Assembly: GCA_964621215.1 (NCBI GenBank)
Contig: CAZULF010000003.1
Location: forward strand, 1 to 42,985
Direction of reading: 5' to 3'
Origin: an uncultured Legionellales bacterium
GTDB lineage: Bacteria > Pseudomonadota > Gammaproteobacteria > UBA1113
Length of the DNA: 42,985 nucleotides
The notes under the pieces were generated by a model, which had not been told where the DNA came from, made no database searches, and was given only the letters and a program-made list of their open reading frames with translations. Shown in pieces: positions 1 to 42,985 of this stretch; within the stretch, counting starts at the first letter, position 1, and each line of letters starts with the position of its first letter. A program made the position numbers and the translations under genes.

Positions 1-2
1 CA

Positions 3-1166
3 ATGCATATTCCGGTGTCATTAGCTTTGTTTGATCATGAAGGAAGAAAAGTTGTAGCCGATACGTTGATTGAGTTAACAGATACATCACAAACGATCCT
101 ATTTGAAAATATGCCTAGCAAGCCAGTGCCATCATTATTACGTAATTTCTCAGCACCGGTTAAGTTAAATTATAACTACACCACTGATGAGCTATATACT
201 TTGCTGCATCACGATGATGACGCATTCAATCGTTGGGACGCGGGACAAAAGCTAGCTTATGCAATAATCGATGAGTTAATTGCTTCTTATAATACGCAAC
301 AACGTTATCACTTAGATGAGCGTTATCCGCAAGCTTTATTACACTTATTAAAGCAATCTCAAGCAGACCCTGCTTTGGTAGCACGTATTTTGCAATTACC
401 CACACCGCAACAAATAGCAGAACGTTATACTAGGGATATTCCTGTTGAAGCCATAGTTATTGCACATCACACCTTGCGAGAAACATTAGCTCTTCGCCTA
501 TATGAGGCATTATCAGAAAAATATATTGCCTTATCGCATGAAAAATTAATGGATTATAATGCTAATGCCGCAGGCGTGAGACAATTACAAAATACGTGTT
601 TATATTATATGGTTCACTCCAATAATGAAGAAGGAATGACACAAGCTATTGCGCAATATCATGAAGCCGATAATATGACAAACCGCTTAGCCGCACTCAG
701 TGTTATTGCTAATCGAGAGCACCCTACCCGTCAATTATTACTTGATGATTTTTATTCGCGTTGGCAACAAGATGACTTGGTACTGGATAAATGGTTTGGG
801 TTACAATCTACATCCGAGTTACCCAGTACTTTAGATACCATCAAAGATTTATTAAAACATTCCAGTTTTTCATATAAAAATCCCAATAAAGTACGCGCGT
901 TGATTGGGGCCTTTGCGATGTATAATTTCGAACATTTTCATGGCATGGATGGAATGGGATATTTATTTTTAGCCGAGCAAGTACGTATTATCGATCGTAT
1001 TAATCCGCAAATTGCGGCACGGTTGGTCACACCATTGACCTACTGGCAACCACAACAACCCTTACGACAAGATCTCATGCAACAAGCTTTGCAATCAATT
1101 TTGGATGAAAAACAGTTGTCTGCTAATGTGTATGAAATTGTGAGTAAGGCACTGAAGGGACTTTAA
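3..1166 (+). CDS. pepN: Aminopeptidase N, C-terminal part (5' end lies outside the window)
   Basis: ORF is open from the window edge. Translation matches the PepN C-terminal helical domain (DAFNRWDAGQ, DKWFGLQS, NPNKVRALIGAF, NPQIAARL), collinear with E. coli PepN. Confidence 0.93.
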   Translation: MHIPVSLALFDHEGRKVVADTLIELTDTSQTILFENMPSKPVPSLLRNFSAPVKLNYNYTTDELYTLLHHDDDAFNRWDAGQKLAYAIIDELIASYNTQQRYHLDERYPQALLHLLKQSQADPALVARILQLPTPQQIAERYTRDIPVEAIVIAHHTLRETLALRLYEALSEKYIALSHEKLMDYNANAAGVRQLQNTCLYYMVHSNNEEGMTQAIAQYHEADNMTNRLAALSVIANREHPTRQLLLDDFYSRWQQDDLVLDKWFGLQSTSELPSTLDTIKDLLKHSSFSYKNPNKVRALIGAFAMYNFEHFHGMDGMGYLFLAEQVRIIDRINPQIAARLVTPLTYWQPQQPLRQDLMQQALQSILDEKQLSANVYEIVSKALKGL

Positions 1167-2465
1167 ATGAAAAACTCATCCACCTACCTACGTATAATGC
1201 CTTACCTCGTCTGTTCCCTCGCTGCATTATTTTACGTATACGATTATTTCATTCAAGTTTCACCCGCTGTTATCACCCATCAATTGATGGCCGCGTTTAA
1301 CATTGGTGCCGGTGGATTAAGCTTATTGGGCGCCTGCTTCTTTTACGCTTATGCCACCATGCAAATTCCTGCTGGACTATTATTGGATCGCTTCGGTGCT
1401 CGGAAATTATTATCCCTTGCAATTTTAATCAGCGGACTAGGTGTCATTTTATTTGGATTAACTTCTAGCTTTGCCGTTGCTGGTTTAGCACGTTTTATGA
1501 TCGGCTTCGGATCGGCGTTTGCTTTCATCAGTACTTTATTTTTAGCATCGCATTGGTTTGCTCATCGTCATTTCACTTTAATTGCTGGTTTAGTTCAATT
1601 CGCCGGTTGTACCGGTTCTATTATGGGTGAAGCTCCGTTAGCACATGTGATTAATGCTTATGGTTGGCGTCCTACGTTAATCATCACTGGATTGATGACG
1701 CTTTTATTGGCCGGTTTATATTGGTTAATTATCCGTGATTACCGTCCAGGAACTGTGGTTCCTCCCGCCCCTAAAATTGGCATAACTCACGAGTGGCATA
1801 CATTAAAACAAGTTTTAAGCATTCCTCAAGTTTGGTGGATTGCATTATGTGGTTTCTTTTGCTGGGTACCTGTTGCTACGTTAGGGGCATTATGGGGCGT
1901 GCCCTATTTGATGAAAGTGTATAATTGGACAAATACTCAAGCCGCGGGTTTTTGCTCATTATTCTGGATAGCGCTGGGTATCAGCAGTCCTCTTATTGGT
2001 TGGTGGTCTGATCGCATTAAAAACCGACGCTTGCCTTGCCATTTATGTTTTCTCGCCGGTTTAACAGGCGGCATTATGATTATTTTTGCCGATGATTTAC
2101 CCGTTGCTGCCATGGCTTTGGCGTTAATATTATTAGGTATTTCCTGTGCTGTACAATCTCTTACGTTTGGCATTATTAAAGATATTCTTCCCCCTTCTAT
2201 TTTCGGCACAGCGTCGGGTTTCGTCAATATGATGGCCATTACTGCTGGCGGTATTTCACAACAAATCGTTGGCCTAATGCTAGCCATCACCTGGGGACAT
2301 GAAATGCTGAATGGCATACCCGTTTATAGTATAGAAAATTATCAGGTTGCGATTTTAGTCCTACCCATCGCCGCGTTGATAGGCTTAGGCATCAGCTGGT
2401 TCAAACTTAAGGAAACCCACTGCGAATTACGATACCCAGAGATCGAGGTGAGCTCTCTCGTGTAA
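1167..2465 (+). CDS. MFS-family transporter
   Basis: 432-aa highly hydrophobic ORF with many TM-like segments and an MFS-like loop (LLDRFGARK). ATG lies immediately after the pepN stop. Confidence 0.8.
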   Translation: MKNSSTYLRIMPYLVCSLAALFYVYDYFIQVSPAVITHQLMAAFNIGAGGLSLLGACFFYAYATMQIPAGLLLDRFGARKLLSLAILISGLGVILFGLTSSFAVAGLARFMIGFGSAFAFISTLFLASHWFAHRHFTLIAGLVQFAGCTGSIMGEAPLAHVINAYGWRPTLIITGLMTLLLAGLYWLIIRDYRPGTVVPPAPKIGITHEWHTLKQVLSIPQVWWIALCGFFCWVPVATLGALWGVPYLMKVYNWTNTQAAGFCSLFWIALGISSPLIGWWSDRIKNRRLPCHLCFLAGLTGGIMIIFADDLPVAAMALALILLGISCAVQSLTFGIIKDILPPSIFGTASGFVNMMAITAGGISQQIVGLMLAITWGHEMLNGIPVYSIENYQVAILVLPIAALIGLGISWFKLKETHCELRYPEIEVSSLV

Positions 2466-2477
2466 TCCCAAAAAAAC

Positions 2478-2506
2478 CTTGACACTAACGAGGGCATTGT
2501 AGATAA
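2478..2506 (+). promoter_or_regulatory. Sigma70-type promoter for the tRNA-Arg cluster
   Basis: TTGACA (2478-2483), 17-nt spacer, GATAAT (2501-2506), followed by a GC-rich discriminator gcgcac. It sits 17 nt upstream of the first tRNA-like gene. Confidence 0.6.
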
Positions 2507-2522
2507 TGCGCACTCTCTTTAC

Positions 2523-2667
2523 GCGCCCGTAGCTCAGCTGGATAGAGTACCTGGCTACGAACCAGGGGGTCGGGAGTCGACAAAACGGCAGGATTGCCGT
2601 TTTGGACGGCCGAAGGCCGGGCGAAGCCCGAGGCACATGGATGTGCCGAGTCAATCTCTCCGGGCGG
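2523..2667 (+). pseudogene. tRNA-Arg(ACG) copy interrupted by a 73-nt insertion in the T-loop
   Basis: Positions 2523-2577 are identical (55/55) to the 5' part of the intact tRNA at 2716-2792. The insert spans 2578-2650. The T-arm and acceptor 3' strand resume at 2651-2667 with changes (one T-loop G missing, G at position 72, no CCA). Confidence 0.7.
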
Positions 2668-2715
2668 TGGACCAGTTTAGTTTGAATGTGAATCGTAGTG
2701 TTAGTTGTTTTTTAT

Positions 2716-2792
2716 GCGCCCGTAGCTCAGCTGGATAGAGTACCTGGCTACGAACCAGGGGGTCGGGAGTTCGAATCTCTCCGGGCGCGCCA
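2716..2792 (+). tRNA. tRNA-Arg (anticodon ACG)
   Basis: 77-nt cloverleaf read by hand: acceptor GCGCCCG/CGGGCGC, anticodon stem CCTGG/CCAGG with loop CTACGAA, T-arm GGGAG-TTCGAAT-CTCTC, encoded CCA. Close to E. coli tRNA-Arg(ACG). Confidence 0.95.
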
Positions 2793-2819
2793 TTTTCTCA
2801 TTATTCACCCCCCTCTTAC

Positions 2820-2896
2820 GCGCCTGTAGCTCAGTTGGATAGAGTACCTGGCTTCGAACCAGGTGGTCGGGAGTTCGAGCCTCTCCAGGCGCGCCA
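2820..2896 (+). tRNA. tRNA-Arg (anticodon UCG)
   Basis: 77-nt cloverleaf: acceptor GCGCCTG/CAGGCGC, anticodon loop CTTCGAA (TCG), T-arm GGGAG-TTCGAGC-CTCTC, encoded CCA. Confidence 0.92.
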
Positions 2897-2900
2897 TTCA

Positions 2901-2942
2901 TCCGAATCTCTCGCGAGAACTCCCGAAGGGACAGCCGCGCCA
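2901..2942 (+). other. Fragment resembling a tRNA-Arg 3' end (T-loop/T-stem plus acceptor-CCA) with a small hairpin insertion
   Basis: tccgaatctctc ... cgcgcca resembles ttcgaatctctccgggcgcgcca of the intact tRNA. It is split by about 23 nt containing a ccc-gaa-ggg hairpin. Confidence 0.4.
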
Positions 2943-2946
2943 TTTC

Positions 2947-3183
2947 TTATTTTTTAAAACTGCTACCGCTGTAATTTGTCGCCGGCACTGTTTCCATCTG
3001 AGTAGCACTTACACAAAGACCACTTACTATTCCCGCGATTAACAAGGGATTTTCATAAGCAAATGCGGCAAACGCAGCTGCTACATTACCTGCATCCTTA
3101 ACTAGCTCTCCCGCGGTGGGTATATAACTAAAAAAGCCTGTATTTGGACGTATATTAGAAAAAAATAACGATTTTGCTGGCAT
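2947..3183 (-). CDS. Small hypothetical protein (78 aa, Ala/Gly-rich hydrophobic core)
   Basis: ORF with an AGGA-like sequence about 9 nt upstream of the ATG. No recognisable family. Confidence 0.35.
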   Translation of the reverse strand: MPAKSLFFSNIRPNTGFFSYIPTAGELVKDAGNVAAAFAAFAYENPLLIAGIVSGLCVSATQMETVPATNYSGSSFKK

Positions 3184-3296
3184 TGTTGTTTTCCTTTATG
3201 AGTGATATTTAGTCACATTAGGATAGCTAAAGATGACCGGTGTGTAAAGACGTTATGCTTTGTTAAATCTATTTTCTACTTTAGTAGAGTAGGACG

Positions 3297-3372
3297 TAGC
3301 CTGGATGCAGCGCAGCGGAATCCGGGATTCTCGAATAGGAAACCCGGATTCCGCTGCGCTGCATCCAGGCTA
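3297..3372. repeat. Palindromic element family A (perfect 30-bp inverted arms, 16-nt loop)
   Basis: tagcctggatgcagcgcagcggaatccggg / cccggattccgctgcgctgcatccaggcta. Related copies lie at 14943-15018 and 20867-21000. Confidence 0.9.
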
Positions 3373-3468
3373 CATCGATTGATAAACATCTAGCCTTTCT
3401 CTCTATTCCCCTTTATAATCAATCTGCAAACTACCTATTTTTGCTAACCAAGGAAGGCATAGGCAAAC

Positions 3469-4218
3469 ATGAATAATCCTATTATTCACATCGAAGGGCT
3501 CACCAAGCGTTACCCGCATGCGGAAGAAAATGCTTTGCGCGGCTTGGATTTATCTGTACAAGCAGGCGAATTTTTTGGTTTGTTAGGTCCCAATGGCAGT
3601 GGAAAAACTACTACTATTTCAATTCTGTGCGGTTTAATTCCTCTCACGAGTGGCCATATCACCATTGCTGGTCATAAAATCCCCGGGCACTTGAATCCTA
3701 TCAAGCCATTAATCGGCCTAGTGCCGCAAGAAATTGCACTTTATCCTAATCTTACCTTCAAAGAAAATTTACAATTTTTTGGCCAACTCTATGGCTTGCG
3801 TGGTGCCTTGTTGAAAAAACAAATAGCAGAATGTATTAAAATTGCTGGCCTTGAAGGTTTCTTAGATAAAACGATAAAAACGTATTCTGGCGGCATGAAG
3901 CGACGAGCAAATTTAGCAGCAGGTTTATTGCATCAACCAAAAATTTTATTTTTAGATGAACCGACCGTTAATGTTGATCCGCAATCACGTAATGTGATTT
4001 TTGATATTTTGCAACAGATCAATCAAGCCGGCACCACTATTATTTATACCACTCATTATTTGGAAGAAGCACAACAATTCTGTGACCGCGTTGCAATTAT
4101 GGATCAAGGCAAAGTCTTGTGCCAAGATACACCGAAAAATCTGATTGCGAGAACGCCGGATTGTTATGATTTAGGTGAAGTATTTTTAAGTTTAACCGGG
4201 CGGCATTTACGGGATTGA
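3469..4218 (+). CDS. ABC transporter ATP-binding protein (ABC-2 exporter type)
   Basis: Walker A GPNGSGKT, signature YSGGMKRR, Walker B ILFLDEP. RBS AAGGAAGG lies upstream. Confidence 0.92.
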   Translation: MNNPIIHIEGLTKRYPHAEENALRGLDLSVQAGEFFGLLGPNGSGKTTTISILCGLIPLTSGHITIAGHKIPGHLNPIKPLIGLVPQEIALYPNLTFKENLQFFGQLYGLRGALLKKQIAECIKIAGLEGFLDKTIKTYSGGMKRRANLAAGLLHQPKILFLDEPTVNVDPQSRNVIFDILQQINQAGTTIIYTTHYLEEAQQFCDRVAIMDQGKVLCQDTPKNLIARTPDCYDLGEVFLSLTGRHLRD

Positions 4219-4225
4219 TTTGACT

Positions 4226-4250
4226 GGATGCCAGCCTTCGCTGGCATGAC
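4226..4250. repeat. Palindromic element family C, single unit (hairpin atgccagc-cttc-gctggcat)
   Basis: ggatgccagccttcgctggcatgac lies between the ABC ATPase and permease genes. Related copies lie at 8664-8854 and 19396-19457. Confidence 0.85.
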
Positions 4251-4274
4251 AAAGTTGGGATGAGATGAAGATAT

Positions 4275-5498
4275 ATGAAAATAGTAGCTGCGATCAAAAA
4301 AGAATGGATTTTACTTTGGCGCGACAAAATTGGGCTGGTGATTTTATTTCTTTTGCCTATGTGTTTAGTTTTATTTATTAGTTTAACCTCAACCGATCAT
4401 GGTGATAACAAACCATTAAATAAGCTTAATATTCTAGTGTTGGATCACGATCATCAAGCAGTAGGCACCAGTTATAAAAAAGCATTAGAAAAAGTTTCAT
4501 TATTCAACGTCGTTGCTCCTTCTGAAAACATACACACTGTAGAAGAAGCAAAAACAGCTATTCGTAACCATGAATATCAAGCCGCACTGGTCATTCCTGC
4601 AAAATCCACGCAAAAAATGAATACCTATTTACAATCCAAAATGATGCGATCAAAATCTAAAGCCAAAGCTCCTGATAGCATTCAATTATATTTAGATTCG
4701 GGTATGCAATTACAAGTACAAAACACTGTTATTTCAACGGTGAACCTCATTACCAGTCAGCTGGAAACCGCGACTGTCTCTGCCATGCTTGGAAAAGCCA
4801 TACATCAACCTCGCTTTAGTTTAGAACCTAATTTTATCGATGTGTCCACTGACTATGTTAGTTTGACTGATGGAGGTAAACCCGCCAATAGCGTGCAATA
4901 TAACGTTCCTGCATGGACGTTATTTGGTATGTTTTTCATTGTGATTCCTTTAGCGGGTGTGATGGTGCGCGAACGCGAATTAGGAGTGCACCAACGTTTA
5001 GAAATCGCACCGGTATGGCATTTGAATCTCATGTTAGGCCGCATCATTGCTTTTGTAGGATTAAATCTAATTCAATTATGGTTAATGCTAGCAGTCGGTG
5101 TTTATATTTTACCGTTATTCGATATGCCAGTATTAGAAATCTCGCATCATGTCGGATTAATATTTGCCACCGGCATTTGTGCTTCGCTTGCCGCTACTGG
5201 CTTCGGATTGTTGATCGGTACGTGGGCTTCAACCTATGAACAAGCCACTGTAATAGGACCCTTTATCATCGTTATCGCTGCCGCCATCGGCGGCATCATG
5301 GCTCCCATCGATCTGATGCCACATTTCTTACAAACCCTCAGCGGTTACTCTCCTCTCAACTGGGCACAAACCGCCTTCGTTGATATCTTCGCTCGCAATG
5401 CGGATTTGCGTCAAATCATGCCCGAATTACTCAAGTTGCTAGGCTTCTTTGTTCTAATGCTTGGCTTGTCGTTGCTGAAATTGGTTCGGCTACGATAG
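4275..5498 (+). CDS. ABC-2 type transporter permease
   Basis: 407 aa: N-terminal TM, a large loop of about 170 aa, then about 5 C-terminal TM segments. This architecture is typical of ABC-2 permeases. It sits downstream of the ATPase gene. Confidence 0.82.
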   Translation: MKIVAAIKKEWILLWRDKIGLVILFLLPMCLVLFISLTSTDHGDNKPLNKLNILVLDHDHQAVGTSYKKALEKVSLFNVVAPSENIHTVEEAKTAIRNHEYQAALVIPAKSTQKMNTYLQSKMMRSKSKAKAPDSIQLYLDSGMQLQVQNTVISTVNLITSQLETATVSAMLGKAIHQPRFSLEPNFIDVSTDYVSLTDGGKPANSVQYNVPAWTLFGMFFIVIPLAGVMVRERELGVHQRLEIAPVWHLNLMLGRIIAFVGLNLIQLWLMLAVGVYILPLFDMPVLEISHHVGLIFATGICASLAATGFGLLIGTWASTYEQATVIGPFIIVIAAAIGGIMAPIDLMPHFLQTLSGYSPLNWAQTAFVDIFARNADLRQIMPELLKLLGFFVLMLGLSLLKLVRLR

Positions 5499-7011
5499 GT
5501 GCCGAGGGTTCGGGTTGAAAGAAAATAGAAACCGTATGATATTTGTCTTTTTTAGGAGCGGTCGTCTCCATTTCTGTGGACCTGGATGTCTGGCTTTGCT
5601 GATATGACAATTCAGATGTTCCTGATTCACAAACTTCCATACTATCTGATGGTGCAGGTTGTGTTCCCTTCCATTTTGCTATAATCGCTTGATAACGAGT
5701 AATAATAGTATTTATGTCTGGCCGTGCAGCAGGATCTGAACTTAACATCTCTGTAATGAGTGTCGTCATTTCAACTTTAAGCAAATCCAGGTTATCTACT
5801 GACTCTAATCGCTGAAAGAGATGTCGATCTGTTATAGAGTCCTTTCCCTCATGGCAGTAGAGAAAGTTCCAAAGGACTTCTTGATCCGTGTCAGATGGGT
5901 TGGTAAAACTTAGATTATACGTATTTGCTCCTACACGTGCTGTAGGTAAAGTACCCTTCTCGCGAGGCATGAAAAGCATAACGCTTTTTTTAAAAACATT
6001 AAAAGCATCAAGCGCCTCCAGTCCTCCTAATATATAAATGAGGCCTTGGGCTAAGCCATAGATATCTATGGCGTGAGACTGTATCGGCTCTATCTTAAAA
6101 AGGTTTTTAATATAAGCGATTTTCTTTCCGTTAATAGCAAAACACTGACGCGTGACTTCCGGAGCCATATATCCATAGGTTGTCCCTGTCATGGTTGTCT
6201 TCACTTCACCTAACTCATACGCTGAACCCCAATCGCCAATGGACATTCTTTGAAGCAGGGGATCTAAAAAAACATTATCAAGCCGAAGATCGTTATGTAC
6301 AACCCCAGGCAAATATACTTGCTGATAATAAGTCTGCAAATATAATTCACCTAAATCTAAAGCCTCGCTAACAAAAAGGCGAGTTTCTTTTAATAAATGG
6401 TAAATAGAAATACCTGCATAGTGCATAATAAAGCTATCAGTTGGTGGGTTCAGATTATGTAATTTATATAGGGTGGTCTTATAACGTGTGGCTGTTGGCG
6501 ATACCGTACCCATAGCATGTTCTGCTGCTGCAAATTTAGAATAATCTAAATACATTTTTTCGACATATTGGCCGCCATTTTGTTGAATTCGTAAGCCTTG
6601 TTGCTCGTCTAAGATTGCTCTTACTTTGGCGATATTAATTCTAATAAAAGAACTGTCACCATATTTTAATTGCGTAGCTTTTGTATATGAAAAAACATCG
6701 ATTACCGGTTGATCGGGTAAAGTTTTTCTCCCCTGACGTAAAACCAAAACGCATTTCAGACTTTTCGTAGTGGTGTGATATACAATAAGGTGATTATTTT
6801 GGGTGTTTTCCACAAGCTCATAGTTAACAACAGTCTTAGAATCTCGAGAAAAACCTTGTAAAAAATTATAAACATATTGAGCTAAGGGTGGGCTCTGCTT
6901 TAACGTCTTACAAAAATCCTCAAATTCCTGTTTTAAGAATTTTTCTCGTGGTAATTGTTGTTGTTGATAAATTTCAGTTAAGCGAGACCACATAATTTCA
7001 TTTCCCCTCAT
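5431..7011 (-). CDS. Eukaryotic-like Ser/Thr protein kinase domain protein (effector-like)
   Basis: Catalytic loop HNDLRLDN (aa 239-246), DWG in place of DFG (aa 260-262), YMAPE (aa 281-285), DIYGLAQGL, DPAARP. An alternative start at 6993 (Met7) has the better RBS, AGGGGA. Confidence 0.85.
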   Translation of the reverse strand: MRGNEIMWSRLTEIYQQQQLPREKFLKQEFEDFCKTLKQSPPLAQYVYNFLQGFSRDSKTVVNYELVENTQNNHLIVYHTTTKSLKCVLVLRQGRKTLPDQPVIDVFSYTKATQLKYGDSSFIRINIAKVRAILDEQQGLRIQQNGGQYVEKMYLDYSKFAAAEHAMGTVSPTATRYKTTLYKLHNLNPPTDSFIMHYAGISIYHLLKETRLFVSEALDLGELYLQTYYQQVYLPGVVHNDLRLDNVFLDPLLQRMSIGDWGSAYELGEVKTTMTGTTYGYMAPEVTRQCFAINGKKIAYIKNLFKIEPIQSHAIDIYGLAQGLIYILGGLEALDAFNVFKKSVMLFMPREKGTLPTARVGANTYNLSFTNPSDTDQEVLWNFLYCHEGKDSITDRHLFQRLESVDNLDLLKVEMTTLITEMLSSDPAARPDINTIITRYQAIIAKWKGTQPAPSDSMEVCESGTSELSYQQSQTSRSTEMETTAPKKDKYHTVSIFFQPEPSAPIVAEPISATTSQALEQRSLAT

Positions 7012-7092
7012 GTAAGAGTAGGAACTGTTTGTAATTCAACTCTGCTAAGCAGTGCGAAGTGTAAACAATCCCCAGTTATAATATGATTTATT

Positions 7093-8637
7093 TTACACGC
7101 AAAGATGTTGCGTTCTTTCAGCTAAGATTGATTTCACTTCTTCATCAACCGTATGATGGGTTTTGAAGAATGCCAACCCGCTGTTTTTCACTCGGACACA
7201 TTGAATAAGTCGATTACGATCTTCATGGTTAAATTTATTGTTGGTCAGATTTAATCTTCGCAGACTAGTATTTTTTTCTAAGGCTTGTTCAAAAGCATTT
7301 GCACAGCTGCCATTATCCTCACTACCCAACTGATTTTCAGAAAGGTTTAATTCTTGCAATACGCTATTGTTCATCAATAGCTTTGCGAGAGCGACTCCTC
7401 CTGTCGATCCAATTTTATTGGCATGTAAATCTAGTGATGTTAAAGCGCTATTTGTTTCTAATCCTTTAGCGAGAACCATAGCATGATCATCGTCAATATC
7501 ATTCCAATGTAGCAAGAGTGCTTGTAAAATTTTATTCGTTTCTAGTATTGTGCTAAGTAGCTGTATTTCTGCTATTTGTAACGCGCAGCTACCCAGGTCA
7601 AGCCATGTTAGTTGGGAACCTGCTTGGAGGATATTAACTATCGAAAAATCGTTCAAGCAATCAACTGTTTCTCGATGTCGACCACTAGACCAAAAACTCA
7701 CTGCAAGTGGTTGCTGCCTCTTCGATAGAGCAGTAGCAAGTAACTGCGTATTTTTGGCAGAAAAAATATTATTACCTAGATCTATTGCTTGTAAGCCCTG
7801 ATTATCTAATAAGGCTTGTGCCAAAACTCCCATATCGTTATCGTCTGACGTCATAGCATCTGAAGAAAGATCCTTAAAAAAGTTAGCTCTCAAATCTAAA
7901 AAGTTTAATGTACTATTGGTTAACAAGGATTGCGCCAAACTCCGTACTGCTTCAGAGCTAATTTTATTACCTCCAAAATGCAAAGCTTTTAGTGTTGTGT
8001 TTGTTGCCAGAGCAGCTGCAAGAGGGGTTTTATCTAATGGATAAATGCATGTTATGTTTCGCGGGCGTTCAGGGTCTTGTTGCTCCCATTTATCATCTAT
8101 TCGAAGCGATTCGAGTCGAATACTGTTGTCAGCTAAAGCTGCAGCTAGAACCTTTAGACCCTCATCAGTAAAACGATTGAATTGAAGGCTGAGATGTTTC
8201 AAGCTGTGATTTTGCTTTAACGCCTCGGCTAATGGTAGTAACCCTTCATCACCGAATTCATTATTATTGAGATTAAGGCCTTCCAGAGTTGTGTTCTTAC
8301 TCAATGCACCTGCTAATGCCCTTACGCCCACATTACCAATCTTTTGATAGCTTAGATCAAGAAAATTAATCCAGGTATTATTAGCTAAATGCGGCGCAAG
8401 AGATAGAATAAATTTATCCTCAAAGTAATCTTTAGAATAGATACCTTCTATGGACTTTATTTTTTTTTCGCCAATCATTCTACCTCGTGTATTGCGACCA
8501 GTAAGATTAAGAGGACCTTTCTCTGGATGCGTTTTGTTAGTATTACCAACTAATAATAATATATCAAAAAAACGCTCTGGCGTTTGTTGCGCTGTAGTCA
8601 TTATGTCATAGATATGATTGAGATTTATTTTAGTCAT
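7093..8637 (-). CDS. Leucine-rich repeat protein, ribonuclease-inhibitor (RI/RNI, NLR/RanGAP-like) type
   Basis: At least 11 repeats of 28-29 aa, e.g. NTTLEGLNLNNNEFGDEGLLPLAEALKQ and NSALTSLDLHANKIGSTGGVALAKLLMN. AAGGAG lies 7 nt upstream of the ATG. Confidence 0.85.
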   Translation of the reverse strand: MTKINLNHIYDIMTTAQQTPERFFDILLLVGNTNKTHPEKGPLNLTGRNTRGRMIGEKKIKSIEGIYSKDYFEDKFILSLAPHLANNTWINFLDLSYQKIGNVGVRALAGALSKNTTLEGLNLNNNEFGDEGLLPLAEALKQNHSLKHLSLQFNRFTDEGLKVLAAALADNSIRLESLRIDDKWEQQDPERPRNITCIYPLDKTPLAAALATNTTLKALHFGGNKISSEAVRSLAQSLLTNSTLNFLDLRANFFKDLSSDAMTSDDNDMGVLAQALLDNQGLQAIDLGNNIFSAKNTQLLATALSKRQQPLAVSFWSSGRHRETVDCLNDFSIVNILQAGSQLTWLDLGSCALQIAEIQLLSTILETNKILQALLLHWNDIDDDHAMVLAKGLETNSALTSLDLHANKIGSTGGVALAKLLMNNSVLQELNLSENQLGSEDNGSCANAFEQALEKNTSLRRLNLTNNKFNHEDRNRLIQCVRVKNSGLAFFKTHHTVDEEVKSILAERTQHLCV

Positions 8638-8663
8638 AGTGTTACTCCTTAGTTATTTTGATT

Positions 8664-8854
8664 GGATGCCAGCCTTCGCTCACTAGCGTCCAGGGAAAGT
8701 GTATAAGAGTTGTCATCCCGAGCACAATAACCCTTTTTACAGCAATATTCAAAGAAAAACATTGCTAAGTCATATAATCTTCGTAAGTAGTAGCGAGGGA
8801 TGACACATTTGCAAGCGCTTTCCCCAGATGCGAGTGAGCCTTCGCTGGCATGAC
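8664..8854. repeat. Family C palindromic unit split by a nested insertion
   Basis: ggatgcc-AGCCTTCGCT ... AGCCTTCGCT-ggcatgac reconstitutes the 25-nt family C unit once 8681-8846 is removed. Confidence 0.85.
8681..8836. mobile_element. 156-bp MITE-like element with imperfect terminal inverted repeats and a 10-bp target-site duplication
   Basis: The TIRs are cactagcgtccagggaaagtg (8681-8701) and cgctttccccagatgcgagtg (8816-8836), matching 16/21 in inverted orientation. The flanking direct repeat AGCCTTCGCT lies at 8671-8680 and 8837-8846. An inner inverted repeat is gtcatcccgagc (8712-8723) / gcgagggatgac (8793-8804). No ORF is present. Confidence 0.75.
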
Positions 8855-8864
8855 AACGTAATTT

Positions 8865-9710
8865 TTAAATTTTCACTGCCATGGCTATACAAAGCAAAGT
8901 GATATTGAGAATCGAGAAGCTAAACATTTTGCGAGCCCAGGTACGATCGTTGTCAGTATTTTTTAATCCCAGAACTGCAAGGGTAATCCATATCAGGCCC
9001 AAGATAGAAGCGAGAGTGAAATAGATATAACCCGTGTAACCAAACGCCGTAGGCAGTATGGAAACACCCGCGAACACGATGGTATAAATCAACATACTGA
9101 TTTTCGTGTAACGCATGCCGCGTTTTAGCGGCAAAACTGGGATACCCGCTGCTCGATAATCATTTAATCGATAAATCGCAATGGCATAAAAGTGCGGCAT
9201 TTGCCATAACGCTAAAATAGCGAATAAGATAACAGCGCCCATATCAAATCGATTAGTCACTGCACAATAGCCAACTACCGGTGGTACGGCACCAGAAATA
9301 CTTCCGACAATAGTGCCATATGAGGAATGACGTTTCATACAAAGGCTGTAAATCACCACATAAAAGAAATAACCAATAAAAGCAATAAGAACGGTAAGTG
9401 GATTGGTTTGTTGATACAACAGAGTAAATCCGGCTATGCTGATCACAATAGCGTAGATAATAGCAACTTTACCTGACATCAAACCTTGCACTAGCACACG
9501 ATTTTTGGTGCGCTCCATCAAATGATCAATGTCACGATCAATAAAATTATTGAAGACGCAACCGCCACCAATAATGAGCGACATGCTCACCAAGGTGGTG
9601 AGCAGTAGCCAAAAATTAATGTGGGTTTGAGAACCAAGAAAAAAACCGCCTGACACGGTGACGATGTTACCAAAAATAATACCCGGCTTGGTAACAGAAA
9701 TAAATTTCAC
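8865..9710 (-). CDS. cyoE: Protoheme IX farnesyltransferase (heme O synthase)
   Basis: UbiA-family polytopic protein with N-terminus VTKPGIIFGN and motif NNFIDRDID. It is the last gene of the cyo cluster. Confidence 0.92.
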   Translation of the reverse strand: MKFISVTKPGIIFGNIVTVSGGFFLGSQTHINFWLLLTTLVSMSLIIGGGCVFNNFIDRDIDHLMERTKNRVLVQGLMSGKVAIIYAIVISIAGFTLLYQQTNPLTVLIAFIGYFFYVVIYSLCMKRHSSYGTIVGSISGAVPPVVGYCAVTNRFDMGAVILFAILALWQMPHFYAIAIYRLNDYRAAGIPVLPLKRGMRYTKISMLIYTIVFAGVSILPTAFGYTGYIYFTLASILGLIWITLAVLGLKNTDNDRTWARKMFSFSILNITLLCIAMAVKI

Positions 9711-9721
9711 CTAGTACTCCC

Positions 9722-10063
9722 CTAGTGGCCCATATTGTAATTCAAATTATACATAATCCACAGTGAGCCTACGACTAGAATTAACACAATGACAAGTGTA
9801 AATAGAAACGACATTAAATTCCAACGACCTTTCGGGCTAGCATTTAGTCGCAAGAAGAAAACAACTTGCACATACAATTGCGTCACAGCTAACACGGCTA
9901 AAGCAACAAACAACAATTGTGGTTCCAACAGTTTTTTAGCCACCAATACAAAAGGAATGATGGTTAAAATCACTGACAATGAGAAACCAATGAGATAGGC
10001 TTTTAAGGTTTTATGACCTGTGCCGTATTCTGTGTCTGATGTTATATTTTGGGGTGTCGACAT
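9722..10063 (-). CDS. cyoD: Cytochrome o ubiquinol oxidase subunit IV
   Basis: Small 3-TM protein after cyoC. Start chosen at the ATG (10061-10063) one nt after the cyoC TAA; the longer ORF-track start at 10102 overlaps cyoC. Confidence 0.85.
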   Translation of the reverse strand: MSTPQNITSDTEYGTGHKTLKAYLIGFSLSVILTIIPFVLVAKKLLEPQLLFVALAVLAVTQLYVQVVFFLRLNASPKGRWNLMSFLFTLVIVLILVVGSLWIMYNLNYNMGH

Positions 10064-10064
10064 G

Positions 10065-10667
10065 TTATATAGCTCCCATGAGATAAACCACTGTGAATAC
10101 AAATATCCAAACGATATCCAAGAAATTCCAGAATAAACCTAAGTAGGTTAATCGTCTTCTGGTAGCTGGTGTAATTTTAAAACGCATCATTTGGAATATC
10201 ATCACTAAAATCCACAATAAGCCCATCGACACGTGGAATCCGTGTGTGCCCACCAAGGTGAAAAAGGCTGACATCGCCCCACTGCTTTGCCAACTATGAC
10301 CTTCATGCGCTAAGTTGATAAATTCACTCACTTCCATAAAGACGAAACCAGCACCCAGGATAAAGGTTGTGATTAACCAGAAAATCACTTTTTTGTGGCA
10401 ACCTTTGTAAAAGCTCAATACAGAAAAACCAAACGCCAAGTTACTGAACAACAGAAACATGGTTTCACCAAACACATAAGGTAAACTCACTAACTCACTT
10501 AAGTGTGGTCCACCAAAGGTATTTTTATGCAAAACCGCGTATGCTGCAAATAAAGTGGCAAACAATACGCAGTCAGTCATGATGTATAACCAAAAACCAA
10601 ATACGTCAGTCGCATCTGCATTGTGATGGTTATGTTCGTCGTGATGTTCTAAAACGTCTGTATTCAT
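10065..10667 (-). CDS. cyoC: Cytochrome o ubiquinol oxidase subunit III
   Basis: 200-aa, 5-TM heme-copper oxidase subunit III-like protein, positioned between cyoB and cyoD. Confidence 0.92.
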   Translation of the reverse strand: MNTDVLEHHDEHNHHNADATDVFGFWLYIMTDCVLFATLFAAYAVLHKNTFGGPHLSELVSLPYVFGETMFLLFSNLAFGFSVLSFYKGCHKKVIFWLITTFILGAGFVFMEVSEFINLAHEGHSWQSSGAMSAFFTLVGTHGFHVSMGLLWILVMIFQMMRFKITPATRRRLTYLGLFWNFLDIVWIFVFTVVYLMGAI

Positions 10668-10706
10668 TCATGATCTCCTAAAATTGGATCTTCTGCTTCA
10701 CTTCCT

Positions 10707-10735
10707 GGATCCCGCGGACAAGCCGCGGGACGACG
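10707..10735. repeat. Palindromic element family B, half unit (hairpin cccgcgg-acaag-ccgcggg)
   Basis: ggatcccgcggacaagccgcgggacgacg lies in the 92-bp cyoB-cyoC spacer. Related copies lie at 20927-20955, 24956-25032 and 33519-33596. Confidence 0.88.
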
Positions 10736-10759
10736 AGAATAGTGAAAAAGGGCAAATAA

Positions 10760-12748
10760 CTATAATCCCCTGCTTTCGGTTTCTATTTTTTCCACTTCGG
10801 CCGCTGGCACGTAATATTCAGTATCTTGATCGAATGCACGTGCAATCACGGTGACAATAATACCGATAAAGCTCGCTACAGATAGCCACACTATATCCCA
10901 CGTCATCGCAAAACAAAATGCAGCCCCAAACATGGCTATGACAAATCCCGTGGCCGTATTTCGCGGCATGTGGATGTCACTATAACGTGGCTTTGCTTCT
11001 GGAGTTGTGCTATTTGCACGTTTTTGCTTGGTTTCCCAGTAAGGATCTCGACCATGCACTTCAGGGATAATGGCGAAATTATAAAATGGTGCTGGAGAAG
11101 GGATAGACCATTCCAATGTTCTACCATTCCATGGATCACCCGTCTTATCTTTGTATTGCGCACGATTTTTAATACTCATGATAAGTTGCGTAATTTGGAA
11201 TAATACACCGATGAAAATGATGCCTGCCCCTATTGCTGCAACCACTAAATAAGGTTGCCAGCCGGTTTCAGCGGGATAGTGACTAATCCGTCGAGTCATT
11301 CCCATCAATCCCAAAACATATAATGGTGAGAAAGCAACAATAAAGCCAACAATCCAATACCAAAAAGCAAACTTACCTAATGTTTCATTTAACTTAAAGC
11401 CAAATATTTTGGGGAACCAATAAATAAATCCAGCTAAATAGCCAAATACTACACCACCAATAATCACATTATGGAAGTGTGCTACTAAAAATTCACTATT
11501 ATGTAATTGGAAATCGGCAGCGGGTACTGACATTAAAACACCCGTCATACCACCAATCACAAATGTAAGCAAAAAGCCTATGGTCCAAATCATTGGCGTA
11601 GAATAGGTAATGCGTCCGCCATGCATGGTGAAAAGCCAGTTAAACACTTTCACGCCTGTCGGCACCGCAATAATCATTGTCGCAATACCGAAGAAAGCAT
11701 TCACATTCGGTCCTGCTCCCATAGTAAAGAAATGGTGTAACCAAACGATGAAAGAAAGAAATGTAATACCTATAGTTGCCCACACCATGGTGGCATAACC
11801 AAATAAGGTTTTACGGCTAAACGTAGCCACAATTTCAGAGTAAATCCCGAATGCAGGTAAGACCAGAATATATACTTCTGGATGTCCCCACGCCCAAATC
11901 AGATTCACATACATCATGGCATTGCCACCAAAATCCGCGGTGAAAAAATGCATGTCCATATAACGATCTAACATTAGCATGGCTAATGTTGCCGTTAAAA
12001 TGGGGAACGCCAACATCACCAACACCATGGAGCACAATGCACTCCAGGTGAACAAAGGCATCTTCATCAAACTCATACCAGGGCAACGCATTTTAATAAT
12101 AGTGGCGAAGAAGTTAACTGCTGATAATAAACTACCCACACCTGATATCTGCAACGCCCACAGATAATAATCCATACCCACTGTTGGGCTGTAGGCCTTC
12201 TCAGAGAATGGTGGATAAGCGAGCCAACCAGCACCCGCAAAATCACCCACAAATAAAGAAACCATCACCAAACCAGCGCCTGCCGCGGTCAACCAAAAAC
12301 TCAAGGAGTTAAGATAAGGATAGGCTACGTCGCGTGCACCAATCTGCAGTGGCACGGCTAAATTTAGCAAACCAAACATAAAAGGCATTGCCATAAAGAA
12401 AATCATTATGACGCCATGCGCAGTAAATATTTGGCTGTAATGTTCGGGCGGCAAGTAACCTAATGAATCACCTACAGCCATCGCCTGCTGTAATCGCATC
12501 ATAACTGCATCGGCAAAACCGCGCAGCAACATTACGCCCGCCAGAATAATATACATAACGCCGATTTTTTTGTGATCGACCGTAGTAATCCATTCCGTCC
12601 ATAAATAAGTCCATTTTTTAAAGTAAAAAATTGAACCCACCACAATAGCAGCTAATATTGCTGTAAAAGCAAAAGCACCCATAATAATCGGATTATCATA
12701 AGGAATAGCTTCTAGCGTTAAATTTCCAAATAGTAATTTTTCAAGCAT
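10760..12748 (-). CDS. cyoB: Cytochrome o ubiquinol oxidase subunit I
   Basis: 662-aa heme-copper oxidase subunit I with WAWGHPEVY and HHFFTMG His-ligand motifs. Confidence 0.97.
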
Positions 12749-12766
12749 GTTAAGTTTCCTTAAATA

Positions 12767-13666
12767 TTATTCGGTCGTGGCAGTAGCCATACTATCGTGT
12801 GAAGATTGCATCGTTCCGTGCATAGGCATCATGTATTTCATGATGATATTGCTAAACAGGTTATCTTCCACTGAAGAGAAATATTCCACTTTATTATTTT
12901 GACTTTTTTGCGCTAATTGGCCATATGTAGCCATATTGAGCGATTGTGATGAAGCCTTAGCCGAAGTAACCCATTGTTGAAACTCTTCTTCTGAACCCGC
13001 TCTGACGATAAAACGCATATCAGTAAATCCATCGCCACTATAATTAGCAGACATCCCCGAATAGTCACCAGCTTCATTAGCCATAATATGCAGCTTAGTT
13101 TGCATACCTGGCATCGCATAAATTTGACCTGCGAGTTGTGGAATTGCGAATGAATTCATGGGCGCATCTGCTGTAATTAAGAAGTTTACTGGGGTATCTA
13201 CAGGCACTTGCATGAAATTTACGCTGGCAATTTGCTGCTCGGGATAAATGAACAGCCATTTCCAATCTAAAGCGACCACCTGTATCGTCACCGCTTTTTT
13301 GTCGGTAACCTCTAATGGTCGATAAGGATCTAATCGATGGGAGCTAATCCAAGTAATGGTCGCCAAAATAACGATAATAATACAGGGGATTGTCCACCAA
13401 ATAATTTCTAACAAGGTGCTATGCGACCACTCTGGCGTATATTTAGCTTGAGTATTAGACGCTCGATATTTTCTCGCTACAATCACCGTCAGAATCATTA
13501 CGGGAATAACAATCAATAGCATTAGCAATACTGCTGCGATTAACAATCGTTTCTCGCGTAACGCGATGATCCCTTTAGGATCCAACAGAGCGGCATCGCA
13601 ACCCGTTAATAACAGCAATATGCTGCCCAAAGCCACAAAGGCGAGAATATGTCGAAGTTTAATCAC
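12767..13666 (-). CDS. cyoA: Cytochrome o ubiquinol oxidase subunit II (lipoprotein)
   Basis: Lipobox LLLTGC, two TM segments, and a cupredoxin-like C-terminal domain. It is the first gene of the cyo cluster. Confidence 0.92.
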   Translation of the reverse strand: MIKLRHILAFVALGSILLLLTGCDAALLDPKGIIALREKRLLIAAVLLMLLIVIPVMILTVIVARKYRASNTQAKYTPEWSHSTLLEIIWWTIPCIIIVILATITWISSHRLDPYRPLEVTDKKAVTIQVVALDWKWLFIYPEQQIASVNFMQVPVDTPVNFLITADAPMNSFAIPQLAGQIYAMPGMQTKLHIMANEAGDYSGMSANYSGDGFTDMRFIVRAGSEEEFQQWVTSAKASSQSLNMATYGQLAQKSQNNKVEYFSSVEDNLFSNIIMKYMMPMHGTMQSSHDSMATATTE

Positions 13667-13764
13667 AGCGCAAGCTTCTCCTCAAATACAAAATAATGTT
13701 CTAGCAAGAAAACACATCGCATGCTACCATATTTCGCGAAAATCGCAAGACTTGGTACGCATTT

Positions 13765-14949
13765 ATGACACGACAAAAATCCTCGCTTCAATGGCGCACA
13801 ACCTTTGCCCTCGCCAGCATTTACGCCTTTCGTATGTTAGGCTTATTCATGATATTGCCGATTTTTAGCTTATATTTGCCTAAGTTAGACTACGCCAATG
13901 CAACCTTAGTTGGCCTCGCTTTAGGTATTTATGGTTTAACCCAAGCCACTCTTCAAATCCCTTTTGCTATGTGTTCGGATCGCATTGGTCGCAAACCCGT
14001 CATCATTTTCGGCTTAATTCTATTTGTGCTTGGCAGCATCATTGCCGCTGTTAGCCACAGCATTTATGGCATTATTATCGGCCGCGCTATTCAGGGTGCA
14101 GGCGCCATTGGCAGCACTCTTATTGCCTTACTGGCTGATACTACTGACGAAAAACATCGTTTAAGAGCCATGACGGTTGTAGGCATGACCATCGGTTTCT
14201 CCTTTATCGTGGCGATGATATTGGGCCCAGTATTCAATAATCTTATCGGATTATCCGGTATTTTTTGGCTAACTGCATTGCTAGCCAGCGCCGGTATCTT
14301 GATTTTGTTGTTTTTAGTGCCCACTCCAGCGACTCATTTACCCCATCCTGAGTGCGAGCCCGTATTGGGTCAATTTAAAAATGTATTAAAACATTCCGAG
14401 CTAGTACGCTTAAACTACGGTATTTTTTCCCTGCATGCGATATTAATGGCGTTATTTGTCGTGCTTCCTATTACCTTAGCAACCAATGCGAATCTACTTC
14501 CCCATGAGCAATGGGAATTTTACTTACCGATTCTATTGCTGGCTGCGGTGGCGATGATGCCTTTTGTGATGATTGCTGAAAAAAAGCAGCTAGTAAAACC
14601 GCTTTTTATTAGTGCTATTATTTTGTTAACCTTAACTCAGCCGCTTTTATGGTTATTTGGTGACAATATTAAAGTGATTGGCCTATTATTATGGCTGTTT
14701 TTTACTGCATTTACCTTTCTGGAAGCCTGTTTGCCCTCCCTCGTTACCAAATTTGCACCCCCTGGCAGTAAAGGAACCGCGGCTGGTATTTACTCCAGTT
14801 CACAGTTTCTCGGCATTTTTATTGGCGGTAGTGTAGGCGGGTTGCTGTACAATCACTTTGGCACGCTGGGTATTTTTCTATTTAGCATGACCCTTGGCGT
14901 GGTCTGGGCGTTGCTGGCCTTTAGCATGAAGCAACCGAATGAAGCCTGA
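13765..14949 (+). CDS. MFS-family transporter
   Basis: 394-aa protein with about 12 TM segments and MFS loop motif SDRIGRKP. Transcribed divergently from cyoA. Confidence 0.82.
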   Translation: MTRQKSSLQWRTTFALASIYAFRMLGLFMILPIFSLYLPKLDYANATLVGLALGIYGLTQATLQIPFAMCSDRIGRKPVIIFGLILFVLGSIIAAVSHSIYGIIIGRAIQGAGAIGSTLIALLADTTDEKHRLRAMTVVGMTIGFSFIVAMILGPVFNNLIGLSGIFWLTALLASAGILILLFLVPTPATHLPHPECEPVLGQFKNVLKHSELVRLNYGIFSLHAILMALFVVLPITLATNANLLPHEQWEFYLPILLLAAVAMMPFVMIAEKKQLVKPLFISAIILLTLTQPLLWLFGDNIKVIGLLLWLFFTAFTFLEACLPSLVTKFAPPGSKGTAAGIYSSSQFLGIFIGGSVGGLLYNHFGTLGIFLFSMTLGVVWALLAFSMKQPNEA

Positions 14950-15018
14950 ATGGAGCGCTAGCGGAATCCGGGGATCTCGAATAGAAAACCCGGATTCCGC
15001 TAGCGCTCCATTCAGGCT
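14943..15018. repeat. Palindromic element family A (perfect 30-bp arms)
   Basis: agcctgaatggagcgctagcggaatccggg / cccggattccgctagcgctccattcaggct. The left arm supplies the last codons and the TGA of the MFS gene. Confidence 0.9.
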
Positions 15019-15064
15019 ACAGGTATACTTTCGCAGTATTTGAAATTCTAAAAACGAGGTAAAA

Positions 15065-16096
15065 ATGGACCGGATAGATGATTTATTTAATTTCGAGCAC
15101 TTAACATCCTACAATGACTTACATTTTAAATATGACCCGATTACAGGAATGAAAGCGATTATCGCTATTCACAGTACCAAGCTCGGCCCGGCTCTCGGAG
15201 GCTGCCGCTTCATCGAATATCCCAATACCAATGCAGCGATCATTGATGCATTACGCCTAGCTCGCGGCATGAGTTATAAAGCTGCCATCAGCGGTCTCGC
15301 CTTAGGTGGCGGAAAAGCCGTTATTATCAAACCCAAAGGTGTATTTCATCGCACAGCACTGTTCGAAGCCTTCGGTCGTTTTGTGGCTGAATTGGGTGGT
15401 CGCTATATTACCGCCAAAGACAGTGGTACAACGTTAGAAGATATGGATACCATCGCTACCGTCACACCTTACGTTTCTTCTACCTCAGAAATGGTCGATC
15501 CCTCTCCTTTCACCGCCCATGGCGTACGTCGAGGCATCGAAGCCGCAGTAAAATTCCGACTGGGCAAAAATAGCTTGGACGGTATTCGTGTCGCGATTCA
15601 AGGTGTAGGTTATGTTGGACACTATCTTGCGAAGGAACTGCACGGGCTGGGCGCAAAATTAATTGTCACTGACATTGATGCTGATGCTGTAGCTCGTTGT
15701 GTGAAAGAGTTTGGTGCTACAGCAGTTTCCTCTGATGAAATTTATAGAGTTGAATGTGATGTATTCGCACCCTGTGCTTTAGGAGCCATTATTAACGATA
15801 TCACCATTCCACAAATAAAAGCCCCCATTATCGCTGGTGCTGCCAATAATCAATTAGATGAACCACGACATGGTAAGATTCTGAAACAAAATAATATTTT
15901 ATTTGCACCTGATTTTGTGATCAATTCAGGCGGCCTAATTCATGCTGCTACCAAATATTTACATGGCTCTGATGAATTAGCCAATAAAAAAATTCAGGAT
16001 CTGTATGAAGCGTTGATGACTATTTTTGAACGCGCAGCGAATGTGAATCTGCCTACTAATCTAGTCGCTGATCACATTGCTGAAGAACGTTTATAA
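15065..16096 (+). CDS. ldh: Leucine dehydrogenase (Glu/Leu/Phe/Val dehydrogenase family)
   Basis: Motifs LGPALGGCR, GLALGGGKAVI and the Rossmann segment IQGVGYVGHYLA. It lies upstream of the bkd genes. Confidence 0.82.
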   Translation: MDRIDDLFNFEHLTSYNDLHFKYDPITGMKAIIAIHSTKLGPALGGCRFIEYPNTNAAIIDALRLARGMSYKAAISGLALGGGKAVIIKPKGVFHRTALFEAFGRFVAELGGRYITAKDSGTTLEDMDTIATVTPYVSSTSEMVDPSPFTAHGVRRGIEAAVKFRLGKNSLDGIRVAIQGVGYVGHYLAKELHGLGAKLIVTDIDADAVARCVKEFGATAVSSDEIYRVECDVFAPCALGAIINDITIPQIKAPIIAGAANNQLDEPRHGKILKQNNILFAPDFVINSGGLIHAATKYLHGSDELANKKIQDLYEALMTIFERAANVNLPTNLVADHIAEERL

Positions 16097-16123
16097 TTTC
16101 TATTTGTATTAAGGAGACACTGC

Positions 16124-17227
16124 ATGGATACCTCGGCCCCCGCTATAAATAATATCGTGGCTAATTTTTCCATTGCTTATCATCAATACCTAAATGAAAA
16201 TGGCGAGCTGGTTTGTGCTTTGCCTGCTTTTGCAACTCCCGAGGTGTTGACATTTCTCTATCGCGAAATGGTGCTCACTCGAGTATTTGACACCAAAGCC
16301 ATTAACTTGCAACGCACGGGAAAAATGGGAACCTATCCTAGCATTCTTGGCCAAGAAGCGTATTCGGTAGCAATCGGTCATACCATGCATAAAGAAGATG
16401 TATTGGTACCGTATTATCGTGATCAAGGTGCGCAACTGCAACGTGGCGTAAGCATGGTAGATATTTTTCGTTATTGGGGTGGCGATGAAGAAGGTAGTCA
16501 TTTCCGACATGCGCCTGAAGATTTACCCATTTGTGTTCCTATTGCAACACAATGTTTGCACGCTGCTGGCATCGCTAAAGCTTTTCAATATCGTAAACAA
16601 CCACGTGTTGCTGTCACCACCATTGGTGATGGTGGAACATCTAAAGGCGATTTTTATGAAGCCATGAATTTAGCGGGTGCGTGGAAATTACCCGTTGTGT
16701 TTGTTGTCAATAATAATCAATGGGCTATTTCTGTTCCTCGTTCAAACCAAACTGGCACAGAAACTATCGCACAAAAATCCATTGCCGCTGGTTTTACTGG
16801 CTTACAAGTCGATGGTAATGATGTGATTGCCATGCATCAAGTGATGCAAACTGCATTAGAAAAAGCGCGTCATGGTCATGGTCCAACATTGATTGAAGCC
16901 ATCAGCTATCGTTTAAGCGATCATACTACTGCAGATGATGCTAGCCGCTATCGCAGCAAAGAAGAATTGGCTGCCGCATGGGAAAAAGATCCTGTGGCTC
17001 GCTTGCGTAAATATCTCACGCAACAAGGTTTGTGGGATGATGCGCACGAAGAACATTTACAAGCAGAATGTCAGGCACAAGTGGCAGAAGCAGTTGAAGA
17101 ATATACTAATACTCCTCGACCAACTACCGATGCTATTTTCGATCATATGTATGACACTCTAACCAAGCCATTACAAGAACAAAAGGCTTATGCAAAACGT
17201 TTTGAAGGAAAAGCGCATCATGGCTGA
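16124..17227 (+). CDS. bkdA1: 2-oxoisovalerate (branched-chain keto acid) dehydrogenase E1 alpha subunit
   Basis: TPP-binding motif GDGGTSKGDFYEAMNLAGAWKLPVVFVVNNNQWAIS. Its context is ldh and E1-beta/E2. Confidence 0.87.
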   Translation: MDTSAPAINNIVANFSIAYHQYLNENGELVCALPAFATPEVLTFLYREMVLTRVFDTKAINLQRTGKMGTYPSILGQEAYSVAIGHTMHKEDVLVPYYRDQGAQLQRGVSMVDIFRYWGGDEEGSHFRHAPEDLPICVPIATQCLHAAGIAKAFQYRKQPRVAVTTIGDGGTSKGDFYEAMNLAGAWKLPVVFVVNNNQWAISVPRSNQTGTETIAQKSIAAGFTGLQVDGNDVIAMHQVMQTALEKARHGHGPTLIEAISYRLSDHTTADDASRYRSKEELAAAWEKDPVARLRKYLTQQGLWDDAHEEHLQAECQAQVAEAVEEYTNTPRPTTDAIFDHMYDTLTKPLQEQKAYAKRFEGKAHHG

Positions 17228-18200
17228 AATAACATTAATTGAAGCAATCACTCAAGCCTTAGCTCACGAAATGAAAGCTGATCCTGACGTAGTGATTTTA
17301 GGGGAAGATATCGCGACTAATGGCGGTGTATTTCGCGCTACTGTTGGTTTGTTAGAAAAATTTGGCCCCGGACGTGTCATGGATACGCCATTAGCTGAAT
17401 CGATGATCGCCGGTGCAGCTATTGGCATGGCGACACAAGGATTAAAACCTATCGCTGAATTTCAATTTGTGGGATTCATTTATTCTGCGCTCGATCAATT
17501 ATTTTCGCACGCAGCACGTATGCGTAATCGTACTCGTGGCCGTTTAACTTGCTCAATGGTAGTACGCGCGCCCTATGGTGGTGGCATTCACGCCCCCGAG
17601 CATCATTCTGAAAGTCCAGAAGCGTTATTTGCACATACCCCTGGATTTAAAGTGGTGATTCCTTCCTCGCCTGCACGCGCATATGGTTTGTTATTAGCTG
17701 CCATTCGCGATCCGGATCCCGTTGTTTATTTAGAACCAAGTCGTATTTATCGTTTAGTTAAACAAGACGTGCCTGATAACGGCATCGCACTCCCCATTGG
17801 CAAATGTTTTCTTTCACGCGAAGGCGATGATGTCACGCTCATTAGCTGGGGGGCTTCACTGCATGAAACCAACAAAGCAGCGACGACATTAGCACAATCA
17901 GGTATCACCGCTGATGTCATTGATGTGGCAACGATCAGTCCGCTTGATATTGACACTATTCTGGCTTCAGTTGAAAAAACTGGCCGCTGTGTCATTGTGC
18001 ATGAAGCACCTCGCAGTTGTGGTGTCGGTGCAGATATCGCCGCACAAATTACTGAGAAAGCCTTATTGTCCTTATTAGCCCCAATTGAACGGGTAACGGG
18101 ATATGACATCACGATGCCCTACCCCAAAATGGAACATGCGTATTTGCCAAGCGAAGAACGCATTATTGCTGCTGTGCATAACACCATGGAGTTCAAATGA
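17220..18200 (+). CDS. bkdA2: Branched-chain keto acid dehydrogenase E1 beta subunit
   Basis: Typical N-terminus MAEITLIEAITQAL...ILGEDI. The ATG overlaps the E1-alpha stop (ATGGCTGA); the ORF-track start at 17190 is probably too long. Confidence 0.9.
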   Translation: MAEITLIEAITQALAHEMKADPDVVILGEDIATNGGVFRATVGLLEKFGPGRVMDTPLAESMIAGAAIGMATQGLKPIAEFQFVGFIYSALDQLFSHAARMRNRTRGRLTCSMVVRAPYGGGIHAPEHHSESPEALFAHTPGFKVVIPSSPARAYGLLLAAIRDPDPVVYLEPSRIYRLVKQDVPDNGIALPIGKCFLSREGDDVTLISWGASLHETNKAATTLAQSGITADVIDVATISPLDIDTILASVEKTGRCVIVHEAPRSCGVGADIAAQITEKALLSLLAPIERVTGYDITMPYPKMEHAYLPSEERIIAAVHNTMEFK

Positions 18201-19384
18201 AAATTTTTAAATTGCCCGATTTAGGTGAAGGTTTACCCGATGCTGAAATTCATGAATGGCATGTCAATGTCGGTGATGAAGTTAAAACCGATCAACTATT
18301 AGTCTCGATGGAAACAGCAAAGGCGGTGGTGGATGTTCCCTCTCCGCGTAACGGTCGTATCGCTAAATTATATGGCAAAGCCGGCGATTTAATTCATACC
18401 GGTTCGCCATTAGTAGAATATGAAGACGATAATCAACAGCCTGTGACAACTGCTCCTGCAGCACCAGCCCAAGCTTCTGCGGCAACCGTTGCTGGATCAA
18501 TTCAAGTTGGCAACACAGTAATTAATGAAGCTGCTGCAGGTTTAGCCGCCTCACAATCGCAAGCTGGGCATGTAAAAACTTTACCGGTGGTACGTTTGCT
18601 CGCACAAAAACTCGGGTTAGATCTGAAACAAATCACGTCAACTTCGGCTGATGCGCATATCAGCGTAGATGATCTGTGCCAAGCTATTCGACAAAGTTGG
18701 TCGCAGACCGCATCACGTCAGCCAACGGCAACTGCGCCAGTGTTGAGCGAACATATGAAGCCCTTGCGTGGAGTACGCAAAGCCATGGCACACAGTATGG
18801 CTGAATCACATGCGCAAGTGGTACCTGTCACCATTTGTGATGATGCTGACATCTCAGCCTGGAGTGCCAACAGCGACTTCACTGTACGCTTGATTCGTGC
18901 TATTTGTGTGGCCTGCAAACTAGAACCAGTAATGAATGCACATTTTGACGGTTATACACCCGCAATTGATATTAAGAAAGAAATTAATTTAGGCATTGCT
19001 GTGGATTCCGCTGATGGTTTGTTTGTGCCTGTCGTTAAAAATGCGGGCGAATTAGCTGCAGGAGAATTACGCACGACTATTAATCGATTTAAAGAACAGA
19101 TTCAAAACCGTAGCATTCCTCCCGCTGATTTACGTGATGCCACCATCAGTCTTTCCAATTTTGGCACTTTTGCTGGGCGTTATGCGAGCCCGATCATTGT
19201 GCCGCCGATGGTGACGATCATTGGTGCGGGTCGGGGGCGTGACGAGGTAGTGAGCATTGATGGCAACTTCGTAAGCCATCGTATAATTCCTCTGTCCGTT
19301 ACTTTTGATCACCGTGCTGCTACAGGCGGCGAAGCTAGTCGTTTTTTACGCGCCATGATGGATGATTTGAAAAAACCTGAATAA
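18197..19384 (+). CDS. bkdB: Dihydrolipoamide acyltransferase E2 component
   Basis: Lipoyl domain (METAKAVVDVPSP), Ala/Pro linker, subunit-binding domain, catalytic DHR motif (TFDHRAATGGEA). ATGA overlap with E1 beta. Confidence 0.88.
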   Translation: MKIFKLPDLGEGLPDAEIHEWHVNVGDEVKTDQLLVSMETAKAVVDVPSPRNGRIAKLYGKAGDLIHTGSPLVEYEDDNQQPVTTAPAAPAQASAATVAGSIQVGNTVINEAAAGLAASQSQAGHVKTLPVVRLLAQKLGLDLKQITSTSADAHISVDDLCQAIRQSWSQTASRQPTATAPVLSEHMKPLRGVRKAMAHSMAESHAQVVPVTICDDADISAWSANSDFTVRLIRAICVACKLEPVMNAHFDGYTPAIDIKKEINLGIAVDSADGLFVPVVKNAGELAAGELRTTINRFKEQIQNRSIPPADLRDATISLSNFGTFAGRYASPIIVPPMVTIIGAGRGRDEVVSIDGNFVSHRIIPLSVTFDHRAATGGEASRFLRAMMDDLKKPE

Positions 19385-19395
19385 TTGTCCCTGTT

Positions 19396-19457
19396 GTCAT
19401 GCCAGCGCAGGCTGGCATCCATTTTCGGGACTGGATGCCAGCCTGCGCTGGCATGAC
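19396..19457. repeat. Family C double unit: perfect 25-nt inverted arms, 12-nt core
   Basis: gtcatgccagcgcaggctggcatcc attttcgggact ggatgccagcctgcgctggcatgac, between bkdB and purB. Confidence 0.9.
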
Positions 19458-19492
19458 AAATCGGAAGAACCTGAATAATTGAGGTATTGCAT

Positions 19493-20860
19493 ATGGAACT
19501 TTGTACGCTTACTGCCATTTCGCCGATTGATGGCCGTTATGGCACACGACTCGCCGAATTACGCGATCTATTCAGTGAATATGCGCTGATTAAATTTCGC
19601 GTTCAAGTTGAAATTCACTGGTTAGAAATGCTCGCGTCTGTTGCAGCTATCAAAGAAGTACCGCCTCTGAGTTCTGCTGCTGCAACAGCCTTGCGTGCTA
19701 TTGTTAATGATTTTACTTTAGCGGATGCCGAGCGTGTCAAAGCCATAGAGAGCAAAACCAATCATGATGTCAAAGCGGTGGAATATTTTGTTAAAGAAAA
19801 AATGGCTGCCCATGCTGAGCTTGCTAAATTACAAGAATTTTTGCATTTTGCCTGTACTTCTGAAGATATTAATAATGTAGCTTATGCGTTAATCCTAAAA
19901 CACGCAAAAGAAAACTTTCTGCTCCCCAAAACAGCAGGCGTAATTGAGGCCATAAAAGGTTTAGCTCTTCGCTTTGCGGATCAACCGATGTTAGCGCGTA
20001 CGCATGGTCAAGCGGCTACCCCAACTACTGTGGGTAAAGAAATGGCAAACTTTGTTGCCCGATTACAGCGACAATATGAACATTTGCACAATACGGTGAT
20101 TTTAGGCAAATTCAACGGCGCTGTCGGGAACTTTAATGCGCATCATGCCGCTTATCCTGAAATTGATTGGCCGGAAGTTAGTCGTCAATTTGTTGAAAGT
20201 TTTGGCTTACAATGGAATGCGTATACCACTCAAATTGAACCGCATGATTACATCGCTGAATTATTTGCTGTGCTATGCAACTTTAATAATATTCTTGTCG
20301 ATTTTAATCGTGATGTGTGGGGATATATTTCGCTGGGTTATTTCCAACAAAAAGCGATTGCTGATGAGGTAGGCTCATCCACTATGCCACATAAAATCAA
20401 CCCTATCGATTTTGAAAATGCCGAAGGTAATTTAGGCATGGCAAATGCGTTGATGAGTTTTCTGAGCAATCAATTACTCACTTCACGCTGGCAACGTGAT
20501 TTAGTTGACTCTACTTTACTACGTAATTTAGGTGTGGCCATGGCGCATGCTTTGCTAGCTTATCAAAGTACACTCAAAGGCATTAGTAAATTAGAAATTA
20601 ATCCGGTTGTGTTGGAATATGATTTAGCGCAAGCGTGGGAAGTGTTGGCTGAACCAATCCAAACCATCATGCGCCGTTACGGCATCTCTGAACCGTATGA
20701 AAAATTAAAAGCCCTCACCCGCGGTAAACCGATCGATCAGAGCTTGCTGGAAGAGTTTGTTGATCAGTTGGCTTTACCCGATACGGTGAAAAAGCAACTT
20801 AAACAAATGACTCCTCGCAATTATGTTGGCCTAGCCGCTAAATTGGCGAAAGGGGTGTAG
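19493..20860 (+). CDS. purB: Adenylosuccinate lyase
   Basis: N-terminus MELCTLTAISPIDGRYG resembles E. coli PurB. Fumarate-lyase signature GSSTMPHKINP is present. GAGG lies 8 nt upstream of this ATG; the ORF-track TTG at 19487 is less likely. Confidence 0.95.
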   Translation: MELCTLTAISPIDGRYGTRLAELRDLFSEYALIKFRVQVEIHWLEMLASVAAIKEVPPLSSAAATALRAIVNDFTLADAERVKAIESKTNHDVKAVEYFVKEKMAAHAELAKLQEFLHFACTSEDINNVAYALILKHAKENFLLPKTAGVIEAIKGLALRFADQPMLARTHGQAATPTTVGKEMANFVARLQRQYEHLHNTVILGKFNGAVGNFNAHHAAYPEIDWPEVSRQFVESFGLQWNAYTTQIEPHDYIAELFAVLCNFNNILVDFNRDVWGYISLGYFQQKAIADEVGSSTMPHKINPIDFENAEGNLGMANALMSFLSNQLLTSRWQRDLVDSTLLRNLGVAMAHALLAYQSTLKGISKLEINPVVLEYDLAQAWEVLAEPIQTIMRRYGISEPYEKLKALTRGKPIDQSLLEEFVDQLALPDTVKKQLKQMTPRNYVGLAAKLAKGV

Positions 20861-20866
20861 ATTGGC

Positions 20867-21000
20867 AGCCTGGATGGAGCGAAGCGGAATCCGCGATAAC
20901 CGACCTTGGGGCACGAACGATCAGACCGTCGTCCCGCGCCTTGTCCGCGGGATCCAGAATACATCACGATCCCCGGATTCCGCTGCGCTCCATTCAGGCT
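20867..21000. repeat. Family A element whose loop is replaced by extra sequence including a family B half unit
   Basis: The arms are agcctggatggagcgaagcggaatccg and ccggattccgctgcgctccattcaggct. The nested unit cgtcgtcccgcgccttgtccgcgggatcc lies at 20927-20955. Confidence 0.85.
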
Positions 21001-21166
21001 ACATTATAATTTAAAACATAACAAATAAACACCCGAAAGCAAAACTAACTAGCACGTGACTTTTGAACTGGACTGTTGTATGATCCGGCCACAAATTGGG
21101 GTGCTCTAAAACTAAATCTTATAAATATCCTTCTTTTGAAATCCTCGTTTTAAAGGTTGATGTGCC

Positions 21167-22252
21167 ATGAAAGACAAATACACTGTTACATTTACAGGTC
21201 AAACTTCAGATACAGCAAAATTATCGGAGAAAGCTATTTGGATAGTAAGTATTCCTTTCGCTATGACTGAGGAAAGACTGCCCGAATATGTGGAGCAACT
21301 TCGTGCGTTTGCACATCGCATGAAAACGGCTGCGATTGCTTTTGACATACTTTTAACTGGTGAATTGAACGCCTATAATTTTCGGGCTATCGGACAATCT
21401 GAGGAAGACGCATTAAACTCTGCTATTAAATTAGAAAAAGACTGGGAAAGTAAATACTTATCTGTCATTACTGGGTTAGTAAATCAAGAAGAACAGCTCA
21501 ATTTTACGACGCTAGCCACGGATCCTATCTTTTCATCCTCATTCAAGTTCGTAAAACATTTATATGATGAAAATAATAATTTTAGCGATAAAGTGACTCC
21601 TACTGTGGGTAACCGAATAGCTCAGATGCCGCCTAAGGGAATCAAAACTAGATTCCCAGATGCACGCACTGTAAAACCTGAAATAATGCTACCATTGTTC
21701 ACAGAATATGTTTTGAAAGAGTGTGCACTCGTGTTACAGCTACGCACTATGGGATATGATAGCGTCTTTTACATGGGAAAAATAAATCCCTCGACTGAGT
21801 ACATCACAAAATTCAACCTTAATACTATTGCTGAAGATGCAGGAAATATCCATTTTAGTGATGCGCCTGTGCTAAAACCATACCATAATCCTTCGTTCAG
21901 AATACCCCCAAAAGTAACTACCAAGATAGTAACCGCCGACTCGATGATGCGTTTTTTTGAACAAGGACACTCTACACACCCCAAAAAGCCCTCAGCGCAT
22001 GGTTTGTCCCAAACATATCCAGGAGCTTTACCCGTCGAATATTGGCTGTTTAGAGCTTACTTTGATAGTAAAGAGGTATCTGAATCTTCTAAATTACAAG
22101 CTGTTCTGCAGCGTCATCCTATCTCTCCACCTCATGGATCAACCCCAGAATATGGCGATTCAACAGGTAGCCCACGTTCCCCCCAAATGGGGCCTCTAAC
22201 TCGTAGTATGTCAGTAGACGCAATAGGCCATTCTGGCCCATCCACAAAATAA
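21167..22252 (+). CDS. Hypothetical protein: N-terminal about 235 aa with cyclodipeptide-synthase-like motifs (tentative), Ser/Pro-rich C-terminal tail
   Basis: Long ORF. Hand-aligned motifs are IVSIPF (S28), AIGQSEEDALNSAIK, EYVLKE (Y181/E185) and FY202. The tail is rich in SP/TP dipeptides. Confidence 0.6.
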   Translation: MKDKYTVTFTGQTSDTAKLSEKAIWIVSIPFAMTEERLPEYVEQLRAFAHRMKTAAIAFDILLTGELNAYNFRAIGQSEEDALNSAIKLEKDWESKYLSVITGLVNQEEQLNFTTLATDPIFSSSFKFVKHLYDENNNFSDKVTPTVGNRIAQMPPKGIKTRFPDARTVKPEIMLPLFTEYVLKECALVLQLRTMGYDSVFYMGKINPSTEYITKFNLNTIAEDAGNIHFSDAPVLKPYHNPSFRIPPKVTTKIVTADSMMRFFEQGHSTHPKKPSAHGLSQTYPGALPVEYWLFRAYFDSKEVSESSKLQAVLQRHPISPPHGSTPEYGDSTGSPRSPQMGPLTRSMSVDAIGHSGPSTK

Positions 22253-22328
22253 AGTGCTACAATGGAAATAGTACATTGGTGTTAACTAGGATTTGTTAAG
22301 GACAATCTTTACTGAAAAAGGATGAAAC

Positions 22329-23921
22329 ATGGAGATTAATGCATTTTCTGATGTTAAATCACTTCGAAAAATCATCGCCCTAATGCCGGGTAATGTGTAC
22401 TGGAAAAATACAAAAGGCGAATATCAAGGGTGTAATCTCAATCAACTTAAAGTTGCAGGCCTCGACTCAATACAAGATATTTTAGGTAAAACCGATTATG
22501 ATTTATACAGCTCCGATATTGCTTGTTTAGTACAGGCTGCCGATAGAGCTGTGATGGAATCGGGTATAGAAAAAGAATTTGAAGAAATTGGTGTGGATGC
22601 GCAAGGCAATAAAACCATTTATCTCACGAAAAAAATCCCACTGTTTGATGATAATAGACATTGTACTGGTTTACTCGGTATTTCCATCGATATCTCCGAA
22701 AGAAAAAAACAAGAAGAGCAATTAAGAATCGCCAAAAAGCAAGCAGAAGAAGCTAATGAACTCAAAACCAAATTCATTCAAAATATGCAACATGATGTCA
22801 GAACCCCGCTTTCTGGCGTGTATCAATATATGGAAATGTGGGCTGCGGAAGAAACTGACCCTGAAAAACGTTTTTGTGCTGAATTAATGCGTACCAGCAC
22901 CGGGCAACTGCTTAATATGTGCAATGAGTTGGTTGATTTTGAAAATATTGATTATCTCGAGAATGCCATTAAATTAGAACCGGTTGATACCGTTCGCTTT
23001 TTAACACGTGTGATTGATCTCAATAGAATGGCTGCGCATAGTCGTGGACTTAACATTGGCATTAATATCGATCCTGCCCTGCCTCACAGATTAAAATTAG
23101 ATAAGAGAAAATTATATCGCGTATTAGTTAACTTGGTAGGTAATTCGTTAAAATTTACCAATGAAGGTTCGATAACCTTAAATGTAAAAAAATTACATGC
23201 TGAAAACTCTTTTGTGACTATCGCTTTTGAAGTACATGATACCGGCGTGGGTATTCCGGCCGATAAAATTGATTTAATTTTTGAAAAATTTGTACGTTTA
23301 AATCCAGTAAACCAAACAAAATATAAAGGTAGTGGTTTAGGTTTATCCTATGTAAGAAAATTTGTGGATGACATGAATGGTCGACTTGAAGTAGAAAGTG
23401 AAGAAGGTAAAGGTTCTGTATTTCGTGTGATACTCTCTTTGTCTGTACCTACTGCAGATGAAATGGTGAAATATGATAGCAATGAAATTGATACGTTTAA
23501 CGAAGAGTTATTATTGCAGGAAATAATGCATACGCCTCCCTCCACTCAACACAAAACCAACAACCAAGTTCAAGAAAATATTATCGATATTAATGCTTCA
23601 CTTGAAGCGGCTGGCGATATTGAGACGGTGGAAGAAGTGCTAGCGATGTTGCGCGAATCGTTATTACATGATAAACGACAATTAGAAGCCTGTTACCAAC
23701 GAAACGATGTTGCTGAAACTCGCAAAATATTACATCGTCTTGATGGCACGCTGCGATATTGTGTTGTTCCTAAATTACAACAAGCGCGTGGTCAGTTACA
23801 TACGGCTATCAAAGAAACCGAGCAATTACAGACCAACACAGCCCTGTATAATAATTTTTATAATGAAATTGAACACTTTCTGTTGGCTTATGAGAAATTG
23901 AAAATCGAAACTCCTGCGTAG
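22329..23921 (+). CDS. Soluble PAS-domain sensor histidine kinase with C-terminal HPt-like domain and no receiver
   Basis: N-terminal PAS-like domain, coiled linker, H-box QHDVRTPLSG (H155), N-box LVNLVGNSLKF, G-boxes HDTGVGI and GSGLGLS, and an HPt-like LHRLDG (H469). No TM segment. Confidence 0.85.
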   Translation: MEINAFSDVKSLRKIIALMPGNVYWKNTKGEYQGCNLNQLKVAGLDSIQDILGKTDYDLYSSDIACLVQAADRAVMESGIEKEFEEIGVDAQGNKTIYLTKKIPLFDDNRHCTGLLGISIDISERKKQEEQLRIAKKQAEEANELKTKFIQNMQHDVRTPLSGVYQYMEMWAAEETDPEKRFCAELMRTSTGQLLNMCNELVDFENIDYLENAIKLEPVDTVRFLTRVIDLNRMAAHSRGLNIGINIDPALPHRLKLDKRKLYRVLVNLVGNSLKFTNEGSITLNVKKLHAENSFVTIAFEVHDTGVGIPADKIDLIFEKFVRLNPVNQTKYKGSGLGLSYVRKFVDDMNGRLEVESEEGKGSVFRVILSLSVPTADEMVKYDSNEIDTFNEELLLQEIMHTPPSTQHKTNNQVQENIIDINASLEAAGDIETVEEVLAMLRESLLHDKRQLEACYQRNDVAETRKILHRLDGTLRYCVVPKLQQARGQLHTAIKETEQLQTNTALYNNFYNEIEHFLLAYEKLKIETPA

Positions 23922-23991
23922 GCTGGATGCAAGATCCTTTCATTTCTACCAAAATATGGTACGCTCATATAGATATTAATCTATAGTTTTC

Positions 23992-24948
23992 ATGCAAATA
24001 GGATTTAGGAATCATATGAGTAACTCGTTACGACAACGGTTAGTGCAATCTCTAACCAATTGGCTGATGAAGGAACGTCCTTACACTGGAATGCAGTTAT
24101 CCGATTTTGATCGCTTACGGTATGAAATCCGTCCTTGCGATGTATTATTGGTGGAAGGCCAAAGTCGCGTCAGTGATGTTATCCGAATTATCTCCCAAAG
24201 CCCCTGGACTCATTCCATGCTTTATATCGGCCGTTTACACGACATTGAAAACCCATTATTGCGCCAACGCATTCGTGAAGTTTATCAAGGTGATGAGGGC
24301 GAACAACTCGTCATAGAAAGTATGCTCGGCAAAGATACCGTAGTGACTCCTCTCTCGCGTTACAAACATATACACATGCGCATCTGTCGCCCAAAAGGCA
24401 TATCTCGAGAAGATGCACAACGGGTGATTGGTTATACCATCGGACGTTTGGGTTTACGATATGGCGTGCGACAACTACTCGATCTTGCACGCTTCATGTT
24501 TCCTTGGAGCGTGTTACCACGTCGTTGGCGTTCCACCTTATTTCGTCACAATGCTGGCGAACCTACGCGACAAATTTGCTCATCACTCATAGCTGAAGCC
24601 TTTAGTTCCGTGCATTTCCCGATTTTACCTATCCTGACAAAAACCGATGAGTCCGGATTGCAACTCGTTCCGCGCAATCCACGTTTATTTACGCCCAGTG
24701 ATTTTGACTACTCACCTTTTTTTGAAATTATCAAATATCCCTTTTTTGGTTTATCTGAAGAAGGTATGTATCGCAATCTTCCGTGGGCTAAAGAAGGCGA
24801 ATACAGCAATGATGATGGCAGCACAATTAATTTGAATGAACCACAGAGGTCAGTTCCTACAACATCTTCAGAACCTGACGCAGAAACTGTACCAAGTGGT
24901 ACAACGGAAAAAACCAAACACGGCTGGTTTAAGCGTAATAAGAAATAA
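23992..24948 (+). CDS. Permuted papain-like (NlpC/P60 superfamily, YiiX-like) putative hydrolase
   Basis: DVLLVEGQSRVSDVIRIISQSPWTHSMLYIG followed later by QICSSLIAEAF (His before Cys, as in YiiX-type permuted enzymes). This is motif-level only. Confidence 0.55.
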   Translation: MQIGFRNHMSNSLRQRLVQSLTNWLMKERPYTGMQLSDFDRLRYEIRPCDVLLVEGQSRVSDVIRIISQSPWTHSMLYIGRLHDIENPLLRQRIREVYQGDEGEQLVIESMLGKDTVVTPLSRYKHIHMRICRPKGISREDAQRVIGYTIGRLGLRYGVRQLLDLARFMFPWSVLPRRWRSTLFRHNAGEPTRQICSSLIAEAFSSVHFPILPILTKTDESGLQLVPRNPRLFTPSDFDYSPFFEIIKYPFFGLSEEGMYRNLPWAKEGEYSNDDGSTINLNEPQRSVPTTSSEPDAETVPSGTTEKTKHGWFKRNKK

Positions 24949-24955
24949 ACGTACA

Positions 24956-25032
24956 CGTCGTCCCGCGGCTTGTCCGCGGGATCCAGAACGCATCGACATG
25001 ACATGGATCCCGCGAACAAGTCGCGGGACGAC
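24956..25032. repeat. Family B full element (two inverted 28-29-nt units, 20-nt core)
   Basis: cgtcgtcccgcggcttgtccgcgggatcc agaacgcatcgacatgacat ggatcccgcgaacaagtcgcgggacgac. Confidence 0.9.
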
Positions 25033-25066
25033 AAAGTGATAATCCAGCAAAAAATAGAGAAAACCC

Positions 25067-26422
25067 ATGCCAAAACTCTCGACAGAAACTTCCGATAAAA
25101 AAATCTATACTGTTGCCGAAATCAATCGTACTATTCGTGCTTTACTAGAACAACAATTCGGGAGTATTTGGATCGAAGGAGAAATTTCTAATTTCAAGCA
25201 TTACCCTTCAGGTCATATGTATTTTTCATTGAAAGATGAGCAAGCACAAATTCGTTGTGTCATGTTTGCCGGACGTAATCGTCTGCTGACGTTCAAGCCG
25301 CAAGATGGACAACATGTATTGCTTAAAGCGAAAGCTAGCCTGTATGAAGATCGCGGTGATTTTCAATTATTAATTGATTATATGGAAGAAGCGGGCGATG
25401 GCGCGCTAAAACGTGCTTTTGAATTATTGAAAAAACAATTAGCCGCTGAAGGTTTATTTCAAGAACGCTACAAAAAAGCCTTACCGGAATTACCTCGTTG
25501 TATTGGATTAGTCACTTCATCACGCGGCGCTGCAATACATGATATTCTCATTACATTAGAACGAAGATTTCCATCTATTCCTGTCATCATTTATCCAACC
25601 TTAGTGCAAGGCATGGAGGCACCTGCGAGTATTGTTAAAGCAATTCATCTGGCAAATTTACGCAATGAGTGTGATGTTTTGATCGTGGGACGCGGCGGTG
25701 GTTCATTAGAAGATCTGCAAGCGTTTAATACTGAAATAGTTGCACGAGCCATCTTCGCCAGTGAAATTCCTATCATCAGCGCTGTAGGTCATGAAGTGGA
25801 TGTCACTATTGCAGATTTTGTCGCTGATGTGCGTGCTGCTACACCCACTGCCGCAGCGGAGTTAGTTAGTCCTGACCGAGACAGTTGGATTGCAGACATT
25901 GAAGCATTGCGTGAACAATTGGTCGATGGTGTAACCAATTTCATTCAACAAAAAATGTTGGAAATTGATTGGTTAAGTAAACGTATCAAACATCCCGGTG
26001 AGCGTTTGCGCGAATTACAAGAACGCATGTTACAATTGCAAAAAAATCTCTGGCACGCCGTGCGGCACAGTTTGTTAAAGCAACAACAACAGATCGAACA
26101 ATTACATGCACGATTGCGACACCATTCACCGTTACAATCTTTGTCGCAATATCAGCATCATATTTCTTTGTTATACCAAAAAATTGGTTATCAACTACGT
26201 CAACAACTTCAATCATCACAATCGCAACTCGCTGAAATCGTGGCTCGGTTAGAGGGCATGAGTCCACTCAAAACCTTAAGCCGCGGCTATGCCATTTTAC
26301 ACAGCACTTCCACCGGGAAAGTCATCGATACAGTACAAACTGCTACTGTCGGCGAATCCATAACCGCCCAACTGCTCGACGGGCAGCTATGTTGTCAGGT
26401 GGTTTCGAAGAAAATTAATTAA
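25067..26422 (+). CDS. xseA: Exodeoxyribonuclease VII large subunit
   Basis: N-terminal OB-fold (IWIEGEISNFKHYPSGHMYFSLKD), catalytic core (GRGGGSLEDL, SAVGHEVD) and a long coiled-coil C-terminus. Confidence 0.93.
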   Translation: MPKLSTETSDKKIYTVAEINRTIRALLEQQFGSIWIEGEISNFKHYPSGHMYFSLKDEQAQIRCVMFAGRNRLLTFKPQDGQHVLLKAKASLYEDRGDFQLLIDYMEEAGDGALKRAFELLKKQLAAEGLFQERYKKALPELPRCIGLVTSSRGAAIHDILITLERRFPSIPVIIYPTLVQGMEAPASIVKAIHLANLRNECDVLIVGRGGGSLEDLQAFNTEIVARAIFASEIPIISAVGHEVDVTIADFVADVRAATPTAAAELVSPDRDSWIADIEALREQLVDGVTNFIQQKMLEIDWLSKRIKHPGERLRELQERMLQLQKNLWHAVRHSLLKQQQQIEQLHARLRHHSPLQSLSQYQHHISLLYQKIGYQLRQQLQSSQSQLAEIVARLEGMSPLKTLSRGYAILHSTSTGKVIDTVQTATVGESITAQLLDGQLCCQVVSKKIN

Positions 26423-26527
26423 TAGTGTCGCCGTAACTACAAAAAACCTATAAAAACCGTCTAAAAGGACAATAGTTTAAATTATTGACCATCTCTATAC
26501 TCTCTTTATTTGAGTTAGAGTGATCTG

Positions 26528-27346
26528 ATGGATAATATCAACAATTCACCCGTTTCATTACAATACACGAATATCATTCAGGAAATTTGTCGTCCGCTAT
26601 TTGAAAATACGCGGATAAAACATTTTTCTCATTGTGTCCTTAATGAAAATAATCAACTCAGCGGGTTGTGTTCACATCCTTCTTTTACTGAGTTTTATGT
26701 GGGGAATAAGTATTATAATTTCTCCATTGAATTATTAAAATCAGTTAACTCATCACGATCTATTTTTTCAGATTTTATAAACTTAAATGGAAAAACTCTA
26801 GAGTTACACACGGATGCTGCACAATTTGGTTTTGGGCATTTCTTTACTATTGTTAAAGTCCATCATAATATTAAAGAATCTTTCCATTTCGCTGGCGCCA
26901 TTGATGACGATGAAGTTAATAACTTTTATATCCAGCATCGCGATAGCTTAGAAAATTTCATTTTATATTATAAAGATAGAGTTCAAAGCAATCCATTATT
27001 GCGACAAGTTTTCGATGAGATATGGATTGCTGACTCAGAAGAAAATGAGCACTATCTCGATTTCAACATCACGCCAAAACCAACTTTATATTTAAATACT
27101 GACAAATATGTCGTTGGCATTAACCAGGCGGTATTATCAAAACGTGAAATCGAATGCTTGTATTGGCTCACTCACGGTAAAACGCTTGAGGAGGTCGCAA
27201 GCTTATTAACTATTTCGCGTCGAACCGTAAAGGCGCACGTTGAAAACGTTAAAGCAAAATTGAAATGTGAAACCCTTTTTCAATTGGGACAAGCGTATCA
27301 AAGTTTAGAGCTTTGGCGTTTGCTGAGTAAAAATGACGTGCGTTGA
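26528..27346 (+). CDS. LuxR/GerE-family transcriptional regulator, no receiver domain (paralog 1)
   Basis: C-terminal HTH LSKREIECLYWLTHGKTLEEVASLLTISRRTVKAHVENVKAKL. The N-terminal domain of about 190 aa is of unknown type. Collinear with the ORF at 29575-30390. Confidence 0.85.
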   Translation: MDNINNSPVSLQYTNIIQEICRPLFENTRIKHFSHCVLNENNQLSGLCSHPSFTEFYVGNKYYNFSIELLKSVNSSRSIFSDFINLNGKTLELHTDAAQFGFGHFFTIVKVHHNIKESFHFAGAIDDDEVNNFYIQHRDSLENFILYYKDRVQSNPLLRQVFDEIWIADSEENEHYLDFNITPKPTLYLNTDKYVVGINQAVLSKREIECLYWLTHGKTLEEVASLLTISRRTVKAHVENVKAKLKCETLFQLGQAYQSLELWRLLSKNDVR

Positions 27347-27358
27347 TTATAGAATTAA

Positions 27359-29341
27359 TTACAATTTTGCGAACAAGTATTTTTTTTCTTCTTTATCTTT
27401 AAGTGCATAAGGAACCTTGGGGGCGGGTTCAAATAATTTTCTAAAAAAGGGAGCGCTATCTGATGCCAACTCAGGAAATGGTTTTGCCTCCGGGCCTCTA
27501 GTTAACTTGAATCTCCCTTCTAACACCTCTTCATTATGAGGATTATCGAGAACTAGACTGACAAGTGCTTTTTCTCTTGGATCTAACAAGTTACTGGCCT
27601 GCTTTAGTGATTCATAGCGAGCACCCACTATATGTGCGAATGTGCGGCATCCTTGTTTTTCACCTCGGGCGTCTGAAGCACTTACTGTCAATGGTTCTAT
27701 CTTGAAAACTTGTTGTCCACATCGAATGAGATTTAAACTTTCCTTCACTCCATAAACTGCAGCGCACGCTTGTGGCACTAATTTTAAGGCTTCACTACTA
27801 TTCAAACTCATTTCTAAATCTTCTAAGCCCATTTGTAAAAGTGGATATTTGCTTGCCGCTTCAAACATCGTCTGTACGTTCACTTTGCCGTCAAAGGACT
27901 TCGCTAAAGCTTGACCAATAAGCTTGGAAATGTATGTCATACTCCGCTCAAAATCCGCACTCACTTGTGGGTTAGCTTTAGATAGAGGAATATAAACTAT
28001 GAAGGCTTCTTTATCATTGAGAGTAGTTGGGTAGCCTTCAAAAGTCAGAAATCCCCCAATATAACTGGTTTTATCCTTCTTCGTCACATAGAGAATGCAA
28101 ATATAGCGGGGGCGTCCATGATCGCTCAATTCATTCCAAAAATAGTTTACAAATTCTTTTTCATTTTTATTTTTATCCAATTCAAATTCTTTAAACAATT
28201 TCCATAAAAAATCGACTTCTTCGCTAGTTAGTTCGTTAGCCCTTTTAACAGATACATTTAAACTATCTCCGTTATATGTTTCAAATTTGTATGCAAAACC
28301 TCCGGTTTCATTTGTCTCAGTTGGCGGAGTAATTTTTTTATACCCAGGTTTCGGTGTCAGTCTTTTTTTGATGGCTGCATTACCCTGCAAAATTCTGTTA
28401 ACACCCTCTAAATTTTTTGCTTCTTCTGGCACTTTGAATTTGCTTGGGGTTGCACGGGCTTTTAGTATGTTTATCATTTCACAAATAATCGAACTTATTA
28501 CGCTTTGTGGACCAAATATCTCACTACGAAAAACCGCTTCAGTTTCTGGAAGACTACCATCATGCGATTTAAGCAAGGGATTAGCATTGTGTAACATCAG
28601 TAACTCTAAAATTTTGGATAACTTTTCTGTTTCCTCAATTTTATTTTCTTCACATGCAAACAAAGGACACTTCTCAAAGACAAAACGTAACATGGTATAA
28701 CCATTCGAGGTAAATGAGTTGGGATCTGCTCCTTCAGCTAATAATTTCTCAACTGTATCTACTTCGTAGTTATCGATAGCCATTTCTAGAGCTTCGTTTA
28801 CAACGTTATTTTTTGTTTCTTGTACCGGCTCCTCTCTAGTTTCCCATCCTCCATCTAAAACAGCTGATTTACTTCGTTGATGAAAATTTAAGAAGTCCTC
28901 AATGAATGGTTGTTCGCGTTCTGCGGTAAAATAGGCTGCTGTAATCGTATCGATAGATCTCACGCCTATAAAAATCTGTTTCATATAGTGTAAGGCCGTT
29001 GTAGGATCAAATTGTTCAAAAGAGTAAGAACAGAACGCATTATCACGGCCTGTAAACATTTCCCTGGGCACGGAAGCATTAGGTAAGTGTTTTTTCAAAA
29101 ATCCCGTTTGCACAAACGATTTAACTCGTACTTCTAAATAAGCACCGTTGCCAATGTATGGATTACCACAAGTCAATGTAATTCTCTCTAATGGCGACGC
29201 ATCCGGGAAAATTAAAGTATGCTTAGTATATCTTTCCATACCCTGAGGAAGTGGCCTGCTACGACGACGCAAAAAAACGGTATCACCCCGATTCTCTTCT
29301 GAAACTGTTGTGATACTAAAAAAAGATTGCTGTCTAAACAT
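27359..29341 (-). CDS. Ankyrin-repeat-containing protein with large uncharacterised N- and C-terminal regions (effector-like)
   Basis: Two ankyrin-like repeats at aa 181-268 (VDTVEKLLAEGADPNSFTSNGYTMLRF..., ILELLMLHNANPLLKSHDGSLPE). The remainder has no recognisable motif. Confidence 0.75.
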   Translation of the reverse strand: MFRQQSFFSITTVSEENRGDTVFLRRRSRPLPQGMERYTKHTLIFPDASPLERITLTCGNPYIGNGAYLEVRVKSFVQTGFLKKHLPNASVPREMFTGRDNAFCSYSFEQFDPTTALHYMKQIFIGVRSIDTITAAYFTAEREQPFIEDFLNFHQRSKSAVLDGGWETREEPVQETKNNVVNEALEMAIDNYEVDTVEKLLAEGADPNSFTSNGYTMLRFVFEKCPLFACEENKIEETEKLSKILELLMLHNANPLLKSHDGSLPETEAVFRSEIFGPQSVISSIICEMINILKARATPSKFKVPEEAKNLEGVNRILQGNAAIKKRLTPKPGYKKITPPTETNETGGFAYKFETYNGDSLNVSVKRANELTSEEVDFLWKLFKEFELDKNKNEKEFVNYFWNELSDHGRPRYICILYVTKKDKTSYIGGFLTFEGYPTTLNDKEAFIVYIPLSKANPQVSADFERSMTYISKLIGQALAKSFDGKVNVQTMFEAASKYPLLQMGLEDLEMSLNSSEALKLVPQACAAVYGVKESLNLIRCGQQVFKIEPLTVSASDARGEKQGCRTFAHIVGARYESLKQASNLLDPREKALVSLVLDNPHNEEVLEGRFKLTRGPEAKPFPELASDSAPFFRKLFEPAPKVPYALKDKEEKKYLFAKL

Positions 29342-29511
29342 GATGGTATTGGCCTTTAGTCATATTTATAAGGCTAATTTTATCATGATTTGTGCTTTTT
29401 TCAAACAAAAACCGTCCTTTTGGACAATTGAGCAAGTTGAGGTCAGACGGTATACTGCTTCCACTAATAAGAGAATTTTACATTTTGATTGCGAATCGCA
29501 AATTTAGTGTT

Positions 29512-29544
29512 ATTAATAAAAGGTTAATAATATTATGATAAAAT
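29512..29544 (+). promoter_or_regulatory. PmrA-like tandem box plus extended -10 promoter upstream of luxR paralog 2
   Basis: aTTAATAAA-ag-gTTAATAAT (29512-29531), then 4 nt, TGa, TAAAAT (29539-44). Repeat period is 11 bp. The start codon lies 31 nt downstream of the -10. Confidence 0.45.
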
Positions 29545-29574
29545 TCATATTACTATTAAAAGTAAAGGTATTTT

Positions 29575-30390
29575 ATGAATAAACAGAGAAAACCTGAAGC
29601 ATTATTTCACGTTGACGCAATTCAAGAAATTTGCCAACCCTTATTCGACAAAACGCCGGTGACTTATTTCTCACATTGCCTTGTCACTGAAGAAAATCAA
29701 TTCGCAGGCTTATCATCTAATCCTGAGTTCAGTGAGTTATATGCTAACAAACGTTTTTATAACTTTGAAATCGAATCGGTGAGTCTGTTGAACTCTTCAC
29801 AGAGTATCTTGTCAGATCTATTGGAATTTAAGGGTAAATCTCGTGAGCTCCATGATGATGCTGCTCAGCTGGGATTTGGACATTTTTTTACGCTTATTAA
29901 AGAAAATAATGGCAGCAAAGAATGTTTCCATTTTGCTGGCGCTATTGAGAATGAAGGAGTAAATAGATTTTATAACTATCATCAAGATTGCTTAGAAAAT
30001 TTTATCCTCTATTTTAAAGATAAAGTTCAAGGTAGCGCCGCATTACGAGGCATTTTTGATGATTTATACTCGCCCGACAAAGATAAAACATCGCCTTATT
30101 TTGATATTGATATCGATAATCAGGTATCCTCGCTTTACTTTGCTGCAGATAAATATGTTCTAGGTATTAATCAACCCACCTTATCGAAACGTGAAGTAGA
30201 ATGTTTATATTGGTTAACTCAAGGTAAAACACTGGAAGAAGCTGCGATCATATTATCTATCTCACGTCGAACAGTGAAAGCTCACATTGAAAATGTCAAA
30301 GAAAAACTTCAATGCAACACCTTATTTCAACTTGGTGAAGCTTATCACCGATTACAACTCTGGCGATTATTTAGAAGGCGCGGATTATGA
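29575..30390 (+). CDS. LuxR/GerE-family transcriptional regulator, no receiver domain (paralog 2)
   Basis: HTH LSKREVECLYWLTQGKTLEEAAIILSISRRTVKAHIENVKEKL. The N-terminal domain is collinear with paralog 1 (IQEICxPLF, HFFT, FHFAGAI, LENFILY). Confidence 0.85.
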   Translation: MNKQRKPEALFHVDAIQEICQPLFDKTPVTYFSHCLVTEENQFAGLSSNPEFSELYANKRFYNFEIESVSLLNSSQSILSDLLEFKGKSRELHDDAAQLGFGHFFTLIKENNGSKECFHFAGAIENEGVNRFYNYHQDCLENFILYFKDKVQGSAALRGIFDDLYSPDKDKTSPYFDIDIDNQVSSLYFAADKYVLGINQPTLSKREVECLYWLTQGKTLEEAAIILSISRRTVKAHIENVKEKLQCNTLFQLGEAYHRLQLWRLFRRRGL

Positions 30391-30655
30391 AAAAGCTTGG
30401 GCTGCGATGGATGCCTCTACTTTCGCCGAGTCGTGCAACGCGCGACCAATCACGCATGGAGCAACCGCAGCGATAAAATATGCCGTATGGCGTTTATTTT
30501 AGTGGATGCAGCGAAGTAAGGATAATGCAATAATTACCTCCGACCGGCCCTATAAGCGTGTCTACTGCCTTGCAAGCAGAAGGATACGCTGAAATACACG
30601 CATCACTACTATCAATTTTTTCTGCTTAGCAAGTCCTTCATTACCTTTTTGACTC

Positions 30656-31411
30656 CTAAGAAAATTGAAAATCAACTCGAGAGGTAATTCCTTCCTCTAT
30701 TCCCGTAGCGCTAAATAATCGATTAATTTCTTGATTGATATAGTCTTCATCCATCTGCTGTAAGACGACATTAAACGTACCAAGCAACGCTTTACAACCT
30801 TTCTCGGTAATTGGTTGAGTGATTGCAGGAATAGAATAAGGTTGCAACTTTTCAGCCAATCTCAGATGAATACGCGTTTTCGTTAATAAAAAACGATCCA
30901 AAATAAGTTTAATTGCAGAGGGGTTATAGTCTAACAAAGAATGATAAGGCGATGCTTCTGACATGACGATTGTTCGAAGCTTGTCAGTAATATTAGGCTC
31001 ATCCTCTTGCAAAGCTAAATATAGCGCGTGATACACGGTAACGAGTGCTAAATGGCCTGGCGAATAATAAATGCGGGCGTAACGTTCAGCATAATCTAAA
31101 GCTAAAGTATAATTACTACTCTCTAAATTAAGCTGATATAACTCATTTAATACATAAGGATAGGGGTTTGGTTCGTCTCTCAAATATATTTGTTCCGCAT
31201 TGCTTTGAATATTATTATTAAATGCCAGCGAATGACAGGCTTGTAAAAATAGTGCTTTAGTGTTCGGTTGGGTAATTTGAGGAATAAATTGAAAGAAATA
31301 TCCGCATAAAACTATCCATTGCGTATCAGAAAGTCGTTTGGCAATGTCATTATCCGGATCAGCTAATTTTGCCAATGGCAGTTGTTTCGCTTGTTCAAGC
31401 AGTTCGTCCAT
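30656..31411 (-). CDS. Hypothetical all-helical protein (251 aa)
   Basis: ORF with AAGGA 8 nt upstream of the ATG, 64 bp downstream of the 437-aa ORF on the same strand. No recognisable motif. Confidence 0.6.
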   Translation of the reverse strand: MDELLEQAKQLPLAKLADPDNDIAKRLSDTQWIVLCGYFFQFIPQITQPNTKALFLQACHSLAFNNNIQSNAEQIYLRDEPNPYPYVLNELYQLNLESSNYTLALDYAERYARIYYSPGHLALVTVYHALYLALQEDEPNITDKLRTIVMSEASPYHSLLDYNPSAIKLILDRFLLTKTRIHLRLAEKLQPYSIPAITQPITEKGCKALLGTFNVVLQQMDEDYINQEINRLFSATGIEEGITSRVDFQFS

Positions 31412-31475
31412 GATAAAAATCCTTTCTTGTTAATCCCTATAACAGAGGCAAGTGTACTCGAATTTACAACAAATG

Positions 31476-32789
31476 TTAACTAACAGTCACTCCCGGTTTA
31501 GCCATCAACCAGTCCGCATCTTCCTCTGTGATATTATCCCCATGCATAATGCTACAGTTTCCGTCTAAATACTCTTCTGCAATCGGTTGCTTTTTGAATA
31601 CCGGTGCCGGTGGGAAAAAATTAAATGCACGTGTTGGATTAGGTTTACTTTTCTTTGTAATATCTTGAACCGGTTCTTGATCCTGATGCACGCTTTTTTC
31701 TTGTACTGGCAAATGCGTGTCTTTTTTTCGTTCCTGTAATAAATGAGCCGCATTAATTATTTTCTGCATAAACTCAACGACCTTATCTTTCGCTGGTTTC
31801 TGCGGATAAGGCGGTTGATAAACTAAAGTAAAGCTAATGTTGTCATTAATTGTGACACTGTAAACTAGTTTTTCAACAACAGGATAAGTATATCCTGCTT
31901 TAAGAATGGGGTAGGCCTGGATGCGCACACTGTTACCGTTATTTAATAAATCTGCACAGGCATCTTCTACTGTTTGTTTCATCCACATATTCATGCTCTC
32001 TTCCATTAAGAGCATATTGTTTGGCTGCTGGCCTTTTTTACCTCGAAAACGAAATGCACAGATATGACCCCAGTGATAATTTTTATTGAGATCTAAACCT
32101 TCTAAGGCTGCTGCTTGGTTGGGCCCTATGCCCATAACTTGATTTTGATTGGGCTTGCGTTGATGATTATCTTTCTTTAATTGCCGTTTGATATTGGTGA
32201 CATCTTTCTTGGTTAAAGTGACATCTTGTAAATACGGATTGTTGGGATCGTAATCCGCACGTTGCGTTACCGGTGAACTAAGGCTGACTTGTGCGCCAAG
32301 TTCACTTTCTAAATCCTGAACAATTTGACTCTCTCCCTCCAGTGGGGTGTAAACATCAACGACACCCAATCGGGCATGCAAACTATATTCGCTTCCGCCA
32401 GGAGAAACTGGTGTCCCATCCTCTCTTCGTGTTAAAACTGGGTTGTTATCAATAGAAGCCAGAGCAGGCTCTAAGATTGCTTTACTGTTTGGTGATAAAT
32501 TTTTTCCGGGCACAATCACCGTTTTGCGTTGATGGTCTACGCCAAACGACGGATGTTTTTTAATTTTGAGTTTTTCTGGCGTTTCCGGGATAGGGGCTGC
32601 CATAAATGGTTTATTGGGAGAAAGCGATGAACGAGCCGGATTATCGTGCCAAACTACATCAGGCGGAATAGTAACCATAGGCAAGTCCTCTCGCTCTTCA
32701 ATGTGAGTATTGATGGAAGGCAGAGGACAGGATAAATCCTGTATAATCAAATAGTTAGAATGTATTTTTGTCTTTGCTTCGGGTTTCAT
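31476..32789 (-). CDS. Hypothetical protein (437 aa) with a weak His-Me-finger/nuclease-like motif
   Basis: Long ORF. The first ATG has no Shine-Dalgarno sequence, while Met38 (32678) has GAGAGGA upstream. Motif NYHWGH...NNMLLMEESMNMWMKQTVE lies at aa 237-276. The C-terminus has an EEDAD acidic patch. Confidence 0.6.
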   Translation of the reverse strand: MKPEAKTKIHSNYLIIQDLSCPLPSINTHIEEREDLPMVTIPPDVVWHDNPARSSLSPNKPFMAAPIPETPEKLKIKKHPSFGVDHQRKTVIVPGKNLSPNSKAILEPALASIDNNPVLTRREDGTPVSPGGSEYSLHARLGVVDVYTPLEGESQIVQDLESELGAQVSLSSPVTQRADYDPNNPYLQDVTLTKKDVTNIKRQLKKDNHQRKPNQNQVMGIGPNQAAALEGLDLNKNYHWGHICAFRFRGKKGQQPNNMLLMEESMNMWMKQTVEDACADLLNNGNSVRIQAYPILKAGYTYPVVEKLVYSVTINDNISFTLVYQPPYPQKPAKDKVVEFMQKIINAAHLLQERKKDTHLPVQEKSVHQDQEPVQDITKKSKPNPTRAFNFFPPAPVFKKQPIAEEYLDGNCSIMHGDNITEEDADWLMAKPGVTVS

Positions 32790-32951
32790 AATAATAATAT
32801 TTATCTTTTATCAAAAATTAGACTCTATTATACCGTGCTTTTTTTGTACTGTCCAGCCTGTTTTGTCAATTTAAAGAGCTAACTAGTTGATAATATTGCC
32901 GCAGTAAGTGACAATGCAACTCGAAATACTTTATTCAAAAAGGAATTCATC

Positions 32952-33509
32952 ATGGCTAAAACTCCGTCGTCTATGCTCCCATTAGGAACTCTTGCTTCTG
33001 ATTTTACATTGCCTGATGTAGTCAGTGGTAAGCTATGCCACTTACAAGATATCAAATCACCTGTTGCTACGGTCATCATGTTCATTTGCAATCACTGCCC
33101 TTTTGTGGTGCATATACGCTCAGTGCTGGCTGACGTGGCCAAAGCCTATCAAGCAAAAGGCATACAGTTTATTGCAATTAATTCCAATGATATTGAGAGC
33201 TATCCTGACGATGCACCAGAACGTATGGCCGAAGTTGCTGCTGAGGTAGGATACACTTTCCCTTATTTATTTGATGCAACGCAAGATGTCGCGAAAGCTT
33301 ATCAAGCCGCTTGTACCCCGGATTTTTACATTTTTGATGGTGATTTAAAATGTGTTTACCGTGGCCAATTTGATGATTCACGCCCCGGCAATGGAATTCC
33401 TGTGACCGGCAACGATTTAGCTGCCGCCTTAGATCATATTCTTGCGGGTACGCCGGTGGATCCGCAGCAAAAACCGAGCTTGGGGTGTAATATTAAGTGG
33501 AAGTCGTAA
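32952..33509 (+). CDS. Thioredoxin-fold (AhpC/TSA/redoxin-like) protein
   Basis: CNHCPF CxxC motif within a thioredoxin-like context, followed by ACTPDFYIFD. 185 aa. Confidence 0.8.
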   Translation: MAKTPSSMLPLGTLASDFTLPDVVSGKLCHLQDIKSPVATVIMFICNHCPFVVHIRSVLADVAKAYQAKGIQFIAINSNDIESYPDDAPERMAEVAAEVGYTFPYLFDATQDVAKAYQAACTPDFYIFDGDLKCVYRGQFDDSRPGNGIPVTGNDLAAALDHILAGTPVDPQQKPSLGCNIKWKS

Positions 33510-33518
33510 TTGAATCAT

Positions 33519-33596
33519 CGTCGTCCCGCGATTTATTCGCGGGATCCATGGCGTGCTAATGCGTTCTGGATCCCGCGGACAAGCCGCGGGACGACG
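33519..33596. repeat. Family B full element, opposite orientation to the 24956-25032 copy
   Basis: cgtcgtcccgcgatttattcgcgggatcc atggcgtgctaatgcgttct ggatcccgcggacaagccgcgggacgacg. The reverse complement of its core resembles the core of the other copy. It lies between convergent genes. Confidence 0.9.
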
Positions 33597-33619
33597 AAAT
33601 AAGAGGGATAGAGACTATT

Positions 33620-33937
33620 CTACTTCGCCATCGCTGCATCAATCATAGTCTGCAATTCGCCACTTTGATAAAGCTCCATCACGATGTCGCAACCACCGAT
33701 GAGTTCACCATTGATGTAAACTTGAGGAAAAGTAGGCCAGTTAGCATATTTGGGCAATTCAGCACGAATGTCGGGATTGGCTAAAACATCGACATGGCCA
33801 AATTCAGCGCCACAGGCTTTCAGGGCTTTCACCGTTTGTGCAGAAAAGCCACACTGAGGGAAATCGGGTGTGCCTTTCATGAAAATAACGATGGTGTTGT
33901 CTGCAATCGCGCTTTTGATGCGTTCTAGTGTGTTCAT
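33620..33937 (-). CDS. grxD: Monothiol glutaredoxin (Grx4 type)
   Basis: CGFS active site; MNTLERIKSAIADN...FMKGTPDFPQCGFSAQTVKAL resembles E. coli Grx4. Start chosen at Met8, with GGAG 9 nt upstream. Confidence 0.92.
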   Translation of the reverse strand: MNTLERIKSAIADNTIVIFMKGTPDFPQCGFSAQTVKALKACGAEFGHVDVLANPDIRAELPKYANWPTFPQVYINGELIGGCDIVMELYQSGELQTMIDAAMAK

Positions 33938-34026
33938 TGGATTGTGCTCCTGTCTCAATAAATTTTGTGGTATTCTAAGTCAATTTAATAAAAATTTCGA
34001 GTTTTTAATTAACAAGGAGATCCGCC

Positions 34027-34605
34027 ATGACATTTGAACTGCCCAAACTGCCCTATGAAATGAATGCCTTAGAACCCTATATTTCTCAGGAAACCCTCGA
34101 ATACCATTATGGTAAACACCACCAAGCTTATGTGAACAATTTAAATAACCTTTTACCTGGCAGTGGCTTTGAAGGTCAAGCGCTTGAACAAATCGTGTTG
34201 AAATCTTCCGGCGGCATTTTTAATAACGCAGCACAAGTGTGGAATCATACTTTTTATTGGCATAGCATGACCCCACAAGGCGGTGGTGAACCGCACGGTG
34301 CATTAGCGGATGCGATTAACAAAAAATGGGGTTCGTTTGCTGCTTTCAAAGAAGCGTTTACTAAATCAGCAACAACCTTATTTGGTTCTGGCTGGACATG
34401 GTTAGTAAAAAATAGTGATGGCAGCTTGGATATCGTCAATACCAGTAATGCCGGCAACCCATTAACTGATGGTAAAAAACCTTTGTTAACTTGCGATGTG
34501 TGGGAACATGCGTATTACATCGATGTTCGTAATGCACGGCCAAAATATTTAGACAATTGGTGGGCATTGGTGAATTGGAAGTTTGCGGAAGGGAATTATA
34601 AATAG
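34027..34605 (+). CDS. sodB: Iron superoxide dismutase
   Basis: Near-collinear with E. coli SodB ([41 protein letters not shown]). Confidence 0.96.
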
Positions 34606-34633
34606 CTTTGTTTGGATACAGAGGGAATAATTT

Positions 34634-35812
34634 ATGACTGATACTTCACATTTAATGACAACCTACAATCCTCTACCTATCTCGTTAGTTCGCGGCGAAG
34701 GGGTATGGCTGTGGGACAGTGAAGGTAACCGCTATCTGGATGCTTTTGGAGGCATTGCTGTGTGTGCACTGGGTCATGCCCACCCTGCCATTACACAAGC
34801 CATTATCGAACAAGCACAAACATTAATTCATACCTCTAATGTATTCAACATTCCCAATCAAATCGCACTGGCTGATAAGCTCTGCGCATTAACGGGAATG
34901 GATAATGCCTTTTTCTGCAGCACTGGCGCAGAAGCGAATGAAGCAGCGATCAAATTAAGTCGTTTGTTTGGCCATAGCAAAAATGTGGCTGAGCCAAAAA
35001 TTCTCGTGATGAATAATGCATTTCACGGCCGCACCTTTGCAACCATTAGCGCAGGCGGCAGCAAAAAAGCGCAAACCGGTTTTGAGCCATTAATGCCGGG
35101 ATTTGTGCGTGTACCTTTTAATGATGCTGCAGCAGTTGCGAAAGCCTTGACTGACGATCCTTCCATTGTCGCCGTGTTAGTAGAACCGATTCAAGGTGAA
35201 GGCGGTGTGATAGTTCCCGATGATGATTATTTACCGCAATTACGACAACTTTGCGATCAACATCAATGCTTACTGATGTTAGATGAAGTTCAGTGCGGCA
35301 TGGGACGCACCGGCAAATTATTTGCTTATCAACATTATAAATTGTTACCCGATGTGTTGCTGATGGCTAAGGCATTAGGTAATGGTATTCCCGTAGCAGC
35401 ATGCTTAGCACGTGGCAAAGCCAGCACCTTATTTCAAGTTGGCTCACATGGCACGACATTTGGTGGTAACCCCTTATCTACCCGTGTTGCATTAACCGTG
35501 TTAGAAACACTAGAAAAAGAACGTTTAATTGCCCGAGTGGGTCAACTTGGCACGCATTTATTAAATTTATTACATCAACGTTTGGATGCTAATCCTCATG
35601 TGAAAGCAATCCGCGGCAAAGGCTTGATGATTGGTATCGAGCTAGATAAACCGTGTCGCGATATACTTTCAATCGCGTTAAAAAACGGCATAGTATTTAA
35701 TGTCACGGCAGAAAAAGTAGTACGTCTATTGCCTTCGTATATTTTAACCGATGAACAAGTGGTGCAAATTGCTGACTTAGTGACTGAAACTATAAAGAGT
35801 TATTACCCATGA
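34634..35812 (+). CDS. argD: Acetylornithine/succinyl-diaminopimelate aminotransferase (class III PLP aminotransferase)
   Basis: Motifs GIAVCALGHAHP, STGAEANEAAIKLSR, LDEVQCGMGRTGK and the PLP-Lys region LMAKALGNG. Confidence 0.85.
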   Translation: MTDTSHLMTTYNPLPISLVRGEGVWLWDSEGNRYLDAFGGIAVCALGHAHPAITQAIIEQAQTLIHTSNVFNIPNQIALADKLCALTGMDNAFFCSTGAEANEAAIKLSRLFGHSKNVAEPKILVMNNAFHGRTFATISAGGSKKAQTGFEPLMPGFVRVPFNDAAAVAKALTDDPSIVAVLVEPIQGEGGVIVPDDDYLPQLRQLCDQHQCLLMLDEVQCGMGRTGKLFAYQHYKLLPDVLLMAKALGNGIPVAACLARGKASTLFQVGSHGTTFGGNPLSTRVALTVLETLEKERLIARVGQLGTHLLNLLHQRLDANPHVKAIRGKGLMIGIELDKPCRDILSIALKNGIVFNVTAEKVVRLLPSYILTDEQVVQIADLVTETIKSYYP

Positions 35813-36204
35813 AAAAACATATTGAAAAAGATGCACCACAAGGCGAATTAGTTCTGCGAACGCTTGCTATGCCTGCTGACACCAACGCCAATGGTGATAT
35901 TTTCGGTGGCTGGTTAGTTTCACAAATGGATCTGGGCGGCGCGATTTTAGGTTACCAAATTTCGAATGCTCGCCTCGCTACTGTTGCTATTAATGACTTG
36001 GTATTTATCGAACCGGTTAACATCGGCGATATTGTAAGTTGTTATGCCAACCTGATCAGCATCGGAAATACTTCCATCACGATTCAGGTAGAAGCCTGGA
36101 CTGCCCGCCGCGATTTAACCAAAATCCGTCAAGTCACTGAAGGCACATTTGTTTACGTGGCATTAGATGAGAATCGAAAACCACAGCGGATTAGTCCGCA
36201 TTAA
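35809..36204 (+). CDS. yciA: Acyl-CoA thioesterase (YciA-type hotdog fold)
   Basis: LRTLAMPADTNANGDIFGGWLVSQMDLGGAI closely resembles E. coli YciA. ATGA overlap with argD. Confidence 0.88.
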   Translation: MKKHIEKDAPQGELVLRTLAMPADTNANGDIFGGWLVSQMDLGGAILGYQISNARLATVAINDLVFIEPVNIGDIVSCYANLISIGNTSITIQVEAWTARRDLTKIRQVTEGTFVYVALDENRKPQRISPH

Positions 36205-36221
36205 GTAAATTATTTTTATAA

Positions 36222-37442
36222 CTATGGCCCCCCTGGCACAGGAGTTTGCTCTTCTAAAATTGATGTGATTAATTCTGGAGCGCGGATAATAATTGCAAGT
36301 GGTCCTCCAGCTTCATCATTTTCATTAGTCATGCGTTTCAACTCCACATTTTCCGTTTGACAGATTTTGTAGAGGAAACTTGCTCTTTCTATATGGCGAG
36401 AAATTGAGATACTATCTTTTAATGAACTTTTCTCTGATATTACATAAGCAAAATAATGATGCGCTGCGTTATAATCAACACGATCCGCATGAGCAGTAAA
36501 TTCAGCAAATCCAGACCAGCGTTGATCTAAGTTTAATTGAATTGTGTTTATCCTAGAATTCAAATTTTCTACAGGAGGCCAAAAAGCGAAGGAAGAGCTC
36601 TCTGGTATATCTAACATATCAGGAAGTCCTATATATTGATACGGTTCAAGAGCAAATTCAATTTGTTTTCTATATTCACAATTTGTTATTTCAGGATTTT
36701 GTGCGCAGATAGTCTGATTATAAAAATCCATTAAGTCTTGTTCCGAAGGTCCCGCAATTAAACGCAGCAGGGATAAGCATTTATTTATTGCTCTCTTCTT
36801 TTCTTCGTCCGAATATGAATCAGCAAACTCTGTAAGCTTTTGGGCTAAATCTAAATAGTTATTCATAACTATAGATCCTAGTAACGCTGCTTTATCTGCA
36901 TAATGAATAAGATTGAAAAGTATATCGGGATGTTTAATAAAAAAATCACGCCCTTTCCTATCGCGTAGGAGTGTTAACACCAATCCATCACAACCACCTT
37001 GTTTATATAAAAGTTGACATGTTTTCCGAACCGTTTCATCTGGCACAAATCTAATAATTTCCGTACTGAGAGAAAATGCATTATATTTAAAAACTATATT
37101 GAGCAACTCGGGAGGAAGCGATTTAATAAACCTTTTAACTGAATAATCTTTATCAATAAAAAATCGGGCATTAGAAATTATCATTCCTGATGAAGCAGGA
37201 TTTTCAGAGCAAAAGCTATCAAGAGTTAATTTTTTGTTTGATAAAAATTCGTGGCTTTCTTTACTAGCCATATAAAGCAATATATTCGCTAATGATTTGG
37301 ACACCAAAAATGTATGCCAAATGTCTCGTTTATCACTAGCAACAATATAGTGCAGAATATGCATCAAACAATCCAGGTTTAATTGTGATAATTCCCCCAA
37401 CCCTTCATTGTCAATTTCAAGATTTTCTAGTATTAATGTCAT
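36222..37442 (-). CDS. Hypothetical protein with N-terminal F-box-like motif (effector-like)
   Basis: Aa 18-57, LSQLNLDCLMHILHYIVASDKRDIWHTFLVSKSLANILLY, resembles the F-box consensus LsdLPdEil.hIlsyL..kdl..l.lVSKrWr.lv. The remaining 350 aa are unassigned. Confidence 0.6.
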   Translation of the reverse strand: MTLILENLEIDNEGLGELSQLNLDCLMHILHYIVASDKRDIWHTFLVSKSLANILLYMASKESHEFLSNKKLTLDSFCSENPASSGMIISNARFFIDKDYSVKRFIKSLPPELLNIVFKYNAFSLSTEIIRFVPDETVRKTCQLLYKQGGCDGLVLTLLRDRKGRDFFIKHPDILFNLIHYADKAALLGSIVMNNYLDLAQKLTEFADSYSDEEKKRAINKCLSLLRLIAGPSEQDLMDFYNQTICAQNPEITNCEYRKQIEFALEPYQYIGLPDMLDIPESSSFAFWPPVENLNSRINTIQLNLDQRWSGFAEFTAHADRVDYNAAHHYFAYVISEKSSLKDSISISRHIERASFLYKICQTENVELKRMTNENDEAGGPLAIIIRAPELITSILEEQTPVPGGP

Positions 37443-37651
37443 AGATTACCCCTTAAGATTTAAGTTGTTTGGTTTTGTTATAGACTGCTTCTATTGTTAT
37501 GCAAAATTACTTTATTTCATATTGTCCATTTGGACGATTGCTCGATTGGCTACCTCTCTATATCATATTATTTTCGGTAGACTTCATCATTAAACAATCT
37601 ATTCATTGCGAAAGTGCAATCGCCCTGGCCTAAAAATAAAATATTATGCTC

Positions 37652-37684
37652 GTTAATATTTCATTAAGCATCACCTGATATAAT
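37652..37684 (+). promoter_or_regulatory. PmrA-like tandem box plus extended -10 promoter upstream of the HEAT-like repeat gene
   Basis: gTTAATATT-tc-aTTAAGCAT (37652-37671), then 4 nt, TGa, TATAAT (37679-84). The geometry is identical to the site at 29512-29544. Confidence 0.5.
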
Positions 37685-37720
37685 ATGCAAATTAATCGGG
37701 CATTTAATTGAGGAAAACAT

Positions 37721-39775
37721 ATGTGGTCTTCTACATCTAGCAATAATCAATCTTCAAATATTTCAATATTAACCACATCCAGTTTAATTGAACGCTATAA
37801 GAAAAAAATTCAACAATATATCAATGCGCGCTCCATGGTTTTGCCCGAGATCGTTTTCAAAAATCTTTTGGAGGAGTACATTAGTACTGTTAAAATACCG
37901 GGATTTGGTTTGTTTGCCAAATGGACTAAAAATCATATAGAATTTTCTCAGGGGGTACTCCCTCAATTAGATAGAGAAGATTTCAACTTGATTCAGGCAC
38001 TTAATGACTATCTTAAAAGTACAAAACTGAAAGTGGATGGAGATTTTCTTGCTTTATTGATCGCATTTTTTTATTACTATAAAAACTATTATGCGCTAGA
38101 CGCTGATTTATCGACGTATGAAGAATTGAAAAAGCAAGTTATTATTCCACTATCGCTTTATAGAAAAGCCACCGAAGAAAATCATGTCATGGAGCTGTTG
38201 GCTCAATTAGAATCCCCAACTCTTATGACAACGCAAAAAGCGGAAAATCGACTCGAGATTCTGCAGGAGCTCGCATCGATAACAATCCCTAAAAAAGTAA
38301 TTAATCTTACTATGGATTTATTAGTTCAGCTAATAGATGCAGAAAACTTTTATGACTCGTCCAGCTCTAGAGTTTTTGATTTTTCTTTCTATGTGTTGAA
38401 TATATTAATAAACGTTACAATTCCTGACGAAAAGCAAGATGCTGTTATAAATTCACTGTATAGGAAGTTTGCCTCTTCAAATGGGCACGGATTTACACCT
38501 GACCGCTGTATTAAAGCAATAGCTAAAATTACTATTTCTGATGGTAGAAAAGAAGAGGTATTAAATTTTTTGCTAGATAAAGTTGAGCATTGCAATCCAC
38601 AGGTCCGCTGGGCAGTGTGGGAGGCATTAGATAGGTTTGGCGTGAGTGATACAACCAAAAAGCAGTGGATTGCAAAAAAAATAAAAAAGCTGTGTGATAA
38701 TAGCCGTTATTTTTCAGAAAACATCAGCTACCCTGGCCACATTAAATATAATTATAAACCGGATGAATCAATACATTTTATAAAAAACTTGGAGTGGCTA
38801 TGTGGACGGAATAAACAACTCCTGCAAGATTTTAGTGCCTTAATCATTAATAACCTGCGACAGGGTTTACGACATCCCCAAAGTATATCCGTAAGACGTG
38901 CTTGTCGTTCGCTTTTGAGTAAAGTAGAGATACCTGTTTGTGATAAAGAAGTTATTGTCATGGAAGTATTAAATAATGATGAGGATGATTATAGTATTTT
39001 AAAAAACATTGATATCCCCGATACGCTACGTGATAAAATAGTAGAAAAAATTCTATTGCAACTACAGAAAAAAAGGGGCAATGCCTATTATGTATTTGAA
39101 GGCATAACATATTTACATCTTTCCTCCAGAGATAGTGAGAAAATACTAAATGAGTTGTTGAGTATTGTCGCTTCTTCTGATCCTGCTGATCCTAGGGAGT
39201 TGGCGTCTACTATTTTCAGTGCTATTGCAAGCATTAATATTCCCGAAGAAAAGGTAGAGCTTGTTATAAGTACACTTCTTTATCTTTTACAAGCAAAAAA
39301 TACTCATTGGGCTTCGAAGAATAGTATATTCGAGGCTCTAGGAAAAATAAAAATTCCAGCGAATATTCGTATGCAAATTATTAGCGCTTTATTAGATTAT
39401 GTTATACAGGCTGAAAGATATTTAATGAGCTCTATAGAATTTTTGCCCTTGAATAAAATCGCTCACACCGATAGTGAGCGTGAAATGATCACTAATAGCT
39501 TGTTACCACTGTTAAACAATAATGATAACCACGAAATTGTTAATGATGTATTGCAAACGTTATATGCACTACAACAGCATAACAGCCCATTAGCAGTGAT
39601 AGAAACTCATATTAAAGTAGATGCGTTGACTGTTTCTGTGCCGCCCAATACATCACGCTTGGTTTCATGGTTTAATGAAAAAAATAATAAACTATTAGAG
39701 ACTCTAGTTGTTTTTGCAAGGGCACAACCAACTTTGTCGTCGGAAGTATGCGAACATATAAAAACATTCATGTGA
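37721..39775 (+). CDS. HEAT/ARM-like helical repeat protein (684 aa, effector-like)
   Basis: A recurrent motif of about 38-45 aa is built around x-I-x-I-P followed by an amphipathic helix (ASITIPKKVINLTMDLLVQL, INVTIPDEKQDAVINSLYRKF, IASINIPEEKVELVISTLLYLL, LGKIKIPANIRMQIISALLDYV). A PBS-HEAT-like NPQVRWAVWEALDRFG is also present. Confidence 0.7.
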   Translation: MWSSTSSNNQSSNISILTTSSLIERYKKKIQQYINARSMVLPEIVFKNLLEEYISTVKIPGFGLFAKWTKNHIEFSQGVLPQLDREDFNLIQALNDYLKSTKLKVDGDFLALLIAFFYYYKNYYALDADLSTYEELKKQVIIPLSLYRKATEENHVMELLAQLESPTLMTTQKAENRLEILQELASITIPKKVINLTMDLLVQLIDAENFYDSSSSRVFDFSFYVLNILINVTIPDEKQDAVINSLYRKFASSNGHGFTPDRCIKAIAKITISDGRKEEVLNFLLDKVEHCNPQVRWAVWEALDRFGVSDTTKKQWIAKKIKKLCDNSRYFSENISYPGHIKYNYKPDESIHFIKNLEWLCGRNKQLLQDFSALIINNLRQGLRHPQSISVRRACRSLLSKVEIPVCDKEVIVMEVLNNDEDDYSILKNIDIPDTLRDKIVEKILLQLQKKRGNAYYVFEGITYLHLSSRDSEKILNELLSIVASSDPADPRELASTIFSAIASINIPEEKVELVISTLLYLLQAKNTHWASKNSIFEALGKIKIPANIRMQIISALLDYVIQAERYLMSSIEFLPLNKIAHTDSEREMITNSLLPLLNNNDNHEIVNDVLQTLYALQQHNSPLAVIETHIKVDALTVSVPPNTSRLVSWFNEKNNKLLETLVVFARAQPTLSSEVCEHIKTFM

Positions 39776-39825
39776 ATGTAGAGATTTTTGATCCGCATAC
39801 AACCGATATATCCCAATATAAATCA

Positions 39826-40677
39826 TCATTCCTCTTTCAACTGCAATGCTCTTTCATATAAATCATTTTTCTTAGCATGGGTAATTTTAGCCGCTAAATG
39901 GGCTGCTTGTTTTAGATGAAGCTCTTCTAATAAAATTTTTAAAACCGTCTCTTGTTCTGGGGTTAATATATGATCTGTAGTCGGAGCGTAGCCTTTGGCA
40001 ATTAAAACAAATTCACCGCGTTGTTGATGAAGGTCGGCACAAATACGTTCGAGTAATTCATTAATAGTGCCCGCCAAAATAGTTTCATAGGTTTTAGTGA
40101 GTTCGCGTGCCATCACCATGCGGCGATCAGCACCCCATACCGTGCGCATGTCTTCTAATGATTCGATGATGCGGTGCACAGACTCATACAACACGATCGT
40201 TCGCGTTTCATAATGTAATTCGGTTAAGCGATGACGACGCGCAATCGCTTTGGCGGGCAAAAAACCTTCAAAAATAAAATGATCGGTGGGTAAACCCGAA
40301 ACTGACAATGCTGCGATGGCAGCACACGCGCCCGGAATAGGAACAACGTGAAAACCCTGCTCGCGGGCGGTATGAATTAAATAGTAGCCCGGATCGCTAA
40401 TAAGCGGCGTACCTGCATCAGAAATCAATGCAATATCCTCTCCGTTTTTGAGTCGTTCTAACACATATGTAGTTTGTTCTCGTTCATTATGTTCATGCAC
40501 GGAAAATAATGGGGTATTGATATCATAGGCTTGCAATAATTTATGGCTATGACGCGTATCTTCGGCAGCAATGGCCTGCACCTGCTTCAGGATCTGTATG
40601 GCTCTAAGAGTGATATCCTCCAAATTACCGATGGGGGTAGCAACGACGTATAAGATACCTGTTTGAGATTGGGTCAA
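39826..40677 (-). CDS. rsmI: 16S rRNA (cytidine1402-2'-O)-methyltransferase
   Basis: GILYVVATPIGNLEDIT N-terminus and tetrapyrrole-methylase fold motifs. The start is probably TTG at 40677 (AAGGAG 8 nt upstream) rather than the ORF-track ATG at 40719. Confidence 0.9.
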   Translation of the reverse strand: MTQSQTGILYVVATPIGNLEDITLRAIQILKQVQAIAAEDTRHSHKLLQAYDINTPLFSVHEHNEREQTTYVLERLKNGEDIALISDAGTPLISDPGYYLIHTAREQGFHVVPIPGACAAIAALSVSGLPTDHFIFEGFLPAKAIARRHRLTELHYETRTIVLYESVHRIIESLEDMRTVWGADRRMVMARELTKTYETILAGTINELLERICADLHQQRGEFVLIAKGYAPTTDHILTPEQETVLKILLEELHLKQAAHLAAKITHAKKNDLYERALQLKEE

Positions 40678-40780
40678 AAATGAAACTCCTTTTTTGCAAA
40701 AATAACTCGAATATTGCATCAGACTCAGGTAGTATTCTACCTAATTTAAGTAGAATACTACATCCTCACGGAGTCCGTCA

Positions 40781-41935
40781 GTGAAAAAAGCCTTTTCCAT
40801 TATCAGCTGTGCCATTTGCCTGAGCCTGGCTGGCTGTCAAAGTTATGGTGAGCCCAGCTCTCAAGGCCCTAGATTGGGGTGGACACAAATGAACCCTGCG
40901 CCTGCTAACAAAGCTCAAGAGGTAGCGGCAGTACTGCCTGCCAATGGTAATCTAAAATCTGCCGGTAATGCTGTGCGTAAAGGAATGATGGCAAGTTACT
41001 ATGTAAAATCACAAGAAAAGACATCGCCTACGGTACATATGTATAATACTAATGCAGATGATATCACTTCTGCTTATCAACAAGCGGCAAATAATAATGC
41101 CACCTGGGTAGTAGGTCCTTTAAGTAAGGCGGCGGTCACCGACTTAGCACAGCAATCATCCTTAACCACCCCCACCTTAGCCTTAAATTTTACCGACACA
41201 CCACCGCAGAGTCCCGCCTTATATCAATTTGCTTTATCACCACAAGATGAAGCCATGCAAGCTGCTGATAAAGCCAAAGCTGATGGGCATTCTCATGCGA
41301 TTGTGATAGCTCCTGCCACTGCTTGGGGTCGTGGTGTTGCTACTGCCTTCCAGCAACGCTGGCAAGCTAATGGCGGCATAATGGTAGGCGATATGTATTA
41401 TACCGGGCAAGCCAGCCTTGACCCTGGCATTAAGAAAGTATTGCAATTATCGCCGTCTGATGATCCTAAAGCGCCATTACAACATCGCCAAGATGTTGAT
41501 GTGATTTTTCTAGTGGCTGATCCAATCATTGCTCGACAAATTAAACCACTGCTGAATTTTTACTACGCTGGCAATATTTCAGTTTATGCGACGTCTCTGG
41601 TTTATAGTGGGCAAACTAATCCTTCTTTAGACAAAGATTTAAATAATATCAAATTCTGTGATATTCCATTTGTGCTAACCACCAATCTACAAATTCAACA
41701 AGCTACAGAACAAATGCATGAATTGTTACCCAATGCGAGTGGACAAAATCTTCGGTTATTTGCCTTTGGTTATGATGCTTATCAATTATTACCGCAGCTA
41801 TCTTCGTTGGGTAACTCGCCTCAGCGTGGATATACTGGTTTGACAGGAACACTGTATTTAGGCGACAACCAGCAAGTTTTGCGACAATTAACTTGGGCTG
41901 AGTTTAATAACGGCGTACCGAGGGTGATTGACTAA
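40781..41935 (+). CDS. lpoA: Penicillin-binding protein activator LpoA (lipoprotein)
   Basis: GTG start with GGAG 7 nt upstream, lipobox LSLAGC, periplasmic-binding-protein-like C-domain. The rsmI/lpoA-yraN-diaA synteny is conserved as in E. coli. Confidence 0.85.
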   Translation: MKKAFSIISCAICLSLAGCQSYGEPSSQGPRLGWTQMNPAPANKAQEVAAVLPANGNLKSAGNAVRKGMMASYYVKSQEKTSPTVHMYNTNADDITSAYQQAANNNATWVVGPLSKAAVTDLAQQSSLTTPTLALNFTDTPPQSPALYQFALSPQDEAMQAADKAKADGHSHAIVIAPATAWGRGVATAFQQRWQANGGIMVGDMYYTGQASLDPGIKKVLQLSPSDDPKAPLQHRQDVDVIFLVADPIIARQIKPLLNFYYAGNISVYATSLVYSGQTNPSLDKDLNNIKFCDIPFVLTTNLQIQQATEQMHELLPNASGQNLRLFAFGYDAYQLLPQLSSLGNSPQRGYTGLTGTLYLGDNQQVLRQLTWAEFNNGVPRVID

Positions 41936-41937
41936 TC

Positions 41938-42306
41938 ATGTTAGAAGTTGGCTTTGCCCCACATAAAGGTGCGGTAGCTGAAAGCTTAGCGGCAGAGTAT
42001 TTGACGCAACAAGGTTTAACGATGTTAAGTCAGAATTTTCGCTGCAAGCAAGGCGAAATTGATTTAATTTGCCGAGATGATGACACCATCGTTTTCGTTG
42101 AAGTGAGACATCGCAGTCACAGTGATTATGGCTCGGCAGGTATCACCGTGACTCGACCAAAACAACTGAAGATCATTAAAGCAGCGACCTTATTTTTATT
42201 ACAGCAAGGATGGTACAATAAAAAAGTCGTACGTTTTGATATTGTTGCAATTAATGGCCTATTGAGCGCGCCCGATATTGAGTGGATTAAACAAGCATTT
42301 TATTAG
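41938..42306 (+). CDS. yraN: YraN-family (UPF0102) endonuclease-like protein
   Basis: GEIDLI...VFVEVRHR motif, 122 aa, with matching synteny. Confidence 0.88.
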   Translation: MLEVGFAPHKGAVAESLAAEYLTQQGLTMLSQNFRCKQGEIDLICRDDDTIVFVEVRHRSHSDYGSAGITVTRPKQLKIIKAATLFLLQQGWYNKKVVRFDIVAINGLLSAPDIEWIKQAFY

Positions 42307-42912
<606 letters not shown>

Positions 42913-42916
42913 TCTT

Positions 42917-42985: not shown

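What the first reader, a model, noticed from the sequence alone, without database searches (positions are those of the whole stretch)
21167..22252. Orphan 361-aa protein with cyclodipeptide-synthase-like catalytic motifs and a Ser/Pro-rich tail
By hand alignment, the N-terminal 235 aa or so carries the hallmark CDPS residues in the right order and spacing.
- S28 in AIWIVSIPFAM aligns with the catalytic Ser loop (G-I-S-P-F-N-S in Bacillus YvmC, G-I-S-A-G-N-S in AlbC).
- FRAIGQSEEDALNSAIK (aa 72-88) resembles the A-L-G-x-x-x-x-x-A-x-x-x-V-x-K helix.
- TEYVLKE (Y181, E185) matches EYVIAE / NYVLAE, with the catalytic Tyr and Glu spaced Y-x3-E.
- A Tyr (FY202MG) follows 17 residues after the Glu, against 20 in AlbC and YvmC.
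- The distance from the AIG motif to the EYV motif is about 105 residues, against about 101 in YvmC as I remember that sequence.

Deviations are real. The Gly before the Ser and Asn40 are absent, and the residue after Y202 is Met, so it fits neither the NYH nor the XYP subfamily signature.

The last 125 aa or so have no CDPS counterpart. They are rich in SP/TP dipeptides (SPPHGSTPEYGDSTGSPRSPQ), like eukaryotic proline-directed phosphosites.

CDPSs divert aminoacyl-tRNAs to make diketopiperazines and are known in Legionellales (Rickettsiella grylli, Fluoribacter dumoffii). A divergent, tail-bearing member next to signalling genes rather than tailoring enzymes would be new. The reference sequences were recalled from memory, not searched.
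Basis: partly seen in the sequence, partly recalled or inferred. Interest (0 to 1): 0.75.

Follow-up and report, generated by a model that had tools for sequence, protein, structure and literature searches.

The report
Divergent cyclodipeptide synthase paired with sensor kinase
This unannotated gene encodes a divergent relative of the enzymes that turn two charged tRNAs into a cyclic dipeptide, and it almost always sits beside a small-molecule-sensing kinase, so the pair may be a self-contained chemical signalling system.

Summary

- **Homology.** The protein alone barely touches CDPS profiles: Pfam gives nothing and TIGR04539 gives 21 bits against a cutoff of 45. An exhaustive scan found 17 distant metagenomic relatives. 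Their profile hits solved XYP-type cyclodipeptide synthases at E 1e-16 to 1e-22 (hhalign probability 99.7%).
- **Fold.** An AlphaFold model (pLDDT about 90 over aa 11-220) matches CDPS structures in its top 42 Foldseek hits, followed by TyrRS.
- **Catalytic residues.** S28, Y181, E185 and Y202 align with the catalytic Ser, Tyr, Glu and Tyr. Residue 203 is Met, so the protein fits neither the NYH nor the XYP signature. The core family forms its own clade.
- **Tail.** It is disordered. The SP/TP count is no more than composition predicts (P=0.44). It does carry a conserved "FF[DN]S" motif.
- **New finding.** In 14 of 15 genomic contexts, a CDPS gene of this family or of a related Coxiellaceae group lies next to a cytoplasmic PAS histidine kinase. 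In the 11 new-family pairs, the PAS domain's closest solved relative is VqmA, the receptor of the pyrazinol autoinducer DPO, and it keeps VqmA's polar pocket residues.
- **Best reading.** A cyclodipeptide synthase-receptor signalling pair. Enzyme activity, product and ligand are all untested.

The parts
21056..21084 (+). Sigma-70-like promoter candidate upstream of the ORF (GTGACT-17-TATGAT). Weak evidence.
   Evidence: 9 of 12 matches. The number of such sites in the region is no higher than in shuffles, so this is only a candidate.
21167..22252 (+). Whole ORF, 361 aa: a divergent cyclodipeptide-synthase-family protein with a C-terminal extension.
21167..21886 (+). CDPS catalytic domain (aa 1-240) with a class-I aaRS-like Rossmann fold. 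It includes the N-terminal strand (aa 7-9) and the C-terminal strand (aa 236-240) that correspond to beta2 and beta7 of XYP CDPSs.
   Evidence: pLDDT 85-95 over aa 11-220; the top 42 Foldseek hits are CDPSs; hhalign covers aa 38-213; beta2/beta7 architecture of XYP CDPSs.
21248..21250 (+). Codon of S28, the candidate acyl-enzyme nucleophile, at the C-terminal end of strand 20-27.
   Evidence: same column as the catalytic Ser of Fdum, Nbra, Ssap, L009, L018 and L019; the Nbra S-to-A mutant identifies the catalytic Ser; within 2 residues of the Rgry 'GIS'; secondary structure. Ser is present in 16 of 18 members.
21707..21721 (+). Y181-x3-E185, the substrate-anchoring Tyr and the catalytic-base Glu.
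   Evidence: aligned to the invariant Y and E of solved CDPSs. E185 is invariant and Y181 is Y or F across the family.
21770..21775 (+). Y202-M203. Y202 is the fourth catalytic residue. M203 occupies the His (NYH) or Pro (XYP) signature position.
21887..22252 (+). C-terminal extension (aa 241-361): Ser/Pro-rich, basic (pI 9.6) and mostly disordered.
   Evidence: composition; pLDDT below 50 for 239-261, 264-288 and 322-358. [ST]P count not above chance.
21950..21964 (+). First tail 'FF' motif, RFFEQ (aa 262-266).
   Evidence: A similar 'TFFKEQ' occurs in the tails of the L018 and L019 CDPSs.
22034..22114 (+). Conserved tail element (aa 290-316): two predicted helices around AYFDS (aa 297-301), which is the family motif a-F-F-[DN]-S-x3-[IL]-[SP]-x3-K.
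   Evidence: alignment; helices 290-300 and 306-316 at pLDDT 66-76. [FY]F present in 15 of 21 tails against 5.3 expected; none of 20,000 simulations reached 15.
22253..22328 (+). 76-nt spacer between the ORF and the kinase gene. No terminator-like site was found, so the two genes are probably co-transcribed.
   Evidence: no terminator-like site in 20700-22500; coordinates and sequence.
22329..23921 (+). Partner gene: a soluble sensor histidine kinase of 530 aa (PAS_4 - HisKA - HATPase_c - Hpt). It has no room for a transmembrane segment and has no receiver domain.
   Evidence: domains; orthologous PAS subtype in all 11 partner kinases of the new family.
22338..22727 (+). PAS sensor domain of the kinase (aa 4-133). 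Its closest solved relative is the DPO-binding PAS of VqmA. K102 (22632-22634) aligns with the ligand-contacting K101 of VqmA.
   Evidence: VqmA is the top hit (E 7.5e-7 with the profile); pocket mapping. K102 is invariant in 13 PAS domains; roles of the VqmA residues.

Best explanation
The ORF encodes a member of a rare, previously unannotated clade of the cyclodipeptide synthase (CDPS) family. Together with the kinase gene 76 nt downstream, it forms a conserved two-gene signalling module.

**Proposed mechanism**
1. The N-terminal 240 aa fold like a CDPS. As in AlbC, Rgry-CDPS and other CDPSs, they bind an aminoacyl-tRNA, transfer its aminoacyl group to S28, and condense it with a second aminoacyl-tRNA. 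Y181 and E185 anchor the substrate, and E185 acts as the base. The dipeptidyl-enzyme then cyclises with the help of Y202 and releases a 2,5-diketopiperazine.
2. That small, membrane-permeant product, or a close derivative, is bound by the cytoplasmic VqmA-like PAS domain of the adjacent histidine kinase.
3. The kinase changes its autophosphorylation and relays the signal through its Hpt domain to a response regulator.

The pair would therefore be a signal synthase plus cognate receptor. In logic it resembles CqsA/CqsS or LqsA/LqsS. In chemistry it resembles DPO/VqmA. Its output depends on the pool of charged tRNA.

The disordered tail carries a conserved FF[DN]S motif that probably docks a partner, and the kinase is the obvious candidate.

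**Shown here:** the ORF, family homology, fold, catalytic residues, the distinct signature, conserved synteny, PAS subtype conservation, and the correspondence with the VqmA pocket.

**Inferred:** enzymatic activity, the identity of the product, that the product is the PAS ligand, and the role of the tail.

**How the confidence breaks down:** the protein is a CDPS-family homolog with the catalytic set intact, about 0.9. It is functionally coupled to the kinase, about 0.85. It makes a cyclodipeptide, about 0.6. The product is the kinase's ligand, about 0.35-0.4. The overall figure of 0.5 is for the explanation as a whole.
For: **Homology and fold**
- Family profile against PDB: 5OCD 5.5e-22 and 5MLP 9e-21, and 18 of the 20 listed hits are CDPSs.
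- Core-family profile without canonical outliers: 5MLP 2.2e-16, and all 7 hits are CDPSs.
- hhalign: probability 99.7%, E 2.1e-25.
- AF2 model with pLDDT about 90 over the domain. Its top 42 Foldseek hits are CDPSs, with TM 0.79-0.82 to 5OCD.

**Catalytic residues**
- Y181, E185 and Y202 fall on invariant CDPS columns.
- S28 falls in the catalytic Ser column, at the end of the first Rossmann strand.
- The 6-residue insertion after the Ser has a precedent in Cglo-CDPS.
- Family conservation: Ser in 16 of 18, Glu in 18 of 18, Tyr181 as Y or F, Tyr202 as Y (15) or H (3).

**Synteny**
- A PAS histidine kinase lies adjacent, or one gene away, in 14 of 15 contexts with enough flank.
- The orientations vary: co-directional, divergent and convergent. 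The flanking genes are different each time.
- In L018 and L019 the CDPS gene sits between a response regulator and the kinase, overlapping the kinase gene by 4 nt.
- This PAS type occurs nowhere else in the window, L002 or L003.
- The one exception, P0006, is also the core-family member with Asn in place of the catalytic Ser.

**PAS domain**
- All 11 partner kinases of the new family share one PAS subtype (135-205 bits).
- With the PAS profile, the only PDB hits at E<=0.01 are VqmA (7.5e-7) and the BvgS PAS.
- Eight of the ten VqmA pocket positions tested by mutagenesis map to columns invariant in the first seven kinases. By the stricter count of seven (G117 lacks a residue in one kinase), the enrichment has P=5.5e-6.
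- The polar residues are retained: K23/K26, D71/D72, D85/E86 and K101/K102.

**Other**
- No terminator lies between the two genes.
- The pair forms a low-GC stretch: about 0.36-0.39 against 0.45 in the flanks.
Against: - No biochemical data exist for any member.
- The single sequence fails the curated Pfam and NCBIfam thresholds. No core-family member passes either.
- The query lacks two residues that are invariant in the five solved XYP-type fragments. D and R of 'DxLHRH' correspond to G65 and A69. In the family each is present in only 9 of 18 members. Their role is unknown to me, and their loss could impair activity.
- The placement of S28 depends on a gapped region. One HMM alignment puts it 2 residues from the Rgry Ser, and another puts it 6-7 residues upstream of the Fdum Ser. 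I could not superpose coordinates.
- The N-domain is acidic (pI 5.7), and I could not compare the tRNA-binding strands quantitatively.
- The PAS-to-VqmA similarity is modest (32 bits), and the aromatic stacking residues of VqmA (F67, F99) are not conserved.
- Adjacency shows functional coupling but does not show its direction. The kinase could regulate the synthase rather than sense its product.
- A mirror-tree test of co-evolution was uninformative (r=0.41; 929 of 5040 permutations reached it).
Confidence: 0.5

Rival explanations
1. The protein is an active CDPS, but the kinase is its regulator and not the receptor of its product. The PAS domain senses some other cue (redox, a metabolite or a host signal) and controls transcription of the synthase gene through a response regulator. 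The diketopiperazine acts elsewhere, for example on the eukaryotic host or on competitors.
For: Biosynthetic genes often sit next to their regulators. Response regulators accompany the pair in several loci: L004, L012, L018 and L019. CDPSs in intracellular bacteria have been proposed to make dipeptides that manipulate host cells (PMC2922099). The window carries eukaryote-like genes, namely a protein kinase, LRR proteins and a HEAT-repeat protein.
Against: The PAS subtype is conserved specifically with the synthase, while the kinase cores and output domains vary. That is what a shared ligand would predict. The closest solved PAS is the receptor of a related N-heterocyclic autoinducer, with its polar pocket residues retained. 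No tailoring, export or resistance genes recur in the contexts.
Confidence: 0.25
2. The CDPS-fold protein works mainly as a protein partner of the kinase. It binds charged tRNA, with or without turnover, and reports amino-acid sufficiency to the kinase by direct contact. The conserved FF[DN]S tail motif would be the docking site. No diffusible product would be needed.
For: The family has a conserved short motif in an otherwise divergent, disordered tail. Similar 'FF' motifs occur in the tails of the L018 and L019 CDPSs, which also have kinase partners. Translational coupling by a 4-nt overlap in L018 and L019 is typical of proteins that form complexes. The query lacks the XYP-invariant D and R residues.
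Against: The full catalytic Ser/Tyr/Glu/Tyr set is retained in most members, which argues for catalysis rather than binding alone. The PAS pocket positions, rather than a surface patch, are the most conserved part of the sensor. No interaction data exist.
Confidence: 0.1
3. The protein is a translocated effector, for example a type IVB secretion substrate, that acts in the eukaryotic host. It would use host aminoacyl-tRNAs there. Its Ser/Pro-rich tail would serve as a secretion signal and/or be phosphorylated by host proline-directed kinases.
For: The window has eukaryote-like genes. The relatives come from Coxiellaceae-like and gammaproteobacterial MAGs. Most family members end in polar Ser/Thr/Asn/Gln-rich, disordered C-termini, which fits loosely what is known of such secretion signals. 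That last point rests on my own knowledge and was not tested.
Against: [ST]P dipeptides are not enriched beyond composition (P=0.44) and homologs do not share them. The near-universal linkage to a bacterial cytoplasmic kinase (14 of 15 contexts) is not expected for an effector. I had no secretion-signal predictor or secretion-system genes to test this with.
Confidence: 0.07
4. The resemblance to CDPS is superficial or a chance result, and the ORF is an unrelated hypothetical protein.
For: Pfam finds nothing for the single sequence. The single-sequence PDB hit is only E 0.23-0.44.
Against: Profile, profile-profile and structural comparisons all converge on CDPS with high significance, and the catalytic residues are in register.
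Confidence: 0.01

Closest known systems
XYP-subfamily cyclodipeptide synthases of Legionellales: Fdum-CDPS (Fluoribacter dumoffii, PDB 5OCD) and Rgry-CDPS (Rickettsiella grylli, PDB 5MLP)
   Same: These are the best sequence-profile and structural matches. They share the Rossmann-type fold, the catalytic Ser, Tyr-x3-Glu and Tyr in register, the 17-residue Glu-to-Tyr spacing, a similar 'Y-x-G-K-x-N' segment after the last Tyr (Rgry YPGKCN against query YMGKIN), and the N- and C-terminal strands that pair as beta2 and beta7.
   Different: Pro203 of the XYP signature is replaced by Met, or by another mostly aliphatic residue in the family. There is an insertion of 6 or more residues after the catalytic Ser. 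In the query, the XYP-invariant Asp and Arg of 'DxLHRH' are Gly and Ala. There is a tail of about 120 aa carrying an FF[DN]S motif. The core family forms a separate clade and falls below the curated CDPS thresholds.
Coxiellaceae-type XYP CDPSs with a C-terminal extension (found here: L009 from an uncultured Coxiellaceae MAG, plus L018, L019 and L020)
   Same: They are 24-30% identical to the query over the best-matching segment of the core. They carry a C-terminal extension of about 100 aa, with 'TFFKEQ' in L018 and L019. A PAS-HisKA-HATPase kinase lies directly downstream of the CDPS gene in L009, L018 and L019 (L020 is too short to tell), overlapping it by 4 nt in L018 and L019.
   Different: They keep the canonical 'YP' signature and the short Ser loop ('LMTAIS-CGN'). 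Their kinase PAS domains match the new family's PAS profile only weakly (16-20 bits). L018 and L019 also have a response regulator upstream.
[quoted passage not shown]
   Same: They are Legionellales-associated CDPSs with insertions and a C-terminal extension.
   Different: I could not obtain those sequences, so identity with either group found here was not tested. They are classed as XYP, whereas the query lacks the Pro. The paper does not mention kinases at all (0 occurrences of 'kinase').
NYH-subfamily CDPSs (AlbC, YvmC, Rv2275)
   Same: They share the fold and the catalytic Ser, Tyr, Glu and Tyr (4Q24/3OQV at about 1e-6, and the YvmC and Rv2275 structures also hit).
   Different: The query has no Asn at Ser+3 (it has F31) and no His after Tyr202. 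It is much more distant from these than from the XYP enzymes.
DPO-VqmA quorum sensing of Vibrio cholerae (PDB 6IDE, 6KJU, 6UGL)
   Same: VqmA has the closest solved PAS domain to the partner kinase's sensor. It is a cytoplasmic receptor of a small N-heterocycle derived from amino acids. Its polar pocket residues K23, D71, D85 and K101 correspond to invariant K26, D72, E86 and K102.
   Different: VqmA couples its PAS domain to a LuxR-type DNA-binding domain and not to a kinase. Its ligand depends on threonine dehydrogenase and is not made by a CDPS. The stacking residues F67 and F99 are Val and Thr here, which implies a different and possibly larger ligand.
Autoinducer synthase plus sensor kinase gene pairs such as CqsA/CqsS (Vibrio) and LqsA/LqsS (Legionella). 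This comparison rests on my own knowledge.
   Same: The logic is the same: a signal synthase is encoded next to its cognate histidine kinase.
   Different: Those synthases are PLP-dependent acyl-CoA transferases that make alpha-hydroxyketones, and their kinases are membrane-bound. Here the synthase is aminoacyl-tRNA-dependent and the kinase is soluble, with a PAS sensor.

Membership tests
Cyclodipeptide synthase (CDPS) family | Class-I aminoacyl-tRNA-synthetase-like Rossmann fold | tested here: met
   The AF2 model has pLDDT 85-95 over aa 11-220. Its top 42 Foldseek hits against PDB are CDPSs (5OCD E 2.8e-10, TM 0.79-0.82 normalised to the target), followed by TyrRS.
Cyclodipeptide synthase (CDPS) family | Significant sequence homology to known CDPSs | tested here: met
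   Family profile: 5OCD 5.5e-22 and 5MLP 9e-21. Core-family profile: 2.2e-16, with CDPSs as the only hits. hhalign: probability 99.7%, E 2.1e-25.
Cyclodipeptide synthase (CDPS) family | Passes the curated family thresholds (Pfam PF16715 gathering score; NCBIfam TIGR04539 cutoff of 45 bits) | tested here: not met
   Pfam gives no hit even at E<=10. TIGR04539 gives 21.3 bits. No core-family member passes. This is a matter of model sensitivity and not evidence against homology.
Cyclodipeptide synthase (CDPS) family | Catalytic Ser nucleophile (AlbC S37, Rgry S29) at the end of the first Rossmann strand | tested here: met
   S28 is in the Ser column in global alignments. The strand 20-27, S28, loop, helix 35-55 arrangement appears in the model. 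The catalytic Ser is pinned by the Nbra S-to-A mutant chain. Caveat: local HMM alignments place S28 2 residues or 6-7 residues away, because of the insertion after the Ser. No coordinate superposition was possible.
Cyclodipeptide synthase (CDPS) family | Tyr-x3-Glu (AlbC Y178/E182) | tested here: met
   Y181 and E185 align to the invariant Tyr and Glu. E185 is invariant in the family.
Cyclodipeptide synthase (CDPS) family | Second catalytic Tyr (AlbC Y202) | tested here: met
   Y202 aligns to the invariant Tyr of 'YP'. In the family it is Tyr in 15 of 18 members and His in 3.
Cyclodipeptide synthase (CDPS) family | Uses two aminoacyl-tRNAs and releases a cyclodipeptide | not testable with these tools
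   This needs expression and LC-MS, or in-vitro assays with aminoacyl-tRNAs.
XYP subfamily of CDPSs | Pro immediately after the second catalytic Tyr (X40-Y202-P203) | tested here: not met
   M203 is at the Pro position. In the family, Pro occurs only in the outliers P0015 and P0017.
XYP subfamily of CDPSs | Basic beta2 and beta7 strands that bind the tRNA acceptor stem | tested here: inconclusive
   Strands at aa 7-9 and 236-240 are present in the model. A conserved K-Y-[KR] follows beta7 in the family. However, the N-domain as a whole is acidic (pI 5.7), and I had no full-length reference sequences for a quantitative comparison.
NYH subfamily of CDPSs | Asn at Ser+3 and His after the second catalytic Tyr (N40, Y202, H203) | tested here: not met
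   F31 is at Ser+3 and M203 follows Y202.
VqmA-type autoinducer receptors (for the partner kinase's sensor domain) | PAS ligand-binding domain with a Lys that hydrogen-bonds the ligand's ring carbonyl (K101) and an aromatic stacking pair (F67, F99), fused to a LuxR-type HTH domain | tested here: not met
   The PAS similarity is real, but the partner is not a family member. VqmA is the top PDB hit at 7.5e-7. K102 is aligned to K101 and is invariant. However, F67 and F99 correspond to Val and Thr, and the output is a histidine kinase rather than an HTH domain. The sensor resembles VqmA's PAS but is not a VqmA.

The most novel reading that the evidence does not exclude
The module is the first genetically linked cyclodipeptide synthase-receptor pair. 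An aminoacyl-tRNA-dependent synthase makes a diketopiperazine, and a dedicated cytoplasmic VqmA-like PAS histidine kinase reads it. That would be a new class of bacterial autoinducer or second-messenger system. Because the synthase's substrates are charged tRNAs, its signal strength would report the cell's translational and amino-acid status. The system would be found in Legionellales-like intracellular bacteria.
Probability: 0.35. Interest if true: 0.85.

Novelty: new variant of a known kind. Interest (0 to 1): 0.72.

Why it matters
Diketopiperazines have long been proposed as bacterial signals. The case has been weak because producers and receptors were never genetically tied together. Reported receptors are orphan LuxR proteins, as in Shewanella baltica.

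Here a CDPS gene and a ligand-type PAS kinase travel together across two deeply divergent CDPS clades, in many unrelated genomic neighbourhoods. That gives a concrete, testable synthase-receptor hypothesis: express one gene, identify the product, and titrate it onto the other gene's PAS domain.

The finding also adds a third signature class (Tyr followed by a mostly aliphatic residue) to the NYH/XYP division of CDPSs. It shows that current Pfam and NCBIfam models miss a whole clade, whose members are all annotated as hypothetical.

If the organism is an intracellular Legionellales-like bacterium, as the context suggests, a signal derived from charged tRNA could bear on how such bacteria couple nutrient status to differentiation.

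Tried and rejected
- **Word-indexed protein searches** with the single sequence, the full family alignment and the N-domain alignment. They returned only the query itself plus P0015 or P0016. They added no members, names or taxonomy.
- **First genome-contig scan** with the single protein: nothing. The 5-sequence alignment gave one locus.
- **tblastn against plasmids:** no match.
- **Organism identification** through clusters of housekeeping proteins gave no names. The taxon stays inferred and not shown.
- **Mirror-tree (Mantel) test** of synthase against PAS distances: r=0.41, with 929 of 5040 permutations at least as high. It is uninformative because the synthase distances are saturated.
- **Tail as proline-directed phosphosites:** rejected. 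There are 4 [ST]P against 3.3 expected (P=0.44), and homologs do not share them.
- **The window's two LuxR/GerE paralogs as VqmA-like PAS receptors:** not supported. They show no similarity to the kinase PAS, and PDB hits cover only the HTH domain.
- **An RNA leader or riboswitch upstream of the ORF:** Rfam finds only two tRNAs elsewhere in the window.
No model coordinates were accessible, so the active-site geometry could not be measured.
- **P0017** looked like a family member but is a near-canonical CDPS (44.3 bits to TIGR04539, 'CGLSLSNPNY' Ser loop, 'YP'). I excluded it from the core profile to avoid circularity.
- **Literature database:** three calls timed out and were repeated later.
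Full report
**Observation**

The motifs are at the stated residues. The N-terminus matches that of its homologs, so the start codon is sound. The gene follows purB after a 306-nt spacer, and a 530-aa histidine kinase gene starts 76 nt after its stop codon. No terminator-like site lies between the two genes.

**Is it a CDPS?**

The protein on its own is almost invisible to standard annotation.
- Pfam gives nothing at E<=10.
- NCBIfam TIGR04539 (tRNA-dependent cyclodipeptide synthase) gives 21.3 bits against a cutoff of 45.
- The best PDB sequence hit is 5MLP at E 0.23-0.44. 5MLP is the Rickettsiella grylli XYP-type CDPS, whose catalytic residues are S29, Y181 and E185.

The word-indexed search found only the protein itself. 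The exhaustive HMMER scan of 1.84 billion representatives found 17 relatives, with E 1.7e-24 to 9e-4 and 23-34% identity, matching mainly aa 4-220. All come from metagenomes or MAGs and none is named.

Profiles built from these relatives give clear results.
- The family profile hits solved CDPSs at 5.5e-22 (Fluoribacter dumoffii, 5OCD), 9e-21 (5MLP) and about 1e-14 (Cglo, Nbra). Of the 20 listed hits, 18 are CDPSs.
- One relative, P0017, is a near-canonical CDPS (44.3 bits to TIGR04539). I therefore repeated the search with a core-family N-domain profile that excludes it. The result was 5MLP 2.2e-16 and 5OCD 2.4e-15, with CDPSs as the only hits.
- Profile-profile comparison with five solved CDPS fragments gives probability 99.7%, E 2.1e-25.

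An AlphaFold2 model built on the family alignment has pLDDT 85-95 over aa 11-220. Its top 42 Foldseek hits in the PDB are all CDPSs (TM 0.79-0.82 normalised to the target 5OCD), followed by tyrosyl-tRNA synthetases.

**Catalytic residues**

The four residues described as almost strictly conserved in active CDPSs are S37, Y178, E182 and Y202 in AlbC numbering.
- hhalign and MAFFT put query Y181, E185 and Y202 on the invariant Tyr, Glu and Tyr of the solved enzymes. The Glu-to-Tyr spacing of 17 is the XYP spacing.
- The catalytic Ser of XYP enzymes is fixed by the Nbra Ser-to-Ala mutant chain, 'LLVAVGA' against 'LLVSVGA'.
- Global alignments place query S28 in that column, together with the Ser of Fdum, Nbra, Ssap and the Coxiellaceae-type CDPSs.
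- The model has strand 20-27, then S28, a loop, and helix 35-55, which is the expected topology.

The family has an insertion of 6 or more residues directly after the Ser. Cglo-CDPS has a six-residue insertion at the same place. This gapped region makes local HMM alignments drift by 2 to 7 residues. I could not superpose coordinates, so S28 is likely the nucleophile but this is not proven.

Across the 18 sequences, Ser is present in 16, Glu in 18, Tyr181 is Y or F, and Tyr202 is Y in 15 and H in 3.

**How it differs from known CDPSs**

- Residue 203 is Met, at the position of His in NYH enzymes and Pro in XYP enzymes. In the core family it is M, A, I, L, T, Q or N, and Pro occurs only in the outliers P0015 and P0017.
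- Ser+3 is Phe and not Asn.
- The query and its closest relatives also lack the Asp and Arg of the 'DxLHRH' segment, which are invariant in the solved XYP-type fragments. These positions are G65 and A69 in the query. I do not know what these residues do.
- In a rough NJ tree the core family is a clade separate from all canonical CDPSs.
- No core member passes the curated thresholds. That explains why all are annotated as hypothetical.

**The tail**

Residues 241-361 have no counterpart in the solved CDPSs. They are Ser/Pro-rich and basic and mostly disordered in the model. The SP/TP dipeptides do not exceed chance (4 observed, 3.3 expected, P=0.44), and homologs do not share them. The phosphosite reading therefore has no support.

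What is conserved is a short motif, a-F-F-[DN]-S-x3-[IL]-[SP]-x3-K. In the query it is AYFDS at 297-301, within predicted helices 290-316. A second motif, RFFEQ, lies at 262-266. At least one [FY]F occurs in 15 of 21 tails against 5.3 expected, and none of 20,000 simulations reached 15. This pattern is what a docking motif in a disordered linker looks like. Its partner is unknown.

**The main new result: a conserved kinase partner**

I looked up the contigs that encode the relatives. A histidine kinase with an N-terminal PAS_4 domain lies next to the CDPS-like gene in these contexts:
- the window;
- L003, L004, L006/7, L010 and L016/17, downstream on the same strand;
- L008, downstream with one unknown ORF between;
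- L002, L013 and L014, upstream and divergent;
- L012, convergent, with a receiver protein between.

The only exception is L011. Its protein, P0006, is also the core-family member with Asn in place of the catalytic Ser.

The metagenome scan added L018 and L019. Like L009 from an uncultured Coxiellaceae MAG, these encode canonical 'YP'-type CDPSs with a C-terminal extension. Each has a PAS-HisKA-HATPase kinase directly downstream. In L018 and L019 the two genes overlap by 4 nt, and a response regulator lies upstream.

The tally is 14 of 15 contexts with enough flanking sequence. The flanking genes differ every time: purB, dsbA/ahpC, dksA/prmC, gyrB, corA, cytochrome bd and mobile-element genes. 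This PAS type occurs nowhere else in the 43-kb window or in the 22-kb and 13-kb loci L002 and L003. In the window the pair forms a low-GC stretch, about 0.36-0.39 against 0.45 in the flanks.

**The sensor domain**

The 11 partner kinases of the new family share one PAS subtype, at 135-205 bits to the profile. This includes four kinases that were not used to build the profile. Their kinase cores and outputs differ: Hpt in the window, receiver domains elsewhere, and different DHp types. The window kinase starts directly with the PAS domain and has no room for a membrane segment, so it senses something in the cytoplasm.

Against the PDB, the PAS profile's only hits at E<=0.01 are VqmA (7.5e-7; 6UGL, 6IDE, 6KJU) and the BvgS PAS. 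VqmA is the cytoplasmic receptor of the Vibrio cholerae autoinducer 3,5-dimethylpyrazin-2-ol. Its ligand is held by stacking on F67 and F99 and by a hydrogen bond from K101 to the ring carbonyl.

Ten VqmA pocket residues were tested by mutagenesis in that work. Eight of them map to columns that are invariant in the first seven kinases (K26, D72, E86, G88, Y98, T100, K102, G117). By the stricter count of seven (G117 lacks a residue in one kinase), the enrichment has P=5.5e-6, given 15 invariant columns out of 132.
- The polar contacts are kept: K23/K26, D71/D72, D85/E86 and K101/K102.
- The bulky residues are replaced by small ones: F99/T100, H87/G88 and F116/G117. F67 also corresponds to a small but variable residue (V68).

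This fits a pocket at the same site, with similar polar chemistry, for a different and perhaps larger ligand. K102 is invariant across all 13 PAS domains examined.

**Interpretation**

The best-supported reading is an active, divergent CDPS whose diketopiperazine product is sensed by the adjacent PAS kinase, that is, a synthase-receptor pair. Homology, fold, catalytic residues, synteny and the pocket correspondence are shown here. Activity, product identity and the ligand-receptor link are inferred.

The main rival is that the kinase regulates the synthase in response to another cue. Adjacency alone cannot separate these two readings, and the co-evolution test was uninformative. Less likely rivals are a non-catalytic adaptor that reports charged tRNA directly to the kinase, and a translocated effector.

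**Literature**

DKPs are discussed as quorum-sensing signals with orphan LuxR receptors. CDPSs in intracellular bacteria have been suggested to make host-directed dipeptides. A Legionellaceae CDPS group with insertions and an extra C-terminal domain is known. Full-text searches combining 'cyclodipeptide synthase' with 'histidine kinase', 'quorum sensing' or 'sensor kinase' found no description of a CDPS-kinase module.

**Organism**

The taxon is not established. The indications are indirect:
- the closest CDPSs come from Legionellales;
- the relatives come from Coxiellaceae and 'Gammaproteobacteria bacterium' MAGs;
- the window mixes housekeeping genes with eukaryote-like kinase, LRR and HEAT proteins.

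**Verdict**

The finding is a new variant of a known enzyme family. Its conserved kinase partner, apparently undescribed, makes an old question about DKP signalling directly testable.

Noticed in passing
window 20867-21000: A 27-nt inverted repeat (93% complementary, arms 80 nt apart; AGCCTGGATGGAGCGAAGCGGAATCCG / CGGATTCCGCTGCGCTCCATTCAGGCT) lies in the purB-ORF spacer, with a second GC-rich palindrome between the arms. It looks like a small MITE- or REP-type element. It sits at the edge of the low-GC stretch that holds the CDPS-kinase pair.
   Followed up: partly
window 26528-27346 (+) and 29575-30390 (+), flanking 27359-29341 (-): Two paralogous proteins of about 271 aa (55% identical) have a C-terminal LuxR/GerE HTH domain and an unassigned 200-aa N-terminal domain. 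They flank a 660-aa ORF with no Pfam match. PDB hits (CviR, TraR, RhlR, SdiA) cover only the HTH domain, and there is no similarity to the kinase PAS. They are orphan LuxR-type regulators 2.6-6.5 kb from the module. Orphan LuxRs are the reported DKP receptors in Shewanella.
   Followed up: partly
window 5431-7011 (-), 7093-8637 (-), 37721-39775 (+): These are eukaryote-like genes: a protein with a Pkinase domain, an LRR_6/RNI-type leucine-rich-repeat protein, and a protein with a weak HEAT-repeat match. Several large ORFs have no Pfam match (30656-31411, 31476-32789, 36222-37442). This suggests a host-associated bacterium.
   Followed up: no
window 22329-23921: The partner kinase has an Hpt domain but no receiver domain (PAS-HisKA-HATPase-Hpt), which is an unusual layout. 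None of the window ORFs scanned with Pfam had a receiver domain. The next gene on the same strand (23992-24948) weakly matches the permuted papain-like amidase family C92.
   Followed up: no
L011 1252-2376 (P0006): This is the only family member without a kinase neighbour. It is also the core-family member with Asn in place of the catalytic Ser. It sits between a HEPN/nucleotidyltransferase gene and a TetR gene on a 4-kb contig. It may be a decaying or repurposed copy.
   Followed up: partly
L018 6287-8002: Directly downstream of the CDPS-kinase pair lies a 571-aa protein that fuses a xylose-isomerase-like TIM barrel (AP_endonuc_2) to a LuxS (S-ribosylhomocysteinase, AI-2 synthase) domain. A 3-dehydroquinate-synthase-like gene follows it.
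   Followed up: no
L009 352-2454 and 2485-4098: Two large coiled-coil-rich ORFs (700 and 537 aa) lie upstream of the Coxiellaceae CDPS. They end in nearly the same C-terminal peptide (...SSQVQEKPEGS[AS]HFFRP), which might be a shared targeting or secretion signal. Like the CDPS tails, it contains an 'FF'.
   Followed up: no
L008 2663-3508 and 394-1377: In this locus an unknown 281-aa ORF with no Pfam match sits between the CDPS-like gene and the PAS kinase. A 327-aa ORF with a weak receiver-domain match lies upstream.
   Followed up: no
L002 7795-9750 and L013 5765-7807: The partner kinases of the two most divergent family members, P0015 and P0012, carry two tandem copies of the family-specific PAS domain plus a receiver domain.
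   Followed up: partly
window 2716-2789 and 2820-2893 (+): Two tRNA genes lie 30 nt apart. They are the only Rfam matches in the window. Their anticodons were not determined.
   Followed up: no
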